A program made the position numbers and the translations under genes. A DNA stretch of 64,000 nucleotides from a virus. Position 1 is the stretch's first letter. Each line of letters begins with the position of its first letter. The notes under the pieces were generated by a model that had not been told where the DNA came from, did not search any database, and saw only the letters and a list, made by a program, of their open reading frames with translations. The stretch spans positions 28,603 through 92,602 of the IMG/VR virus record IMGVR_UViG_3300017917_000616, one strand, 5' to 3'. This document shows, piece after piece, positions 1-64,000 of the stretch.

Positions 1-276
1 GTTAGATAAAAGAGGACGCCAACCCCTATCTTCTACAACAGGTTTACGTATTGCTTGTTGGCAGTCCTGATATTTAATATCAGTAGCAGTCGGAATAATA
101 AAGCGTGGTCCGCCGGTCTTTTGATGTTGTGTACCGAACTGATGTATGTATGGTCTGTCGTATGGATCTGGACGCCATTCAAAATCAAAGCCTGACACAT
201 CTAAGTTGTCAGGCACTTCCCAATATCCTTGTTCAAATAATTCTATTCTTCGTTCTATTTCTTGTAATTCAATCAT
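1..276 (-). CDS. Partial ORF running off the window start; phage hypothetical protein, probably part of the glycosylation cluster
   Basis: Not in the ORF track. ATG at 276-274 overlaps the carbamoyltransferase stop (ATGA). Open to base 1: MIELQEIERRIELFEQGYWEVPDNLDVSGFDFEWRPDPYDRPYIHQFGTQHQKTGGPRF... Confidence 0.75.
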   Translation of the reverse strand, partial: MIELQEIERRIELFEQGYWEVPDNLDVSGFDFEWRPDPYDRPYIHQFGTQHQKTGGPRFIIPTATDIKYQDCQQAIRKPVVEDRGWRPLLSN

Positions 277-1757
277 GAAATGACCTTAATTCCATACATA
301 ATTTCAAATCTGTCAGCATCGTGTCTATCATTGACCATAGGTTCACCCCGAATGTTAAGACTAGTGTTAAGTAACATAGGACAACCTGTCAACACATACC
401 ACTTTTCTAATAGTTCTCTAATTCCTGTTCCATCTTTTGGAACGCTCTGTACACGACTAGTCCCGTCATGATGAACGATAGCAGGAAATAAATCAGGATA
501 CCTACAAACACCGACGACTTGCATATACCTGCTGTTACTCCAGCTATCAGGCATATTAAAGTAGCTAGTAAGATATTCCTCCAAAATGACTGGCGCAAAG
601 GGTCGAAATTTTTGTCTACGTTTGATTTCATTTACTTTATCCTTTATATCTTTGCCTCGAGGGTCTGCTAATAAACTGCGATTACCTAACGCTCTCGGAC
701 CAAACTCAGCACGGCCACTAGCAACACCGACGATACGAGTGTTAAGCAACTCATCCAGAATGGCATTAACAGGGTAAGAACCTTTAATATCATACCCCAA
801 AAAACTATTGTCCCAATTAATCCGATAGCCATAACCCAGTGCGGCGGCACCCAAACTAGAGCCAGCATCACCAGGATTAGGCATAATCCAGATATTTCTA
901 AAAAATTTTCCAATTATTTTATTGGCTAAGCAATTTAATGCTACGCCGCCCCCATATACTACATTTTGACTACTGCCTAATATTTTAGCACGTTGAAACA
1001 CATTATGCAATAGTCCTTCTAACATTAGTTGTCCACTACTTGCTAAATCTTCGTTAGTAGCATCTAAGAAAAGGTCATCAGGAAATCCTAAATGTAAGTT
1101 ATCCTTAAATTGTAGTGTTGACTTATCGTGTATTAATTTGTCATACATTTCTAAGAAATGTTTAGGTTCTCCGTACGCAGCCATACCCATCGTAATATAT
1201 TCTTCTTCGTTGGGCTTTAAGCCAACTCGTTTTGTTAGTGCTGAATAGAATAAACCAATGCTATGCGGATAGCTTTGACTATACAACTTTTCATATTTGG
1301 GTTTACCATCACCATTGTAAAAAGCACTCCAAATTGAAATAGTATCAAATTCTCCTATTGCGTCTATAATGACTACAGTAGCTTCTTGGAATCTGCTAGT
1401 CTGAAATCCGGCTGCTACATGACTTAAGTGATGATTATGTGTGTGAAATTTCTTACCCTTAAGTAAAGATTGTGCCCCGGCACTTAAGAAATTTTTTGGA
1501 TTCAACGAACTGAGACTAGGCTTTTCACCAGCATACAATTGTCGTATGTATTTTAATAATGGGCGTTCGTAATAGTGTACTTCAAAATCACCCTCGATAT
1601 ATTCTAGGGCATTTTCTATGATAGCAGAATTTATATTCTTGTCATGCTTGATTCCGCTATAGCGTTCGTTATGACCGGCAAATACAATATTGCCATTCTT
1701 GTCAATTACTGATACTGCCGCATCGTGAAAGCCGGCGCTGATTCCTAGATAATTCAT
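273..1757 (-). CDS. Carbamoyltransferase (NodU/CmcH/TobZ family)
   Basis: Motifs GISAGFHDAA, HHLSH, DAIGE, GGVALN, EFGPRALGNRS, KRRQKFRPFAP and LLNTSLN; Kae1-like plus YrdC-like domains. Confidence 0.95.
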   Translation of the reverse strand: MNYLGISAGFHDAAVSVIDKNGNIVFAGHNERYSGIKHDKNINSAIIENALEYIEGDFEVHYYERPLLKYIRQLYAGEKPSLSSLNPKNFLSAGAQSLLKGKKFHTHNHHLSHVAAGFQTSRFQEATVVIIDAIGEFDTISIWSAFYNGDGKPKYEKLYSQSYPHSIGLFYSALTKRVGLKPNEEEYITMGMAAYGEPKHFLEMYDKLIHDKSTLQFKDNLHLGFPDDLFLDATNEDLASSGQLMLEGLLHNVFQRAKILGSSQNVVYGGGVALNCLANKIIGKFFRNIWIMPNPGDAGSSLGAAALGYGYRINWDNSFLGYDIKGSYPVNAILDELLNTRIVGVASGRAEFGPRALGNRSLLADPRGKDIKDKVNEIKRRQKFRPFAPVILEEYLTSYFNMPDSWSNSRYMQVVGVCRYPDLFPAIVHHDGTSRVQSVPKDGTGIRELLEKWYVLTGCPMLLNTSLNIRGEPMVNDRHDADRFEIMYGIKVIS

Positions 1758-1758
1758 A

Positions 1759-1854
1759 TCAATATATAAATGGATCTTTTTTCTTCAATTCTTTTAAGCG
1801 TTTGCGATAACGATACTCACGCATTAAGTACCTAAAAAACTTAGTTATAAACAT
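1759..1854 (-). CDS. 31-aa basic peptide MFITKFFRYLMREYRYRKRLKELKKKDPFIY
   Basis: Below the ORF-track cutoff. Fills the gap between the TctC gene (overlap) and the carbamoyltransferase start (1 nt away). Confidence 0.75.
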   Translation of the reverse strand: MFITKFFRYLMREYRYRKRLKELKKKDPFIY

Positions 1855-2737
1855 CTTTGATTACTTTCTGAATATCGATTATTGTTTGCTCTGCTTCTCT
1901 CACCGAACCATAATTAGTTTGGTGATAGGGTGTTCTGTCTCTAAAGAACTGATCCATCTCCTTACTACTTAATACTTTAAAAAGTTTTTGATTTAATTCA
2001 TGAACTTCTGTTGTAGGTACTTCGCTGTTTACATATAATATCACTGTGCTTACTAGATTGCCTGTGACAGGAAACTTTCTGTATAAATTCTCAGATTTAC
2101 TTCTGTTTCCAACACTGATGTGTGCTATCTCTGTTATCTCTGGCATAGACTCTACAACGGGTTTTATCGACCCACCATCAATATATAAATCTAGTGTGCC
2201 CTCTTTTAAGCTAACGATACTGTCGGTAGGTTTTTTATAGAGAACAATTTCATAATCTATTTTCTGACGCTCTAACACATACGTCATTATCTTTGCCGCA
2301 TTAGAACTTGGGGCGCCCAATAATAACTTTTTACCCTGACTCTTTCTTTCATTGTATAATGATTCTAAACTCTTGTGTTTACTATTAGAAAAGATAAAAT
2401 GCGTAAAACTCATTACGTTTATTACAGGGCGTAGTGTGTCTGATTTAGGGCTAGTATTAGGATTCAAATGTTGATTAAAACCACCCACTCCATTACCCGC
2501 ACACAGTATTGCTGGCTGTTCTTTTATAGTTAAAAAGTGCCTATGACCCAGTATTTGATCGGCGCCGGGTACATTTTGAAATACGGTATTAGTCTTGTAT
2601 GTATTATCGTATGTTTCAAAGATTTTTCTACATATTTGATCCACGACTGACCCGGGAGCGAAGGGAGCAATAACTGTTAAATCTTTAGCCAAAACTGTTA
2701 AAGGTAATAACAAAAAGGTTAAGATTATTTTTTTCAT
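1841..2737 (-). CDS. Bug/TctC-family tripartite tricarboxylate transporter substrate-binding protein (divergent)
   Basis: Signal peptide MKKIILTFLLLPLTVLA; VIAPFAPGSVVDQICR, QNVPGADQILG and VLYKK...LKEGTLD match the TctC pattern. Confidence 0.8.
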   Translation of the reverse strand: MKKIILTFLLLPLTVLAKDLTVIAPFAPGSVVDQICRKIFETYDNTYKTNTVFQNVPGADQILGHRHFLTIKEQPAILCAGNGVGGFNQHLNPNTSPKSDTLRPVINVMSFTHFIFSNSKHKSLESLYNERKSQGKKLLLGAPSSNAAKIMTYVLERQKIDYEIVLYKKPTDSIVSLKEGTLDLYIDGGSIKPVVESMPEITEIAHISVGNRSKSENLYRKFPVTGNLVSTVILYVNSEVPTTEVHELNQKLFKVLSSKEMDQFFRDRTPYHQTNYGSVREAEQTIIDIQKVIKDVYN

Positions 2738-3867
2738 AGTTTGTATGTCCTTGTGTTTATGCTTGTGTATCCGTTTTTAACTTGCGAGTTAGTAAAATAT
2801 TTACCAGTAATCTTGTCTGACAAAAATTTTATCCCGTCTTTATAATGACCTAAAATTAGTTTATCATCGCCTTGATAGAACCAAGTGTTTAGTACTTCCC
2901 CCGCAGACATTGGAGGCTTTTTGGTTTGAAATAATGGCTTATGCTTTTCATCATATATGATAGATTGCATCACATGACGAAATATACCCACTTCATCTTT
3001 ATATGTTTTTTTAAATAACTCTCGTATATTGTGATTCGTTTCACATGCTTCTTTAATTAATTGACATTGTTTTATAACAATCTCTGGCATATCAGGTGTC
3101 CAATAAAACCATTCGGTAACATTGTGTTCATATATCTCTTGTAAATTCTTGTCTAATGGTGGAATATGATATGCTGTTTGGTCGCTGAAAAACGCATGAT
3201 AGCTATTGTCTAATTCATCGTAGTATACTAATGGTTTATCTATTCCCAATATCTGACATACAGTTTTATTAGATTCTGCTAGAGATTGACCCATTATGTC
3301 ATAATTACCCATAGCACGACTTAATACTCCGACGTTATAGCTTGCGCCGGGTAACATATGTTCCATCCAATTATCTTTGCGAAACAAATTAATTGGTGTT
3401 TTGCTCATATCCTGAAAAGTTATTTTTGTCTTAGACAATTTATTTTCTAACTTTTTAAGATATGGAACAGCTTGAAAATCTATTTCAGCCCAATAATTAC
3501 TGAAATCAGTTTTATTTTCTATTGAATATTTGCGTTGTGGTTCGGGGACTTGAATAACAATTTCGTCTATGTGTATATTGTTATCTATAAAGCTATGTAG
3601 GATATTATTACTATCTTGCCCCCCGCTGTAATGGAGCACAAGATAGTCATATCTTTCTCTAAGTTGTTTAGCCCTGTCTCTGTAAAGTTCAAAGATTGTT
3701 CGGTCAATTCTATTTGACCAATTGTAACTTCTATAAACTTCATCATTGAATATCCATCTTACAGTAAACCCAGTGTCTGTACTGTACATTAACGCTTCGG
3801 TTTTATTGTAAAACTTCTTAAAACCTACTAGATAATAACCGTGTACGTTAGGATCTTGTATTGCCAT
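2734..3867 (-). CDS. PP-loop (adenine nucleotide alpha-hydrolase-like) protein
   Basis: YLVLHYSGGQDS is an SGGxDS PP-loop motif. Confidence 0.65.
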   Translation of the reverse strand: MAIQDPNVHGYYLVGFKKFYNKTEALMYSTDTGFTVRWIFNDEVYRSYNWSNRIDRTIFELYRDRAKQLRERYDYLVLHYSGGQDSNNILHSFIDNNIHIDEIVIQVPEPQRKYSIENKTDFSNYWAEIDFQAVPYLKKLENKLSKTKITFQDMSKTPINLFRKDNWMEHMLPGASYNVGVLSRAMGNYDIMGQSLAESNKTVCQILGIDKPLVYYDELDNSYHAFFSDQTAYHIPPLDKNLQEIYEHNVTEWFYWTPDMPEIVIKQCQLIKEACETNHNIRELFKKTYKDEVGIFRHVMQSIIYDEKHKPLFQTKKPPMSAGEVLNTWFYQGDDKLILGHYKDGIKFLSDKITGKYFTNSQVKNGYTSINTRTYKL

Positions 3868-5074
3868 AATGGATAACTTCTATGTCACTATCACTTGACT
3901 TGAAGGATCTCCAAGGATCTACAATAATACTTCCCTTACCAACTTCAAAATAGAAACCCTGTGTTTTGTCAATATCAGCATAATCATATGTTATGTTCGC
4001 ATTATGCGCTAATAAAATGATTCCAGCGGATCCGGGTGTTAGTTGTTCATTCTCAGTTAATGGGTCAGCAAATATAGGCTTCTTACCTAATTCATGACAA
4101 TAGTGACCAACTAGTGTACTATAGCTTCCTGTAGTATATGGGACGTTGGGTTTATATGCCTTACCGTGAATAATGATAGGTAACTTACGTTCTCTGCTTA
4201 ACTTAACTAAGAATTTAGCTAGATTACGTGCTTGTACTTCTCTAGCGTTCATAATGCTATCGAATAAATCGTAGCCCAAATCTAATTTCTTAGCCATATA
4301 TCGTAGTGCGATATTATCACGTGGATGACATGCGCCACCATCGCCCATACCCGCAATCATATATTTAGGGCCCATGATACGCATACTAGACTTAGCTAAT
4401 GCGTCAGTCACAACGTCTACATTAATATTGCCTTGCTTAATAGCAACATCTTGAATCATGTTGACTAATCCAATTTTTGCTGATATGAATGTGTTGTAAA
4501 ACACTTTGATACATTCACATTCATCCCATGTTCCTACAACATATCTTGGATCGTTTTTCATCATGGTTTTATAGAAATCAATCAATAACTTAGCATCACC
4601 GGTTTCGGTTCCGTCTTCTGTACCGATCATTACCATTTCAGGATTTACAAAATCCCAGGCTACACTACCCATGGCAATAAGATATGGGTTATAAATAAAG
4701 CGGGTATTGGTGAGCAATGGTACAAAATGCTCACGTGTAGTCCCGGGTAAAACTGTGCTGATAAGGACTAATAGTTGATCCTTATTCATATATTTGTTTG
4801 CTTGCTGTAGACAATTGATGACAATACTATAATCAAAGTCTACAGGTGGCAAATGTGCTGTAGGCAAACTACCATCATAATCAGGGTGATGTGGGGTGGG
4901 TACTGCTACAAAAACAATATCTTTATCTTTTACAACTTCTTCAACGGTATCTACGACTTTACCATTCGGGAAGTCAACTTCTGTAATGTCAAAGCCCTCA
5001 ACTTCGTGTGTTTCTGCCATAACTTTGGCACATTCCAACCCTAATTTACCTAATCCGATGAATCCTATTTTCAT
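3848..5074 (-). CDS. ugd: UDP-glucose/GDP-mannose 6-dehydrogenase family protein
   Basis: GFIGLGKLG Rossmann motif, FVAVPTP, ISTVLPGTT, KVFYNTF and catalytic GDGGACHPRD. Confidence 0.9.
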   Translation of the reverse strand: MKIGFIGLGKLGLECAKVMAETHEVEGFDITEVDFPNGKVVDTVEEVVKDKDIVFVAVPTPHHPDYDGSLPTAHLPPVDFDYSIVINCLQQANKYMNKDQLLVLISTVLPGTTREHFVPLLTNTRFIYNPYLIAMGSVAWDFVNPEMVMIGTEDGTETGDAKLLIDFYKTMMKNDPRYVVGTWDECECIKVFYNTFISAKIGLVNMIQDVAIKQGNINVDVVTDALAKSSMRIMGPKYMIAGMGDGGACHPRDNIALRYMAKKLDLGYDLFDSIMNAREVQARNLAKFLVKLSRERKLPIIIHGKAYKPNVPYTTGSYSTLVGHYCHELGKKPIFADPLTENEQLTPGSAGIILLAHNANITYDYADIDKTQGFYFEVGKGSIIVDPWRSFKSSDSDIEVIHYGNTRS

Positions 5075-5105
5075 AATGTTTCCTTTACAATATATAGTAC
5101 TATTT

Positions 5106-6215
5106 TTACGTTGCCCTATTTTTTATGTCTATGAGTGCTTCTACCAAATCGCTGTTTCTTTTTAATGTTTTTAAATGGTTATAATTGTACTGTAATGTGT
5201 ACTTCATTTCTTCACGTATGTTTAACCGTTCTTCTACCGACATATTATTAAATCTATTAATTTCTTTTGTAATAATCTCAATACGTTTCATCAAATCTAA
5301 CGATAAATCGTATGTCTCATCTATCCATTTATCAAACGTTTTAAACCCTAACTTCTTAAGTAATTCTAATGTTCCCGGATTACCTAAAATAATAAACGGT
5401 AATCCTACACGCATGGGCTTATATGATTTTTCGCTTAGAAATAATGTTTCCTCATGTGTATGTGTTTCTGTGACAATATATAAAAAGCTCTTTTTACAGA
5501 ACTCTACAGGTATTTCCATTGTAGGATTAGCTTCGCTTACATTCTCTACATCTAATATATCGTATGTGACAGACTCAATATTGGGGTACAGTTTGCGCCA
5601 CATTTCGTATCCGTCATATGTGTTAGCCCATGTATTATATCCACAGTCTTTTAAATTTAAATCTATCAGTTTAGACATTAACTTAACTCTATGTTCTCTG
5701 GCTACACGATTTAAATTAATATAAATTTTATGGTCTTTTTCTAACGGTTGTATTTTATATTCATTGGTATTGTGTACGTGATGTACCCAATGGTTAGTAA
5801 AATAATGTGTATAGTTATTATGTTTTTCCGAGAGTTTATAGTTACCGTCTATAAAATAGACTTTACAAAAGTTAATCTTGTTTTGTAGTTTTCTTACATA
5901 TCCGTCATTTTCACTGTTACCCTCTAGTGGATCTAATACTACAGGTATTAGTTTCCCATTAATAAAGTCATCGCTGTTTCTTATAATATAATTGGCATAC
6001 TTCTCTAACTGCAAATCTACGTTCCTAGCTTGTAAGAAACAAGGAAAATACTTAGTACCAATATCTGTATTATTGACTGTAACATAACGGAAGAAATAGA
6101 ATTTATTAGAATTGTCTGTTTGGTATTCTTCGTACCGCCAATTCATTTTATATAAGTTTTGCTTAGACCAATCATTGTGTTGGAAATCTTCTGTGATTTT
6201 AAAGTCTAATAGCAT
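5106..6215 (-). CDS. Hypothetical protein with a putative GT-B/GT10-like C-terminal domain
   Basis: LNRVAREHR and IVTET...LSEKSYKP...PFI...LGFKTF...DETYD; paralogous to 8235..9503. Confidence 0.5.
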   Translation of the reverse strand: MLLDFKITEDFQHNDWSKQNLYKMNWRYEEYQTDNSNKFYFFRYVTVNNTDIGTKYFPCFLQARNVDLQLEKYANYIIRNSDDFINGKLIPVVLDPLEGNSENDGYVRKLQNKINFCKVYFIDGNYKLSEKHNNYTHYFTNHWVHHVHNTNEYKIQPLEKDHKIYINLNRVAREHRVKLMSKLIDLNLKDCGYNTWANTYDGYEMWRKLYPNIESVTYDILDVENVSEANPTMEIPVEFCKKSFLYIVTETHTHEETLFLSEKSYKPMRVGLPFIILGNPGTLELLKKLGFKTFDKWIDETYDLSLDLMKRIEIITKEINRFNNMSVEERLNIREEMKYTLQYNYNHLKTLKRNSDLVEALIDIKNRAT

Positions 6216-6963
6216 TTAATATTCTCTCAGTATATTCTTTGTGCGACATTACACCAGGATGCATATTATCACGTGCTTTGTCTAGTTTTGAATTGATATT
6301 ACCTAACTGTGTAGCATAATTCATAAACTCATATTTCATAATATGTGTATTAGCTTCACTATCCCAACAAGTAAAATATAACTTAGTTCCTAATTGTTGA
6401 CATAACTGTACGAAAGGATACAGTTGCCAAATAGTCTGTAATGTTCGGGTGAAATTATATTTTTCGTCTAAAGTAATGAATATCTGTTTTTCTATTTTAG
6501 TTAGATTCTCATGGTCATACTGTGGTATCCAATTCATAAATCCATCTTCAGTAGCTAAGAATCTACGATTGGGTGTACTCATATAAAATAAAACTATTTT
6601 AGGTTTGTATTTTAATAATGCCCATGTAGCATTCATTATTTGAATGTCAGGGCCAGTTCCCGGTAATGCCACATTGACACACTCATATCCTAACTCTTTA
6701 CTAATCATATATGGATATACATATTCTTCTGGCAATCCCTGTCCAAATGTCATACTACATCCGACGGACATTAATATATTATCACTTGTAGGTTCGGTAT
6801 ACCTAAATCCATAACGGTTTACTTTGTACTCAAATTTCAAATCAAAGTCATTATTCAATAGTTCAGCTTTTGTAGATAATAACTTCGTTTGGTTAGGTAC
6901 ATACAAACTATAGGGTATTTTAAATAGTTCGCTACCCGGATTATCAATCAAATAATTACTCAT
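6199..6963 (-). CDS. SGNH/GDSL-like hydrolase or acyltransferase
   Basis: GCSMTFGQG (block I), NVALPGTG (block II), DNMHPG (DxxH). The second Met (6963) overlaps the upstream gene end and is the likelier start; the ORF track starts at 6975. Confidence 0.65.
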   Translation of the reverse strand: MSNYLIDNPGSELFKIPYSLYVPNQTKLLSTKAELLNNDFDLKFEYKVNRYGFRYTEPTSDNILMSVGCSMTFGQGLPEEYVYPYMISKELGYECVNVALPGTGPDIQIMNATWALLKYKPKIVLFYMSTPNRRFLATEDGFMNWIPQYDHENLTKIEKQIFITLDEKYNFTRTLQTIWQLYPFVQLCQQLGTKLYFTCWDSEANTHIMKYEFMNYATQLGNINSKLDKARDNMHPGVMSHKEYTERILNAIRL

Positions 6964-8272
6964 TAAACAACTCACTTAAGAATGGGAATGTTTCTGTGAC
7001 ATTTTCGTTTCTGATACGGTCTAATCTACGTGTAATATCAACAAATTCACCAATATGTTTGGACTTATCTTCACTGTTCATACTGGTAACAATACTACGT
7101 AAATGACTGGTGTTCATTCCATACATTGATTCTAGCCTATCAGCATATTTGTTAATCTTATCTGATACTTGTTCTTTCATATGTTTAGGTAAAATATTCG
7201 CATTATAGTAATGTGGGAACATCAGATAATTCAAATGAAATACGCTTGTCCAATGATCCTCTACGGGTTCATGCCAATTAATATCAGTATCAGGTTTATT
7301 CTGTAATGTCCAGCTAACTGTCATACCTTGTCGCATACATTCCTGGTGGAACTCAGGAAGATAGAATATATTGAATACGCTAATAGTAGGATGTATTCCC
7401 CATACGACATTACCGTTCTTAAACAGTCCTTGGTCACGTAATTGCTTAAAGTTATCTACAACTTGCTCCCAATCTCCCCCTCGACGGATATAATTATATC
7501 GTGGGCCACAATCATCTAAGCTAGCAATTAACTGAATATTCTTAAAATGTTTCCAATAATCAACTGCGTAATGGTCTTTATATCGTAATTCCCCGAAGTT
7601 AGTACTATATCTGATGGTAACATCAGTCTTACCAATATCAATTAATTTCTGTAGTATACGGTAATGTTCATCAGTAATTAATGGCTCGCCACCAGCAAAA
7701 TGAATATATTCTACTTTGTCAAATAGATGCTCAAAATCTTTTTCAAAGTTATCGACTGTAGCCCATATTTTCTTATATTTCGGGGGCATATCTTCTTTGT
7801 TGATATTGAATAGTTTCTGGTGATCTGAGTGCCACTGTGTACTAAACTCAATACCGCATGTCCTACAACTCTGGTTACAGATATTACTGAATCTAAAGTC
7901 CCAATGTACTAGGTTTAACTCGTCAACTGTACCATCTTCTTTCGTACTGTTAACTTTATCTAGGTGATTGTTTCCATACGTCATATTCATATGTTGACGT
8001 AATGATCCATAACCCTGTTCTTCCTTCTCGTAGCAACGATGGCAGTAATTACTACAATCTTCCCCATTAAGCATTTTAAGGCGCAGTTCACGCATTTGTT
8101 CACTATTCCATACTTCATGGATAGTCTGTGTATTCATGTTGCCGATAGTCTCAGTAATAGGACTCATACAGCAAGGATTTACATCCTTATTGGGCATGAA
8201 GTGCATGTGCGTCCATGGCGCCATACAAAACTTCTTATTGGTCATTAGTTTTAACATCGACATTTTGCTCAT
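6956..8272 (-). CDS. Radical SAM enzyme with an N-terminal Twitch/SPASM-like Cys domain
   Basis: CNQSCRTC (CxxxCxxC), AGGEP, YSTN; N-terminal CMAPW...PCC...EVWNS...CHRC. Confidence 0.9.
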   Translation of the reverse strand: MSKMSMLKLMTNKKFCMAPWTHMHFMPNKDVNPCCMSPITETIGNMNTQTIHEVWNSEQMRELRLKMLNGEDCSNYCHRCYEKEEQGYGSLRQHMNMTYGNNHLDKVNSTKEDGTVDELNLVHWDFRFSNICNQSCRTCGIEFSTQWHSDHQKLFNINKEDMPPKYKKIWATVDNFEKDFEHLFDKVEYIHFAGGEPLITDEHYRILQKLIDIGKTDVTIRYSTNFGELRYKDHYAVDYWKHFKNIQLIASLDDCGPRYNYIRRGGDWEQVVDNFKQLRDQGLFKNGNVVWGIHPTISVFNIFYLPEFHQECMRQGMTVSWTLQNKPDTDINWHEPVEDHWTSVFHLNYLMFPHYYNANILPKHMKEQVSDKINKYADRLESMYGMNTSHLRSIVTSMNSEDKSKHIGEFVDITRRLDRIRNENVTETFPFLSELFNE

Positions 8273-9503
8273 TGAATAAAATCCTATTTAAATTGTGTAT
8301 GATACGTTTTTTACTGGGTAGTGTTTGAAAATGTTTTTGATTATATTCAGTCACTTCCTTTAATATTTCTCTATAACTAGTTAATGAATCTAAACTAATA
8401 CCATTAAATTTTTTAATCTGGTTAGTTACCAGTTTCATACGTTTGTGTAGATTCATTTCCTCATCATAACTTTCATCGAATACTTCTCCAAAAGTCATAT
8501 ATCCCAAGTCTCGTAGATATTGTAAACTATTCGGTTCGCTGATAAGAAAGAAGGGCTGTCCATAAAAGATTGATTTATACGTTTTTTCAGTTATAAAAAT
8601 CGTTTCACCCTTTTTCTCACTTCTATTATCAAATGTGGTTTCTAATACGATTTGTGCGAAACTTGTAGTATAAAACTCGTCAGGAATTTCCCATTGTTTT
8701 TGTAAGATATCTCTGGTATCGATTGGATCTAAAATCACTGACTCTTTTAAAAACTCTACATCGTCATTATCAAACGATTGCCATAATGGGATTTTGTGAT
8801 AATCTTCGTGTTGTTCGCACTCATTCATATAGGTATACAACGCTTCGGTTGTCCAACTATAATGGCTGTTTGACAATATACCATTATCTCTACACCATAA
8901 ATAAAACATTATTCTCCATGGCTTAGCTTGTCTGATCGGCATCAAAAACTTCTTTGATAGCTCTTTATGTGGTTTAGCTTCGATACTAGAATTAGTGATA
9001 TATTCGTGATATAGCATTTCAAATAATGGATATGAGATGTATTTTATCCTACACCAATCTTCGTATGTACAGTATTTGTTAGTCCTATTTCTTAGAAACG
9101 GATACTCACTTAATTCCTTAGAATATGCGTTAGCATGAGAAAAGAAAAACTGTGCTTTAGGATACAAAAATAGCATGTGATCCATAAAGTCTTTTAGTTC
9201 CGCAGGGATATAACATTCCATTGGATAGCTGATACAAATACTAAGATTTTCATTGTCTGGAATTTGACTAGCAATATAGTTACAATCAACTAGATTAAAC
9301 TGTTCAGAATCAAATATACTAAAAAATAAGTAATTTTTTTCCGTGTAATCTATATTCGCTGTACTTACATATTTGTATTCGTAATTACTGCGTACAAAAT
9401 CCTCAAGATTTAATGTCTTTTCAACTGTTATTTTATCGCTGGGCTTATAAAAGAATTTACCCATAGTTTTTATTAAACTTCTTGTTTCTATGATATTAAT
9501 CAT
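8235..9503 (-). CDS. Hypothetical protein with a putative GT-B/GT10-like C-terminal domain
   Basis: IVLET...ITEKTYKS...PFF...LGYMTF...DESYD; paralog of 5106..6215. Start taken at the Met overlapping the upstream stop; the ORF track starts at 9524. Confidence 0.5.
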   Translation of the reverse strand: MINIIETRSLIKTMGKFFYKPSDKITVEKTLNLEDFVRSNYEYKYVSTANIDYTEKNYLFFSIFDSEQFNLVDCNYIASQIPDNENLSICISYPMECYIPAELKDFMDHMLFLYPKAQFFFSHANAYSKELSEYPFLRNRTNKYCTYEDWCRIKYISYPLFEMLYHEYITNSSIEAKPHKELSKKFLMPIRQAKPWRIMFYLWCRDNGILSNSHYSWTTEALYTYMNECEQHEDYHKIPLWQSFDNDDVEFLKESVILDPIDTRDILQKQWEIPDEFYTTSFAQIVLETTFDNRSEKKGETIFITEKTYKSIFYGQPFFLISEPNSLQYLRDLGYMTFGEVFDESYDEEMNLHKRMKLVTNQIKKFNGISLDSLTSYREILKEVTEYNQKHFQTLPSKKRIIHNLNRILFNEQNVDVKTNDQ

Positions 9504-10995
9504 ATGTAGCCTTTGGATCGTCAATGTTTGTATTGTCAGGATTTAATACCCAACCTTCTTTTTCTGCTAATTCTTTTAGTTGGTCGTCATTATCCCACTG
9601 TGTAGAACTGTCTCCATTAACTAAATCTCTACTTGCTACAATAGTATCAGGGATAGTCTCTACCCAACGTGTTAATATTTCTGGGAATACATTTAAACTC
9701 TTTCCCCTACGTAAATCGTAGTCTTTATAGAACGTCTTAAAATCACGCCATAATGTAATTTTATTGCTGGTTCTACGATGTGGGGCATCGACTGTTTCTA
9801 AGTAGTCAATTAGTCGTTCGATACTAGCCTTTTCAAACTCATGTAATAGTTTGTTATCCTTATTATTTTCATACCATTTTTGTAGTTTATTACGTAAATG
9901 GTCCTTAATATGATCGGGTAATGCTAATGGGCTTTGAAAACTAGGGAAACGCAATAGATTAACTGATACAGTGGGTTTTACTTTAAACTCACTTTTCATA
10001 GTTAATACTGCATCTAAGAAATGCGTTATAGAAAATAAGCATAGACTATTAATGGTCATCATAATGTGTAGACCTTTAATATTCGCTTCATTTGCTACTC
10101 TGGTAATATTCTTCATCCATACTTGATAATCCAATCCATCACGGATATATTCAGCATGTTTTCCTGTAGCTTCACAACTAGTATACAACTCAAAATGTTT
10201 AATGTTTTTTGATTTTTCAATTAATTTGTCAATAATTTCGTCTTTGGCAATTAAATTACTGTTAATTGCGAAACGCATATTACTATCTTGCTTTTCAAAC
10301 CAATCAAATAACTTCCATGTATTACCACTCATTAATGGTTCGCCACCAGTAATACGTAGTTCTTCTAAGCTATCTGCTAAACCATTATCCCACCATTCCC
10401 AGAATGCTTTGATATATGGATTATCTTCGTCATTCTTATAGGGTTGTGCCCATGACCCATCTTGCTGAAATGCGGCTGCCCCGTCACTGACTAAGTTCTG
10501 ATATGGGCCGTTCTTTTTGATATCATTAGCCCATGTTGTACTAAAGCTAGCGTTACAGTAAGAGCAAGCTAGATTACATACACGGTCAAAACTAATCTCA
10601 AATGTCTTTAGATTTACATCATGGTCCCAAGGCTTTTTACTAATATCTTTAAGTGCTTCGTCACTATAAATGATTGTCTTAAATACACGGTCACTTACTG
10701 TATCTTTGCCGATATCTTCAACTTTCCAACAGTATTCACACTCACGTGGGCGCTCACCCTCAAGCATTAATTTACGCATCAGTTTCTTATGTTTGGTGTT
10801 GTGAATTGCGCTAGGACTGATACGTATTTCTTCGATAGGAATACGGTGTGCGGGTGGGTGATGGCAACTAGCAGTAGTACCACTGCCCAACCATGTTGTA
10901 GCATTGTACCATTTAGCCCCGCAAAAGCTAGGGCTAATACTATCAATAACTCTGTCACGATATTCGGTCAGAGATTCATTCGGTTTCTTTGGCAT
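9496..10995 (-). CDS. Radical SAM enzyme with an N-terminal auxiliary Cys domain
   Basis: CNLACSYC, TGGEP, INSN; N-terminal FCGAKW...SCHHP...CEYCW. Confidence 0.9.
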   Translation of the reverse strand: MPKKPNESLTEYRDRVIDSISPSFCGAKWYNATTWLGSGTTASCHHPPAHRIPIEEIRISPSAIHNTKHKKLMRKLMLEGERPRECEYCWKVEDIGKDTVSDRVFKTIIYSDEALKDISKKPWDHDVNLKTFEISFDRVCNLACSYCNASFSTTWANDIKKNGPYQNLVSDGAAAFQQDGSWAQPYKNDEDNPYIKAFWEWWDNGLADSLEELRITGGEPLMSGNTWKLFDWFEKQDSNMRFAINSNLIAKDEIIDKLIEKSKNIKHFELYTSCEATGKHAEYIRDGLDYQVWMKNITRVANEANIKGLHIMMTINSLCLFSITHFLDAVLTMKSEFKVKPTVSVNLLRFPSFQSPLALPDHIKDHLRNKLQKWYENNKDNKLLHEFEKASIERLIDYLETVDAPHRRTSNKITLWRDFKTFYKDYDLRRGKSLNVFPEILTRWVETIPDTIVASRDLVNGDSSTQWDNDDQLKELAEKEGWVLNPDNTNIDDPKATYD

Positions 10996-12346
10996 TATTA
11001 TAAAAGTCCTTTAATTCGGGGAACACACTAGCAAAATTCGTACCCCTTCTCTTATCAATTTCCCCAATAAATTTAATAAAATCAGTAGGGTCTTGCTGTT
11101 CACTTACAAGATAGTCACAAAATCTTTGTAGTTGATCCCATTCCTCTAGATATAATCTTGCGGGCCCAGACACATTATACTTAATCCATTGTTCGCCAGT
11201 GATTAAAATATGGTCACGATATTGTTGACGCAACTCTAATGGCAATACATTTACACTTAGATGTGTAGGCCAACGTAGATAATTGATACTGATAGGAATC
11301 CTATTATGTGCTGGAGTCTCGTTGTATTTCTGTCTTAGTGTCATAACATAGTTCAAAAAATCTACCATTGTAGTGACACTCAAGGCATTAATCGTAGTCA
11401 TAATATTGACGTTAACGTCCGTTTCCGACAATACTTTGTTTATATTATTGACCCATTGCGTATAGTTCAATCCATAACGGCTGTACTCTGCTTGTTTACC
11501 AGTACTTTCCAAACTTGTGTAAACGTCTATTCGTTTTACATAGTGTTTTAAATTATTGATAGTATCAATAAACTTATCAATCAATTTGTTATCTACACAT
11601 AGATTTGTGTTGATTGCTAATTCTAATTCGTGGTTTGGATTATCTTCGATATACTCAAACAATTTCCATACATCTTTACTGAGTAATGGTTCGCCACCTG
11701 TAACCCTAAACACACGTAAGTTTTTATATATACTCGGTAAGTATTTCCAGAAAGCATCAACGTATGGATTGTCATCACTGTGCTTATATGGGAATCTACC
11801 GACTTCTTTTAGCCAATTTAAATCATGGTTACTTGTGCTAGTAGGATAAGGACCAAAACGCTCAATCTCTTCCATCCACTTGCTACTGACTTCAGGACTA
11901 CAATATGTACATTTGAAATTACATACATTACTAAAACTGACTTCTAAGTAACTAGGATTGATATCGCTAGCAGGGTCAGTCTTTCTAACTTCGTGTATTC
12001 TATCCCATGCCCAGTAATCGCTTGTCTTATAATGACGGTCGCTGAAATAATCTTTGTTTAGATCCTCAATCTTCCAGCAGTAATCACATTCGCTAGGGCG
12101 TTCACCATTGAGCATCTTTAGTCGTTGCTCTTTCTTAAACTTGCTATTGTGTAGTGCTGCAGGATTCTCACGTATTTCTTCTAATGGAATCTTGTGTGGG
12201 CTAGGATGGTGACAACTATGATTGTAACCATTCTGTAGATAAAGTGTAGTCTGTAGCCATTTAGCACTACAAAAGCTGGGGCTGATATTATTGATTATGA
12301 TTCTTTTTTGCTTAAGAATCTCAATGCGTTCTTCGTTAGTCATCAC
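10976..12346 (-). CDS. Radical SAM enzyme with an N-terminal auxiliary Cys domain (paralog of 9496..10995)
   Basis: CNFKCTYC, TGGEP, INTN; N-terminal FCSAKW...SCHHP...CDYCW. Confidence 0.9.
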   Translation of the reverse strand: MMTNEERIEILKQKRIIINNISPSFCSAKWLQTTLYLQNGYNHSCHHPSPHKIPLEEIRENPAALHNSKFKKEQRLKMLNGERPSECDYCWKIEDLNKDYFSDRHYKTSDYWAWDRIHEVRKTDPASDINPSYLEVSFSNVCNFKCTYCSPEVSSKWMEEIERFGPYPTSTSNHDLNWLKEVGRFPYKHSDDNPYVDAFWKYLPSIYKNLRVFRVTGGEPLLSKDVWKLFEYIEDNPNHELELAINTNLCVDNKLIDKFIDTINNLKHYVKRIDVYTSLESTGKQAEYSRYGLNYTQWVNNINKVLSETDVNVNIMTTINALSVTTMVDFLNYVMTLRQKYNETPAHNRIPISINYLRWPTHLSVNVLPLELRQQYRDHILITGEQWIKYNVSGPARLYLEEWDQLQRFCDYLVSEQQDPTDFIKFIGEIDKRRGTNFASVFPELKDFYNNAKETE

Positions 12347-13290
12347 CAGCCCTCTATCTTTCTGATAATGTCAATTTCTCTTACTAACGGTCCCAAATTA
12401 TGTTTGTCACTATTATAATGACGCTTAAAGAACTTACTTTGTTCAGCACTTAATGTACACATTGGCAATCCAAGTTTGTCTTGAAGTGCTTCCCCAAAGA
12501 AGTGAGCCGAGAAGTGTGGCTCTCTATCTTTATATTCGTCCCATAACTCAACAAAGTTATCAAACCATTGTACTTTTTTAGCGTCCCAACCACCTAGCAT
12601 TGTCATGTATGTGCCTAATCTAGCACCATAGATAGCCCAGATTCCGTTCTCTACGTCACACCCTACATTGTGCCATATGGTTAAGTTATTCATGTTACGT
12701 GTAGCAACACTACGCTTGAAGTCATTAATGTCAGGAACTTTGCCCCCAACTAAACACATCTTAACTCCTTCCCGAAAACCCGCACGCCACGCTTGAAATG
12801 GAGTATAGTTAGGATAAGTAGTAGAGTAGCAATCATACATTGACCAATATAAACTGTTTTGATAGTCAAGGCAAAAGTCTACAGTATGTGTGTCGTTACC
12901 GTCACTTGCCTCATGCGTTTTCATATTCATTACATAATCTTTTGTCCAGCAACTCATACCACCGTTACCATAACGTAACCCATTGATATGATTAATTGCT
13001 CTCCAGCGATATTGTGCTTTCTTGTATGATTCATCCTTATCAGTAAAGTCTAATGTCAAATCAAAAAACTTCATGTCGGGCATGTTGTCCCCGTCAATAA
13101 GAATGAATCGTTCTGTATCACTTGCTTCTGCGGCTGCTTTGTGTGCCGCATCACTGCCTTTAACTCCATCGACCCTACGTGCCCATGGAATCATGTTTTT
13201 AATCTTAACCCAGAATTCTTCTTTCTGTGGTTCATCGTAACTTAGGTATATACAGTCTAAGTCAGCGATTTCAACGATATCTGTATTCAT
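12343..13290 (-). CDS. Putative GT-A fold glycosyltransferase-like protein
   Basis: IYLSYDEP, AHKAAA, FILIDGDN (DxD), YGNGG, AWRAGFREGVK. Confidence 0.6.
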   Translation of the reverse strand: MNTDIVEIADLDCIYLSYDEPQKEEFWVKIKNMIPWARRVDGVKGSDAAHKAAAEASDTERFILIDGDNMPDMKFFDLTLDFTDKDESYKKAQYRWRAINHINGLRYGNGGMSCWTKDYVMNMKTHEASDGNDTHTVDFCLDYQNSLYWSMYDCYSTTYPNYTPFQAWRAGFREGVKMCLVGGKVPDINDFKRSVATRNMNNLTIWHNVGCDVENGIWAIYGARLGTYMTMLGGWDAKKVQWFDNFVELWDEYKDREPHFSAHFFGEALQDKLGLPMCTLSAEQSKFFKRHYNSDKHNLGPLVREIDIIRKIEGW

Positions 13291-13573
13291 ACGTTTTTGT
13301 ATTCCATTCTAGTGTTTCGCCAGTATAATTGTCGGCTATAATCATTATGTCCTCTTTAGCACATTTTTGCCCTTCGCCTGGTATAAATTTTGTTATGAAG
13401 GCTGCGTCAGAAAATTTCACTATCTCTCCATTGATTACTCTAACATCATATCTGCTAGCCGCATACGTAAGCGCATCTATAACTAGATATTCATGTGGCA
13501 TACTTACACTGGCTTCACTAGTATAGCATACTACTGTCCCATTGTCATCATAATAAAGTCTGAATTCTACCAT
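13271..13573 (-). CDS. Hypothetical protein
   Basis: 100-aa ORF overlapping both neighbours in the operon. Confidence 0.7.
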   Translation of the reverse strand: MVEFRLYYDDNGTVVCYTSEASVSMPHEYLVIDALTYAASRYDVRVINGEIVKFSDAAFITKFIPGEGQKCAKEDIMIIADNYTGETLEWNTKTYEYRYR

Positions 13574-14357
13574 AATGTTCTTTCAGAATCTTTCCAAAGT
13601 GTTTAACGTGATAATGTACTGGGTATTGTTGCGGGAAAGTTTGTATTTTTATTGGATCGGTTAGTTCATAAACCAATTCGTTAGTCCAATCTTCAATAGT
13701 CGTATTGTTAATATATTGTTTCATGTGTACCATACTGAATTGGTCTAACGGTAGTGTTGTGTTTTCTACACCCAAAATATGACAGACAATGCTGTAAACC
13801 CAATCTGTAGTAGGTTCTTCGTTTTGGTTACATTTAAGTATATACTTGTAGTGCTCCCAATTTTCAAAAACCTCACGAACTAATGAGAAGAAGTTCCTAG
13901 AGAACTCTGACTTATTAAAATACGTGATAGCGTTATACACATCAGGCAAATCATTGTCATCTATAAACTTTCTATAAAATCTACTTTCGCTAACTTTTCC
14001 CTTGTAGTCTCTGATTTTTGAACAGACACATACATCTTTGACTGACAATACTTCAAACAAATACTGAATGTCAGTATTAACAAACATGTCTGCTTCTAGT
14101 TTTATCGTCCTATCGTATGGGCTGGCATCATATACTTGCCAGTCATTTATAAGTTTCCAATTACTATAAGGAGCCTGATCTCCATATGGAAGTTCTACTA
14201 CATGGTCAAATGCTTGACACATACTAACATCGTTGCTGATTAATGTAATATCACATTTTGGCATCACATGTTTCATGCTCAAAGCTAGTGCTTCGGCGCA
14301 TTCAATATAATTTGTGTCTTTTGTATTTTGTGCTAAGATTACAAATCCGTCGTTCAT
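13548..14357 (-). CDS. Putative GT-A glycosyltransferase-like protein
   Basis: ALALSMK...ITLIS...ASPYDRTIKLEAD (ExD in place of DxD); paralog of 14354..15133. Confidence 0.6.
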   Translation of the reverse strand: MNDGFVILAQNTKDTNYIECAEALALSMKHVMPKCDITLISNDVSMCQAFDHVVELPYGDQAPYSNWKLINDWQVYDASPYDRTIKLEADMFVNTDIQYLFEVLSVKDVCVCSKIRDYKGKVSESRFYRKFIDDNDLPDVYNAITYFNKSEFSRNFFSLVREVFENWEHYKYILKCNQNEEPTTDWVYSIVCHILGVENTTLPLDQFSMVHMKQYINNTTIEDWTNELVYELTDPIKIQTFPQQYPVHYHVKHFGKILKEHYGRIQTLL

Positions 14358-15133
14358 ACTAAACTCATAAATGTATTCTTGTCTAGGATATGAAAGTCAG
14401 TATCCTTTATTTGGATGTATGTAGATTTGTTATTATCATCCATAATTGTATATTCCGTACAGAACTCGTCTGTAGTATTCTTAAATGCTTTTCTATTTTT
14501 TGCCAAGTGTAACAGATTCCAAGGCATATAACTTCTTGTATCTTCCGACTGGCCATTAATTATTCTGTGAGCAAATGATAGAGCATAGTCATTTCTATAC
14601 ATTCCAGTTGGTATGTTAAAAAGATTAATGTAATGACTATAATTTTTCTGTACCATCTCCATACATTCAAATAACTGTTTTGCCCTAGATGATTTGTTAA
14701 ACAACATTACAGTTGCCCATAATGTATTGTAGCTTGTTAAACTTATAGACTCTTGAATGGGTTCGTCTAGTAGATAATTTACTTTGTTTGGGAACATGAT
14801 ATCATCATAGATATCAAACAACGTTAGTAATTGATTACCGTTAACAAGATAGTCAGTATCTATTAGTAGAGTCTCATCGTAGGGAGAAAGGTCATATGCT
14901 TTATATCTTCCTTTATTAATCCATAGATTCTTTGACTTAGTGTTAGACTTATCCGGAACTTCAATTATTGTTTTATCAAACTTATAATCATAGTTAGATG
15001 TATCTACTGTATCGTCCGTAATTACAGATACAGGAATATCTAAAAAGTGATTGATCCTTTTAGCCGTCAATACAGCCATTTTATAATAATCAGTTGACGG
15101 ACTATTAAAGGCAAATAATAGGGCGCCCTTCAT
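14354..15133 (-). CDS. Putative GT-A glycosyltransferase-like protein
   Basis: VSVITD, LSPYDETLLIDTD (DxD), WATVMLF, RNDYA. Confidence 0.65.
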   Translation of the reverse strand: MKGALLFAFNSPSTDYYKMAVLTAKRINHFLDIPVSVITDDTVDTSNYDYKFDKTIIEVPDKSNTKSKNLWINKGRYKAYDLSPYDETLLIDTDYLVNGNQLLTLFDIYDDIMFPNKVNYLLDEPIQESISLTSYNTLWATVMLFNKSSRAKQLFECMEMVQKNYSHYINLFNIPTGMYRNDYALSFAHRIINGQSEDTRSYMPWNLLHLAKNRKAFKNTTDEFCTEYTIMDDNNKSTYIQIKDTDFHILDKNTFMSLV

Positions 15134-15435
15134 CTTTTATTCTTTAATTCTTCAAACTCAGTATGCCAATCATTCATAACAGTTCTATAGATACTATATG
15201 CCTTTGACCAAAGTTGTGTTCTGTTGACTTTAACTGGATTATCATACATGTCTAAAAGTACAACTTCATCGTCAGTAAAAAATTGTAGTGTGGAAAAAAG
15301 TTTTGGATCGGCACACCAAAGACCACTTTGGTCTGCGAAGACCAACTTGGCTTGATATTTGTCTTTTAGATATTTTTTGGAACTATTGTGATTGAAGCGT
15401 GATTTGGCTTCTTTTAGAAGTTTCTCTGTATCCAT
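15130..15435 (-). CDS. Hypothetical protein, first gene of the modification cluster
   Basis: 101-aa ORF with an ATGA overlap to the next gene, preceded by a TAAATA box. Confidence 0.75.
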   Translation of the reverse strand: MDTEKLLKEAKSRFNHNSSKKYLKDKYQAKLVFADQSGLWCADPKLFSTLQFFTDDEVVLLDMYDNPVKVNRTQLWSKAYSIYRTVMNDWHTEFEELKNKR

Positions 15436-15440
15436 GTAAC

Positions 15441-15448
15441 TATTTAAA
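15441..15448 (-). promoter_or_regulatory. Putative late promoter TTTAAATA
   Basis: Matches the nnTAAATA boxes in front of the structural genes; 5 nt upstream of the ATG. Confidence 0.55.
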
Positions 15449-15471
15449 TGAATACAGAGATTCCAGAATTT

Positions 15472-16437
15472 TTAACTGCCAGTTACTGACCCAGTTATTG
15501 TAACAGTACCCCAAGAATTCTGTAAGAAACCTGTACTAGGGTAAACGGCTGAGCATGTGGTTTTTGTTCCGACAGACGCACGTAATGTAGTTCCACCATC
15601 AGGTACTTCGTCCCATAATGTAGTGATAGTTATAGTAGAACCTGCATCTCCGTTAACACCTTGTGTTCCATTACTTCTGACATTTACGGAAATAAACGAA
15701 CCAGTATAGCCAGCTGGTGATCCTGAAGCTAATTGCTTAAATACCTCTTGATTTGTCGTAGTCAATCCATAATAACCTACGTTGGGTGAAGTTGTAGCAG
15801 ATCCAGAGCCACCGATTTTAGTGACACCATTGAAACTTATACCAGCAATAGTTACTGTGCCCGATGTAGGAGCACTTAACACTACAGTTCCGCATGCGGT
15901 TGCTAGTGAACTAAACAGAGCGTTCACACCTGTGCCTGTAGGATGTTCAAATTGTAATCTTATTTGACCTCCGGCGTTAAAGAAGTATCTTGCTTGATCG
16001 GCAGATTGGAAGGTAATGATATGGGTAAAAGTTAAAGCACTGCTCCATATTGTATTATTTGTTATTGCTGATACAACTGGTGTAGCGCCTTGAGCCGCAG
16101 CATTATTTCTGCTTGTGAAAATAGAAGTTAAGTTAGTTGATAAAGCACTTAGATAATCAATTCTAGTACCAGACACGGGCGCAGTTAACGCCGTAATTGC
16201 TGTACCTTGATGACTTGCGGCTGATGACGTTCTATTAATTAAGTTAGCCCAATCAGTTGCTTGTACAGTAGCGAATTGAGCTACTTGCGGTACGGCAGCT
16301 TGACCGTAACCAGACCGTCCACTACCAATACCCCAAACTGTGTTTAATGTGTTGGCAGTAGAAATACCCACAACCGCATTACCTACAAACGTATTGTAGT
16401 CGCTGGCGTCAATTCTGTCATACTGTTGATAGGTCAT
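15472..16437 (-). CDS. Virion structural protein (tail fibre/baseplate-associated)
   Basis: Gly/Thr/Ser-rich, beta-type composition; ARYFFNAGGQI motif; located in the tail module. Confidence 0.6.
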   Translation of the reverse strand: MTYQQYDRIDASDYNTFVGNAVVGISTANTLNTVWGIGSGRSGYGQAAVPQVAQFATVQATDWANLINRTSSAASHQGTAITALTAPVSGTRIDYLSALSTNLTSIFTSRNNAAAQGATPVVSAITNNTIWSSALTFTHIITFQSADQARYFFNAGGQIRLQFEHPTGTGVNALFSSLATACGTVVLSAPTSGTVTIAGISFNGVTKIGGSGSATTSPNVGYYGLTTTNQEVFKQLASGSPAGYTGSFISVNVRSNGTQGVNGDAGSTITITTLWDEVPDGGTTLRASVGTKTTCSAVYPSTGFLQNSWGTVTITGSVTGS

Positions 16438-16447
16438 AATAGTATCC

Positions 16448-17653
16448 TTACTTAGCGATTACAACTGCTTCTATAATGCCTTCGCCATCAGAATCTTTAT
16501 GTTCTAGCGCACGACCAATTACATTGAATGGGGTCAATTCTTCTTTTAATCCAGCACGTGCTTTGCCGCCGCCGGCGCTTACTAGTCTTTGACCTTTCTT
16601 TACTTGTCCAACTACTAAAACTTTTACACGACCTGCTAAAGCAACTGGTGGGTGAGTTACGTCATCGCCTGCGCCGCTGTTCATTAGATAAGCAGCAGTT
16701 TTGCTAATTACTCCAAATACTTCATCACTTAATTCTTCTTTAACCGCAGTGATTTCTTTTTCTCCGCCAATCTCTACTACTGTACCAACAGGATACTCAG
16801 CATCAGCTTCGTAACGTTCTGCCAAGTCAGCGTATGTAGCTTGAATTCTTGCTCCGCTAGCCAATGTCCAAACGTTAGCAATAGTTCCGCCGCCACCAAT
16901 ATAGTTTGTGATTAGATTGCCTGGATACAAGTTGCCACTAAAACCACCATTGCCAGCAGTAGTGCTCATAAATGACTGTACATTAGCGTTAGAATAAGCA
17001 CCTACGATAGAGTTAGCTAAACTGTTACCGTTAGCCCAGTAATAATTATTAGACTTGAAACCAACGTTAGCATAGATATTTCCACCTGTAACGATTAGGG
17101 CATTTCCTGAAACGGCACCGTTCACGGTCCAAGCACCAGTCATTGTACCAGCATTACCTACTGCTCCTGTAGTAATAAGGGTTGTACGGGTAGTTGTTAA
17201 ATTAGCAGAAGCGATACTAGCATTTCCAGCTGTCACAGTATTGGCTGCTGTCAATGTCTGACATGTAATATCCATAAAGTCGCCAGCGTTTGTGACGCTA
17301 ATATTATTACCTGTAATATTTCCAGTTACTTGTAGATTACCTAGAACAGCATTTCCTGCGCTAGTTACACTAGATAAGGTAATCCAGTTACTAGCATTAG
17401 CTTCACCGTCTGTTGGGCAAATACTCAATGTTTGAGTATTTGTATTATACCACAATTGTCCCCTGATAGGGTTAGAAGGGATGCTATCATTTGCGAAATT
17501 CTCTAGCATTCTAACCATGTTAGTATCTAGAGTTTGTCCGTAACCTGCGTAATTTCGTCCGGGTAATCCTAGACTTGTGCTAGTTGTATTGATCGTGCCG
17601 TCTTGTATTGTTGTCAAAACATTGCCGTCACTTCTGATGATTGTATATGCCAT
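16448..17653 (-). CDS. Tail fibre-like structural protein with a C-terminal intramolecular chaperone/autocleavage-like (peptidase G2-like) domain
   Basis: N-terminal GRNYAGYG...LENFA...P..GQLWYN; C-terminal YADLAERY...GTVV...PVALAGRVKV...IGRALE. Confidence 0.7.
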   Translation of the reverse strand: MAYTIIRSDGNVLTTIQDGTINTTSTSLGLPGRNYAGYGQTLDTNMVRMLENFANDSIPSNPIRGQLWYNTNTQTLSICPTDGEANASNWITLSSVTSAGNAVLGNLQVTGNITGNNISVTNAGDFMDITCQTLTAANTVTAGNASIASANLTTTRTTLITTGAVGNAGTMTGAWTVNGAVSGNALIVTGGNIYANVGFKSNNYYWANGNSLANSIVGAYSNANVQSFMSTTAGNGGFSGNLYPGNLITNYIGGGGTIANVWTLASGARIQATYADLAERYEADAEYPVGTVVEIGGEKEITAVKEELSDEVFGVISKTAAYLMNSGAGDDVTHPPVALAGRVKVLVVGQVKKGQRLVSAGGGKARAGLKEELTPFNVIGRALEHKDSDGEGIIEAVVIAK

Positions 17654-17673
17654 TTAGTGCTCCGCTATTCTAT

Positions 17674-17681
17674 TATTTATC
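17674..17681 (-). promoter_or_regulatory. Late promoter GATAAATA
   Basis: T4 TATAAATA-like box in the intergenic gap upstream of 17653. Confidence 0.65.
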
Positions 17682-18302
17682 TTAAATTGTAACCAGATTT
17701 GTCAAACTCTGTATTCTTACGGTATAGTCGATTTGAATTTGACGGTTTAAACTCTTTTGAACTGGGTGAAAAATTACATGCGTAATTAATTTAGTCAATT
17801 CTTGACCGGAATTGTCAGTACCGTTGTAGGATAAAAGTCCCAACTCATCAAAAACATATGCGCTTTCAGTTTGGGTGCTGTTGTCAAATGCCGCTTGTCC
17901 GGGCGGTTCGCCATAATCTAATAGACATTGAACAATGATGTCCGTGTATACTTTTCCCGCTGTATGGGAGACAGTCATCTTATTTCTAGTAGGATTAGTG
18001 TTGATTATATTAGTGTCGTCTACAACTTTTGCGTAGGTTTCATTATATAAAGCCGCATTTTGTCCAGTTGTGTTTGGTGGAAGATAGGTAATAATACCAG
18101 TCTCATCTACACTAGAACCGCCATTTCCAAAAGCCATCTTATAGATTGTACCCAATCCTCTATTTGTCAATGTTTGGGCAATGGCGACACTTATATTTTC
18201 ATAGTGAATGGCGTTCTTTTTGTCCACAAATACTTCACCATTATTGGGATCATATACTTTTAAAAATCCTTCTATTTGGACTGGAATCATTATTTGTGCC
18301 AT
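17682..18302 (-). CDS. Baseplate-associated structural protein
   Basis: KNAIH...MAFGNGG...FDELGL...THVIFHPVQKS pattern; directly downstream of the giant baseplate gene. Confidence 0.6.
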   Translation of the reverse strand: MAQIMIPVQIEGFLKVYDPNNGEVFVDKKNAIHYENISVAIAQTLTNRGLGTIYKMAFGNGGSSVDETGIITYLPPNTTGQNAALYNETYAKVVDDTNIINTNPTRNKMTVSHTAGKVYTDIIVQCLLDYGEPPGQAAFDNSTQTESAYVFDELGLLSYNGTDNSGQELTKLITHVIFHPVQKSLNRQIQIDYTVRIQSLTNLVTI

Positions 18303-18445
18303 TAGTTGTCGCCTCGCATTTGTACTAATATTTCTTGATTATTTGGGTCAAAAATCTTTAGAGCAGAGCTAAAATAAAACCCAGTTTGTTCATCAGGTTT
18401 AGTTTCGACTTCTTTTTCCTCTACTTTTTCCGTATTTTCGTTCAT
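18302..18445 (-). CDS. 47-aa small protein MNENTEKVEEKEVETKPDEQTGFYFSSALKIFDPNNQEILVQMRGDN
   Basis: Not in the ORF track. TAATG coupling to the next gene; GATAAATA box 4 nt upstream. Confidence 0.75.
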   Translation of the reverse strand: MNENTEKVEEKEVETKPDEQTGFYFSSALKIFDPNNQEILVQMRGDN

Positions 18446-18449
18446 GATT

Positions 18450-18457
18450 TATTTATC
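18450..18457 (-). promoter_or_regulatory. Late promoter GATAAATA
   Basis: Box overlaps the stop codon of the giant gene. Confidence 0.6.
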
Positions 18458-21400
18458 TTTCGTTAGTGTAGTTACTTTGTAAAAATACAGCTACGGGTGT
18501 TTGACTGATTTGTAGTGGATCACCCTTTACTGGATTATAAACATTACTGTTCCAAACGGAGTCATATTCTGCTGAAGTAAGTCTGCGTGTAGGGATTATT
18601 CCATAACCCATTTCATTAGCGTAATGTATTTGTGCCACTCTAGTACCCTGAACTCCCCTTGTTAATCCGGAAATAGTATTATTTTGGGTATCAATATTAT
18701 CAAAACGTATACGTTCTCCTAATATCTCTACTATATTTCCAATCGTTAAAGTCACAATCAAAGTATCACCGGCTGATGCGCCGGAACTGAATATTAGAGC
18801 CGGATTACCATTTACTAACTTCAAACCAAAATAACTTTGCGGTAACTGAGTTAATGTGGTTTTGTTATATACTTGGACCTCTTTAACTTCATTAATGTCG
18901 CACTGTACGAATCCATAAATCACAGAGCTTATGTTTACTGTTGTAATTTGCTGTTCGATTGAATCTACTAAGTTAGAAACGTCTTTGAAGTACATTACCG
19001 TATCATTGATGCCGAAGTTCTGTGTTAGCCAAGACCCATCTTCAGGATTCGTTCTGTACACAGAACCATCACTATACTTATTGACGTTCAAATTATATGA
19101 TATTGGATTCGGGCTTTCGCCGGTAACCATACTGGTAATCATAATATCATCGGTACTAGTTATTTCAGATAGTATAGACAACTTATTAGTTTGGTCAGTG
19201 TTCATTGAGGCGCTAGACACAGTTTGTCCGATATTTACTTCGTATGTTCCGATGCCACCTGTACCGGTGATATAAGAAGTTATTATAGTACCTGGTGTGA
19301 TAGACCCACCAAAAATTTCTTGCCCCAAAGTTAAACTACCTTTAGATACACTAGTTACAGTTAATACACCATATGTGTCTGTAGGATAGTTGGGCGCAAA
19401 AGCGATGCTTCCGGTAAATTCGCAATCAGAATTATAAATCATTTGTTCAGGATTAATTCTGTATCCGGCGACAGTAACCCATGTTCTAGCACCATCAGTG
19501 TAGGACATTATAGGAGCACCGGGAGCTACTGTTGGTAATGGTACACTGATTGTATTACTATCTAGCCACGCATATCCAGTACCGGCATAAGGACTTACGT
19601 TTGTTCCAATCAATGGATTTGTAGTGGCTGAATCCGTATATAAATCAACATAATAATTTGGATCACCTAATATAGTTACAGGATTAACGTAGAATGTTTT
19701 ATTATTCAATTCTACTGATCCTGCTATTCCGTCAATTCTTATTAAATCACCCAAAGAGAAATTAGGATCTGTTGTAAAAGTCAATCGTACTGGATTATTA
19801 GATGTGTTTACAAATTTTATTTCAGTTACTTGTAAACCAGTCACTTCGTCAGTTACTAGATATTGTCTAGTTGTATCATTATACGTAGTGATAGACACTA
19901 TATCATCTGGTGAGACAGTTATAGATGTTAAGTCCAGAGTATCAGACATTAAATTAAACGTATATTCTCCACTTAACAATCTTATTCCATTTACTTCTAC
20001 AATAGCGTTAGTTATATTATCACCCGTTGTTGTAACAAAATTGTAATCTAACGGTATAGAAGTTTCACCTATACTTGATGGTACATATATCTGAGTTTCA
20101 GGAATGCTGTATTCATAAGGTATTAATGTGTCACGTAATATACTAAAAACAATATAATCTACATCCGTATCATACGTATTGTTAATAAACAATAAACGCA
20201 AATAGTTATCATTTGTGAAGGTAACTACATAATCAACAGTATTTGTTAATTTTATTCCGTTAACATAAACTAAAGGTTGAGCATTGTAGGGACGATATAG
20301 CTGGTTGAATGTGAATTGTGACCATCCAGTATCTGGGTCTATCTCTATAGGAACGTACTTAGAATTCCCTCTTACTACTTCTACGCCGTTGCCTACTTCG
20401 TATAATTCTACCATTAGTACTTCATTAGCACCTAATGCTGAAGATATAGTGATAGTCTGGCCTACCCAATCTATAACATAACTTATAGGATTATTAAGAG
20501 TTGTAGTATTTTCAAAAATTCTATAAGAATAATTTGTTGTCCTATTTAAAACAAATACTGACAATCTAGCAGGATTTACTACGTAATTAGCAAAGCTGAC
20601 TGTTAAGTTAGCATCGGGTACCAATTCAAGTGCTTTCATATTGAAGCCGGTGTGCTTGTACCACACTGTTTGAGAGGAGTCTGTATCCCAGTATGCTCCA
20701 GGAGCCGTATTTACGTACATAGATAATGTATCCGTAACAACTCCTGCGACTAATTCTTCTGGTCCATAACCAAATAAGAAATCATTACCCTTAACAGCAT
20801 ATGTAGGTTCGTTTACATTAATGTTTGCTAAGTCAGTCCAGTTAACACCATTAGTGCTACGTAATATGGTATCGTTATCTCCAGCAATATAGAAATATGA
20901 ACCATCAAAGTGTACTGTATTCAAATTATCAGTTGTCACATATTGACTAGTCTGAGGATAAGCATACCAAGTAATTCCGTCTGACGACACTAATATTAAA
21001 CCGGGATCAGTTTCACCTGTGCCTATCTTATTTCCTACTGCTACAAATACAGAATTACCAAACGCTACACTATTGATATTTACGGTTGTTGATATATCAG
21101 CAAATACACCGGATAACCAGTTATTTGTATTTGTGCTATAGAATATAGTACCTGAATTTCCAACAATGACAGCACGTGTAGAACTTGAAGCAACACCATT
21201 TAACTGATTGGTTCCTAACGGAGGTTGTAAAACCCAGTTAGTGTTACCATCAACTGATGTAACAATTTTTCCTACATTAGCAACAGTAGGTAGTGCGGTA
21301 CCAGCACCAGATGTTACTACCCCGCCGCCACCTACAGCAATATATCCAACGTATCCTAAAATATTAACATAACTAATATCTTGTAAATTGTTATCTAATC

Positions 21401-24400
21401 TAGAACCAAATGTGTACACCGGATCAAATTTAACTCCGTTCTCACTACGTAGTAATTTATCTCCCACTACATAGAACACACCATTAACTATTCTAGTACC
21501 GTACATTGGTAAATTAGGAGCTTCGACCATAGTCGTGTCATATCCACCTTCGCCGAACTCTAGCGTATCAAACGGAGTATATGTTCCTAATGTTATCCAT
21601 CGTATTCCATCGTAACTTACTAATACTGGGTTTTTAATATTTGTAGTAGACATTACGTATCTGTCATTTTCATATGACATATCGGTAATTCCTAATGGAT
21701 ACTCACTAATTTTATAGTTGTCCCATGTACCGCTTTGATTTCTAACTAAGACCAATGAGCTAGTAGGAGAATCACACGCGGCTATTAAAGTACTACCATT
21801 ATTAATTACAGCCTTTACATTTACATCAATTGGATAGAATGGTTCGTCACGTAATACAAAGTCTAACGGAATTTCTTCATCTGGAGCAAAAGCATTACCG
21901 TAGTAAACATTATTAGGATACGTGATTCCTTGTACCAACTGTTGCGGGTCTTTACCTGGCATAGTGATTGCCGGGGTATAGTAACCTTCAATTCTGTCTA
22001 ATGCGTTGAGGGCATTATCTGAACTTTGTAATGGATACCATTTTGTAGGATCAAATTCACTATCATTGTTGGCTTGTATACATTGCCACACAATACCAGC
22101 ATATGTTACAATCGAACTTAAATTATATCCATAACTGTAATTATTGATTATAGGTTCGGGTAGATAGCAATAATCGGAAATTGAATTACCGTATGGAGGG
22201 AATGGACTAGTTCCACCGTCCCATAAGAATCCGGCGGCACTTACTGGAACCTGTAATTTTGAATCTTGGTACACTGCTAATTCAGTATCGCTTATTGCCT
22301 TAACATAGTATTGTGCTTGTTGGGCAGATGCTACACCATTTACAAATGCGCTATATATTGCTCCCAAGTTTGAAAACTGTACAGTAATTATACAATCATT
22401 CACAATATCCTGACTTCCTGGACCAAAATTAGATCCAGGTATGACAATCTTATCCCCATCAGAATATATAGAACCTGGATCTAAAATTTGTATATAATAC
22501 TGGTTAGTCACATTTGCTGGATTAAATTTAGGGGTAGAAATCCAAATCTTTGCGCCACCCGCTAATGTATCATCATATTCATATGTATTAGCTGGTACAC
22601 CAGGAGTGCCGTCATATGTTTGTACTCTAAAGAAGTACATATAACTGCCACTTACTTGGCCTGGTAAAATTCCACTATAATTATAGTTTACAGTTACGAC
22701 TGCTTGACCGTCTACACTAGCGAAACCTGTAATTGGCATCACAGCACCCTGTAGACTAGCTAAACTAGGATCAACTGGTAAACCAGCGAATGTTATTGTT
22801 TGTATGGTTCCGGCAAAGTTTACAGTACCCACTGTTATGACACAGTTATTTGTAGGTGCTGTACCGTTTAGTTGAGTTCCTAATATAGTTATTACGTCGC
22901 CTGGACTATAACCTGTTCCGCCGTTTTCTATTTCTACATCATATTCATTCGCTAACGATAAGTTATATACGGTGAATGACGCACTAACTCCACCAGCTGG
23001 GCTTACCGTACCTGACATTCCTGTATAAGGCAAACCATAACTTAGTTTTGTAGGATTACTTGCGTCATTTCCTATACTTATATAAGGACTTGAATAGTAA
23101 GTATTTGGTGTCCACTCAGTTACTCTACTGTTGTAGCTAGTTCTGTCAAATTTTAGAACTGGTTTTAACGTTCTAGTTTTAGTATTACCTTGAGTTACAA
23201 TCGCTCTTGGTCTAATGCTAATCTCATGAACATATCCTGAGCTAATTAAACTAGGATTTACAAAAGGAACTTTGTTATTGTTTCTAATTGCGTCATCATA
23301 AGAAGTATGGAAGGACATGGTAACAGCATTTCCCGGTGTTGCCATAAGCATAAAGGTACTTACAACTATACCAGTAACATTTACGTAATAATAACCATCC
23401 GGAATAATTGTAATTCCATTGGAAGTAATTCCTTCACTATAAACTATATCTCCGGTTGTATAATCTGTACTGGATAGTATAATTGTATACGTGTTGAAGT
23501 TTATTTTATCTAAAGGAGTTGATATTACGAAACTTGGTTCAAACACAATTTCAGGTGCGACTACATAACCACTTCCGGGAGTTAATACACTTACACCAAT
23601 TACTTTGTCACCGCCCATGACTGCTTGAACGACTGCTTCTTCTCTTGGTGCGGGGTATACAGATGTGTCTATTCTTACTGTTACTTCCGGTGGCTCTTGA
23701 TAGCCTCTACCCTCATAAAGAACAACTACTTCAGGTAAATCAATAAAGATTGTTGTTCCAGCAAAGTGACCCGCTGGTGTAGTATTATTAACACCTCTGG
23801 ATACACCTACTAGTTTGTTGTTGACTCTATCTACGCCGGTGTAACCAATAAGCTCACTATCTATTTTTATAATACCGTTAAACGGCATTCCATACACGCT
23901 TTCGACATAAATTTCATTATCCAACGTTCCGATATATCTCATTAAAGTCGAAATGTCAGTATTAGGTTGGCTGGTTAAAGTTATGCCGTAATTATTAAAC
24001 CAAGATGTATACTCTTGTGTTTGCCATATTTCATCTGTACTTGTATACTGATATGGAGAACTTGTTACATCTCCGTATGTCAATTCAGGTGAAACAAATT
24101 TACCCAATGTATCATTGTATTGCGCTGGTAAATCAAAGTCTGTTAAATCACCATCAAATACATCAGTTCTAGAATACTGTAGATAGAAATCTTTTAATAC
24201 CACATGATATGGTTTTACTTCATTGATATAACCTTCTAATAGACTTTGATTGTCACGCTGGAATTTTTCGTTAGCGGTTAATTCACGAACTGTATAGTTT
24301 ACATCTACAAAGCTAGTTTTTGTTAGCCATGGCATGTAGTCTTGGCTTTCGATATTTTCACTTTGAATATATTCAAATAGTAAAATTAAACTCTTATTCC

Positions 24401-27400
24401 TATACTGGAACAAATCATTGATGTAGATTTGTTCATTAAGAGCACGTACAATATATCTTGTTTCTATACTAGGATAAAAATCAAAATCTTCACTGTCAAA
24501 GAAATTATCTCCCCAACCAATCTTATTGCTTTGGTAATCCCAGAGTGTATCTAATAGTTGTATAGTACCATTTTGAACACCGATTCTTTCCCATGTTCCG
24601 GCTTTATATACATAAACTTCCCTGTTTCCTTGACTGTTGCTGACAACACCTACGATTTGTCCTTCTTTTGGTGTCAAAGTTAATAAGTCGCTATACATAG
24701 GAACATCGAAGGCAGCTCTTGTTGCGTCACTATAACCTTCTGCCCACCAGTATACATTTTCCCAGTATTGAGTGGTATTGAAGTTTTCTCCCTGAGCATA
24801 CAAGAATGTGATATTTCCAAATTCATTTATTGGATACAATTTCAAAATTGTATTAGCATATTCAAAATAGTTTCTTAACGCTTCTAAACGATTTACAAAG
24901 AAACCTTGTCTAGGTCTAATGTTAACACCTTGTTGTAACAACTTAGGTAGATATGGATCTGGAACAATAGCACCAATCTCGTCTGTACCCGAACAACTAT
25001 CAAGAAGTCTATCGTATAACGCTACTGGTGTGTTATATCCTTTATCTCTATCTGGGAAACCAGTTAAGAAATCGTCTGGATAATCACTTCTAATCAACTG
25101 AAATTCTACGTGACTTGCTGTTGAATCTCCATTAACACCAAAACCTAGATGAAGATTAGTAGAAACATCGTTAATGTACTCTTGGCTATTATACAGACCA
25201 TATGTGTTTGGTCTAAGTGCTGCCATAAAGCTGATACCTGAATTCTTAGGATCAGTAATATATTGAGAAATTATCGTATCACTTAATGTTTTTCCATAGT
25301 GAGAGAAAACTAAATTTGTGTTTCGTACCCAGTAATAGTATTTTGCTATTAGATTATTATTACTATCTGTAAACAGTACTGTGCTGTATTTTCCTATGTC
25401 GTATACTGTACCGGGTCCTACGTAGAACGCTGGTACTACGTCAGATTCTATCCAAGAGTATACCGATACATCGCTTCCTGGGAACACACGACCCCACCAT
25501 TTGCTATTGTATACTACATCATTTTGATGATAGTTTATAAATCGAGTAGTAGAGGTATCGAACCATAATTTACCTATATGGTCTTTAGTCCAAACTTCTT
25601 TGCCTGTATTTAAGTTAGGACCATTATATCCTGCAGGATCAGAAATGCTAATATAGTCCAAGTTTTCTTGTACTACTCCCAACAACTTTCCTTGTAAAGG
25701 ATCTATATAATCTAATGAGGCTAAGTTTTGATTATTAGTATTATTATATAACTGAACTTTTCTAATCTTAGTTACGTCTGATATCGGAGCACTCTCACGG
25801 TATACATGCCAATTATTGATGCCGGTTGTATTTTCATATATTACAACTCTGCCGCCGGCTGCGTTAATATTAAACTTAGGAACACCAATAATAACTTTAT
25901 CATTAGTGAAATCTAACGCAGCACCATACATAGGCTGAGGACCCACAAATGTTAATTTGTCATTACATGATTGTGCGTATACGTATTTTCCAATATTATT
26001 AAAACTTTCAAGATACGAAGGTATGTAGTTGTACATGTACACACTACCTGCGTTAGATGTTTTATCTTCAAAGAATGTTAGATTGTTGTCGAACACCGTA
26101 TCGTTTCTAGTATTTGTGTCAGAAATTAAATCGAATGTAGTTGCCAAATATCTAATACTAGCAGGAGCACTTACAACAAAACTATTTTCATTGTTAAACT
26201 TCACATTATAACCAAACTGAGTTATTGTTTGTTGGTGTAAGTCATAAATTGTTTGTGACTTAACATAGTCGATGAAGCCCATCATAAACAAATAATTACC
26301 ATTGAACACACTTATATTCAACTTATTGTTTACTTGTCCTAATTCTGGGTATATTAAAAATATTTGAAGTCTGTTATCTTCAGTTGCGTATGCCCTAATG
26401 TTATCTAAATTAGTTTGATTGATGGCGTTGGCAATGTTAGCAGCATTACCTAATGGTACTACCATTAATGTATCAGATGGAGCAAATGTATTTGCGAATG
26501 GGAAAGGTACAGCAAATGTGATAACACCAGTCGTTGTATTTCTACTGCTATAGAAAATTGAACGTTCGGGTTGGAATGGGGATGTTGTGTCTTGGAACGT
26601 TATAACTCCATTAGCTGGCATTTTGGCAGCATCTGATGGGTTAATTGTAACAGTAGTACTGCCGGTAGTTACTGTAGACAATATGTTTATTGTGTTGAAT
26701 AAATTGACGACAAAACCGTTTAATAGGATGTATGTTGCTTCAGTTAAGTTGCAACCAATAACACCCGTAAGTCTACCAAATCGTTTTCCTGTGTTTGTGA
26801 AACGTAATACAGAACCTTCATTGACATTGTTGTTACTTACATCAAATGGTACGCCAACTATCAGTTCACTACCATACTTGTTACAATCCAAACTGTATCC
26901 AAAATTTTCTCCTTGTCTTAAATCAGAGATATTATCCTGACTCTTTATCATTTGCGATAATACAAAGAAGCTACTTGCTATTGTTACGATATCTCCAGCA
27001 AAAATAGGACCACTAATTTGAACTTTATTTGCTACTACTACATATCTGTCGCTAGGTAATAATTGCTGATTGATATAAACTCTTGCTTTAAATCCAGGAG
27101 AGAATGGTAAAGTCAATACCGCACTTTGATTATTCAATACGTCATATTGAATTTCTACATTTTGCGTAAGCCTATCGTAAATATAGGCTACACCAGTATT
27201 AGTCAAGTTTACATTTTCATCATAGTATGGGGCACCAATAAACATTTTGCTACCGTCATAATTTGTAGCAATACTTGTACCGTAACCATCACCAAATACT
27301 TTAACAGGTGGTTCGATGGTGTTAGTATATGTGAAATAGCTATTTACGGTATAAACTTTTGCTCCGGAAGGAATTGTATACTGGATATCTTCTAAACAAT

Positions 27401-30400
27401 AGAATGTTGTTTTATCGTTTATAGAATCATATGTTTCTGTAACTACCGTGTATTGTACGTTTTGACTAAACGCCGTTAAGTAAATACTTGTTCCAGCTGG
27501 TATTTCATATGAAGGATATATTGGCGGTACTAAATAGGCTGTTTCCTTAGTAAAGAAAATTGTTATTGGACTTTCTATAGTTCCAATAGTTGTCAATGCC
27601 CCAGAAGCACTATTAGTATTAGCTACTATAATTAATCCAGCAGCACATAATAGAACAGTGTAGGTACCATTATATGCGGTTGGTACCATACCGGAAACAG
27701 TTATCGTATCACCAGCTATGTAAGGAGGTGTAGGGTAAGTTACTGTACTATAGGAAAATCCTACAAAGGATGTATTCCAACCCACACTTGTCGGAGATAT
27801 TTCTCTGTCGTCAAAAGACTCTAATCCAATTGTATATAATCTATCACTATCGGCGCCTGTATTTGAAAAACTAACCTTGTCACCGTATGTTAATACAGCA
27901 CGTTGGTCGCCGTAGACTACAAAGAAATCATTACCATCTTCAAATGGATATTGTAGTACCATTCCTGTACTACTGTATGAAGTTAGAAATGAAACACTTT
28001 GTCCTTGATTTATTACAGAGTTATATTCGTATACGCTTTGCGATGCATTTACTAAAGTTTGTATTGGGTAGGATGGGTCTATGTTAACAGTAGTTCTACC
28101 TGTTCCAGCATTATATGTTCTTGAAGAAACTTTATAAGTTAATCCGTTAACTTGGAAAGAAATCATCATTCCAGGTTGTATCACTGTTGTTTGATTACCT
28201 AAAACTTGGAATGACGTTGCTCCAATAGAAATACTAGAAAACAATGTTACTCCAGATAGAACTTGATATTGAGTTAGATGCTGACCATTAACTGTAAAAG
28301 TATTATTTCCTACAGTAGTGGCGTTACTCAATGTCATACCAGCACTAATGTATGTAGGGACACTATCTAGTTGCCATGTTATTACACTCTCATCACCTAT
28401 AGCTGAGGTATACAAATAAGCACCATCATCAGAAATAGCCATGCTATCTCCTAACCTTCCACCTGAAACAGTAATTACTTGTTCTAGCGTCAAGCTGTTA
28501 ATGTTTGTAGATGTAGGTATCTTATATATGTATAACTGGCTAATGATAGAGCCAGGTTGTGATATTACAACAAACTCATTGCTATGGATTATTGCCTTAC
28601 CAAATTCAGTATTAGGGACAGTGAATGTGTCACGTAAATAGAATGTTCCGCTAGGACTTACACCATAATGGTAAACTGTACCATTGTTACTATCTCCTAC
28701 AAAGTAACCTAAGTTTTCAATATATGCTACACTGTTACCAAAATTGCTAGTAGTTTCAAATTTTTGTAACGGTAGATAATTGTAATTATTTGTCTTTTCG
28801 TATACGGTCCAATTACCTTCTGAGTTATAGTCTACCCATACTTTATTTGTAGTGTAGTCTGAGTTTAGTAACGGTAATCCGTCAATATCTCTAGCACTTA
28901 CGACACGTTGACTCTGTAACAAGAAAGTTATGCCCAAGCTAACTATTTCTGTAGTCGTAGTTGGAAGTGTTAGCGCAACAATTATATTAGTTATATCTAA
29001 AACTCTGTCTACTAAGTAGTATCCATTGACTAAAGGATCAAAATTAATTATACCAATTACTTGTTCTTCAAAGTATCCATGAGGTTTATCAAACGTTAGT
29101 GTGACTGTATTGTTATAATTATTTTGTACATTTATTAGCAATGCGCCTGTACTATACGGCGTGTATACTTGCCATTCATTCTTCTTATCGGCTACCCAAA
29201 TATAATCATTTTTATAGATTGTATTGATAGCACCATCTACTAAATCATTAATAGAGTATCCTATCTCTATCATATCATCGATGTTAGCGTATCCGGCGCT
29301 TGGTAATTTTTCTTGATATCCCGATTCCACCGTAGGCAAAATATTTTCGTTTTCTATCGGTCTAGCATAGTTTCTGATATTATAAAGAGGTATTTCTTGT
29401 TGTGCTCCATCAACAGATTCATCTTTGATTACGCTAACAATGCTTGGATTACCTGTTAACTTAGTCTCATTCAATGTAACTTCGATGAAGTTTTGATTGT
29501 TCAATCCACCAAACTCAGTAGTCTTAATAGCCCAATTTTCGTGAACATCATAGTTTAAGGTATTTTCTTGTAATACAACACCTTGTAGTCTGGTTACACT
29601 CTCTACAGTTCCCTTACTTCCTATCATATTTTTGTACACGTTTACTTGTGTAGCATCATCCAAATTAGCGTCTGCTAAATATTGTCTTGGTCTATAACCA
29701 ATCAATGAGAATGATAGTAAGTCTGCGTCTGATTCTAAGTTTGCCTTGTTAGGATCATAGAAGTAAACTGCCTCAGCGGCTCTAGTACTTGGATTTGGTA
29801 ATAATCCTTTTTGAATCATTTCGTAATCTGTTTTCATCCAATCATTATAATTGAACTTCACAGAAGGTAGTATGACTGTCTTATCTGCGATATAGTAGTC
29901 ATTCTTAAATTTGACAATGGTTCCTTTGTTATATTTTACATTTTCCTTCCATTCCTCAATGTTATCTTGATTGAGTATGAAGCCGGCGGCGTTTACTTGA
30001 CCGTTCCATTCAGCGGTCTTAGAGCCCTTAACGTAAATTCTTTGTTGACGCAATCCTGTTGTCAAATTATAGATTACGTCATTGAATACAGTAATATTAT
30101 CAAACAAAACAACATGTTCAAAGGTACTTAAATTTCCTCTGAAGAAACTTATAGTATCACCTTGATTTAATGTCTTAACATTGAATTCCGTATCGTTTCT
30201 ATAAACAGATAGGTCACTCAATCCAATTGGTATCAAGTTCTGATTAAGAATGAAATTCTCTTGGAAGAATGTTAATGGTTGAACAATAGAATTTTCTTTA
30301 TTAATAGAAATTATTCTAGCGCATGGGTTAACGTTAATAGTGCTACCTACATCCCATCCAGTCTGTATCCAATATGCCAATTCAGCAATCATTTGTTCCC

Positions 30401-33400
30401 AAGTTAGTTGTAGTCCGTTTTCTACATCGTCAAACTTGAATCCTTGACTTTCTAAGTACAGACCATAACCTCTAATGAAGGCTGCTAGATTATTTACGTT
30501 GGTGAACTCTACACCATATGGTGTAACTATAGTTTGGTCGTAATATTGTTTCGGTATTTGTATGGTCAATCCATTTACAATCACCGTATCGAACAGACCA
30601 TTCATCATAGGTATCTTACTTGTGAAGTATGCTCTGTTCTGACTATTTCCGAAAACTTTATATCCTCTGTCAGTACGTTGAATAATCAATGAAGAATATA
30701 TTAGCGTATCTGTAGGTTGGTTATCATATAACAAGATGCTGTAACTGTCATCAGGAATTAGCAGACTAGTATTTTTACTATCGGGTGTTCCCTTTTCAAC
30801 ATAAAAATTCAATAGGTCTTTATCACTAAATCCGGCTAACCTATAACCTAATCTAACATCTAAGTTAGTAATCAGATTACTAATTTCTGTGCCACCATCC
30901 ATTCCAAATTGATATAGATAATCAACTAACCAGTTTGTGTAACTATGAACACTGGTGCCATTACCATAGATAGTCATATTGGTTAGCGGATTTCTAAAGC
31001 GATTATTATATAGGTACTGGTTGAACTCAGTATTATACTTATAATTGTCAACATCTATGCCTAAGGCAAAGAATCTAGCTGGCTTAGTTAATGCCATTAT
31101 TCGCATTAGGTCGAATGGAAAACTACTACTTCTATGGTAGCTAAATTCTGCGGCTCCCATGTCGCCCACGATCCAGTCATTCTTGAATGCTTCAATATTA
31201 TATGAGCCTATTACATTAGAGAAGGGATCTAATAAATTGCCATTGCTATCAACAGGAATGATATCCATCAATCCATCACGAATCCTCTGTTCATTTACAT
31301 AAGGATTGCCATCATTCCATACATATCCATTAGCAATATCTTGCCACATATATGTATTATCTTTGGTATACGGAGTTGTACCGTATCTAGTATCCCACCA
31401 ACTTGGTTTGCTAGTTAAGCCAAGCATTTCCCATGGTCTGGTATCTGGATTAGTAGTGTCATAAAGCCATAAGTATATACCATGCCAATTACCTTGTTTA
31501 ACGTATTGATTATTAAAGTTAAACTTAGATTGTCTGTAGTTGTATGTGTATGGATTTGATGGATCATAGTACTGATCGGTATAATTAATACGATTAGTTC
31601 CGATCCAGTTTAAAAATTGAATTGTATATATTTGTCTGTATTGTTCAAATGTGACGCCCACATCTCTAAACTGACCGGGTACTACTTCATCGTAGTTAAT
31701 AGGAATAGCAGAACTTATTTTTAGATTGTTATAAATTCTCTTTTCAAATTCAAATAATACATTATCTCTATAGTCACTTAATATACCGTTATCATATGTA
31801 CCATAAAGTTTAGTATAAGATCCATCATGACCCTTGATAAACCAGGTTGGAGTTACATATGTATTGTCATATACAATTTCTGGCATATACGCAGGATACA
31901 AGCCTAATTTAGTAGGTGTGTTTGGTACAAAACTTCCGTAAGTTTGATTGTATTCTTTAATGGTGATTACATCATTGTTTACTAAATCAGTTGTTATTGT
32001 TAGCGAAGGATCTGTTTCGCTTACAGTGTAATCTACACCTTTAATTAACTGAGATACAACCATTTGTCCGTTGATTTTTCTAGTTAGATAAACTAAAACA
32101 CCGTAGTAATTAGCAGAATTAAAATCATAAACTCTGCTTAAGTTGTAGACGCTAGTTGATACATTGCTTTTAAACACATAGGTATTGGTAATATATGCGT
32201 TCTTACTAGGAAGCATATCAGACCAAAAGAATGGATTAGAATCGATTTTAGTTTGTGTTATCTTATCTAAAGAATCATCTAAAAGATTTGATGGATTCTC
32301 ATAAGATTGAAATTCACCTCTAGTTAGTGTGTCAATTAATTTGGCCTTGAACTTGATATATTCATTACCGTTAAATGCTAAAGCATCAAAGAAGTTATTA
32401 TAGTTATTACGCAAAAATGCGCCGGCGTTCACCACCGGAGCACTATTTTGAATAATCTTAGTACCGTAAGGTATGATATTACCTAAGTCTCTGTAATTAT
32501 TAGATCCAAAAGCAATACCAGAAAAATCAGGAGCATTGTTAACGATGCTCTTATAATGACCACGTATATCACCTAAATTGATAGAACTAATCTCACTGTT
32601 AAAAGGATTGTGATCTAGATTAGTAGGTACCTGATAGTAACCGGTGGTTGTAGTTTGGTCACTGTATAATAAAATATCTACTGGTGTGCCTAAAGGTATT
32701 GTTCTGTTTAGCGTGATAGTTGTAGAGTTATCCGTTGTAGCGATAGAATAATCTGAGCTGGACAACCTAGCATTATCAACATACACCACTATTACAGGCC
32801 AATTAGTAGTGGTAGAATCTTTTATTTTTACATCGCAAATAAAGGTTGGTACAGCCGGAACACCATTGTATTTGAAATTAAACACTTGAAATTGGAAGCT
32901 GTCATCAGCGGCAGTTTGCCAACCTATTTCTCTATTATAATCTATTCTATTCGTGTAATTATACACATACCCAATGTTGATATTTTCAGTCAATGATTTA
33001 TTTTGTTGTACATAATTGAAGGTTTGACTATTCAATGTCACATCGAAAACAATATCACCTAAGTTATTCAAAGAACTATAACTAATTGGGAATCCTAATA
33101 TTGGATCATCTGCGCCAGACCCTGGCTTATATTCAAATAATGTAGACCCGGCAAAATTACTACTAGGATAAAAATCCATGTCACTTAAACTTACCCCATT
33201 GCTATCAAATACATCGAATAAAGGTGGTTGATTGACTCTTTCTTTTTGTTGAGTTAGTTGCCAATTGAGTCCATCAAAGTAGTAAGTTTTTCCTATATAG
33301 TTTTCACCTAAAACTATAACACACTGCTCATCATATAATACATCTGATCCTAATTGTGTCAATGTTATAACAGGATCTTGACCTTGAACAACTGTAGAAA

Positions 33401-35573
33401 AATGAACCTTATATATTTTGTTTCTTATTAAAGGATCTTGGTCTCCAGCAAATACTACAGTTGATCCATCAAACAATGATGACGAAGGACCATCTGGTGT
33501 GAATGATGTTTGTCCGGCTACTTGAGTAAGAGCGTCGGTTACGGTAAAATTAATAAAGTCTACTGATCCGCGAGTAATAGTACCAGACTGGAATAACTTT
33601 AAGTTTGGATAAAATTCTATGATTGGTCTTTTAGCTCTACTTTCTGGATTACCCAATGCTTGTAATGATATAGGAGCAGATATAGTATTAGCTATAGCAG
33701 TATTTAAAACATCAATGTGGAACCAGCGATTACTACGACTCCATGAGTTTTTATTCAATGAATTTCTAGCTATTGTGATATAGTCTTGGTCGCTAGGATA
33801 TGTTGTAGTTTCTTCAAAGCTATATGTATCGTAGGGCTGAAAGTCGTATGGATTAACCAATGGTTGACCATAACCCTCCGGCACTCCTAATTCAGATACA
33901 GGTATGAGGGCAATACTAGTACCAACACCCTCTACATAATATTGACCTTCGGAGTATTCGACAGGAAATACATTTGGTCCAAACGTAATTTTTAATCCGT
34001 TTGTAAATTTAATATTATTAGGGCTTGTGTAAGTCTTTTGACCCAAAATATCATTGACGTTTATAAGGTCACTACCCGGATCATCAATAATTTTGATGAT
34101 ACCAGCAATGTTAGGATTATTGTCATCAATATAAAATAATGTGTCAAGTCTAGCAGTCAAAATAGGGACTAGCAAGATTTCCGCAAAACTGTTTTTAACA
34201 AATTGACGACCTATGTACTCAGTACCATACCTGACAGTAATTAGTTTATTATCGGGCAACATTCCTTCTTCGGACAAAGATATAACATTATCACCAGAAT
34301 CTGTTGGTAAAAAATTAATCTTGTAATAGTGTTTATTAATTTCAGAAGGTACACTGTTTTCAAATAAACCTTGATCCACTGTGGCAGTCATGGCTCCACT
34401 GGCAGTAGTTAGTGTTACTGCTGGGCCACCTGGTTCAAGAGCTATTGTAAATTCTGTTGAGCTTACTATAGACTCGACAAAGTATAAATCACCGTCATTT
34501 AAAATTCCCAAAGAAGGACCATTAAACAACACTGCTTCATTAATACTTAACGCACTTGTACTATCACAAGTAACGATATTAGTCCCGCTTGTAGTGTCGG
34601 TAATTGTTAAAGTTACAGTTGATGTTAGTGAATTAGTGTCGTAGGTACCATCATAAAACTTGCTTATTTGCCCAATAGTACCCGGTGGCTGTCCATAGAA
34701 TATCAATGTTTTATTTTCTAAATCAAAAACATCATCAATACTATCAACTTCGCTTGCTAATTTTCCATTAATATCTTCCCACGATAAAGTAGTAGCTATA
34801 TCAACATCTAGCCCTAATGGTAGATTCCATTCATCCTGTGAGTTTGCGAGTGGAACATTAAATGTTACGGTTCCATTGTTTGTGCCGTTATTAACTACAC
34901 CAAATACTTCTCTAGTATCGATATTATTTCGTACTTCACTTACACCATTGATATTAGTATTAGTTTGTATCCAAAAGTTTCCTAATTGGTTAACGCTGAA
35001 TGTATATGTGCCACCTCTAATAAATGTTAGAGTAGGATTTTGTACTGAAAGCTGAACATTGTTTGTTGTTAATAAGTATCCTGTAGATTTTTCTTCAACT
35101 ATATAGTCTAATGACCTAAACAATTCTGTAGTAGTTATTAAAACAGGATCAGGGCCAAACGGTAACCAATAGTACTGACTGTAGTTTATCAATTTATCTA
35201 AATCTACAAAACTATCCCATGAATAGAATTGATTTTCAAAAAGACTAGTGTTATTATTAGTAACACCGCCTTGTAACTTTAAACTATCTAGTATACCAGG
35301 ATATGTTAAAAGGTCAATTGCTTTGTCAGTATCTTTCTTTTTAAAAACTACCGTAGGTTCTAGTTGATAATCTGTTCTTACCTTAGATGGCTCAACCAAA
35401 TACTTGTCATTAGAATTTATACCATAACCAAATTTAGCACCTATATATCCTTGAATTCTTCTCAGATCAGGCTGTTGTACTAGCTGGTCTAATGTAGCAG
35501 CCAAAAATTGTGAGTTTGGTTTTGTCTTAAAGATTTCAGGTAAGAAATCGATTGTTCTAACTTTTGTTACCAT
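18453..35573 (-). CDS. Giant (5706 aa) multidomain baseplate wedge/structural protein at the gp7-like position
   Basis: Uninterrupted 17.1-kb ORF directly after gp6. Contains FG-GAP-like propeller repeats, Asp-box (SxDGxxW) repeats, YINEVKPYH and GxGY repeats. Confidence 0.8.
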   Translation of the reverse strand: MVTKVRTIDFLPEIFKTKPNSQFLAATLDQLVQQPDLRRIQGYIGAKFGYGINSNDKYLVEPSKVRTDYQLEPTVVFKKKDTDKAIDLLTYPGILDSLKLQGGVTNNNTSLFENQFYSWDSFVDLDKLINYSQYYWLPFGPDPVLITTTELFRSLDYIVEEKSTGYLLTTNNVQLSVQNPTLTFIRGGTYTFSVNQLGNFWIQTNTNINGVSEVRNNIDTREVFGVVNNGTNNGTVTFNVPLANSQDEWNLPLGLDVDIATTLSWEDINGKLASEVDSIDDVFDLENKTLIFYGQPPGTIGQISKFYDGTYDTNSLTSTVTLTITDTTSGTNIVTCDSTSALSINEAVLFNGPSLGILNDGDLYFVESIVSSTEFTIALEPGGPAVTLTTASGAMTATVDQGLFENSVPSEINKHYYKINFLPTDSGDNVISLSEEGMLPDNKLITVRYGTEYIGRQFVKNSFAEILLVPILTARLDTLFYIDDNNPNIAGIIKIIDDPGSDLINVNDILGQKTYTSPNNIKFTNGLKITFGPNVFPVEYSEGQYYVEGVGTSIALIPVSELGVPEGYGQPLVNPYDFQPYDTYSFEETTTYPSDQDYITIARNSLNKNSWSRSNRWFHIDVLNTAIANTISAPISLQALGNPESRAKRPIIEFYPNLKLFQSGTITRGSVDFINFTVTDALTQVAGQTSFTPDGPSSSLFDGSTVVFAGDQDPLIRNKIYKVHFSTVVQGQDPVITLTQLGSDVLYDEQCVIVLGENYIGKTYYFDGLNWQLTQQKERVNQPPLFDVFDSNGVSLSDMDFYPSSNFAGSTLFEYKPGSGADDPILGFPISYSSLNNLGDIVFDVTLNSQTFNYVQQNKSLTENINIGYVYNYTNRIDYNREIGWQTAADDSFQFQVFNFKYNGVPAVPTFICDVKIKDSTTTNWPVIVVYVDNARLSSSDYSIATTDNSTTITLNRTIPLGTPVDILLYSDQTTTTGYYQVPTNLDHNPFNSEISSINLGDIRGHYKSIVNNAPDFSGIAFGSNNYRDLGNIIPYGTKIIQNSAPVVNAGAFLRNNYNNFFDALAFNGNEYIKFKAKLIDTLTRGEFQSYENPSNLLDDSLDKITQTKIDSNPFFWSDMLPSKNAYITNTYVFKSNVSTSVYNLSRVYDFNSANYYGVLVYLTRKINGQMVVSQLIKGVDYTVSETDPSLTITTDLVNNDVITIKEYNQTYGSFVPNTPTKLGLYPAYMPEIVYDNTYVTPTWFIKGHDGSYTKLYGTYDNGILSDYRDNVLFEFEKRIYNNLKISSAIPINYDEVVPGQFRDVGVTFEQYRQIYTIQFLNWIGTNRINYTDQYYDPSNPYTYNYRQSKFNFNNQYVKQGNWHGIYLWLYDTTNPDTRPWEMLGLTSKPSWWDTRYGTTPYTKDNTYMWQDIANGYVWNDGNPYVNEQRIRDGLMDIIPVDSNGNLLDPFSNVIGSYNIEAFKNDWIVGDMGAAEFSYHRSSSFPFDLMRIMALTKPARFFALGIDVDNYKYNTEFNQYLYNNRFRNPLTNMTIYGNGTSVHSYTNWLVDYLYQFGMDGGTEISNLITNLDVRLGYRLAGFSDKDLLNFYVEKGTPDSKNTSLLIPDDSYSILLYDNQPTDTLIYSSLIIQRTDRGYKVFGNSQNRAYFTSKIPMMNGLFDTVIVNGLTIQIPKQYYDQTIVTPYGVEFTNVNNLAAFIRGYGLYLESQGFKFDDVENGLQLTWEQMIAELAYWIQTGWDVGSTINVNPCARIISINKENSIVQPLTFFQENFILNQNLIPIGLSDLSVYRNDTEFNVKTLNQGDTISFFRGNLSTFEHVVLFDNITVFNDVIYNLTTGLRQQRIYVKGSKTAEWNGQVNAAGFILNQDNIEEWKENVKYNKGTIVKFKNDYYIADKTVILPSVKFNYNDWMKTDYEMIQKGLLPNPSTRAAEAVYFYDPNKANLESDADLLSFSLIGYRPRQYLADANLDDATQVNVYKNMIGSKGTVESVTRLQGVVLQENTLNYDVHENWAIKTTEFGGLNNQNFIEVTLNETKLTGNPSIVSVIKDESVDGAQQEIPLYNIRNYARPIENENILPTVESGYQEKLPSAGYANIDDMIEIGYSINDLVDGAINTIYKNDYIWVADKKNEWQVYTPYSTGALLINVQNNYNNTVTLTFDKPHGYFEEQVIGIINFDPLVNGYYLVDRVLDITNIIVALTLPTTTTEIVSLGITFLLQSQRVVSARDIDGLPLLNSDYTTNKVWVDYNSEGNWTVYEKTNNYNYLPLQKFETTSNFGNSVAYIENLGYFVGDSNNGTVYHYGVSPSGTFYLRDTFTVPNTEFGKAIIHSNEFVVISQPGSIISQLYIYKIPTSTNINSLTLEQVITVSGGRLGDSMAISDDGAYLYTSAIGDESVITWQLDSVPTYISAGMTLSNATTVGNNTFTVNGQHLTQYQVLSGVTLFSSISIGATSFQVLGNQTTVIQPGMMISFQVNGLTYKVSSRTYNAGTGRTTVNIDPSYPIQTLVNASQSVYEYNSVINQGQSVSFLTSYSSTGMVLQYPFEDGNDFFVVYGDQRAVLTYGDKVSFSNTGADSDRLYTIGLESFDDREISPTSVGWNTSFVGFSYSTVTYPTPPYIAGDTITVSGMVPTAYNGTYTVLLCAAGLIIVANTNSASGALTTIGTIESPITIFFTKETAYLVPPIYPSYEIPAGTSIYLTAFSQNVQYTVVTETYDSINDKTTFYCLEDIQYTIPSGAKVYTVNSYFTYTNTIEPPVKVFGDGYGTSIATNYDGSKMFIGAPYYDENVNLTNTGVAYIYDRLTQNVEIQYDVLNNQSAVLTLPFSPGFKARVYINQQLLPSDRYVVVANKVQISGPIFAGDIVTIASSFFVLSQMIKSQDNISDLRQGENFGYSLDCNKYGSELIVGVPFDVSNNNVNEGSVLRFTNTGKRFGRLTGVIGCNLTEATYILLNGFVVNLFNTINILSTVTTGSTTVTINPSDAAKMPANGVITFQDTTSPFQPERSIFYSSRNTTTGVITFAVPFPFANTFAPSDTLMVVPLGNAANIANAINQTNLDNIRAYATEDNRLQIFLIYPELGQVNNKLNISVFNGNYLFMMGFIDYVKSQTIYDLHQQTITQFGYNVKFNNENSFVVSAPASIRYLATTFDLISDTNTRNDTVFDNNLTFFEDKTSNAGSVYMYNYIPSYLESFNNIGKYVYAQSCNDKLTFVGPQPMYGAALDFTNDKVIIGVPKFNINAAGGRVVIYENTTGINNWHVYRESAPISDVTKIRKVQLYNNTNNQNLASLDYIDPLQGKLLGVVQENLDYISISDPAGYNGPNLNTGKEVWTKDHIGKLWFDTSTTRFINYHQNDVVYNSKWWGRVFPGSDVSVYSWIESDVVPAFYVGPGTVYDIGKYSTVLFTDSNNNLIAKYYYWVRNTNLVFSHYGKTLSDTIISQYITDPKNSGISFMAALRPNTYGLYNSQEYINDVSTNLHLGFGVNGDSTASHVEFQLIRSDYPDDFLTGFPDRDKGYNTPVALYDRLLDSCSGTDEIGAIVPDPYLPKLLQQGVNIRPRQGFFVNRLEALRNYFEYANTILKLYPINEFGNITFLYAQGENFNTTQYWENVYWWAEGYSDATRAAFDVPMYSDLLTLTPKEGQIVGVVSNSQGNREVYVYKAGTWERIGVQNGTIQLLDTLWDYQSNKIGWGDNFFDSEDFDFYPSIETRYIVRALNEQIYINDLFQYRNKSLILLFEYIQSENIESQDYMPWLTKTSFVDVNYTVRELTANEKFQRDNQSLLEGYINEVKPYHVVLKDFYLQYSRTDVFDGDLTDFDLPAQYNDTLGKFVSPELTYGDVTSSPYQYTSTDEIWQTQEYTSWFNNYGITLTSQPNTDISTLMRYIGTLDNEIYVESVYGMPFNGIIKIDSELIGYTGVDRVNNKLVGVSRGVNNTTPAGHFAGTTIFIDLPEVVVLYEGRGYQEPPEVTVRIDTSVYPAPREEAVVQAVMGGDKVIGVSVLTPGSGYVVAPEIVFEPSFVISTPLDKINFNTYTIILSSTDYTTGDIVYSEGITSNGITIIPDGYYYVNVTGIVVSTFMLMATPGNAVTMSFHTSYDDAIRNNNKVPFVNPSLISSGYVHEISIRPRAIVTQGNTKTRTLKPVLKFDRTSYNSRVTEWTPNTYYSSPYISIGNDASNPTKLSYGLPYTGMSGTVSPAGGVSASFTVYNLSLANEYDVEIENGGTGYSPGDVITILGTQLNGTAPTNNCVITVGTVNFAGTIQTITFAGLPVDPSLASLQGAVMPITGFASVDGQAVVTVNYNYSGILPGQVSGSYMYFFRVQTYDGTPGVPANTYEYDDTLAGGAKIWISTPKFNPANVTNQYYIQILDPGSIYSDGDKIVIPGSNFGPGSQDIVNDCIITVQFSNLGAIYSAFVNGVASAQQAQYYVKAISDTELAVYQDSKLQVPVSAAGFLWDGGTSPFPPYGNSISDYCYLPEPIINNYSYGYNLSSIVTYAGIVWQCIQANNDSEFDPTKWYPLQSSDNALNALDRIEGYYTPAITMPGKDPQQLVQGITYPNNVYYGNAFAPDEEIPLDFVLRDEPFYPIDVNVKAVINNGSTLIAACDSPTSSLVLVRNQSGTWDNYKISEYPLGITDMSYENDRYVMSTTNIKNPVLVSYDGIRWITLGTYTPFDTLEFGEGGYDTTMVEAPNLPMYGTRIVNGVFYVVGDKLLRSENGVKFDPVYTFGSRLDNNLQDISYVNILGYVGYIAVGGGGVVTSGAGTALPTVANVGKIVTSVDGNTNWVLQPPLGTNQLNGVASSSTRAVIVGNSGTIFYSTNTNNWLSGVFADISTTVNINSVAFGNSVFVAVGNKIGTGETDPGLILVSSDGITWYAYPQTSQYVTTDNLNTVHFDGSYFYIAGDNDTILRSTNGVNWTDLANINVNEPTYAVKGNDFLFGYGPEELVAGVVTDTLSMYVNTAPGAYWDTDSSQTVWYKHTGFNMKALELVPDANLTVSFANYVVNPARLSVFVLNRTTNYSYRIFENTTTLNNPISYVIDWVGQTITISSALGANEVLMVELYEVGNGVEVVRGNSKYVPIEIDPDTGWSQFTFNQLYRPYNAQPLVYVNGIKLTNTVDYVVTFTNDNYLRLLFINNTYDTDVDYIVFSILRDTLIPYEYSIPETQIYVPSSIGETSIPLDYNFVTTTGDNITNAIVEVNGIRLLSGEYTFNLMSDTLDLTSITVSPDDIVSITTYNDTTRQYLVTDEVTGLQVTEIKFVNTSNNPVRLTFTTDPNFSLGDLIRIDGIAGSVELNNKTFYVNPVTILGDPNYYVDLYTDSATTNPLIGTNVSPYAGTGYAWLDSNTISVPLPTVAPGAPIMSYTDGARTWVTVAGYRINPEQMIYNSDCEFTGSIAFAPNYPTDTYGVLTVTSVSKGSLTLGQEIFGGSITPGTIITSYITGTGGIGTYEVNIGQTVSSASMNTDQTNKLSILSEITSTDDIMITSMVTGESPNPISYNLNVNKYSDGSVYRTNPEDGSWLTQNFGINDTVMYFKDVSNLVDSIEQQITTVNISSVIYGFVQCDINEVKEVQVYNKTTLTQLPQSYFGLKLVNGNPALIFSSGASAGDTLIVTLTIGNIVEILGERIRFDNIDTQNNTISGLTRGVQGTRVAQIHYANEMGYGIIPTRRLTSAEYDSVWNSNVYNPVKGDPLQISQTPVAVFLQSNYTNER

Positions 35574-35578
35574 TACTA

Positions 35579-38500
35579 TTACCTATTAATTGATGGATTT
35601 AATTCGCTCGGTGTCAATGCTGTTATAACAGATATGTCAGTAGCTTGTGCGGCATTCACAAATATTTCGTATGGTGCTGATTTGATTTCGTATAAATCAC
35701 CAAACGATAAATTAGGATCATTGGGGACTAATACAACTGAATTAATCAAATCACCAATTACACTATGAAGATAGGCGCTTAGTTCACTAAAATAAAAAGT
35801 ATCACCAAAGTCCCAATTGTCTATACTAAAATAGTTGTTCATTTCCGAAAGTATCGCAGTTTTTATTTCACTATCACTTGCTGTAGTAGTGGGAGATTTA
35901 ATTACTTTGATTGTTGCTTGTAATGCTGGAGCAGCTTTATGACCAAACAAAGGTTTAAATCTTACACTATTTAATATAACACTATCACTCAACATTTTGT
36001 AGGCATTAACATTATTATATTGAGTTGTCAATTCGTTGATTGAAGGACGCATTGGTTCTTGTACAGTATCTGTAGTATCTTTTAACCAATTATTATACTG
36101 TGTATAGTATCCTTGCGTAACAACGTATAAGTCTATTATATTTGTAGTGGCAGGGTCAACTCTGGTTGTTTCTCCTGAAACGTGTTTATATTGGAAATAC
36201 AAACCCTGTCTACCTGTCTTCACTGTATAATTTGTAAGTAATTCTAAATTTATAATGTTTGCCGATGTTGAATCATTCACCGATCTATAAAATTTACTTT
36301 CTAAAACAGCATAAAACACTTGTCCAACTGGGTATTCATATTTAACGACTGCTATATCTGCTTGCGTTCCATAACCATAAACAACTGTATTTGTAGGTAC
36401 CATTTCATATCTAGAAAGTAAATTAGCATCTACGACTCTGCGGAAAAATACAAATTTATTTGTGTTTCTAGTTCCGGGCAAGTATCCAGTAACGTCAATA
36501 AAAAAGTCTGGATTTTTATATGATCCAGGCGTTTCAAAATCACCATAGCTTACTTCTACACTGAAGTCGTCTACGTATCCATCGCTCTCTACAGCTTGAC
36601 CAACAACATACAATTTTATATCATTAGGATAAGGAAAATTATAATTGGCTTGGCTGTTAGATTTTAAAATGTTTATATGGTCTTGGAGCAACTTTCCACT
36701 TAGTGGATCATATATAACTTTGTCTCTGTCAAAAGCAAATCTAACTTCATTGACGCTACCAAAGTAATATGCTACGCTTCTCCAAGCAACTAAATAACGA
36801 CCAAATCCAATGCTTTGGAATCGTATGAAATATTCTGTGTCGTTGTATGTACTAGTGCTCCATCTTTCTTGATTGGCTAGTAAACTATTATCATAAACTA
36901 GACTGAAGTTTTGTGACAATCTCATCTTAGTGACACATTCTTGTATCAGTGTGTTTCCTAAAGTATTACTTAAACTAGGTATTACTACTGCTAATATAGC
37001 ACCATCTGGTATGCTATTGGTTAGTGTTACTGGACCTAAACCATTGTTTAAGTTTCCTTCACCATTGTTATAACCGTCTCCTACAACAACTGAACAACTA
37101 GTCCAAATCGCAGTAGTGTCGCTAGGAGTAGGCAATCCTTCAATTATTCTATTCTCTTTATCGAAATATGTACCAGGTGGAGCAACAAATCCTAATAAAG
37201 CACCTTCAGTTATGTATCTAACATTACCTGATGTAAACACCCCTACAGGAATAGGATTGCTGTTTTGATAGAAATATCCGGTTGCTTGTCCGGTTGACAC
37301 ACTAGTTTGATTCCAATATATTGGAGTGCCATCAAAAGTATATCTAGGATATGCTTGTGTATAATATTGATGTGCCCTATCACCTCCTAAAATACTAGGA
37401 ATATATTCTGTTAAAAAGTTAACAATATCATTTGTGGTGCTAGCACTAAAGGTTGTAAAGCCGTCATTTATATCCTCATACAAACCACCATCATCGGCAA
37501 AGTCGTTTGTAGAACTATATTTTGCGCTTGGGTCCAATAAATCAAAATTTCTAGCAACACCTACGCTACTACGATTAATAGCCTTTGACTTGATTATAGA
37601 ACTGTACAATGTAAATGGGAAGTTATTATAATCTTCACCGTTAACCATACGATTTTGTGTATAGTATCGTTGTGGGGCACGTTCTTTGATATTAGCTAGA
37701 CTTTCTCTGGCTTGGGCAGTAGTTATGGGTAACTGTAAGTCCATTGTTAGTGTAAGTGTTTCTGTTCTACCATTTCTACTTACGTAGCTAATATTAACTG
37801 TCAAACTTTGGAATTCACTAGGATCTATAACATAAGTTAAACCATTGCTTGAACGTACATAAGCTGTAAATGAGCCTACTGGCACTTCGCTGAAAACACC
37901 ATCACCGAATACATAAGTTACTTGGTCATTAGTTCTGCTCGAAACACTAAAAACTTTTTTGTTGCTAGTCAATCTTTGTAAACTGCTATTAGCATAAACG
38001 CTTTCTACTTGTTTCCATTCTACAAAACTATTAGTGTTAGAATTGATAGCATACAACCATGTATCTGTGTTATTGATTCCTTGGATATTAATGTCAACTG
38101 TCTGATTACTAATTTGCTCTGGGATAGTGAAGTTATAGCTTCTCAAAGAACCTTGCTTGAAGTACATGAAAAATCCTGTATTAGGACTTCCATATCCCAA
38201 CTTGTCATTTCTATAGACAATATTGAAACGAGAACTGTTTCCGGGAGGAATTTCGTATACGTCATCACTATCTACGCTAGTAACACTGACTCCCTCAAAG
38301 TTCATAGTGGAGCCATCAACTACAGCGTTGAATGGTACTACTGGGGATGTTCCAGTTGGTAAAACAATACTATACTCATCAGTTTTTACGCCTAGAATTG
38401 TTTTTGAATTTCCGGGCTTGCCAATCATTTGTGTGTCAAGTAATGCGGCATTTAAAACGGAATTGAATTGCTCTTGCCAATTTGGGTTAGCAGGATCATT

Positions 38501-38932
38501 CCATAAAATAGTTAAACCACTTAGGTTTAGATTATTAATATCACGCACTTGTTCTGTAGTAGAGATTGCTGTGATTTTGATATAACCTTTACCGGATATA
38601 TTTCTTTTTGGGGTATAACCTACAAGATTAGCTAGTTTGATTACTGAATCTCGTCTTTCGGCTGTATCAATAAAATTTTCTCGGGTATTCAAGTCACTAC
38701 GGAAAGCTAATGCTTGACCCATAAATGCGATTATGTCTAATAAAGCAACATATTCACTGGATTCTACATAATCATTGAATGTCTCGGGATAGTAGGTACG
38801 TAGATAATCTACGAATGTTTTTCGTATAGTTTCGTAATCATAGCTTTGAAAATCTGCTTGACTATAGTTTTTATAGATAGATTTCCAATCATTGATTCCA
38901 AAGATTGCTGATTGTCGGGAACTTGTGGCCAT
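35579..38932 (-). CDS. Baseplate wedge subunit (T4 gp6-like)
   Basis: ENFIDTAERRDSV..LA..VGY.P, FGDG and RAP..Y.TQNRMV..EDY are gp6/baseplate J-like motifs. Confidence 0.85.
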   Translation of the reverse strand: MATSSRQSAIFGINDWKSIYKNYSQADFQSYDYETIRKTFVDYLRTYYPETFNDYVESSEYVALLDIIAFMGQALAFRSDLNTRENFIDTAERRDSVIKLANLVGYTPKRNISGKGYIKITAISTTEQVRDINNLNLSGLTILWNDPANPNWQEQFNSVLNAALLDTQMIGKPGNSKTILGVKTDEYSIVLPTGTSPVVPFNAVVDGSTMNFEGVSVTSVDSDDVYEIPPGNSSRFNIVYRNDKLGYGSPNTGFFMYFKQGSLRSYNFTIPEQISNQTVDINIQGINNTDTWLYAINSNTNSFVEWKQVESVYANSSLQRLTSNKKVFSVSSRTNDQVTYVFGDGVFSEVPVGSFTAYVRSSNGLTYVIDPSEFQSLTVNISYVSRNGRTETLTLTMDLQLPITTAQARESLANIKERAPQRYYTQNRMVNGEDYNNFPFTLYSSIIKSKAINRSSVGVARNFDLLDPSAKYSSTNDFADDGGLYEDINDGFTTFSASTTNDIVNFLTEYIPSILGGDRAHQYYTQAYPRYTFDGTPIYWNQTSVSTGQATGYFYQNSNPIPVGVFTSGNVRYITEGALLGFVAPPGTYFDKENRIIEGLPTPSDTTAIWTSCSVVVGDGYNNGEGNLNNGLGPVTLTNSIPDGAILAVVIPSLSNTLGNTLIQECVTKMRLSQNFSLVYDNSLLANQERWSTSTYNDTEYFIRFQSIGFGRYLVAWRSVAYYFGSVNEVRFAFDRDKVIYDPLSGKLLQDHINILKSNSQANYNFPYPNDIKLYVVGQAVESDGYVDDFSVEVSYGDFETPGSYKNPDFFIDVTGYLPGTRNTNKFVFFRRVVDANLLSRYEMVPTNTVVYGYGTQADIAVVKYEYPVGQVFYAVLESKFYRSVNDSTSANIINLELLTNYTVKTGRQGLYFQYKHVSGETTRVDPATTNIIDLYVVTQGYYTQYNNWLKDTTDTVQEPMRPSINELTTQYNNVNAYKMLSDSVILNSVRFKPLFGHKAAPALQATIKVIKSPTTTASDSEIKTAILSEMNNYFSIDNWDFGDTFYFSELSAYLHSVIGDLINSVVLVPNDPNLSFGDLYEIKSAPYEIFVNAAQATDISVITALTPSELNPSINR

Positions 38933-38950
38933 ACTATTTTCTCTTTATAG

Positions 38951-38958
38951 TATTTATC
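38951..38958 (-). promoter_or_regulatory. Late promoter GATAAATA
   Basis: Intergenic, upstream of gp6 and its AGAGA Shine-Dalgarno-like sequence. Confidence 0.65.
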
Positions 38959-38981
38959 TTAGAGAAAATAACGGTTTTTTG

Positions 38982-39431
38982 TTAGATACCGTAGGCCCTA
39001 CTAGCGTTTTGGTCAAACAATATTGATAATTGTTCTACATTATTAAAGGGTGAGATGGCGAATTCTAATTCGATAAGTATTCCATTCTCTTGCGGATAGC
39101 TAATTACAGAATTTAAAATGAGTCTAGGGTCTAAACTAGCAATTCTTCTAATTTCTGTTTCTATTTGTATTTGAACATCTAGTGTGTTTGGTTCAAATAC
39201 AAAAGACCAAAGACTAGTTCCGTAGCTAGGTTGACCAGTCTTTTGTCCTTGAGGTATATTCAAAGCGTTTATGAAGTCTTGAATTACCAAATCTCTATCA
39301 ACTGTTCTATATTTCTTTGTCGTTTTTACGGGATTTACTAGTGATCCGGCACCACCGTCAGCACCCGAATTTATTTGGGGAGTTCTAACAGAATCTACGT
39401 GTTGGGTGCTAAACCCTATAAATGTTGCCAT
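38982..39431 (-). CDS. Baseplate wedge subunit gp25-like (GPW/gp25)
   Basis: GQK...P.YGT.LW..VFEP...DPR motif; between gp5 and gp6. Confidence 0.85.
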   Translation of the reverse strand: MATFIGFSTQHVDSVRTPQINSGADGGAGSLVNPVKTTKKYRTVDRDLVIQDFINALNIPQGQKTGQPSYGTSLWSFVFEPNTLDVQIQIETEIRRIASLDPRLILNSVISYPQENGILIELEFAISPFNNVEQLSILFDQNASRAYGI

Positions 39432-39448
39432 AAAAATTACCTTTAATA

Positions 39449-39456
39449 TATTTATG
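39449..39456 (-). promoter_or_regulatory. Late promoter CATAAATA
   Basis: Box overlaps the gp5 stop, upstream of gp25. Confidence 0.55.
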
Positions 39457-42400
39457 CTGTTTGTCCGCCCTGAGCGATAGTAGCTAGTTTTTGTCTTAAT
39501 GTTTCAATTTTTTGTAGACATTCTTTATATGCTTGTTCAGCACTGTCAACTTCTGATTGCGTTGCTTTTCCTTCTTTCTGAGCCGCTTTAACATCAAAAT
39601 ATGTTTTACGCAATTCCCATTGTTTATCGTCAACTAATTTATCTAACTCAGCTTTCACTGTGTCATATTCTTTAACTTGATCCGCAGACAGTGGTTGACT
39701 AGGAATTTTTAAATTACCTAAGTTTAAATTAGGTATTTTAGGGTTACCTAATAAGTCTTTAGACTTGTTAAGTACAGAACTAAAATCAAACGTATTTAAT
39801 GCAGTAGTCGGAGCCTTGACTTCGATTGATCCTGGGCTACCCAATGAACTAATTGCTCCTTTTAATTCGGCGGCGGCTGCTGGTGGCAGTCCAGTACTTG
39901 CTAAGGATAAAAGATTTTTGTCCTTCAGACTATTAGTAATACCCGTTAGTTGCGAACCTAGTCCGTTTACTAAACCGTTAGTAGACCCCATTACTCCTTT
40001 AATGGCTGCTGTTATATTTGAAATGCCAGGAACATTTAATCCTGCTCCAGCCTTGTCAACAATTCCTGTAACAGCTCCTGTACCTCCTGGTATACCGGGT
40101 ATATTTGGAACACCTGGTACGTTTCCAGATTTGAGTTGATCTGTTAATCCTCTAGTTGAATTAGCTATACTAGATCCCGCTGACTCTAATGCTCCTCTTA
40201 AACTTCCCCCTTGTTGAAGACCAAATGCTGAAGTTAGTTTATCATTCAATGACTGATTTCTAGCTGTTTGTGCTGCTAACTCTTCAGGTGTTTGTTCCGA
40301 TGTTTCTTTGTTCGTGTTCTCGGCATTTGTTGTTGCTGATGACGCTTCGGCTTCTGCTTTAGCGACTGTAAGATTTTGTGGTATCTTACCTTTTAGTGCT
40401 TTGAAAGAACTTGTTATCTTTGAGAACGCCCCGGCAGCCATACCTTTTAAATTATCAGTGACATCTACGCCACCCAATGTTCCTAACGCCTTGTCAGCGA
40501 GTGCCGATGCAGAGTTTCCGCTAGCAATAGCTTTGTCAACAGAACCAATTATTGGATTTGTTGCTTTTCCTAAGGCGGCACCTGCGGCTTCTAGTGAATT
40601 TTTTAATGCTCCATTTTTTCCTAATCCCATAGCATTGGTCAATGTAGAGTTCAAGTCCATAGTAGCAGCTCCTATAGGATTACCAATAGCATTTTTAGCA
40701 AAATCTATTGTAGCTCCTAAACCGGCTTGGGCACTACTTAACACCAAACCACCAATTTGTGTTGGACTCTCATTGCCGGTAATTAAACCCGTAGCCTTCA
40801 AACCTTGTTCTGATGATTTTAATAAGTTTATACCAACACCAACTTGAGCAGTGGCAGTTTTGGCCAGTGTGGTTACTGACGTTATACCATCTTTACCTGT
40901 AAACAAGTTAGTAGGTATAGCATCTGTTAAAGATTTACCCTGTGATACGAGCTTATTGATGACCGCATCTGCTCCGGGCTTAATAATTCCAGATTGTACT
41001 AATTGTGTAGGGTTAAAGCCAGGTGTTCCAATAACTGCTATCTTTTCACCTGCTATTTCCGCTACCCCGGCACCTTGTGCTACGATTGCGGCTGCTGGGC
41101 CAGTGGCTGCGTTTACTGCCATTTGAGAAACTAATGTCACGGCTGCCTGAGCATTTATAGTATTTGATACTGCTGTTCCTGATGGTACTGTGGCTGCTAG
41201 ACTAGGGGTTGTAGGATTAATTTTAGCCGGCAATGTGGAATCATTAACTTGTTTTACTCCACTAGAAGGAGCTGCAGGTAAATTAGATTCAGAACTTAAA
41301 TCTGTTTTTACATCGACACCTTGACATGCGCCGGCCCATGGACTATGAGCAGGTGCCCTAGATACTATACTAGCTAATTTACCGGGAGCAGGTGCGTATC
41401 CTTTACCCTCATCTCTTAGTGTATCAGTGTGTGCTGTGACGGGCAACTGCTTAACGTCTTTGGGTACCAAAGAACTCTCGCCGGTATTTAAGTGTACATT
41501 AGGACCACCTTTAAGATAGTTAGTGCCACCGCTTTTAATCATACTATCTCCGTTACTTTGTAACGTCATTCTACTATTAACTTTTAATGTATGATCTCCT
41601 TTTGTCAATTGTTCAAAAGTTGTTCCTACAAATTGTGTAGTTGATTTCAAACTTTCAAGTTTGACATTTTCGGCTGAGATATTTAAATCCTTTTTGGCAT
41701 TGATGTTTATGTTATTGTCAGCATGAAGATTTAAATCTCCCTGCGTTCTGATATTGACAGAGTTCGTAGAGTACATATCGATTGTACCCTCTTTACCCAA
41801 TTCAATATAACTAGACCCATTAGCGTGTATTATGAATAAAGTACCGGCATAGTCGTTCATCATAATCATGTGGCCGCCGGCTGTACGCAATCTCATTAAT
41901 TGGTCACGCCCTTGTACATCACCGTCATCCATTACTAGTGTGTGGCCACCAATTCTACCCACTACTTTGAAATTATTGGCAGGTATACTATTGTCTTTTA
42001 AGGCATCAGCTATAGTTTCACTAGTATAGCCACCTTCATATATAGGTCTACCCGGAGTACTAAAACCAAACACATTACTGGGACTTTCACGTGCGCTACT
42101 ACTTGATATTGTTCCCCTGTCTGGATCACGTAATAGACCTTGGTTGTTTAGTATAGCCGCTTGAAAACTGTGTACTGGTCTAGCTAATTTTTGCGGGGTG
42201 GAACTATTGTCTTGCTTATTGTTAGCGTCATTAAATTCTGTTACCGGTAATCGTGTTGCACCGCCATAACTTTGTGCTTCTGTATCATTCGGAATAATCT
42301 CAGTACTAGACCCTATAGCAGGAATCATGTGAGTTAATCCTTCTAAGGGAATTCCTCCTATGTAATATCCAAAGTTTGGATCTCCGTTAATGAATATACA

Positions 42401-42727
42401 AACTACTTGTGTTCCGATATCCGGAGGTGTCGCCCAAAAGCCATAGCTATTTCTATTACCTACATAATCACCATATGAGTCTGGACTTCCTGTATTAGGA
42501 GTATATCCCATAAAAGGACTCAAATAACTAACAGTAGTCCAGTGGTCGGGGTTGTCGGCATCAGTACTATTCATTCTATCTAGCCATACTTGAATTTTTC
42601 CTGTGCGTAGTGGATCGATATTGTTTTTTACAACACCTATGATAGGGTGTGAATATAGTGTTGCGCCGCCCCTATCATCTTTATAAGCAGACATTGTACC
42701 TGTCTGTTTGACTATGTCCTCTGCCAT
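39452..42727 (-). CDS. Baseplate hub/central spike protein (gp5/VgrG-like OB fold plus beta-helix) with a long Ala/Gly-rich extension
   Basis: GVVKNNIDPLRTGKIQV, PPDIGTQV, GGHTLVMDDG, RTAGGHMIMMND, HANGSSYIE, then beta-helix repeats. Confidence 0.85.
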   Translation of the reverse strand: MAEDIVKQTGTMSAYKDDRGGATLYSHPIIGVVKNNIDPLRTGKIQVWLDRMNSTDADNPDHWTTVSYLSPFMGYTPNTGSPDSYGDYVGNRNSYGFWATPPDIGTQVVCIFINGDPNFGYYIGGIPLEGLTHMIPAIGSSTEIIPNDTEAQSYGGATRLPVTEFNDANNKQDNSSTPQKLARPVHSFQAAILNNQGLLRDPDRGTISSSSARESPSNVFGFSTPGRPIYEGGYTSETIADALKDNSIPANNFKVVGRIGGHTLVMDDGDVQGRDQLMRLRTAGGHMIMMNDYAGTLFIIHANGSSYIELGKEGTIDMYSTNSVNIRTQGDLNLHADNNININAKKDLNISAENVKLESLKSTTQFVGTTFEQLTKGDHTLKVNSRMTLQSNGDSMIKSGGTNYLKGGPNVHLNTGESSLVPKDVKQLPVTAHTDTLRDEGKGYAPAPGKLASIVSRAPAHSPWAGACQGVDVKTDLSSESNLPAAPSSGVKQVNDSTLPAKINPTTPSLAATVPSGTAVSNTINAQAAVTLVSQMAVNAATGPAAAIVAQGAGVAEIAGEKIAVIGTPGFNPTQLVQSGIIKPGADAVINKLVSQGKSLTDAIPTNLFTGKDGITSVTTLAKTATAQVGVGINLLKSSEQGLKATGLITGNESPTQIGGLVLSSAQAGLGATIDFAKNAIGNPIGAATMDLNSTLTNAMGLGKNGALKNSLEAAGAALGKATNPIIGSVDKAIASGNSASALADKALGTLGGVDVTDNLKGMAAGAFSKITSSFKALKGKIPQNLTVAKAEAEASSATTNAENTNKETSEQTPEELAAQTARNQSLNDKLTSAFGLQQGGSLRGALESAGSSIANSTRGLTDQLKSGNVPGVPNIPGIPGGTGAVTGIVDKAGAGLNVPGISNITAAIKGVMGSTNGLVNGLGSQLTGITNSLKDKNLLSLASTGLPPAAAAELKGAISSLGSPGSIEVKAPTTALNTFDFSSVLNKSKDLLGNPKIPNLNLGNLKIPSQPLSADQVKEYDTVKAELDKLVDDKQWELRKTYFDVKAAQKEGKATQSEVDSAEQAYKECLQKIETLRQKLATIAQGGQTA

Positions 42728-42738
42728 TTCAATTCCTT

Positions 42739-45390
42739 TTATTCTCTTGCTGTTTCTTCTGGGGTTTTAGCTGGTGCTGGCGCACTACTACCAGAGTTAT
42801 CATCTTCTGCAGACTGTTGGTTAGTAGGCGTCACGTTAGGTGCCGCTTGTATAGACTGTCTTGCTAATAAATCATCTCTTGCGTTTTGTCCAGGCTGAAT
42901 ACCAGAAGTTTGTCTTGCCAATAAATCATCTCTTGCGTTTTGTCCTGGTTGAATGCCACTAGTTGCGTTTTCTCTAACTTGCTGACTCTTGGTAGTTTGA
43001 ACGTCAGGGAAGCTAGGTAATATAGAACGTAGTTCCTGAGTGAATGTCCCTTTGTTAAACCTACTAGTTACTTTAGTAACCATATATACCATTCTACCTT
43101 TAGTAACTGCTTCTATCGCGGGTGGATATTCCCAAAATTTAATATTGCCATTAGGTGTTAGTAACCCGTCATCATTAAACTTTAATGACCCATCGGGACC
43201 AACACTCGTACCATAATCTTCAACTTGTTTGAAATCGACTTCGATAAAGACTTGGCCAGTGTTAGGATTTATCGCATAATCTTGACCTTGTATTGCTTCC
43301 GTAGCTGTTTGGATAGATCCTGATACCGCGGGCATTATAAAATCTGGATCTCCTAAAATTTTAATTTGTGCTTTTATCTGGTCTCCGGGACTATACAAAA
43401 ATGTCTTTACGTTATTCAATAATTCAAAACTACCAGCACTCTTACCAGTTGGATTGGCGTTTTGAGCCGGCATTGTTTGGTTAGGGGCAACATCGTTATT
43501 ATTTCCATTGGCTGCTTCACTCGTTAAAGAAGCCGCATTAAAATATAATAGGTTGTATTGTTGTTCGTAACTTAAAATTTCTTGATTATCACCTGTATAG
43601 TAATAGTTATAAATTTTACTCGGTCCTGTATAAGAAGTTGATGTTCCACCGGTCGCTATACTTCGTACATATGGTATACTATATTTTTGAACTATATATG
43701 TGATTTCATATGCGTAATCATTTCTTAAATTATCATAACCTAATATTTTGATTTGTGGCACTACGTTATACCATTGTAATGGTACTGGTTGACCGTTAAC
43801 AGTATATTCATCTTCGTTTTCTTTTGTTGGCTCTACCTCTTCACCATCTAATATTTTCATTGACCTTTTTAAATAGGTGCTTTGAGAAATGATTTGATCT
43901 ATAGCCGACATTACAGATTGACCCGGTGGTATCTCAATAACTCTTTTATCTTTAGGTACAGTTTGAGTTTGTTGCGCTGTTCTGACATTGACCTCTGCTG
44001 TATTTTTAACTTGTGCTACTGGTGCTCTGCTTTTAACATAAAAATCTTTATCTACGATAAGAGAACCACCTATGATTGGATCTACAATTTCTACCTTGTA
44101 AACATCAGCGATTTGTTGTTTTCTTTCTTTTTCTGGTTTGTTAGTTAACTCTTGCTGTTGTTTGTTTAATTGGGCACAAAGTCCATATAAACTGTTTTGT
44201 GATAAGGCATTTTCTACAGTGTCTGCTTTGATATTAATTAACGAATTGACAATTCCTCGTTTAGTACCTAATCCTATCTGTTCATTTATCGGTTTAGCTT
44301 GACAATCATAGACTGTATTTTTGTTATCTAGTTTGAATCCCATTTTTGTTATAATTATAGGGAATGCTCTTTCAAACGTAGCACTAGCATCAGTTTTGCT
44401 ATACTTTGTGTCAGGATTATTTACTTTTGAAATTACATTGCCGGCATTGTCATAACCATAAAATCTAATCACAAGTAATAGAGGTGCGTTTAAAGCCTGA
44501 ACTTGTTGCTTCATTTTAGCTTTAATGTTTGTTTTTTGTTGTAGTTCTACTTGTGCTTGTACCAATCTAGAGGGAAATGTCATTCCATATGGTTCAATAA
44601 TTTGAAATTTAAAATCTACGCTGTTAGTAGCTATGCCTGTTTCTTTTCCGTTTATTAATGTGGCTATTTCTAAATTGTCGATATAAAAATCGTAGTTAAA
44701 ATATTTGTTTCTGTTACTATCTACTCCCGAAGTAACACCACTACTTTGTAAAATTAACTCTAAACTACTTGTTACCCATTTACCTTGAGCATAAAAATCG
44801 TTAAAGGCTTCTGGTGTTATGAGATATAAACTTATTCTATATGCTACACTGCTAAACTCACTTAGTGGATTATATAAACGTCTGGATACTAATTGACCAG
44901 ACCTTCCAGTAGCGGTAGAACTGCCATTAGAACTTCCAGTAGAGTTTCCGTTAGCCGAAGGAGTACCGTTATTTGATAAAGAGTCATTAGATGAGGCAGC
45001 GGGAGGTGTTTCACCTTGTCCTTCTGCTACTGTTACAGTTCCGGTCTTAGGCTTAAGTTCGTCTGCTTGTCCCCTATCATCTGAATTTTTATTATCTGCG
45101 CTGTCTGAAGCAGTGTCTGATGGTTTTGGTTGTACTTGGGATTTAAGTGTTTGCGCCTGTTCAGTGATAACATTTATCAAATTGTCAAAAAACGCTCTTT
45201 CTTTATCGTATTGAGTGTTTAATTTTATCTGACTTATTACTACATCAGGACTACCTTGGTATAATAAACGACCAGTTCCACCATTAACAGAAATCGTTAC
45301 TGCGCCAGTAACCGTATCAATTTCTGCCGTAGAAATCCATGGATTATATCCTGGATTGGGTATTTCTCTAGAATTTCCAATCGATGCCAT
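42739..45390 (-). CDS. Baseplate hub protein (gp27-like position)
   Basis: F.IIEPYG, IRFYGYD, ILGDP, Y.V..V.S.F..G.FTQEL; sits between the gp53-like gene and gp5. Confidence 0.6.
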   Translation of the reverse strand: MASIGNSREIPNPGYNPWISTAEIDTVTGAVTISVNGGTGRLLYQGSPDVVISQIKLNTQYDKERAFFDNLINVITEQAQTLKSQVQPKPSDTASDSADNKNSDDRGQADELKPKTGTVTVAEGQGETPPAASSNDSLSNNGTPSANGNSTGSSNGSSTATGRSGQLVSRRLYNPLSEFSSVAYRISLYLITPEAFNDFYAQGKWVTSSLELILQSSGVTSGVDSNRNKYFNYDFYIDNLEIATLINGKETGIATNSVDFKFQIIEPYGMTFPSRLVQAQVELQQKTNIKAKMKQQVQALNAPLLLVIRFYGYDNAGNVISKVNNPDTKYSKTDASATFERAFPIIITKMGFKLDNKNTVYDCQAKPINEQIGLGTKRGIVNSLINIKADTVENALSQNSLYGLCAQLNKQQQELTNKPEKERKQQIADVYKVEIVDPIIGGSLIVDKDFYVKSRAPVAQVKNTAEVNVRTAQQTQTVPKDKRVIEIPPGQSVMSAIDQIISQSTYLKRSMKILDGEEVEPTKENEDEYTVNGQPVPLQWYNVVPQIKILGYDNLRNDYAYEITYIVQKYSIPYVRSIATGGTSTSYTGPSKIYNYYYTGDNQEILSYEQQYNLLYFNAASLTSEAANGNNNDVAPNQTMPAQNANPTGKSAGSFELLNNVKTFLYSPGDQIKAQIKILGDPDFIMPAVSGSIQTATEAIQGQDYAINPNTGQVFIEVDFKQVEDYGTSVGPDGSLKFNDDGLLTPNGNIKFWEYPPAIEAVTKGRMVYMVTKVTSRFNKGTFTQELRSILPSFPDVQTTKSQQVRENATSGIQPGQNARDDLLARQTSGIQPGQNARDDLLARQSIQAAPNVTPTNQQSAEDDNSGSSAPAPAKTPEETARE
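42856..42963 (-). repeat. 2 x 54-bp in-frame tandem repeat encoding TSGIQPGQNARDDLLARQ
   Basis: Units 42910-42963 and 42856-42909; 7 nt differences, all synonymous. Confidence 0.95.
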
Positions 45391-45690
45391 TTAGAATCCT
45401 AATGCTTTTTTCAAAACAGGTAGTTGTGGCAAATAAATTTTTGTTCCCGTAACAAAATCAAACAATGGATCTTTCAATTTGTTTGGGTTTCTTTGAGCGA
45501 ATACCCACCATAATCTACTGTCATTATATAAATCAAATGCTAATAAGTCTGGTCTAAGATTATAAGTTCCTGTAATTTCAAACTCTAAGTCTAACGGATT
45601 CATAGGGATAGGCCTATTCTCCATAATATCTAAAAATTGATTGTTATAAACTTGTGTCAAATAATAAGGGCTTGTTTGAGGATATGCCAT
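45391..45690 (-). CDS. Baseplate wedge gp53-like (LysM-like) protein
   Basis: RPDLLAFDLYNDSRLWWVF...N...G..IYLP. Confidence 0.8.
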   Translation of the reverse strand: MAYPQTSPYYLTQVYNNQFLDIMENRPIPMNPLDLEFEITGTYNLRPDLLAFDLYNDSRLWWVFAQRNPNKLKDPLFDFVTGTKIYLPQLPVLKKALGF

Positions 45691-47477
45691 TACCAGAATC
45701 CTTTCTTCAATAGATCACCTTTTGCGTAATTCTCCAACGAGAATAATGTTGCTGTTTCTCTTCGGGTTACTACTGGTAGGGCTGTTATTGTTATACTTAA
45801 TTTCGTAGGTACATATGTAGCCTGACTGTTACTTAGTCCACTAAAATTCGGAGGCCCGCTAATTGCGCCTTGTGGTATTCTACCCAATCTAGTATTTTTT
45901 AAGAATCCTAATATACCACCTTGATTGGTATTATTTGCCGGCGTTCTATATGCCGCTACATTCTGTCCTGCCCACTGCGTAGTACTACCAGCTCTAATAT
46001 AGTCTACATCGTTTGGAAGATTATATTGAAAATTAGATATTAATAACGGGTGGTCACTGAACTGGTACTGACCATAGCCAAACAAATAACATAATGGAGG
46101 AGGGGTGCCGGCGGCTGGATTTTTGTCTTGTCCATAAAACATTTTAGTAACACTTTTGAAGAAATGTATGACTGCTAATAGATAATTTGCTTCAGTAGTA
46201 TCTTGAGCGGTAAATTCTGCTGTGATACTAATATCGTCTACAGAACTATTCTTGTAAAAGTAATACTTATAATTGCTATGCGTAATATCTGATGGATCGT
46301 AATTAGCTCTATAATTTACATTTATAGTAGGAGTGTAGGGAAAAATTACTCCGCTTGTACCTTTCAAAGGATATAATACATCACCTTCTTTAGCCGCATT
46401 ATATAAGTATGTTGCGCTAGGAGCTAAACTAAGTCTAACTCTCCAATCTTCTTGTTGCCTAATATTCCTCTGTACTGAATTGACTCCACCTGTTCTGGCT
46501 GCGTCTACTGACGAAGCAGTATTATTAGACTCTGGTGGTCTGCTCAATCTCGCTGTTTCTGCGGCACTTTGGTTCTCATCTGTTTGTAGTCCGAAGGTTG
46601 TTCCACCAAAATCTTCGTTTGTTACTGGTGGGGCGTTTTCATAGTCTATTTGTGCCTGTAGCCTAGATTCTTCCTCAAATGCTGCAACTCTTTCGTTTTC
46701 TAGATCAATATCCTCTGGTGTTCTGTTGGCCTGAGCAATAGCATTTAGTTGCTGTTGTCTGTCTACTTCTTCATCTAGTCCAGCAAATTCGTCAAATGGT
46801 TGCTTAGGTTCTTGATTTTCTACAGTTGGTGCGGCTGCGAGCGGGGCCAAGGACTCCCCGACTGGTCGTTGTAGACTTATCGGGGCGGCAACCTGCTCCC
46901 CTTCTGCTAATGAGCTGTCCGTAGTTGGTGATATTCTAGTGTTATCCGCGGATATTGCCGGTGGGGGTTGTTGGCTTGCAGGCTCTGGGCTTTGCGGTAG
47001 TCCACTTGGAGTATTAGTTCCGTCATTAACCGATCGTTCTGCCGCAGTGTATGCCGGGCTCTTTGTAGGTGTAATTGCCGTTAACGTTTCCGGTGGTAGT
47101 CCGGCGGCCCTAATTTTTTGTGCAGCCTCTTCCTGAGTTATGGTAGTATTTGTTCTTAAATCTGTATAAGTACCATCAGCATTACCAATGACTCCGGCTT
47201 GTCTTTTTCCGTTAGTAAGTAATGTTTGTTGATTTATTACTTGAGTTCGTTGAGTCTGGATTAATTCTGGGTTAAAATTAGTAGTTACCGGGGTTCCGTC
47301 GTTAGGATTGGTTGTTGTAATTGTAGTGGGGGTGTTAGTATTAACTGCTTGTACATAGGTATCTAATTGAGCCTGATTTTGAGCATTAACTCTAAAAGTC
47401 TGGCCTTTGCTATTAGTAATAATATACAACCCAGTGTTTTCGTCCACTCTCACGTTGCTTGGTAATCTTAAATCCAT
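45690..47477 (-). CDS. Baseplate/tail-tube initiator-like protein (gp48/gp54-like) with a low-complexity N-terminal half
   Basis: C-terminal GVIFPYTP...ITAEFT...PPP.C.L.GYG...F.Y.LP.DVDY...P...I.I tube-like fold. Start moved to MDLRLP (47477) because a TAAATA box and AGGA lie just upstream; the ORF track starts at 47588. Confidence 0.6.
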   Translation of the reverse strand: MDLRLPSNVRVDENTGLYIITNSKGQTFRVNAQNQAQLDTYVQAVNTNTPTTITTTNPNDGTPVTTNFNPELIQTQRTQVINQQTLLTNGKRQAGVIGNADGTYTDLRTNTTITQEEAAQKIRAAGLPPETLTAITPTKSPAYTAAERSVNDGTNTPSGLPQSPEPASQQPPPAISADNTRISPTTDSSLAEGEQVAAPISLQRPVGESLAPLAAAPTVENQEPKQPFDEFAGLDEEVDRQQQLNAIAQANRTPEDIDLENERVAAFEEESRLQAQIDYENAPPVTNEDFGGTTFGLQTDENQSAAETARLSRPPESNNTASSVDAARTGGVNSVQRNIRQQEDWRVRLSLAPSATYLYNAAKEGDVLYPLKGTSGVIFPYTPTINVNYRANYDPSDITHSNYKYYFYKNSSVDDISITAEFTAQDTTEANYLLAVIHFFKSVTKMFYGQDKNPAAGTPPPLCYLFGYGQYQFSDHPLLISNFQYNLPNDVDYIRAGSTTQWAGQNVAAYRTPANNTNQGGILGFLKNTRLGRIPQGAISGPPNFSGLSNSQATYVPTKLSITITALPVVTRRETATLFSLENYAKGDLLKKGFW

Positions 47478-47496
47478 AGTAATCAATCCTATCTTA

Positions 47497-47511
47497 TATT
47501 TAGCATAAATA
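47497..47511. promoter_or_regulatory. Back-to-back late promoter boxes: GCTAAATA (minus, 47504-47497) and CATAAATA (plus, 47504-47511)
   Basis: Sequence tatttagcataaata at the divergence point between the tail operon and gp55. Confidence 0.6.
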
Positions 47512-47548
47512 TAATGTCGCTTTTTTACCCTTTCCCCCACCAGAACTG

Positions 47549-47577
47549 TTGTAAAACTACAACTATTGTAGTATAAT
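47549..47577 (+). promoter_or_regulatory. Sigma70-like promoter for gp55: TTGTAA-17 nt-TATAAT
   Basis: Perfect -10 and 17-nt spacer; the spacer holds the inverted repeat ACTACAA-cta-TTGTAGT (47556-47572). Confidence 0.7.
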
Positions 47578-47602
47578 AGTGTCATCATTATTACGGAGAA
47601 CT

Positions 47603-48505
47603 ATGAGCATCGCAGTTAAAAAACCAGTAAATTATCTTAATAACAAAGACATTCTCAAAGAAATACATTTAAGCAAAAACGCCTATTGTAGCTATAAAAA
47701 TCCAAATACAGACCATAAGTATGATTTTATAGTAGACATGCCGCAAGAACCTTTAGAGAAGTCTTTTGAATACGCATTAAAGCCCGAGACTATTCAACAG
47801 GCTAAAGAGAATCATGCCGCTAGAATTGATTTAGAAAACGACCTCCCAAAAGGCACTACTGACCCAAATTCTATCCCGGAAACAGATTTAATTTTTAGAG
47901 TGATGACCTGGGAACATATCCCAGTAGCACCCAAACAACCTAGAAAAATAGATAAAAAGAAAACAGCCAAAGACATATTTGAGTTTGAAGATGATTCAGA
48001 ACTTGAACTTGAAGACCTAGAAGATCCTAGCACTAAGGGAGAAGTTGACGACATGGTTCATGTAAAAGTTAACTTTCCTCCTTTTCAGCATTTTAAAATA
48101 GACAAAAATGGTTCTTTCAAATGCGTAGGTAAAAGTCATTGGATCGGCCCCATGAAGTCTGGGCAGTTCAGCAAAGATCACGGAAACATTACTGATAAAT
48201 TGGCTAGGATGTATATTATGATGTGTGAGAAATACGCTATGAAGTTTAACTGGCGTGGGTACACATATAATGATGAAATGCGTAACAGTGCTATTCTTCA
48301 ATTGACATACGTTGGATTACGCTTTAATGAAGCCAAATCACAAAACCCTTTCGCTTATTATACCGCGGCAATTACTAACAGTTTTTGTCGTGTCTTGAAT
48401 TCCGAAAAGAGAAATCAAAACATTCGTGATGATATTTTAGAAATGAATGGGCTAAATCCAAGTTGGACTCGTCAGGGAATTTCGAGTACTGTCTACGAAG
48501 AATGA
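47603..48505 (+). CDS. Late-transcription sigma factor (T4 gp55-like)
   Basis: NYLNNKDIL, NWRGYTYNDEM, FNEAKSQNPFAYYT; upstream of gp47 and gp46 as in T4. ATG at 47603 follows GGAGA; the ORF track starts at 47579. Confidence 0.85.
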   Translation: MSIAVKKPVNYLNNKDILKEIHLSKNAYCSYKNPNTDHKYDFIVDMPQEPLEKSFEYALKPETIQQAKENHAARIDLENDLPKGTTDPNSIPETDLIFRVMTWEHIPVAPKQPRKIDKKKTAKDIFEFEDDSELELEDLEDPSTKGEVDDMVHVKVNFPPFQHFKIDKNGSFKCVGKSHWIGPMKSGQFSKDHGNITDKLARMYIMMCEKYAMKFNWRGYTYNDEMRNSAILQLTYVGLRFNEAKSQNPFAYYTAAITNSFCRVLNSEKRNQNIRDDILEMNGLNPSWTRQGISSTVYEE

Positions 48506-48519
48506 TTTAACCAACAGTA

Positions 48520-48548
48520 TTGATTTAACTTATTTGTTTTAGTAAAAT
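48520..48548 (+). promoter_or_regulatory. Sigma70-like promoter for the gp47 operon: TTGATT-17 nt-TAAAAT
   Basis: 17-nt spacer; the -10 ends 6 nt before the ATG, so the mRNA is probably leaderless. Confidence 0.6.
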
Positions 48549-48554
48549 ATCCGA

Positions 48555-49568
48555 ATGAGTAACCTTTTCAAGAAAGCGGCTGTCTTTACTGATATTCATT
48601 TTGGATTAAAGTCTAACAGCCTACAACATAACGAAGATTGTGCGGGTTTTGTCGATTGGTTTATCCAAGAAGCAAAAAAAGAAAATTGCGAGACTTGTTT
48701 CTTTTTGGGTGACTGGCATCATCATAGGGCCAGCATCAACCTACATACACTTCAATATAGTCTAAAAGCCTTAGAAAAACTAAATGACAACTTTGATGTT
48801 GTGTATTTTATTCCTGGCAATCATGACCTTTACTATCGTGACCGTCGAGACATTCATTCAGTAGAATGGGCTAAACATTTACCTAATGTTCAAATCATTA
48901 ATGATTTTTTCAAACAAGGTGATGTAATCATTGCTCCCTGGTTGGTTCAAGAAGATTACAAGAAAATTCAAAAATTATCCGGAAAGTATCTGTTTGGACA
49001 TTTAGAACTTCCGCACTTTTATATGAATGCTATGGTCGAGATGCCCGATCACGGCGAAATCAACGAACATCATTGTGCCGGGTTTGATAAAGTCTTTAGC
49101 GGACATTTCCATAAACGACAAGCAAGAAAAAATATTTGGTACATCGGTAATGCGTTCCCGCATAACTATGCTGACGCCGGCGATGATGCCCGTGGTATGA
49201 TGATACTAGAATGGGGTCAAGAACCTGTATTCAAATCATGGCCACGACAACCTGTGTTCCGAGTACATAAACTAAGTGATGTATTGGATAATCCAGAAGG
49301 ATTGCTATTGATAGATAGCCATGTTAGAGTTCACTTAGATATTGAAATTAGCTACGAAGAGGCTAACTTCTTACGTGAAACATGGATACCTGAATATAAG
49401 GTTAGAGAAATGACGTTAATACCCATGAAGTCCGAACAAGTTGAACAACAGGGTTCAGAAGGCTTAAAGTTTGAAAGTGTGGATCAAATCGTTATTGACC
49501 AAATCAATGCGATTGAGTCTAACACTTTCGACAAAAAAATATTGCTAGAGATTTATAATAACCTATGA
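48555..49568 (+). CDS. Recombination endonuclease subunit (T4 gp47, Mre11/SbcD-like)
   Basis: Metallophosphoesterase motifs DIH, GDW, GNHD, GH and SGHFH. Confidence 0.92.
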   Translation: MSNLFKKAAVFTDIHFGLKSNSLQHNEDCAGFVDWFIQEAKKENCETCFFLGDWHHHRASINLHTLQYSLKALEKLNDNFDVVYFIPGNHDLYYRDRRDIHSVEWAKHLPNVQIINDFFKQGDVIIAPWLVQEDYKKIQKLSGKYLFGHLELPHFYMNAMVEMPDHGEINEHHCAGFDKVFSGHFHKRQARKNIWYIGNAFPHNYADAGDDARGMMILEWGQEPVFKSWPRQPVFRVHKLSDVLDNPEGLLLIDSHVRVHLDIEISYEEANFLRETWIPEYKVREMTLIPMKSEQVEQQGSEGLKFESVDQIVIDQINAIESNTFDKKILLEIYNNL

Positions 49569-51328
49569 TTCAAATAAAGAACATTACCTTACGGAATTTT
49601 TTGAGTATTGGACAAGTAACACAAGCAGTTGATTTCAATAAACAGGATCTCACACTGATCTTGGGAGAAAACTTAGACCTAGGTGGCGATGGTGCTAGAA
49701 ATGGTACTGGAAAGACTACTCTTATTCAGGGTCTTTCCTATGCTTTGTTTGGTGTACCTATTAACAACATTCGCAAAGATAACTTAGTTAATAGAACCAA
49801 CGCCAAGGGCATGATGGTTACTCTTGAGTTTAATGTTAACGGAACTGATTATAAAATTGAGCGTGGTAGAAAACCTAACATTCTTAAGTTTTATGTTAAC
49901 AATGAACAACAAAAAGCCTCTGAGGATCAACAAGGCGAGAATAAAGAAACACAAGCAGCCATTGAAAAAATTATACACATGTCACCGGACATGTTTAGAC
50001 ATATTGTGGTTCTAAATACATATACTGAACCTTTTCTGTCACTTAAATCTAATGAGCAACGTGATATCATTGAACAACTTTTGGGTATCACCTTACTTTC
50101 GGAGAAAGCAGAATCTATTAAACTGTTAGTCAAAGATACTAAAGATGAGATACAAGCCGAAGAATTTAAAATCAAAGCCATTGAAGAGGCTAACAAGCGT
50201 GTTAAAGAACAAATCGATTCTGCGAAGCGAAGGCAAAAACTTTGGCAAACAAAACATGACGAAGACCTATCTAAGTTGGCTTTGGCATACGATGAGTTAA
50301 CTAAAATTGATATCAATGTTGAGTTACAGGCTCACAAAGATTTGGTCGCATATAACATCAAACAAAAAGAAATCGATGATTTGAATAAGTTCATTGTTCG
50401 CGGCAAGGCAGACGAAGCTAAAGAACAAAAAATAATCGAAAAACTAAATAAAGAAATTGAAGATTTAAAAAATCATACTTGTTATGCGTGTGGGCAAGAA
50501 TTTCACGATAGTAAGCATGAGCAAGTTCTTGCTACAAAAGAAAAGGCATTACAAGAGGCTGCGCTTCAAGCACTTTCTACGAATAGCCAGTTACTGGAAA
50601 ATGAAGAAAAATTAAAAGGACTAGGCACACTAGGCCCGATTCCCAAAACTCATTATGATACCGAAGCTGAAGCTATTAAGCATTCAAGTCAAATTTCAAA
50701 CATTTTACAACAAATAGAATTGAAGGCAGCTGAAGTAGATCCTTATTCAGAACAAATAGCTGAGATGGAGAGTCAAGCACTACAAGAAATTAGTTTTGAT
50801 AAAATCAATACATTGACTAAGAAAGTAGAACATCAAAAGTTCTTACTTGATTTGTTGACTAGCAAAGACAGTTTTGTTCGTAAAAAAATCATTGACCAGA
50901 ATTTAAGTTACTTAAACGGTAGATTGACACACTACTTAGATAAGATTGGTCTGCCACACACCGTCGTGTTTAAAAATGACCTTCAAGTTGAAATTACCGA
51001 GTTGGGAAGAGAACTTGACTTTGATAATCTAAGTCGAGGTGAACGCAATCGTTTAATTCTTGGTCTGAGTTTTGCTTTCCGTGATGTATGGGAAAACTTA
51101 TACTTACCTATCAATACTTTGTTTATTGACGAATTAATCGATTCTGGACTAGATACAATGGGTGTGGAAAACTCTATTGCAATTCTAAAAGACATGAGCA
51201 GACGTAGACAGAAATCTATTTGGCTTGTCAGTCACCGCGAAGAATTAGCAGGTAGAGTTCCTAATGTACTGAAGGTCGTAAAAGAAAACGGCTTTACTAG
51301 TTATAATACTGCTGTGGAGATAGAATGA
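49565..51328 (+). CDS. Recombination ATPase subunit (T4 gp46, Rad50/SbcC-like)
   Basis: Walker A NGTGKT, coiled coil with CYAC zinc hook, signature LSRGE, Walker B FIDE, VSH. Confidence 0.93.
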   Translation: MIQIKNITLRNFLSIGQVTQAVDFNKQDLTLILGENLDLGGDGARNGTGKTTLIQGLSYALFGVPINNIRKDNLVNRTNAKGMMVTLEFNVNGTDYKIERGRKPNILKFYVNNEQQKASEDQQGENKETQAAIEKIIHMSPDMFRHIVVLNTYTEPFLSLKSNEQRDIIEQLLGITLLSEKAESIKLLVKDTKDEIQAEEFKIKAIEEANKRVKEQIDSAKRRQKLWQTKHDEDLSKLALAYDELTKIDINVELQAHKDLVAYNIKQKEIDDLNKFIVRGKADEAKEQKIIEKLNKEIEDLKNHTCYACGQEFHDSKHEQVLATKEKALQEAALQALSTNSQLLENEEKLKGLGTLGPIPKTHYDTEAEAIKHSSQISNILQQIELKAAEVDPYSEQIAEMESQALQEISFDKINTLTKKVEHQKFLLDLLTSKDSFVRKKIIDQNLSYLNGRLTHYLDKIGLPHTVVFKNDLQVEITELGRELDFDNLSRGERNRLILGLSFAFRDVWENLYLPINTLFIDELIDSGLDTMGVENSIAILKDMSRRRQKSIWLVSHREELAGRVPNVLKVVKENGFTSYNTAVEIE

Positions 51329-51720
51329 AAAAAATTTTTGTAAACGGCACATTCGATTTGTTACATTTGGGGCATTTGGGTATCTTATCCTATGCTAAAA
51401 GTTTAGGAACACATTTGACTGTAGCTATTGATAGTGATAAAAGGGTTAAAAACCTAAAGGGTCCTGACAGACCTATAAACAAAGCATTTGATAGATTGAC
51501 AATGCTAAACGCAATGAAATGTGTTGATACTGTAATAGTTTTTGATACGGACGAAGAACTTATTGACTTAATCAAACAATGTGATATAATGGTTAAAGGC
51601 TCTGATTATAGAGGGCAACCCATTATAGGTGAAGAGTTTGCTAAAGAAATTGTCTTTTTCGAAAGAATAGATGGATACTCAACTACAGAAAAAATTCAAC
51701 GTATTACTAATCGGAGATAA
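51325..51720 (+). CDS. hldC: Heptose 1-phosphate nucleotidyltransferase (HldC/RfaE domain II-like cytidylyltransferase family)
   Basis: NGTFDLLHLGH (HxGH), LKGPDRP, VKGSDY, GYSTT; adjacent to the kinase and the epimerase. Confidence 0.8.
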   Translation: MKKIFVNGTFDLLHLGHLGILSYAKSLGTHLTVAIDSDKRVKNLKGPDRPINKAFDRLTMLNAMKCVDTVIVFDTDEELIDLIKQCDIMVKGSDYRGQPIIGEEFAKEIVFFERIDGYSTTEKIQRITNRR

Positions 51721-52414
51721 TTGTATCGATGTGTACCAATACGGTACTGTTGATAGATTAAGTCCTGAGGCACCTGTTCCGATTTTTGTTCCAACACATA
51801 AAGAAGAACGTGAAGGTATGGTCGGAAACGTATACAAGAATTTACTAGCACTAGGGTGTGAAGTTACACTTGTATGTGGTCATGCTAGTAAGAAAACTAG
51901 ATTAGTTGATGCGAGAAGCAAGCAACAGATTACTAGAGTTGATGAAGATGTTAAATCGATACCTGTTGTGAATGTAGACACAACAGGTTACGATGCCATT
52001 GTTATTAGCGATTATGATAAAGGTGTTGTATCGTATGAGTTAATTGAAAAAATGATTAACACAAAACTTCCGGTTTTTATAGATACTAAAAAAACAGACT
52101 TAGGAAGAATGCAGGGAGCTTGGGTAAAAATCAACGAAGTAGAATATAGTCGTGTTAGGTCTGAATGTACTGGGCTTATTGTAACCAGAGGTTCAAAAGG
52201 AGCAGAAGTAATACATCATGATATTTGGTGTACTGCTCCTAAAATAGAAGTTGTAGATGTTACTGGAGCAGGTGATACTTTCTTGTCTGCTTTAACATAT
52301 CAATATTTGATTACTAAAAATATCAAAACTTCAGTAGAGTTTGCTATTAAGGCATCTAGCATTACTGTGAAACATTTTGGTGTGTACGCACCATCTTTAG
52401 AGGAAATTCAATGA
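51671..52414 (+). CDS. hldA: Heptose 7-phosphate kinase (HldA/RfaE domain I, PfkB family)
   Basis: IGDNCID...RLSPEAPVP, KKTR, SDYDKG, DVTGAGDT. Confidence 0.85.
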   Translation: MDTQLQKKFNVLLIGDNCIDVYQYGTVDRLSPEAPVPIFVPTHKEEREGMVGNVYKNLLALGCEVTLVCGHASKKTRLVDARSKQQITRVDEDVKSIPVVNVDTTGYDAIVISDYDKGVVSYELIEKMINTKLPVFIDTKKTDLGRMQGAWVKINEVEYSRVRSECTGLIVTRGSKGAEVIHHDIWCTAPKIEVVDVTGAGDTFLSALTYQYLITKNIKTSVEFAIKASSITVKHFGVYAPSLEEIQ

Positions 52415-52782
52415 CTAGGTTAGAGGGTTTTGTACAAAAAGGTTGGGGTAGTGAACTGATATTTGCTACCAATGACAAGTATTGTGGTAAAATTTTAAAC
52501 TTTAATGAGGGTGCTAAGTTTAGCATGCACTTTCATGCTCAAAAAGATGAGAGTTGGTTTGTTGTTACCGGTAAGTTTATTGTGAAGTATATTGACACTA
52601 CAAATGCCACCATTCTAGAAAAAGAACTAAATGCCGGTGATACATGGCATAATGAACCATTATTTCCGCATCAGTTGATTTGTTTAGAAGAAGGTATGAT
52701 AGTTGAAGTATCTACCCCCGATAGTGTAGAAGATAACTATAGGGTATTTCCAGGAGACAGTCAAAATGAAACTTGTTGTTGA
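52411..52782 (+). CDS. Cupin-fold sugar isomerase-like protein
   Basis: KGWG.E, SMHFH..K.E, PH and EVST metal-binding cupin pattern. Confidence 0.75.
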   Translation: MTRLEGFVQKGWGSELIFATNDKYCGKILNFNEGAKFSMHFHAQKDESWFVVTGKFIVKYIDTTNATILEKELNAGDTWHNEPLFPHQLICLEEGMIVEVSTPDSVEDNYRVFPGDSQNETCC

Positions 52783-53077
52783 TATCGATGGTACTATATG
52801 TACTAACACAAAAGGAGACTACCAATCTGCAGAACCATACATGGATCGTATTGCTCACTTTAACAAATTGTATGATGAGGGGCATGAGATACATTATTGG
52901 ACTGCTAGGGGAGGCAACACAAATATAGACTGGACTAAACTCACTATGCAGCAATTAAGTGAATGGGGAGTTAAGTATACCACCGCTAGGATGCATAAAC
53001 CTGTTTATGATTTATGGGTGGATGATAAAGCAATGAACGTAGAGGCTTATTTTGAAAATATTACTAACAGGGCATAA
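52766..53077 (+). CDS. Minimal (capless) HAD-family phosphatase
   Basis: VDIDGT (DxDxT), WTARG, KP, DDKA. Confidence 0.8.
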   Translation: MKLVVDIDGTICTNTKGDYQSAEPYMDRIAHFNKLYDEGHEIHYWTARGGNTNIDWTKLTMQQLSEWGVKYTTARMHKPVYDLWVDDKAMNVEAYFENITNRA

Positions 53078-53867
53078 AGGTTTTATAGGTAGAAACATGC
53101 TACAGTATTTGGAAGATAATACTGATTGGCAGGTTGACACTTTTGATTGGCGCGGCGACATTATGCCAGGCATAATGGATAAAGACTGGGTCATACATAT
53201 AGGTGCTATAAGCTCTACAACGGAACGTGATATTGATAAAATCATGAAGCAAAATTATGATTTTTCTCGACAATTGTTTAAAGTATGTAAAACCTATGGA
53301 GTAAATCTACAATATTCTAGTACAGCTAGTTTATATGGAATGGGAACAAACTTCAGCGAAGAGGCACAACTTGATCCTATAACTCCGTACGCATGGTCAA
53401 AATATCTATGTGAGCGTTACCATCAGATGACCCAAGGTGGAAATATTGTACAGGGATTTAGGTATTTCAACGTTTACGGTAACGGGGAAGAACATAAAGG
53501 TAGTCAAGCTAGCCCCATTTCAAAATTCAAAAAACTAGCAGAAAACAACGAGCCTATTAAAATTTTTGAAGGTTCGAATGAATATTTTCGTGATTTTGTC
53601 TGTGTAACAGACGTATGTAGAGTACATGTTGAATTCATCAAAAATGTAAAAGAATCAGGTATTTTTAACATAGGTACTGGAAAAGCACGTAGCTTTCAAG
53701 AAGTCGCTGACTTGATTTCTAGCAATCAAGAATACATTCCTATACCAGAACATCTGCTTAGAAGCTATCAAAAATACACATGTAGCGATAATTCTAAGCT
53801 AGAGCGGGTACTAGGACCGCAAAAATGGATAACAATAGAAGATTTTTTAAAGTCACAAAAAGTTTGA
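53052..53867 (+). CDS. hldD: ADP-L-glycero-D-manno-heptose 6-epimerase-like SDR
   Basis: TGHKGFIG, HIGAISSTTE, YAWSK (YxxxK), FRYFNVYG..E.HKGSQAS, RDFV, YQKYT; TTG start. Confidence 0.88.
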   Translation: MKILLTGHKGFIGRNMLQYLEDNTDWQVDTFDWRGDIMPGIMDKDWVIHIGAISSTTERDIDKIMKQNYDFSRQLFKVCKTYGVNLQYSSTASLYGMGTNFSEEAQLDPITPYAWSKYLCERYHQMTQGGNIVQGFRYFNVYGNGEEHKGSQASPISKFKKLAENNEPIKIFEGSNEYFRDFVCVTDVCRVHVEFIKNVKESGIFNIGTGKARSFQEVADLISSNQEYIPIPEHLLRSYQKYTCSDNSKLERVLGPQKWITIEDFLKSQKV

Positions 53868-53878
53868 TAAGTATGATT

Positions 53879-54433
53879 ATGCCAAGTCCACAGAAACAGA
53901 AGGGTTCAGGTTTTGAACGAGAAGTTGCTAAGTTTTTAAGCAATTTATATAACGAGAGTTTTATCCGAGCACCAGGATCCGGAGCGTATGTGGGCGGTAC
54001 AAATCAATCTAGGAAAGAATTCCTACATGAAGGTCAAATTCGTAGCTTTAAAGGGGACATAGTTCCTGGACAAAGTTTTTCGAAAATGAATGCTGAATGT
54101 AAGAGTTACAAAGACTTCCCCTTTCACCTACTTCTTACAGGTGAATGCGCTCAATTTGACAAGTGGCTAGAACAACTGTTAGATGTAGCAGATCCTGATG
54201 ATATGAACATTCTGTTTATGAAATTCAATCGTATAGGTCGTTATGTCGCTGTACAACCAAAACTAACATGGATGATTGATAGTTTCACTTTCTATGGTAG
54301 TAAAAAGTACGGTGATTGGTATATCACAGAGTTCGACAACTTTTTCAAACTCAATAAAGACTTAGTAAAACTTTACTCAGGCTCATCAGACACCAAGTCA
54401 ATCTCAACTCCCAAACAATTAATTCAGGCTTAA
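53879..54433 (+). CDS. PD-(D/E)xK nuclease, Holliday junction resolvase (Hjc-like)
   Basis: KGSGFEREVA...SGA...GDI...AECK. Likely start MPSPQ, 5 nt after a GATAAGTA box; the ORF track starts at 53825. Confidence 0.75.
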   Translation: MPSPQKQKGSGFEREVAKFLSNLYNESFIRAPGSGAYVGGTNQSRKEFLHEGQIRSFKGDIVPGQSFSKMNAECKSYKDFPFHLLLTGECAQFDKWLEQLLDVADPDDMNILFMKFNRIGRYVAVQPKLTWMIDSFTFYGSKKYGDWYITEFDNFFKLNKDLVKLYSGSSDTKSISTPKQLIQA

Positions 54434-54444
54434 TATAAATTAAA

Positions 54445-54810
54445 AATTAGCAGGCTGTGTTTGACAGTCCTCCTTGAAGAAGCGTGAAATATCGCCGATG
54501 GATCTGGAGTATCGATGTTAGTAATAACATCGGATCACCGAGAGGGCAATCTGTCTAGGGAACCCTCAATGAGTACATATCTAATTCCATTTTGCGGATA
54601 TGTAACATGCGTTGTCGAGGCATCATATAATAGAGAATATGACAGTCTCACTACAAACCCGTAAAAATTTACAGGACAACCGGTGACATGTGAGAACAAA
54701 AACGGTTACTCATGTGGGGTATAAATGGCAATGGATGACGGGCATGGCAAGTCTTTTCCAATGGTAGTGCTGAAATAGCACTACCATGGCTTCAAAGCGG
54801 CAAGTATAGT
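54445..54810 (+). ncRNA. Putative large structured non-coding RNA (family unassigned, ends approximate)
   Basis: Nested helices, including CGATGTTA-GTAA-TAACATCG, long-range TCACCG/CGGTGA and GTTGTC/GACAAC, TACATATC/GATATGTA and an 11-bp ATGGTAGTGCT/AGCACTACCAT. A GNRA loop and G-U pairs work on the plus strand. TATAAAT box at 54434-54440. Confidence 0.7.
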
Positions 54811-54844
54811 TTCCCCTTAATAAAGTGAATACAGAATTAAAACG

Positions 54845-54903
54845 ATGCTGAACAATACGAACGAAGTGAGTATTGTGATAGCATAGATGACCGAAGGTCA
54901 TCT
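54845..54903 (+). other. Two adjacent hairpins with cGAAg triloops and tandem GA mismatches (ssDNA-type structure, possibly also a terminator)
   Basis: ATGCT-GA-ACAATAC-GA-AC-GAA-GT-GA-GTATTGT-GA-T-AGCAT followed directly by AGATGACC-GAA-GGTCATCT. Confidence 0.75.
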
Positions 54904-54955
54904 TTAAATGAGTGTGACAATTACCCTAAGTTACTATAATGAATAGCTACGGATA

Positions 54956-55183
54956 TTAAAAGAATGGCAATCTAGAATTCTTAGTAGTTTCTAAGTTTTC
55001 TTCAATCAGTTTAGCTATACTTTCTCTTTCACTCATACTCATATTAAGTATATCGGTGTAGGAAGCCCCGCCTCTCATATACCAAGCCATTTTTAATGAA
55101 TTGGCTTTGATGGCTTTACACTCCTCTTCCATTTGACTTATCAACTTCTTAATTTCCTCGGAGTCAAGGAAAAGAAGTCTCAT
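54956..55183 (-). CDS. Baseplate hub assembly catalyst (gp51-like position)
   Basis: Short ORF (WYMRGG.SY..I.NM...ER) coupled by ATGA to the gp26-like gene. Confidence 0.6.
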   Translation of the reverse strand: MRLLFLDSEEIKKLISQMEEECKAIKANSLKMAWYMRGGASYTDILNMSMSERESIAKLIEENLETTKNSRLPFF

Positions 55184-56007
55184 GCGAAAAAATCGGATAC
55201 GTTGATGTTAAATGGCTGATCGTATTCATGTTGACAATGAATACATTGAAAATGTAATGGTTTAGTTTCAGTAGATTTTTTAAGTTCTACACTGTAGTTT
55301 CGTATCTGGTCATATGTTTTTAGGTCGCAATTATCTAAAAACTCTTTAATATGGCTTCTATCTAGCACAGTGGCGTTTGGTGTTTTTACATATTCGATAG
55401 ATTCTAATACCAATTCTCTAGCCAGATCATTCATACTTTTAATCAACTCACTACTTTGCTTATCACGCTCAGGGCTATCGTCCATAGCACTGATTCTGTT
55501 CAACTGATATTGAACCTCAAACTGTGCGGATCCAGCTTTATTGATTTTAGTAAAATCTAAAGGTTTAAACTTAATTTTTAGTTCACTGATATCTAACGTT
55601 TTAGCATAATTTCCGGGCTTATAGTTTCCTAATAAACCAGTAAGATTAATATCATACTTGCCCTCTTCTGTGCAGCTTGGGCATACAGTTTCTATTTCCA
55701 TAGTATCGCCATTGCTAGCAATCTTAATAGCAAGCAAGACCGCATCTAAATCTAGTTGAAGAATATGCCATGGATCTTTTATGTTTGGGGCACAGCTTTT
55801 AATCAGTTCTGTAACAGCAATACCGTTGAATAAAGCATCGGGAGTTCTGCTGGTGATTTCATCAATCGCAGTCATAGGATAAATGGGTATTTCTCCGTTG
55901 TCAGGTAAATCTATACTACCCTCTGGGTAACCTTGTCCCCCTGAGGGCAACTTCAGGTACAGAGCAGGTCTACGAAAATAGTTTTGTAATGGGTTGATAT
56001 CTGACAT
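55180..56007 (-). CDS. Baseplate hub assembly protein (T4 gp26-like)
   Basis: LKLPS.G, I.PMT..DE, D...L.IKIAS.G, CPSC and CIHC. Confidence 0.8.
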   Translation of the reverse strand: MSDINPLQNYFRRPALYLKLPSGGQGYPEGSIDLPDNGEIPIYPMTAIDEITSRTPDALFNGIAVTELIKSCAPNIKDPWHILQLDLDAVLLAIKIASNGDTMEIETVCPSCTEEGKYDINLTGLLGNYKPGNYAKTLDISELKIKFKPLDFTKINKAGSAQFEVQYQLNRISAMDDSPERDKQSSELIKSMNDLARELVLESIEYVKTPNATVLDRSHIKEFLDNCDLKTYDQIRNYSVELKKSTETKPLHFQCIHCQHEYDQPFNINVSDFFA

Positions 56008-56037
56008 TTTTTCTCCTAAAACGTTGATTTTTTATAT

Positions 56038-56067
56038 ACTAAATACAATTATACCAAAGTATTTATA
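56038..56067. promoter_or_regulatory. Face-to-face late promoters: ACTAAATA (plus, 56038-56045) and TATAAATA (minus, 56067-56060)
   Basis: Both lie in the 71-nt gap between divergent genes; the minus-strand box is the exact T4 late consensus. Confidence 0.7.
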
Positions 56068-56078
56068 GACCCTAAACC

Positions 56079-58922
56079 ATGGCAGAAAACATTTACACCC
56101 CAGAACAACAGCAACAAATGGCTGAACTTTTTTCTGCCTTTGCCAACTTAACCAAAGAAACTGATCCTTTAATAAAGGCAAAGATAGAAGAAGCAAAGCG
56201 TGCCAAAGAAGTAGAGGATGCGTTTAAGAAACTTAAAGCACAGTTAGGTGATAGCGCCCTACAATTTGGTAAAAGTTTATTATCAGCAGGTGAAGGTACA
56301 GGAAAATATGCCAGTTCTGTAACCGGAGCTTCAAATGCGTTAGGAGATTGGGTAGGTCGCTTAGGTTTAGCCGGAAAAGTATTAGGTGGCTTCATTAAGA
56401 TATTTGGTGAAATTGCCGCCAAAAGTCTAAAACAAAACGATGATTTGATGAAAGCGTACCAAGGTCTTAGTGACATGGGTACGATTGCTGCCGGCGGATT
56501 AGAAGAATTACATAAGCAATTAGGTGCTGTAGGTTTAATGGCAGAAGAATATGACAAATTCTTATCTGTATTGAAACCTGTTACTAGTGAATTAGCATTG
56601 TTTGGTGGCAGTGTTACTGAAGGTAGACGTAAGTTTGTTCAATTAACCAGATCACTTATCGGCCCTGACAGTGAACTTGAAAGAGGTCTAGCCAGATTAG
56701 GTTATAGTACTCAAGATATACGTGAAGGTGCTGCTGACTTTGTTAAGAAACAAGCCTTAATGGGCATTCAGCAAGGGAATGATTATAACAAGCAAGCTAA
56801 ACAAGTATCTGCTTATCTAACTACGTTAAAACAGTTACAAGAATTAACTGGTATGCAACGTGATGAAGCACAAAAGGTTATTGACCAGCAAATAGCAGAG
56901 GCTCGTTTTAACTTAAAGTTACAAGAATTAAGAGCGCAAGGTAGAGATAAAGAAGCAGACAATTTATTGTTCATAACTGGTGCCATTCAGAAAACACTAG
57001 GACCTGAATTTGCTGCCGGCGTCAGAGAAATGGTTGCTAACAATGGACAGATTGTAGGCCAACTATCCGCTCAAGCTATGATGGCTACAAGAGGGCAGAT
57101 TTTTAGAATAGTTACTGATGCTTCCAAAGAAGGTCCGCAAGCATTAGGGGCAATGTTTAAAAATATTGCTGCCGTAGGTCAACAGAACATAAAACAATTT
57201 GGTACTTCTATTGCGGTTGCCGGTGATGAAATTAAAGATGTTACCGGTGGTAACGAATTCTTATCAGGTGTCATCAAACTTTTAGCAATGGATACTAAAA
57301 AATATGATGAAACTATACAAAATTTAATAAGAATACAAAAAGGTGAAGGCGGCCGTTTAGAAAAAAATATTAGATTAGAGCAAATGAATCGTGCTATGCG
57401 AATAGCAGGAGACCAAGCTGTGGGTAAAGTAGGCGACATGATGGTTAGCCTATTTTATAAAATTAATGAAGTATTGTTTAAGTTTGGTAAAGTTTTAGCT
57501 AAAATTATCGACACCTTTGGTCCTGTAGTAGGTATAACTGGAACAAATCTTAGCGAACAGTTCAGAGATTTAACTGATAACAGAACAGATTTAGAATTAG
57601 CACAACGACAACAGGAACAAAGTTTAGGCGACATACAAAGATTAAGAGAAGAAATAGCTGCCATAGAAACTGGAAACGCTAATATGGCACAAGCCATACG
57701 TGACAAACAGCAAGAAATAACTCAAATGGAAGCCGCTTTGCGTGAAAAGCGTAAAAAAGAAGGTTATACTGCTGAAGTGATAGAAGAACAAAAACGTATA
57801 GCAGAAGAAAAACGAAAACTAAGAGAATTGGAAGCTGACGCAAGGGCTGCAGGAATAGATGCGTCAGGAAGAATTAATACTGATAAAGCACTACTTGAGA
57901 AAAAAGCAAGATTAGCAGAAATAGAACAACGTTTAGTTCAGGATCGTGAACGTGTATTACGCCTAGAAGAAGAACGTATCCGATTGGCTGGTCAACAGAT
58001 ACAAGGTTTTGGCACACAAAAAGAAGATACAGGATTAAAAGTTCAGGGTAGTCAAGGGCAAGCTACAAATGCTCAAGGACAACAAGTTGATAGCGACACA
58101 TTAAAGAAACGACAAGCAGCCGCTGCTAGTTTAAGTACAGGTATAACAAGTGATAAGACTCAAGAAATTTTAAACAAATTAAGTTTTAAAAATAAAGATG
58201 AAAATATCGGTGGCGGCGGAGTAGATGCAGCATTGATTGGATTAGCAGAAAGAATTCATAATGCGTTTCCAGGAGCAACATTTACCGCATTAAACGACAT
58301 ATATCATCAAGCTAACTTCCCGAATAGTCGTCACACTATGGGAAAGGCATTAGATTTTGTATTACCAAGACCACCTAAAACACCTGAAGAAGCAGATGCA
58401 ATAAAAGAACGTATTAAGGATTTGGGCGGCTCTAAAGTTTTAGATGAGTATTTCAGAGATAAAAATCAATATACGACCGGTGGTCATTTTCACGTAGAAG
58501 TTGCTAGAACAGGCGGTAAGTTTGCTGGTCCAGGATCTGGGTTCCCAGTTATGTTACATGGAAAAGATGAAAGTGTTTGGCCAGAAGATAGATTGATTAG
58601 TGCTTTCAGAGCAGTACAGAAGTCTACACTATCAGGATACCAAGAACAATTGTTTAGCGATTTGGGCATAGGTAAACAGAATCTTAATATGTCTAATAAC
58701 ATTGGACAAATGCCCGATATAAAATCTATAATTGCTGAAGTAAGCAAAGAAGTATCAAACAAAGCGAATACAACTACAACATCACCAGTTGAAACATTTA
58801 AAGATAACTCAGCAATGCTAGATAGGTTAGCAGAATTGTCAAGTAAGATTCAATCTTTAATCGATGAAACTCGCAAAGGTGTCGATATCAATGAACAAAT
58901 ATTGACCTATACTAAGGCCTAA
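56079..58922 (+). CDS. Tape-measure-like protein with a peptidase M15-like (LAS-type) domain
   Basis: Long helical and coiled-coil region; SRHTMGKALD...GGHFHVE (H-x6-D...HxH); C-terminal GG.F.GP.SG.PV.LHG..E.V.P. Confidence 0.7.
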   Translation: MAENIYTPEQQQQMAELFSAFANLTKETDPLIKAKIEEAKRAKEVEDAFKKLKAQLGDSALQFGKSLLSAGEGTGKYASSVTGASNALGDWVGRLGLAGKVLGGFIKIFGEIAAKSLKQNDDLMKAYQGLSDMGTIAAGGLEELHKQLGAVGLMAEEYDKFLSVLKPVTSELALFGGSVTEGRRKFVQLTRSLIGPDSELERGLARLGYSTQDIREGAADFVKKQALMGIQQGNDYNKQAKQVSAYLTTLKQLQELTGMQRDEAQKVIDQQIAEARFNLKLQELRAQGRDKEADNLLFITGAIQKTLGPEFAAGVREMVANNGQIVGQLSAQAMMATRGQIFRIVTDASKEGPQALGAMFKNIAAVGQQNIKQFGTSIAVAGDEIKDVTGGNEFLSGVIKLLAMDTKKYDETIQNLIRIQKGEGGRLEKNIRLEQMNRAMRIAGDQAVGKVGDMMVSLFYKINEVLFKFGKVLAKIIDTFGPVVGITGTNLSEQFRDLTDNRTDLELAQRQQEQSLGDIQRLREEIAAIETGNANMAQAIRDKQQEITQMEAALREKRKKEGYTAEVIEEQKRIAEEKRKLRELEADARAAGIDASGRINTDKALLEKKARLAEIEQRLVQDRERVLRLEEERIRLAGQQIQGFGTQKEDTGLKVQGSQGQATNAQGQQVDSDTLKKRQAAAASLSTGITSDKTQEILNKLSFKNKDENIGGGGVDAALIGLAERIHNAFPGATFTALNDIYHQANFPNSRHTMGKALDFVLPRPPKTPEEADAIKERIKDLGGSKVLDEYFRDKNQYTTGGHFHVEVARTGGKFAGPGSGFPVMLHGKDESVWPEDRLISAFRAVQKSTLSGYQEQLFSDLGIGKQNLNMSNNIGQMPDIKSIIAEVSKEVSNKANTTTTSPVETFKDNSAMLDRLAELSSKIQSLIDETRKGVDINEQILTYTKA

Positions 58923-58923
58923 A

Positions 58924-58931
58924 GATAAATA
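58924..58931 (+). promoter_or_regulatory. Late promoter GATAAATA
   Basis: In the 16-nt gap, 7 nt before the portal ATG. Confidence 0.65.
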
Positions 58932-58938
58932 TTAAACT

Positions 58939-60711
58939 ATGTCATATAAAAAGCGTTTCCAAAACTTACAAGGACAAATGAGTCCTATTTCGGGCAACAA
59001 TAGTAATGCCGGTGCCTGGAATAGTGGTGCGGGAATGAATTTGAATCCTACCGGAGGATGGGCTAACGACCAATTTGGTTATAAAAATTATCAAAGTCGT
59101 TTACCTGAAGTGTATACAGGTCACCCAAATCGTGTAGAACGCTATAATCAATATGAAATGATGGATGTTGATGCTGAAATTAATGCGTGTTTAGATATTA
59201 TCGCAGAGTTCAGCACACAGAAAAATGAACAGAACAATACACCATTTGAAATTGAATTCCATGAAGATCCTACTCCTCATGAAGTTGAACTAATAAAAAA
59301 ACAATTACAACAATGGTGTAAATTAAACGAATTTGACCAAAGAACGTTTAAAATTTTCAGAAACACAATCAAGTATGGGGATCAGGTGTTTATTCGTGAT
59401 CCCGAAAATTTTAAACTTTACTGGGTCGATATGACTAAAGTAAGTAAAGTTATTGTCAATGAAAGCGAAGGTAAAAAACCTGAGCAATATGTTATCAAAG
59501 ATATCAACCCAAACTTACAAAACTTAAGCATTGCTGAAAAAACAACTACAGATTTCCAAGCGCAACCTCCAACAGCAGGTTACTCAGCTCCATATTCATA
59601 CACTGTTCCTAATGAACCCTACGGTACAACAGGATCACGTTTTAGTTTAGGAATTAATGAAGCAGCCATCGATGCTAAACATGTAGTACATCTAAGTTTA
59701 ACTGAAGGATTAGACAGATACTGGCCATTTGGTCAAAGCATTTTAGAAAATATCTTTAAAGTATATAAACAAAAAGAACTATTAGAAGATGCTATTCTAA
59801 TCTATCGTATCAGTCGTGCTCCAGAACGTAGAGTATTCAAAATTGACGTTGGCAACATGCCAAGTCATATGGCTATGGCATTTATTGATAGAGTTAAGAA
59901 CGAAATTCACCAAAGACGCATTCCATCTATACAGGGTGGTCAAAGTGTAATGGATGCTACATATAATCCATTAAGTATCAACGAGGATTATTTCTTCCCT
60001 GTTACTGCTGATGGTCGTGGTAGTGACGTTACTACACTTCAAGGTGGTCAGAATTTGGGTGAAATTGATGATTTACGCTATTTTAACAATAGATTAGCAC
60101 GTGGTTTGCGTGTTCCAAGTAGCTATTTGCCTACTGGACCTGAAGATAATCCAACACCATTGAGTGATGGTCGTGTAGGTACTGCTATGATTCAAGAATA
60201 TCGATTCAACCAGTACTGTATGAGACTACAAAAGTACATCTCACAAAAGCTAAACGATGAATTTAAGTTGTTTATGAGATGGCGAGGTCTTAATATCGAT
60301 AGTAGTTTGTTCGATATTAAGTTCAATGAACCACAAAACTTTGCCGCATACCGTCAAAGTGAATTAGACACAGCACGTGTCACTGTGTTTCAAACTATGG
60401 AAGCATTCCCATACATCAGTAAGCGTTTTGCTATGCAACGATTCTTAGGATTGTCTGAAGAAGAAATCGAAGAAAATAGCAGATTGTGGTTTGAAGAACG
60501 TGAAGAACCGGAAGATAATGATGTTAAAGGCAGTGACTTGCGTAGTATTGGTATCAGTCAGGGTGATCTTGAGGCTGATGAAGAAAGTGCTGAAAACTTA
60601 CCTGATGAAGATGCCGCAGCAAATCAGATGCCACCTGAAATTGGTCCAGCAGTAGCAGGACCTGAAGCAATGCCTGCTGGAGGCGGCATGGCACCACCTC
60701 CCCCAGCATAA
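58939..60711 (+). CDS. Portal protein (T4 gp20-like)
   Basis: LLEDAILIYRISRAPERRVFKIDVGNMP, EDYFFP, TL.GGQNLGEIDD, L.VP.S. Confidence 0.95.
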   Translation: MSYKKRFQNLQGQMSPISGNNSNAGAWNSGAGMNLNPTGGWANDQFGYKNYQSRLPEVYTGHPNRVERYNQYEMMDVDAEINACLDIIAEFSTQKNEQNNTPFEIEFHEDPTPHEVELIKKQLQQWCKLNEFDQRTFKIFRNTIKYGDQVFIRDPENFKLYWVDMTKVSKVIVNESEGKKPEQYVIKDINPNLQNLSIAEKTTTDFQAQPPTAGYSAPYSYTVPNEPYGTTGSRFSLGINEAAIDAKHVVHLSLTEGLDRYWPFGQSILENIFKVYKQKELLEDAILIYRISRAPERRVFKIDVGNMPSHMAMAFIDRVKNEIHQRRIPSIQGGQSVMDATYNPLSINEDYFFPVTADGRGSDVTTLQGGQNLGEIDDLRYFNNRLARGLRVPSSYLPTGPEDNPTPLSDGRVGTAMIQEYRFNQYCMRLQKYISQKLNDEFKLFMRWRGLNIDSSLFDIKFNEPQNFAAYRQSELDTARVTVFQTMEAFPYISKRFAMQRFLGLSEEEIEENSRLWFEEREEPEDNDVKGSDLRSIGISQGDLEADEESAENLPDEDAAANQMPPEIGPAVAGPEAMPAGGGMAPPPPA

Positions 60712-60713
60712 GA

Positions 60714-60721
60714 GATAAATA
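60714..60721 (+). promoter_or_regulatory. Late promoter GATAAATA
   Basis: Intergenic, 5 nt before the ATG at 60727. Confidence 0.6.
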
Positions 60722-60726
60722 TTAAT

Positions 60727-60951
60727 ATGAAACTCTTTGAAATGTATGACGCCCCGGTACAAGGATACCAAGATGTATCACAAGACCAGAGTAAATGGAA
60801 ATGGGGCGAAACTCGTAAGACTAAACTAACTCTAAGACAAATACGCAAGTTACGTAAGATGTTGGATGTTAGGAATTACGAACAGGCAAAAAATCTTAAA
60901 AAGATACGTAAACAATACGAACCTGTAGCACAAGAACAGCCTACACTATAA
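60727..60951 (+). CDS. Small head-module protein
   Basis: 74 aa with basic TRKTKLTLRQIRKLR, between the portal and core genes. Confidence 0.7.
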   Translation: MKLFEMYDAPVQGYQDVSQDQSKWKWGETRKTKLTLRQIRKLRKMLDVRNYEQAKNLKKIRKQYEPVAQEQPTL

Positions 60952-60995
60952 TAATCTCTATATTCTCCTAAAAAGTGTAAAAAAATAGCACTTAT

Positions 60996-61025
60996 TGAGT
61001 AGTTTTGCCAGCTACTCACTAAATA
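60996..61025 (+). promoter_or_regulatory. Hairpin TGAGTAGT/GCTACTCA abutting late promoter ACTAAATA (61018-61025)
   Basis: Inverted repeat 60996-61018 followed by the box; Shine-Dalgarno AGGAGA downstream. Confidence 0.55.
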
Positions 61026-61060
61026 ATTCTACAAAGCCATTTTAATCAGGAGAACAAATA

Positions 61061-61966
61061 ATGGATAACAAAAAGTTTGAACAACTCATTGAACTCATTA
61101 TCAATGAGGACGAAGAAAAAGCCCGTGCGTTATTTCATGATATCGTAGTTGAAAAGAGCCGCGAAATTTATGAATCAATGATGGACGAGGAAATGGTCGA
61201 CAGCCCAGTAGAAGGTCTAATGGACGAAATTTCTGCTGAAGAAGCAGGCGGAATGACCGAAGAAGAAGAAGATGAATTTGCTGATATCGAAGCAGATGGC
61301 GACGGCGAAGAAATGGACGTTGAACTAGATGCTGACGATATGGGTGACGAAAGTGAAGGCGACTTAGAAGACCGCGTGGTTGACTTAGAAGATAAGCTAG
61401 ATGAATTAATGGCTGAATTCGAAGAAATGATGGGTCAAGAAGGTGGCGACATGGGAGACGAAGACTTCGGTGACGAAGAAGGCGACGAAATGATGGAAGC
61501 TGCTAAAGACGAAGATGAAGATTCTTTAGAAGAAGCTAAGGACGAAGATGAAGATTCTTTAGAAGAAGCTAAGGACGAAGATGAAGATACTCTAGAAGAA
61601 TCTGTTCAACTTCAAAAAGTTTCTGTAACACATGGTGACAATGGTGCTTATACAAAGAGCCCTGGTCTAAACAAGAATACAAAAGTTTCTGACAATGGTG
61701 CTAAGCCAGTTAAGTTCGACCAAGGTGGTGACTCTACAAAGGGTGGCACACAAGGTGGTTTGTTGAATCCAACAACTAAGGATCTAAAAGGCGCAGGTTC
61801 ATTCAAGAATGCTCCAGGTAAAGGTAACTTCTCTGAAAAAGGTGAAGCAGCTCCTAAGCCAAAGCATGGTGATGATGGTCAAAACACCAAGTCTATCGTA
61901 GGCGAAGGCAAGAAGTTGGTTAAAAAGCCAATTACTAAGCCGGTAGCTAAGAAGATTGTCAAGTAA
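61061..61966 (+). CDS. Highly acidic prohead core/internal scaffold-like protein
   Basis: Asp/Glu-rich N-terminal two thirds and Lys/Gly-rich tail; between portal and protease. Confidence 0.7.
   Translation: MDNKKFEQLIELIINEDEEKARALFHDIVVEKSREIYESMMDEEMVDSPVEGLMDEISAEEAGGMTEEEEDEFADIEADGDGEEMDVELDADDMGDESEGDLEDRVVDLEDKLDELMAEFEEMMGQEGGDMGDEDFGDEEGDEMMEAAKDEDEDSLEEAKDEDEDSLEEAKDEDEDTLEESVQLQKVSVTHGDNGAYTKSPGLNKNTKVSDNGAKPVKFDQGGDSTKGGTQGGLLNPTTKDLKGAGSFKNAPGKGNFSEKGEAAPKPKHGDDGQNTKSIVGEGKKLVKKPITKPVAKKIVK
61502..61600 (+). repeat. 3 x 33-bp in-frame tandem repeat encoding AKDEDED(S/T)LEE
   Basis: Units 61502-61534, 61535-61567 and 61568-61600. Confidence 0.95.
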
Positions 61967-61980
61967 GGATAACTGGGAAA

Positions 61981-62616
61981 ATGGCTTTGTATCTCAGAGA
62001 GAACCTAACATTCGATAATGCTAATATCGTTGTCGAAAGTGAAGGTAATGGCGACAAGAAGAACCTTTATATGAAAGGTATCTTCATTCAGGGAGGGGTA
62101 AAAAACGCCAATGAGCGTGTTTACCCTGTATCTGAGATTGAGAACGCTGTTGAAACTCTCAATGAACAAATCAAGACCGGTTACTCCGTTTTAGGTGAAG
62201 TAGATCACCCAGATGATTTAAAGATTAATTTAGATCGTGTATCACATATGATTACTCAAATGTGGATGGACGGTCCAAATGGTTTCGGCAAGTTAAAGAT
62301 TTTACCAACTCCAATGGGACAATTAGTGTCTACTATGTTGGAGAGTGGTGTGAAACTCGGAGTCAGTAGTAGAGGTAGCGGAAACGTTAACGATATGAAT
62401 GGCCAAGTAAGTGACTTTGAAATAGTCACTGTAGATATTGTCGCACAACCTAGCGCACCAAATGCGTATCCAAAAGCGATTTATGAAGGTATGATGAATA
62501 TGCGTCATGGTCATAAGTTGTTGGATATTGCTAAGGAAGCAAGAGGCGACAAAAAAGTAGAGAGATACCTGAAAGAGGAAGTAATGCGCCTCATCAAGGA
62601 CCTCAAAATTAAATAA
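61981..62616 (+). CDS. Prohead protease (T4 gp21-like)
   Basis: GIFIQ...N.N.RVYP, LGEVDHP, VSH, LPTPMG, LGVSSRGSG, DIVAQPSAP.A. Confidence 0.95.
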   Translation: MALYLRENLTFDNANIVVESEGNGDKKNLYMKGIFIQGGVKNANERVYPVSEIENAVETLNEQIKTGYSVLGEVDHPDDLKINLDRVSHMITQMWMDGPNGFGKLKILPTPMGQLVSTMLESGVKLGVSSRGSGNVNDMNGQVSDFEIVTVDIVAQPSAPNAYPKAIYEGMMNMRHGHKLLDIAKEARGDKKVERYLKEEVMRLIKDLKIK

Positions 62617-62627
62617 GGGGAACAAGC

Positions 62628-63731
62628 ATGTTTGATGCTATCAAACCATTACTTGAAAGCGGCCTTATCAACGAAGATATCGGTGCTCAGTTAAATGAAG
62701 CATGGGAATCTAAATTGAATGAAGCACGTGAACAAGTTCGTGCTGAACTACGTGAGGAGTTCGCACAACGTTATGAACATGACAAAACAATAATGGTGGA
62801 AGCCCTTGATAAAATGGTGACAGAAGGTCTATCCGCTGAAATTGAAGAATTTCAAGCAGAGAGACAAGCAATGAACGAAGATCGTGTAAAAGCAAAGCAA
62901 AAGTTACACGAAAATGCTACTAAGTTCAATAATTTTATGGTTGAGAAATTAGCTGAAGAAATTAAGGAACTAAGAGCAGAGCGTAAGCTACAAATGGAAA
63001 GTCAGCAAAAGCTAGAACAATTCGTTGTTTCAGCATTAGCACGTGAAATCAAAGAATTCTCACAAGACAAGAAAGCTGTAGTTGAAGCTAAGGTTCGTTT
63101 AGTTTCTGAAGGTAAGAAACAACTTCAAGCACTTAAGGCTAAATTCGTAACAGAATCAGCTAAGAGAATGAATGAATCTGTAACCAAACATCTAAAGGGT
63201 GAAATGGCACAATTGAAAGAAGATATTAAGACCGCACGTGAAAACGATTTTGGTCGTCGTATTTTCGAATCTTTTGCTAGCGAGTATTCTGGTACATATC
63301 TAAATGATAAGGCAGAAACACGTAAGTTGTTACAACAACTACAAGCAAAGGATGAACAATTGGCTGAATCCATTAAAACAATCAGCAACGCTAAGAAGTT
63401 GATTGAAACAAAAGAACGTGAAGTCAAAATTATCAAAGAGTCCAATGAGCGTACAAAGGTCATGGGCGAATTGTTATCTACTCTAAATGAGGAGAAAGCA
63501 AAGGTAATGAAAGACTTACTAGAAAGCGTCCAAACACCTCGTCTACAGGCCGCTTTTGATAAGTATCTCCCAGCAGTTCTTAATACAATCACAGAAAAGA
63601 AAGAGCCTAAAAAGCAAATGATTTCTGAGAGTGTTAAAGAAATTACTGGAGATAAGACTGCCGTGAAACAAAAGGTTGACAGCGAAGAACGTGACAACGT
63701 TATTGAGCTAAGACGTTTGGCAGGGCTTTAA
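62628..63731 (+). CDS. Prohead core scaffolding protein (T4 gp22-like)
   Basis: Coiled-coil, Glu/Lys-rich protein between the protease and the major capsid gene. Confidence 0.85.
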   Translation: MFDAIKPLLESGLINEDIGAQLNEAWESKLNEAREQVRAELREEFAQRYEHDKTIMVEALDKMVTEGLSAEIEEFQAERQAMNEDRVKAKQKLHENATKFNNFMVEKLAEEIKELRAERKLQMESQQKLEQFVVSALAREIKEFSQDKKAVVEAKVRLVSEGKKQLQALKAKFVTESAKRMNESVTKHLKGEMAQLKEDIKTARENDFGRRIFESFASEYSGTYLNDKAETRKLLQQLQAKDEQLAESIKTISNAKKLIETKEREVKIIKESNERTKVMGELLSTLNEEKAKVMKDLLESVQTPRLQAAFDKYLPAVLNTITEKKEPKKQMISESVKEITGDKTAVKQKVDSEERDNVIELRRLAGL

Positions 63732-63763
63732 AAAATAAAGACATATATTAGGAGAATATAAAC

Positions 63764-64000
63764 ATGTCACAAGTTCTATTAGAAAGCCGTTGGGACGAGA
63801 CCAAAGAAGCCCTACTTGAAGGTCTTAAAGGTACTCGCCGCTCAACTATGCAAGTTATTTTAGAAAATACTCGCAAACAACTACTATCTGAAAGTTCAGC
63901 TGGTACAACAACTGCAGGTAATATCGCTACTCTAAACCGCGTTATTCTTCCAGTTATCCGTCGTGTAATGCCAACAGTTATCGCTAACGAGTTGGTAGGC
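63764..64000 (+). CDS. Major capsid protein (T4 gp23-like), 5' part, truncated by the window end
   Basis: Not in the ORF track. Shine-Dalgarno AGGAGA, then MSQVLLESRW...VILEN...VILPVIRRVMPTVIANELVG, matching the gp23 N-terminal pattern. Confidence 0.92.
   Translation, partial: MSQVLLESRWDETKEALLEGLKGTRRSTMQVILENTRKQLLSESSAGTTTAGNIATLNRVILPVIRRVMPTVIANELVG

Follow-up and report, generated by a model that had tools for sequence, protein, structure and literature searches.

Whether a phage can make its own activated heptose, and with which enzymes, is the question raised by five overlapping genes in a viral stretch of 64,000 nucleotides, referred to here as the window. The bacterial pathway to ADP-L-glycero-beta-D-manno-heptose runs through GmhA, HldA (or the N-terminal part of HldE), GmhB, HldC (or the C-terminal part of HldE) and HldD. 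The chemistry predicted for the window genes keeps this order, whereas a cupin and an AfhF-type mini-HAD occupy the places of the SIS-fold GmhA and of GmhB.

The cassette and its genomic setting

The five overlapping genes described by the first-pass annotation were all found on the + strand (Table 1), each running into the next with overlaps, 5' to 3', of 50, 4, 17 and 26 nt. The labels that it had attached to them agree with the family matches (TIGR02199, TIGR02198, Cupin_2, TIGR01689/HAD-IIIA and TIGR02197). Upstream, the stop of the gp46-like gene and the ATG of the transferase gene overlap as ATGA, an arrangement through which the cassette is predicted to be translationally coupled to gp46, and a search of the + strand for terminator-like sites between 47579 and 54433 revealed none. 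Unlike the bacterial pathway genes of an LPS locus, the cassette genes sit in the recombination/replication block of the phage.

Table 1. Features of the cassette and its flanks, with positions counted from the first letter of the window
Feature	Coordinates	Strand	Matches and motifs
gp47 (Mre11/SbcD-like) and gp46 (Rad50/SbcC-like) genes	48555-51328	+	Metallophos, AAA_23, SMC_N, Rad50
HldC-like heptose-1-phosphate adenylyltransferase, 131 aa	51325-51720	+	TIGR02199, HxGH motif
HldA-like PfkB heptose-7-phosphate 1-kinase, 247 aa, compact	51671-52414	+	TIGR02198, GAGD
Phage-type metal cupin, 123 aa, candidate sedoheptulose-7-phosphate isomerase	52411-52782	+	Cupin_2, MannoseP_isomer
AfhF-family minimal HAD phosphatase, 103 aa, candidate heptose-1,7-bisphosphate 7-phosphatase	52766-53077	+	PDB 9iqw
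HldD-like ADP-heptose 6-epimerase, 271 aa, TTG start	53052-53867	+	TIGR02197
Phage PD-(D/E)XK endonuclease gene, overlapping the end of the epimerase gene	53825-54433	+	PDDEXK_15, E 9e-25

Judging by its sequence, the window comes from a jumbo myovirus of the PA5oct/Phosso-like kind, outside the Kyanoviridae. The gp46 of this phage shares 49% identity with that of the Pseudomonas jumbo phage PA5oct, and its closest cultured relatives have Pseudomonas and Sinorhizobium as hosts. Such hosts would have a GmhA and a GmhB of their own, a point against reading the cassette as a full pathway. The source record, at 92.6 kb, is estimated by CheckV to be ~20% complete.

The kinase, the adenylyltransferase and the 6-epimerase are recognisable homologues of the bacterial enzymes, with HldE or HldD as best model, all three scoring below the NCBIfam equivalog cut-offs; HldE is represented by two short, separate proteins. 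The transferase matches rfaE domain II best (TIGR02199, E 9.5e-34, 116 bits against a cut-off of 181.5), followed by CTP_transf_like (E 7e-16) and phrog_7878 (E 5e-40), and its translation contains the HLGH (HxGH) and YSTT motifs. The kinase, shorter than the ~315 residues of its best model, rfaE domain I (TIGR02198, E 7.4e-40, 137 bits against 345), also matches PfkB (E 1.6e-16) and phrog_8133 (E 3e-87), with the catalytic GAGD motif present. In the epimerase, HldD (TIGR02197, heptose_epim, E 9.5e-64, 215.5 bits against 274.6) is well ahead of the runner-up family GalE, at only 64 bits; the protein matches Epimerase PF01370 (E 1.6e-28), carries the SDR motifs GxxGxxG and YxxxK, and is shorter in its N-terminal region than the TIGR02197 model.

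The cassette itself is not new. The same five families lie side by side in cyanomyoviruses, including P-SSM2 (PSSM2_309-313), S-SSM7, S-SM2, S-CAM1 and others, and have already been catalogued as T4-GC 304-308 under wrong names, the HAD appearing in the records as 'phosphoheptose isomerase' and the cupin as 'cysteine dioxygenase' or 'nucleotidyltransferase'. These proteins share 35-51% identity with those of the window, but their gene order differs, the HAD preceding the cupin and the epimerase frequently being encoded on the opposite strand.

The mini-HAD and the GmhB step

The window HAD finds its closest relative in a pentose pathway. Apart from TIGR01689 (E 1.2e-5) and a weak HAD-IIIA subfamily match (E 2.7e-3), phmmer aligns residues 3-95 with PDB 9iqw, the AfhF of phage HY126, at E 4.1e-13. 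Foldseek places the same structure, entitled 'phage HY126 D-arabinose 1,5-diphosphate phosphatase AfhF', at rank 1 (TM 0.80, 37% identity), and identity to the AfhF homologue of the arabinosyl-DNA phage LC53 and RB69-like phages is ~41%. The HAD motifs are DIDGT, T46, K78 and D86-D87, and 38 homologues show little or no variation at D6, D8, T46, K78, D86 and D87. Similarity over the whole protein, in sequence and in fold, together with HAD motifs I-IV, thus places it in the AfhF family. In HY126, AfhF is a Mg-dependent enzyme that converts Araf-1,5-bisP to Araf-1-P, following a C1 kinase and preceding a nucleotidyltransferase in the pathway (PMC13326640). From sequence and modelled structure, it is well supported that the window HAD is an AfhF-family phosphatase, which would perform the step equivalent to that of GmhB; its activity on heptose-1,7-bisP we infer from gene context.

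The UDP-D-arabinofuranose pathway (AfhE and AfhF in HY126; gp51, gp52-53 and gp55 in RB69) shares with the proposed heptose route the succession of isomerase, C1 kinase, terminal-phosphate phosphatase and nucleotidyltransferase. It differs in relying on a SIS arabinose-5-P isomerase and on a kinase/transferase protein unlike that of the window (PMC13326640), and its sugar is a pentose, which ends on DNA as arabinosyl-5-hydroxycytosine. The kinase, transferase and epimerase of the window are instead of HldE/HldD type, and no enzyme that transfers sugars to DNA could be recognised with the cassette.

With 103 residues, the HAD falls well short of the ~180-190 expected of GmhB, a HAD-IIIA protein with a zinc loop, and the GmhB structures 3l8h and 2gmw reach a Foldseek E of only ~0.1 against it. 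The GmhB model TIGR00213 has no match in the 92.6-kb record, nor in four complete relatives. Since the two proteins belong to different families of one superfamily, a replacement here would be by a distant paralogue rather than by a different fold. The HAD lies near the cupin in just 4 of 50 cupin-anchored loci and occurs in 11 of 51 kinase-anchored ones; it was found in none of five checked records, four of them at least 90% complete, by a search run without a positive control. It is restricted to a minority of related cassettes. The earlier proposal that a mini-HAD replaces GmhB keeps its footing in the AfhF family assignment and the missing TIGR00213 match, and is narrowed by the common superfamily and by this limited occurrence.

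The cupin and the GmhA step

GmhA and GmhB, which the first-pass annotation had described as missing, have no model match in the 92.6-kb record: besides TIGR00213, neither PF13580 nor TIGR00441 has a match there, at E up to 1 for the two SIS/GmhA models. Because the record covers ~20% of the genome, the absence of gmhA and gmhB is shown for the record, not for the whole phage genome. Wider searches agree. SIS_2 has no match in P-SSM2, S-SSM7 and S-SM2, and no match passes the cut-off in 30 viral records with the cupin, four of them at least 90% complete; no SIS-fold GmhA turned up in seven complete or near-complete cupin-bearing phage genomes, six of which carry the kinase too; and E. coli GmhA, as a tblastn query, has no cyanophage match. 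Four of the 51 kinase loci come from records that hold neither cupin nor SIS, so that some phages manage without either.

Profile matches of the cupin are weak. Cupin_2 (E 2e-5) lies just below its cut-off, and MannoseP_isomer PF01050 scores 21.9 bits (E 2.1e-4), under its gathering cut-off of 23.6, a threshold that some relatives pass (P0136, 31 bits). Across the family, weak Pfam matches point to the mannose-6-P isomerase and D-lyxose isomerase families. Among 65 homologues, H40, H42, E47 and H87 are near-invariant, as are K27, K45 and R111, forming a His-His-Glu-His site with three conserved basic residues.

The AlphaFold model (pLDDT 94) has as its top structural match the cupin domain of S. 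aureus CapF, at Z 15.5 over 114 aligned residues and 16% identity, a lead lying within ~1.5 of many unrelated cupins. The CapF cupin, which in that protein is joined to an SDR, is a C3-epimerase of a UDP-sugar. The best neighbours also include minimal phosphomannose isomerases from Thermococcus (Z 14.3), and dioxygenases and oxalate decarboxylases are found among many equal Foldseek matches. With type II phosphomannose isomerase cupins (PF01050) and with minimal isomerases of archaea (PDB 7zvm, 7zvy), the window cupin shares a single small barrel and the His/His/Glu/His metal site, at Z 14.1-14.3 over ~100 residues and 12-15% identity to solved isomerases; it differs in belonging to an almost exclusively viral family with conserved motifs of its own. 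The modelled fold leaves the function unsettled, sugar-phosphate isomerases tying with the nucleotide-sugar epimerase domain of CapF. The name 'cysteine dioxygenase' carried by phrog_7851 is not supported, as no such family matches at E up to 0.01 and the likeness is one of generic fold, at 15% identity.

Gene neighbourhoods are more informative. Taking the cupin as anchor, 50 IMG/VR loci offered 3 kb or more of sequence on each flank; within 3 kb of the cupin, 41 of these have the transferase, 40 the kinase and 32 the epimerase, in 12 gene orders. The commonest arrangement places cupin and epimerase next to each other (14/50), and 11 loci have the cupin beside transferase and kinase but lack an epimerase within 3 kb. 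Conversely, 47 of 51 kinase-anchored loci (92%) have a cupin at most 4 kb away, and all cultured phages with the kinase carry the cupin too. Among 48 longer cupin homologues, the fusion clusters comprise 32 HAD-cupin, 8 cupin/transferase and 1 kinase-transferase-cupin proteins; one cupin-methyltransferase fusion (P0424) was seen, and no cupin-SDR fusion. Both its gene neighbours and its natural fusions thus link the cupin with kinase, transferase and HAD, and the proposed exchange of GmhA and GmhB for cupin and HAD in such cassettes is widespread in phages. Related phages further link a GT9 heptosyltransferase-like gene to the cassette: 14 of 33 records with the cupin contain one, and in L024-type loci it is adjacent. 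In six of the 50 loci the cupin stands alone, away from any kinase, transferase or epimerase, and such cupin-only loci adjoin methyltransferase, AdoHcy hydrolase and radical SAM genes. In G004, a complete phage genome of 355 kb, the cupin is present and no match to an HldE-type kinase was seen, and in Bellamy and SynMITS9220M01 the cupin adjoins a different nucleotidyltransferase, a kinase homologue having been looked for and not found.

Candidate roles of the cupin

On balance, the five genes probably form a self-contained phage route from sedoheptulose 7-phosphate to ADP-L-glycero-beta-D-manno-heptose. In this route, the metal cupin would isomerise sedoheptulose-7-P to D-glycero-D-manno-heptose-7-P, the PfkB kinase would phosphorylate C1, the 103-aa HAD would remove the 7-phosphate, the HxGH transferase would add AMP and the SDR would epimerise C6, all five genes being translated as a single overlapping block coupled to gp46. 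Phosphomannose isomerase cupins perform C1-C2 aldose-ketose chemistry, with manno configuration, on fructose-6-P, and the proposed reaction would correspond, with seven carbons instead of six, to their conversion of fructose-6-P to mannose-6-P. A stand-in for GmhA is a candidate function of the cupin supported by gene context. Of the non-canonical complete pathway first suggested, the pathway logic, the HAD family and the cupin context stand, while the fold matches tie and the cupin substrate is putative.

It is unlikely, though credible, that host GmhA performs the first step and that the cupin is a later tailoring enzyme on heptose or nucleotide-heptose, for example an epimerase of CapF or RmlC type that, together with the SDR, would give a heptose isomer other than L-glycero-D-manno. 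The rank of the SDR-fused CapF domain as best structural neighbour (Z 15.5) and the frequent cupin-epimerase adjacency suit such a role, as do the kinase-bearing records with neither cupin nor SIS and the nearest cultured relatives, which infect proteobacteria, where GmhA is present. However, the CapF identity is just 16% among tied Z scores, and none of the 48 longer homologues is fused to an SDR, whereas 41 are fused to heptose-phosphate enzymes. The 11 loci that keep the cupin by transferase and kinase, away from any epimerase, also argue against it. Marine Synechococcus WH8102, a host of cassette-bearing phages, has LPS without heptose (PMC4515613), making a supply of host GmhA doubtful there.

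That the cupin is no isomerase at all, and acts as an oxygenase or a small-molecule-binding regulator, is very improbable. 'Cysteine dioxygenase' is the family's name in PHROG 7851 and RefSeq, oxygenase-type folds share the Foldseek ranking, and 2OG-Fe(II) oxygenase genes lie near cyanophage cassettes; yet that name goes back to a general likeness among cupins, at ~15% identity to a putative B. subtilis enzyme, Pfam and NCBIfam yield no cysteine dioxygenase match at E up to 0.01, and fusions to sugar-phosphate enzymes follow no obvious oxygenase logic. Somewhat less improbable, but still doubtful, is a general sugar or sugar-phosphate isomerase, like those for phosphomannose or lyxose, that serves several glycan pathways and was loosely recruited to heptose genes, in which case kinase and transferase may act in some phages on a hexose phosphate. 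The weak Pfam matches to both isomerase families agree with it, as do the cupin-only loci, the methyltransferase fusion and the kinase-free settings of Bellamy and SynMITS9220M01. Against it, an HldD-type 6-epimerase, for which a hexose offers no stereocentre, belongs to the cassette and to 32 of the 50 loci, the cupin is present at 92% of kinase loci, and GT9 heptosyltransferase-like genes accompany the cassette.

Gene content and setting of the cassette

Five plus-strand genes at 51325-53867, encoding a transferase, a kinase, a cupin, a 103-aa HAD protein and an epimerase, were found exactly where the first-pass annotation had placed them. Successive ORFs overlap by 50, 4, 17 and 26 nt, and the ATG of the first gene overlaps the gp46 stop codon as ATGA. 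The cassette is embedded in a continuous run of overlapping plus-strand genes, 47579-54433, within which no plus-strand terminator-like sites occur; promoter-like sites are at the level of shuffled sequence (32 observed against 29.6).

Features of the window around the cassette and in the upstream minus-strand region
Feature	Coordinates	Strand	Remarks
Overlapping gene run	273-17653	-	Many ORFs without Pfam match
NodU/NolO-type carbamoyltransferase	273-1757	-	In run 273-17653
UDP-glucose/GDP-mannose dehydrogenase-family protein	3848-5074	-	In run 273-17653
Radical SAM protein (SPASM)	6956-8272	-	In run 273-17653
Radical SAM protein	9496-10995	-	In run 273-17653
Radical SAM protein	10976-12346	-	In run 273-17653
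Giant 5706-aa ORF	18453-35573	-	
Three ORFs of ~900-1100 aa	35579-45390	-	Follow the giant ORF
ORF without assignment	Start of block 47579-54433	+	Part of overlapping run
gp47-like (Mre11/SbcD), then gp46-like (Rad50/SbcC)	Within 47579-54433, before cassette	+	
Transferase	51325-51720	+	HldE domain II TIGR02199, E 9.5e-34; HxGH
Kinase	51671-52414	+	HldE domain I TIGR02198, E 7.4e-40; GAGD
Epimerase	53052-53867	+	HldD TIGR02197, E 9.5e-64; next family GalE, 64 bits; GxxGxxG, YxxxK
Phage PD-(D/E)XK nuclease	Within 47579-54433, after cassette	+	

By sequence, the transferase, kinase and epimerase are compact, diverged homologues of HldE and HldD; the corresponding model is clearly the top family for all three, yet the scores fall below the NCBI equivalog cut-off. 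Since an HldD-type 6-epimerase needs a C6 stereocentre, the sugar should be a heptose, and the block very probably makes a nucleotide-heptose. The proposed route would open with a metal-dependent aldose-ketose isomerisation of sedoheptulose-7-phosphate to D,D-heptose-7-phosphate by the cupin. The PfkB kinase would then yield heptose-1,7-bisphosphate, the HAD heptose-1-phosphate, the HxGH transferase ADP-D,D-heptose and the SDR epimerase ADP-L,D-heptose, all substrates being ones that we infer. Cyanomyovirus gene-cluster catalogues already list the same five families next to one another, as T4-GC 304-308.

The window is the final 64 kb of a linear 92.6-kb IMG/VR virus record whose completeness is about 20% (CheckV), with four fifths of this phage's genome outside it. 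The gp46 protein is closest to those of PA5oct, a Pseudomonas jumbo phage (49% identity), and of the Sinorhizobium phage Phosso (46%), and the phage is therefore regarded as a large T4-superfamily myovirus outside Kyanoviridae. Between the PD-(D/E)XK nuclease and the baseplate genes, 54434-55179 contains no ORF of at least 100 aa on either strand, holding just minus-strand ORFs of 54-75 aa and two minus-strand terminator-like hairpins (54675-54658 and 54551-54533). The record itself starts 28.6 kb before the window does, and its first 126 positions hold a truncated gene of the thymidylate-synthase family that covers the first 43 profile positions only, from which thymidylate synthase and pyrimidine hydroxymethylase/hydroxylase are not separable.

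The small HAD phosphatase and the cupin

All four HAD motifs are conserved in the window protein, and a length of about 100 aa is usual in its family. The nearest solved structure is PDB 9iqw, entitled 'phage HY126 encoded D-arabinose 1,5-diphosphate phosphatase AfhF' (sequence E 4e-13; Foldseek TM 0.80 and 37% identity for the predicted model, pLDDT 86). AfhF is a Mg-dependent phosphatase that converts Araf-1,5-bisphosphate into Araf-1-phosphate. On the route to UDP-arabinose in arabinosyl-5-hydroxycytosine phages it acts after a C1 kinase and before a nucleotidyltransferase, and its homologues include RB69 gp51 and DLP3 gp81 (PMC13326640). Full-length identity of the window HAD to the AfhF homologues of Serratia phage LC53 and Yersinia phage phiR1-RT is about 41%, while GmhB structures reach only a Foldseek E of about 0.1. 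AfhF, the sole characterised member of the family, carries out exactly the GmhB-type step on a different sugar, and the cassette HAD is probably the 7-phosphatase. The suggestion that it replaces GmhB is, through this kinship, the best-supported part of the first-pass annotation, although the replacement would be a distant HAD paralogue and not a different fold.

The cupin, encoded at 52411-52782, is matched by Cupin_2 (E 2e-5) and the mannose-6-phosphate isomerase C-terminal domain (E 2e-4) of Pfam, both slightly below the cut-off, and sequence and profile searches of the PDB return generic cupins only, oxalate decarboxylase foremost. In 65 homologues with identities as low as 39%, the classic cupin metal site (H40, H42, E47 and H87) is invariant or nearly so, as are K27, K45 and R111. 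VIA-align comparison of the AlphaFold model (pLDDT 94) places the CapF cupin domain on top (Z 15.5), with the minimal Thermococcus phosphomannose isomerases (Z 14.3 and 14.1), KdgF, quercetinase and lyxose isomerase also within about 1.5 Z. Fold was set aside as a basis for function, the Foldseek and VIA-align matches being tied. The family is very large, with 4084 clusters when grouped at 90% identity and 2752 representatives at the 50% level (E up to 0.001), and in the ESM Atlas it is nearly all viral.

Distribution of the cupin and the case for an isomerase

In a cupin-anchored set of 50 IMG/VR loci, each flanked by 3 kb or more in both directions, 41 have the transferase within 3 kb of the cupin, 40 have the kinase, 32 have the epimerase and just four have the mini-HAD, in 12 different gene orders. 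Conversely, 47 of 51 kinase-anchored loci have a cupin within 4 kb. In INPHARED, every true kinase-bearing phage has the cupin but one 735-kb uncultured phage (two records, with a weak kinase match of 27%); the remaining carriers of both genes are all cyanophages or marine single-virus genomes. Fusions among the 48 homologues longer than 216 aa comprise 32 HAD-cupin, seven cupin-transferase, one transferase-cupin and one Pfam-confirmed kinase-transferase-cupin protein (P0436), and no cupin-SDR fusion. A profile search of cellular genome contigs with a five-sequence cupin alignment gave seven loci, in MAGs only, which are probably mis-binned phage contigs.

Neither canonical GmhA nor canonical GmhB was found, in agreement with the first-pass annotation: neither SIS_2 nor the GmhB model matches the 92.6-kb record (about 20% complete), and the complete relatives lack both enzymes. 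SIS_2 was likewise absent from the complete genomes of the cyanomyoviruses P-SSM2, S-SSM7 and S-SM2. A set of 30 viral records that bear the cupin, of which four are at least 90% complete, yielded no SIS_2 match above the cut-off; tblastn with E. coli GmhA matched no cyanophage. True SIS-fold GmhA homologues occur in 13 INPHARED records, none from a cyanophage; the carriers form a small, unrelated set made up of Caulobacter phage Cr30, one uncultured phage of 636 kb, and fragments. Checked for anti-correlation of cupin and GmhA, kinase-bearing phage records held no SIS gene, with or without the cupin. The isomerase could alternatively come from the host. Marine Synechococcus WH8102 hosts three cassette-bearing phages, and its LPS contains neither heptose nor Kdo (PMC4515613), which makes dependence on host GmhA doubtful for those phages.

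Several observations weaken the assignment of the cupin to this step. Six of the 50 loci have no partner gene nearby, and their neighbours are S-adenosylhomocysteine hydrolase, methyltransferase, phosphoribosyltransferase or radical SAM genes. In cupin-only forms (L049 and L068 10001-10366, P0424, L027 8707-9999, L082 9500-11406) the cupin is flanked by two Methyltransf_24 genes, forms a fusion with such a methyltransferase, or stands beside the hydrolase, a phosphoribosyltransferase and a radical SAM gene. Besides its part in the heptose cassette, the cupin may serve another function. Locus L014 shares its backbone with L013 and L016, yet epimerase, transferase and kinase are all missing from it. 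A complete genome of 355 kb bears the cupin without a match to an HldE-type kinase, and the records of four kinase loci hold neither cupin nor SIS gene. The similarity to CapF also points to a possible role as nucleotide-sugar epimerase, and for the window phage itself the evidence covers about a fifth of the genome. On balance, assignment of the cupin as the sedoheptulose-7-phosphate isomerase is slightly favoured.

Two further neighbours were observed. A 159-aa ORF resembling dual-specificity/PTP-fold phosphatases (L061 11402-11881, its cluster also in L025 and L027) occurs in nine cupin loci without mini-HAD, and may be an alternative phosphatase or unrelated. In P-TIM68 (KM359505.1, 168912-169640) the neighbour of the cassette kinase is annotated as a 'transketolase central region-containing protein', which could supply sedoheptulose-7-phosphate to the pathway.

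Family names, product and acceptors

The names attached to the HAD and cupin families of T4-GC 304-308 are wrong. PHROG 1238 (phrog_1238) and RefSeq give the HAD as 'phosphoheptose isomerase', and the cupin goes under 'cysteine dioxygenase' in PHROG 7851 (phrog_7851) or under 'putative nucleotidyltransferase'; the mislabelled RefSeq records are those of P-SSM2, S-SSM7, S-SM2 and S-CAM1. In marine virome work (PMC9238414), 'phosphoheptose isomerase [gmhA]' serves as a 'well-characterized' marker of auxiliary metabolic genes, and this marker would be mislabelled if it is the AfhF-type HAD family. Literature searches on cyanophage heptose/cupin and sedoheptulose-7-phosphate isomerase/cupin found no paper proposing a cupin as that isomerase. 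The cassette is real and not confined to this window, and its reading as a variant of a known heptose pathway is testable. If the cupin is such an isomerase, heptose biosynthesis has two structurally unrelated enzymes for its first committed step, one of them encoded on thousands of environmental phage contigs, and widespread annotations of both proteins would be corrected. The question of the recipient is also sharpened, as cyanophages on hosts with heptose-free LPS still invest in ADP-heptose.

Of 33 cupin-bearing records, 14 contain a GT9 heptosyltransferase-like gene, and in the L024-type loci one such gene adjoins the cassette, which supports ADP-heptose as the product; this phage's own 92.6-kb record has none, and Pfam detected no glycosyltransferase in 20 ORFs from the minus-strand cluster farther upstream (273-18302). 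A more far-reaching reading is that the heptose serves not LPS but hypermodification of the phage's own macromolecules, possibly DNA. It draws on the same AfhF-type phosphatase serving the cytosine-decorating UDP-arabinose route of RB69-like phages, on translational coupling of the cassette to the gp46/gp47 recombination genes, on its position between helicase and primase genes in many relatives, and on the proposed start of the pathway with cupin-fold sedoheptulose-7-phosphate isomerases, a family not recognised before. We consider this combined reading very improbable. The 5706-aa ORF and the three ORFs behind it presumably encode fibre or structural proteins, which might act as glycan acceptors.

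In L024 (5070-8525) and the equivalent stretches of L006, L041, L071 and L072, the genes directly upstream of a kinase-cupin-transferase-epimerase form of the cassette encode a 403-aa NDP-sugar C-methyltransferase resembling TylC3 and a 290-aa GT9 heptosyltransferase-like protein, an arrangement suggesting that these phages methylate a heptose and transfer it. A carbamoyltransferase gene adjoins the heptose cassette in P-SSM2 and lies close to it in S-SSM7 and Sf-FS3, a hint of carbamoylated heptose.

What the first reader, a model, noticed from the sequence alone, without database searches (positions are those of the whole stretch)
54434..54955. A ~520-nt non-coding island folds into an ornate multi-domain structure next to a nuclease gene: candidate new large phage ncRNA or RNA-primed origin
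Seen: this is the only large gap in a genome whose other gaps are about 125 nt or less, and it starts with a late-promoter-like TATAAAT (54434-54440) right after the resolvase stop. Helices read by eye: GGCTGT/ACAGTC (54453-69); CTCC/GGAG (54470-73/54506-09); CGATGTTA-GTAA-TAACATCG (54513-32, GNRA loop). A long-range TCACCG/CGGTGA (54535-40/54681-86) closes a multiloop holding GAGGG/CCCTC (54542-67), TACATATC/GATATGTA (54574-604) and GTTGTC/GACAAC (54611-16/54675-80, flush-stacked on the closing helix). That last helix encloses GAGGC..TCATAT/ATATGA..GTCTC (54617-49) and GTAA/TTAC (54661-72). Further 3' lie an interrupted hairpin (54686-715) and a perfect 11-bp hairpin (54761-87). All helices are mutually compatible, and the G-U pairs and GNRA loop work on the plus strand. 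Established: T4 origins and ColE1 use transcript R-loops as primers, and large ornate phage RNAs (GOLLD, ROOL) exist. Inference: a functional RNA of roughly 350-460 nt that could be a replication-primer RNA, an RNP partner of the upstream PD-(D/E)xK nuclease, or a scaffold or ribozyme. I could not match it to tmRNA, RNase P or group I/II intron motifs.
Basis: partly seen in the sequence, partly recalled or inferred. Interest (0 to 1): 0.88.

Follow-up and report, generated by a model that had tools for sequence, protein, structure and literature searches.

The report
Large twin-box RNA of giant phages
The only long gene-free gap in this giant T4-like phage fragment encodes a real non-coding RNA with a core of about 355 bases and two pseudoknots; hundreds of uncultured relatives keep it at the same spot, no RNA catalogue lists it, and its job is still unknown.

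Summary
Window 54434-54955 has no conserved reading frame and is the only large ORF-free gap. It is conserved (66-81% identity) at the same position in every related viral contig fetched: nuclease gene, then the gap, then a small ORF and the baseplate hub gene on the other strand.

On 90 distinct sequences aligned without reference to structure, 103 proposed pairs are 93% paired, against 33-42% when partners are slid. Seventy pairs show compensatory changes. G-U pairs outnumber A-C pairs 532 to 125, so the plus strand is the RNA.

I add:
- two covariation-supported pseudoknots;
- a divergent "type 2" form in related phages;
- two short direct-repeat "twin boxes" flanking a near-invariant hairpin, which change together letter for letter.

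Rfam 15 (4227 families), ARAGORN, one genome for each of 185,579 bacterial and archaeal species, and cultured phage records gave no match.

Function is unknown. My best guess is a trans-acting folded RNA whose twin-box/hairpin module binds a two-fold partner. An origin-primer role and a role as nuclease partner remain unproven, and the nuclease link is weakened.

Earlier follow-ups of this scan reported the same family on other genomes.

The parts
53825..54433 (+). Upstream neighbour: PD-(D/E)xK nuclease / RusA-like resolvase gene
   Evidence: Pfam PF24608 at 9e-25; PHROG 244. It precedes the RNA in nearly all relatives, but is separated from it by an extra ORF in a few.
54441..54446 (+). -10-like box, conserved as nA(a/c)AAT, about 7 nt before the first helix; candidate promoter element
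   Evidence: Near-invariant columns 4, 6, 7 and 8 of A2; upstream sequences listed. Its function is inferred, not shown.
54447..54805 (+). Conserved RNA core (type 1), about 355 nt
   Evidence: blastn and nhmmer find it in all type-1 loci.
54453..54469 (+). P1 hairpin
   Evidence: 5 of 6 pairs show compensatory changes (helix 2).
54470..54509 (+). P2 (54470-73 / 54506-09, plus GA/UC at 54476-77 / 54503-04) enclosing hairpin P2a
   Evidence: helices 3 and 4. P2 covaries between type 1 and type 2.
54514..54532 (+). P3 hairpin with a GNRA loop; tolerates 40-50 nt inserts in some relatives
   Evidence: helices 5 and 6; inserts seen.
54536..54685 (+). P4 (54536-40 / 54681-85), which closes the multi-helix junction
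   Evidence: helix 7: 98% paired, 3 pairs compensatory.
54542..54567 (+). P5 / P5a hairpin
   Evidence: helices 8 and 9: 100% and 99.6% paired.
54569..54608 (+). P6 / P6a hairpin; its loop forms pseudoknot 1
   Evidence: helix 10: 10 of 11 pairs compensatory.
54587..54592 (+). Pseudoknot 1, 5' strand; pairs with 54723-54728
   Evidence: Found by mutual information. 5 of 6 pairs compensatory, 99.1% paired (helix 11).
54611..54680 (+). P7 (54611-16 / 54675-80), with variable arm P7a (54617-49) and a conserved junction
   Evidence: helices 12-14.
54657..54660 (+). Pseudoknot 2, 5' strand; pairs with 54717-54720
   Evidence: helix 15: 4 of 4 pairs compensatory, 97.3% paired.
54687..54716 (+). P8 hairpin
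   Evidence: helix 16: 9 of 11 pairs compensatory.
54717..54728 (+). 3' strands of pseudoknot 2 (54717-20) and pseudoknot 1 (54723-28)
54742..54752 (+). Twin box 1
   Evidence: Position 54742 changes letter for letter with 54797: GG 64, UU 17, CC 5. Tree test: 8 independent contrasts, p about 0.008.
54758..54789 (+). P10, the perfect hairpin, highly conserved in sequence
   Evidence: helix 18. It is still conserved in loci retrieved by protein rather than by this motif, with rare compensatory variants.
54797..54805 (+). Twin box 2
54806..54846 (+). A-rich linker, variable in length and poorly conserved
   Evidence: Alignments.
54847..54882 (+). Tail hairpin 1, with tandem G-A internal loops and a GAA cap
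   Evidence: Conserved in type 1 and type 2; type 2 carries GNRA tetraloops at the same place.
54885..54903 (+). Tail hairpin 2 (8 bp, GAA triloop); candidate 3' end or terminator
   Evidence: 6 of 7 pairs covary. The U-tract is weak, and the terminator scan does not call it.
54956..55183 (-). Downstream neighbour: conserved 75-aa ORF, translationally coupled to the hub gene
   Evidence: no Pfam or PHROG family.
55180..56007 (-). Baseplate hub gene (T4 gp51/gp26-type)
   Evidence: Pfam PF12322; PHROG 150.

Best explanation
Window 54447-54903 (plus strand) is a gene for a stand-alone non-coding RNA of a new family.

**Architecture.** A core of about 355 nt folds into some ten helices around a multi-helix junction. 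Two long-range pseudoknots lock the fold: the P6 loop and the P7 junction both pair with the segment that follows P8. An A-rich linker and two stable hairpins follow the core.

**Transcription (inferred).** I infer that the RNA is made rightward, either from the conserved -10-like box just after the nuclease stop or by read-through from the nuclease gene. I also infer that it ends at the tail hairpins.

**Mode of action (inferred).** I infer that it acts in trans as a folded RNA, either as the RNA part of an RNP or as an RNA machine. It does not look like a riboswitch or a guide.

**Most likely working part (inferred).** The 3' module is my candidate. It is the near-invariant hairpin P10 flanked by two short boxes that stay identical to each other while they change between phages. 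I read this module as a two-fold binding platform for a partner that must read both boxes alike.

The existence, strand and fold of the RNA are shown. The promoter, the ends and the mode of action are inferred.
For: **Conservation and synteny.**
- blastn finds 66-81% identity in 35 of 41 protein-retrieved loci and in all 120 motif-retrieved loci.
- The flanking hub protein is only 37-62% identical, yet the gene order is fixed.
- 516 viral contigs carry the neighbouring nuclease.

**Structure.**
- RNAalifold: 79 pairs, 48 with compensatory changes.
- On the unfitted 90-sequence alignment: 103 pairs, 93.2% paired against 33-42% when slid; 70 pairs compensatory; 0 of 500 shuffles reach the observed values.
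- Both pseudoknots were found blind by mutual information.

**Strand.** G-U 532 against A-C 125. The tandem G-A motifs work only on the plus strand.

**Not coding.**

**Not cellular.** No exact match to the P10 hairpin pattern in the collection holding one genome for each of 185,579 bacterial and archaeal species.

**Single copy.** One copy in the 92.6-kb record.

**A type-2 homologue with the same architecture.**

**Twin boxes.**
- Type 2: the two 7-mers are identical in 41 of 44 distinct sequences, across 7 different variants, with constant spacing of 48-59 nt.
- Type 1: same-letter covariation has mutual information of 1.09 bits, and no third column covaries.
- The tree test gives 8 independent contrasts, all in the same direction.

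**Against riboswitch coupling.** The linker between core and tail hairpins is long, variable and A-rich.
Against: - No transcript data could be obtained here, so the promoter, the ends and even expression are inferred for this window.
- The consensus scans find no promoter upstream of the RNA and do not call tail hairpin 2 as a terminator; they report only internal promoter-like sites at chance level and two minus-strand terminator-like sites inside the core.
- No partner for the twin boxes was identified. No complementary segment occurs in the RNA or in 3.5 kb around it.
- The strict identity of the boxes is not explained by simple pairing between them.
- I found no homologue in a cultured phage, so nothing links the RNA to a phenotype.
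- The P10 invariance seen in A2 is partly an ascertainment effect of the search pattern. One search corrects for this.
Confidence: 0.6

Rival explanations
1. Origin-primer RNA. The transcript folds so that part of it stays hybridised to the template (an R-loop) and primes leading-strand synthesis, as at T4 oriF/oriG or ColE1 RNA II. The twin boxes and P10 would then be DNA-level or hybrid-level initiation signals.
For: - The slot lies at the border between recombination/replication genes and baseplate-hub genes. From memory, T4 oriF (uvsY) lies next to genes 25-26-51. I did not test this.
- In phage Phosso the equivalent gap abuts an RNase HI gene.
- Direct repeats flanking a hairpin resemble iterons.
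- Earlier follow-ups made the same guess. That is not independent evidence.
Against: - R-loop origins need no ornate, doubly knotted RNA with about 70 covarying pairs.
- There is no skew or AT-rich unwinding signal at the site.
- P10 tolerates G-U pairs on the plus strand, which fits RNA rather than a DNA cruciform.
Confidence: 0.15
2. Cis-acting 3' element. The structure is the 3' UTR of the nuclease mRNA and/or a barrier or terminator between convergent operons. It would protect the mRNA or limit antisense read-through into the late hub operon.
For: - The RNA starts at, or overlaps, the nuclease stop codon.
- The two tail hairpins sit exactly between convergent genes.
- The A-rich linker reads as a U-rich run on the minus strand after hairpin 1.
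Against: - A 355-nt core with two pseudoknots and many invariant unpaired bases is far more than a terminator or a stabiliser needs.
- The core stays intact when extra genes separate it from the nuclease or from the small ORF.
- A conserved -10-like box precedes it.
Confidence: 0.1
3. Dedicated RNA partner or guide of the adjacent PD-(D/E)xK nuclease.
For: The two genes are adjacent in nearly all loci, and the RNA overlaps the end of the nuclease gene, as reRNA/omega-RNA does for TnpB.
Against: - The nuclease family (PF24608, PHROG 244) is a common phage resolvase type. It occurs in PA5oct, Campylobacter phages and other phages, where my models and motifs found no such RNA.
- Some relatives carry another ORF between the nuclease gene and the RNA.
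- The RNA has no hypervariable guide-like segment.
Confidence: 0.05
4. A DNA-level element only (protein-binding palindromes or recombination site), or a missed small protein gene.
For: - Both strands fold better than shuffled sequence.
- P10 is a near-invariant palindrome.
- Chance ORFs of 49-63 aa exist in the gap.
Against: - G-U pairs outnumber A-C pairs 4 to 1.
- There are about 70 compensatory pairs, including pseudoknots.
- No frame stays open across relatives, and there is no codon periodicity.
Confidence: 0.03

Closest known systems
GOLLD (RF01998) and ROOL (RF03087) large ornate RNAs
   Same: They are large, intricately folded non-coding RNAs of unknown function that are often carried by phages. 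They show many covarying helices and conserved junctions. From the paper: cryo-EM shows that they form RNA-only homo-oligomers (PMC12286853, listed).
   Different: - No sequence or structure match: cmscan gives nothing, even at E up to 10.
- This RNA is smaller (about 355 nt against roughly 580-800 nt, from memory).
- No tRNA genes lie nearby.
- It has the twin-box feature.
- Oligomerisation was not tested.
Polynucleobacter-1 motif (RF01718; Weinberg et al. 2010, PMC2864571)
   Same: It is reported from Burkholderiales and from fresh-water or estuary metagenomes. Earlier follow-ups of this scan named it as the closest family.
   Different: I tested this here. RF01718 gives no match at E up to 10 in this window's genome. 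It gives no match above its cut-off in three cultured jumbo phages. This RNA is not a member of that family.
ColE1 RNA II and T4 oriF/oriG origin transcripts
   Same: In these systems a structured or persistent transcript beside replication genes becomes a primer. The genomic position of this RNA is compatible with that role.
   Different: Those transcripts do not have a conserved, doubly pseudoknotted core. No origin evidence was found here.
IscB/TnpB omega-RNA (HEARO) and phi29 pRNA
   Same: They are phage or mobile-element RNAs of 170-400 nt that work as the structured subunit of a protein machine. Omega-RNA overlaps the end of its nuclease gene.
   Different: - Rfam gives no match.
- The neighbouring gene is a small resolvase-type nuclease, not IscB or TnpB.
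- There is no guide segment.
- There is no link to packaging genes.

Membership tests
Any Rfam 15 family (4227 models) | Score at or above the family's gathering threshold | tested here: not met
   No hits in the whole window. In 54300-55100 at E up to 10 there were only three chance-level hits.
Polynucleobacter-1 (RF01718) | Covariance-model match | tested here: not met
   No match at E up to 10 in the 92.6-kb record. It is absent from the list.
GOLLD / ROOL | Covariance-model match | tested here: not met
   No Rfam hit for either family.
GOLLD / ROOL | Frequent neighbourhood of tRNA genes | tested here: not met
   ARAGORN finds no tRNA in the 64-kb window.
GOLLD / ROOL | Homo-oligomeric RNA-only assembly | not testable with these tools
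   This needs native gels or cryo-EM.
tmRNA / RNase P RNA / group I or II intron | Model match; tRNA-like domain or flanking exons | tested here: not met
   ARAGORN finds none and Rfam finds none. The element lies between a stop codon and convergent genes, so there are no exons.
Intrinsic terminator (tail hairpin 2) | GC-rich stem followed by a U-run | tested here: inconclusive
   The stem is conserved and covaries. The U-run is weak and variable, and the scan does not call it.
Twin-box 'resolvase-slot' RNA reported by earlier follow-ups of this scan | Position between the resolvase-type nuclease gene and the small ORF plus hub gene | tested here: met
Twin-box 'resolvase-slot' RNA reported by earlier follow-ups of this scan | Doubly pseudoknotted core of about 350 nt | tested here: met
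Twin-box 'resolvase-slot' RNA reported by earlier follow-ups of this scan | Two short boxes that change together | tested here: met
T4-type replication origin (oriF/oriG) | Promoter plus downstream unwinding element; initiation activity | not testable with these tools
   Only a composition profile could be run, and it shows no signal.

The most novel reading that the evidence does not exclude
The RNA could be a new catalytic or self-assembling RNA machine of giant phages. In this reading the two identical boxes do not bind a third party. Instead they pair with each other in an unusual two-fold symmetric way, closing the P10 arm into a symmetric docking or active site. The pairing could be a homo-base-paired parallel tract, or a tandem G-A duplex. 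In the GUCGGAA variant of type 2 that duplex becomes Watson-Crick. An origin-priming role for such a fold would be equally new.
Probability: 0.15. Interest if true: 0.95.

Novelty: categorically new. Interest (0 to 1): 0.8.

Why it matters
Large RNAs with this much conserved tertiary structure are rare. Nearly all of them have turned out to be ribozymes, riboswitches or cores of RNP machines.

This one is kept at a fixed place in several hundred uncultured giant T4-like phages. It is absent from the cellular genomes searched and is catalogued nowhere.

Its twin boxes, two separated short sequences that mutate yet stay identical, are a kind of covariation that ordinary base pairing does not explain. 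That gives a concrete, testable handle on what the RNA binds or how it folds.

It adds a new class to the short list of large phage RNAs of unknown function (GOLLD, ROOL).

Tried and rejected
- **Rfam.** Gathering and E-value modes on the window, on PA5oct, Phosso and Ecwhy_1 gaps, and on a type-2 locus gave nothing relevant.
- **ARAGORN.** Nothing.
- **blastn against 50,697 phage records.** No match.
- **Model R1 (3' domain).** No hit in the type-2 loci, PA5oct or Phosso.
- **Model R2 (5' domain).** The automatic consensus kept only 5 pairs, so this model is weak. It gave no significant hit in the whole E. coli jumbo phage Ecwhy_1, in PA5oct or in Phosso.
- **nhmmer and motif scans on the same targets.** Nothing.
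- **Outer helix.** A helix joining the 5' leader to box 2 (A2 columns 12-14 with 506-508) has no compensatory change and is dropped.
- **Partner for the twin boxes.** No complement was found inside the RNA or nearby.
- **Module-free forms.** A search for family members lacking P10, which would indicate a mobile insertion with a target-site duplication, found only truncated contigs.
- **Promoter/terminator scan and skew profile.** Uninformative.
- **Literature.** No paper naming this RNA was found.

Full report
**What is there.**

The window is part of a 92.6-kb viral record. CheckV rates the record about 20% complete, so the phage is probably giant.

The gap at 54434-54955 follows the stop codon of a PD-(D/E)xK resolvase-type nuclease gene (Pfam PF24608, PHROG 244). 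It ends at the stop codon of a 75-aa ORF that is coupled to a T4-type baseplate hub gene on the other strand. A perfect T4 late promoter box lies upstream of the hub gene.

The nearest cultured relatives, by protein only, are jumbo myoviruses: PA5oct, Atu_ph07, Phosso and Asteriusvirus. With ORFs of at least 75 aa, this is the only large ORF-free gap in the window.

**Is it more than chance?**

Folding energy beats shuffles on both strands (z = -4.0 and -4.4). That does not choose a strand. Comparative data are decisive.

- A protein-based search for the nuclease gave 41 viral contigs. In 35 of them the gap is alignable at 70-79% identity, and all share the same gene order.
All are homologous beyond the motif and all have the same synteny.
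- A second nuclease search matched 516 contigs.
- The gap has no conserved frame and no codon periodicity.

**Structure.**

RNAalifold on 22 whole gaps predicted 79 pairs, 48 of them with compensatory changes.

I then tested 103 pairs in 18 helices on 90 distinct core sequences aligned by MAFFT, without fitting to any structure:
- 93.2% of cells are paired, against 33-42% when partners are slid.
- 70 pairs have compensatory changes.
- None of 500 shuffles reaches the observed values.

A blind mutual-information scan revealed two pseudoknots. The first pairs 54587-92 with 54723-28. The second pairs 54657-60 with 54717-20. Both are 97-99% paired and nearly every pair is compensatory.

G-U pairs outnumber A-C pairs 532 to 125, so the plus strand is the RNA.

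The small one at 54661-72 is invariant and cannot be tested. An outer helix proposed by the folding program is not supported.

After the core come an A-rich variable linker, a rod-like hairpin with tandem G-A loops (54847-82) and an 8-bp hairpin (54885-903). Both hairpins covary or are conserved.

**A wider family.**

About 45 of 75 further loci lack the type-1 3' domain. They carry a divergent "type 2" RNA with the same plan:
- the first hairpin;
- the second helix with its conserved UUGAG bulge, which covaries between the two types;
- the conserved junction words;
- a P10-like hairpin that covaries;
- the linker and both tail hairpins, here with GNRA loops.

GNRA loops fit RNA.

In some loci an extra ORF of unknown family sits between the nuclease gene and the RNA, or between the RNA and the small ORF. 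The RNA is therefore not strictly tied to either neighbour.

**The odd feature.**

Two short direct repeats flank P10 and change together.
- In type 2 the two 7-mers are identical in 41 of 44 distinct sequences. They occur as seven different variants, at a constant spacing of 48-59 nt.
- In type 1 the first letter of the boxes (54742 and 54797) is G/G 64 times, U/U 17 times and C/C 5 times. Further matched variants occur downstream.
- On a tree built without these columns there are 15-17 changes at each site. Eight independent contrasts all go the same way (p about 0.008).
- No third column covaries with them, and no complement lies nearby.

Simple pairing between the boxes would not force them to be identical. 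However, in one type-2 variant the presumed tandem G-A pairs of an antiparallel box-box duplex become Watson-Crick pairs. This is my reading of the sequences.

P10 itself is highly conserved even in loci that were not selected by its sequence, with rare compensatory variants.

**What it is not.**
- No Rfam family matches at any sensible threshold.
- It is not tmRNA and not tRNA.
- It is not Polynucleobacter-1, which earlier notes named as the closest family.
- It is not found in the collection holding one genome for each of 185,579 bacterial and archaeal species.
- It is not found in 50,697 phage records by DNA search.
- It is not detectable in the whole genome of an E. coli Asteriusvirus, or in the PA5oct and Phosso slots. 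Those phages do, however, keep ORF-poor gaps of 0.8-1.5 kb in the equivalent place.

**How it most likely works.**

Shown: a conserved, plus-strand, compactly folded RNA.

Inferred:
- It has its own promoter (a conserved -10-like box at 54441-46), or it is made by read-through from the nuclease gene.
- Its 3' end lies at the tail hairpins.
- It acts in trans, because the long variable linker uncouples the core from the hairpins, and because no same-strand gene follows.

I commit, with modest confidence, to an RNP or RNA-machine role in which the twin-box/P10 module is a two-fold binding platform.

Rivals are an origin-primer RNA, a cis 3' element between convergent operons, a partner of the nuclease (weakened), and a DNA-only element (largely refuted).

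**Novelty.**

I found no paper describing this RNA. A 2023 survey of IMG/VR reported mostly short candidates (about 67 nt on average) and does not name it (PMC10690425).

Earlier follow-ups of this scan reported the same family, including the twin boxes, on other genomes. My tests agree on its existence, the pseudoknots and the twin boxes. They do not reproduce the Polynucleobacter-1 link or the presence in E. coli phages.

Noticed in passing
L165:2014-2445, L171, L201, L172, L203 and about 40 more loci: A divergent 'type 2' form of the RNA occupies the same slot in related phages. It has the same architecture, but its own P10 hairpin and its own twin boxes (GGAUGAU-like; one lineage has GUCGGAA).
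   Followed up: partly
window 54388-54401: A 14-nt word at the 3' end of the nuclease gene is conserved at nucleotide level across relatives, at a variable distance from the RNA. It is duplicated in L055 and L017. It may reflect a conserved C-terminal peptide or a signal.
   Followed up: no
L245:7041-7880 (E. coli phage Ecwhy_1), L163:2168-3680 (PA5oct), L164:2260-3273 (Phosso): Cultured jumbo phages keep ORF-poor gaps of 0.8-1.5 kb between the resolvase-type gene and the hub/small-ORF pair. I detected no homology to this RNA there. These gaps could hold other RNAs.
   Followed up: partly
L198:2013-3020 and L128:3162-3773: Extra ORFs of 335 aa and 203 aa, with no Pfam family, are inserted next to the RNA in some relatives: between the nuclease gene and the RNA, or between the RNA and the small ORF.
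   Followed up: partly
window 56060-56067 (minus strand): An exact T4 late-promoter box, TATAAATA, lies about 50 nt upstream of the hub gene start, in the divergent region shared with the 947-aa gene.
   Followed up: no
window 60727-60951: A co-oriented 74-aa ORF fills the only other gap longer than 300 nt. It is probably a small gene.
   Followed up: no
L017, L056, L066, L072, L119 (P3 region): Inserts of 40-50 nt extend hairpin P3 in some relatives. P3 is therefore a peripheral arm that tolerates expansion.
   Followed up: no
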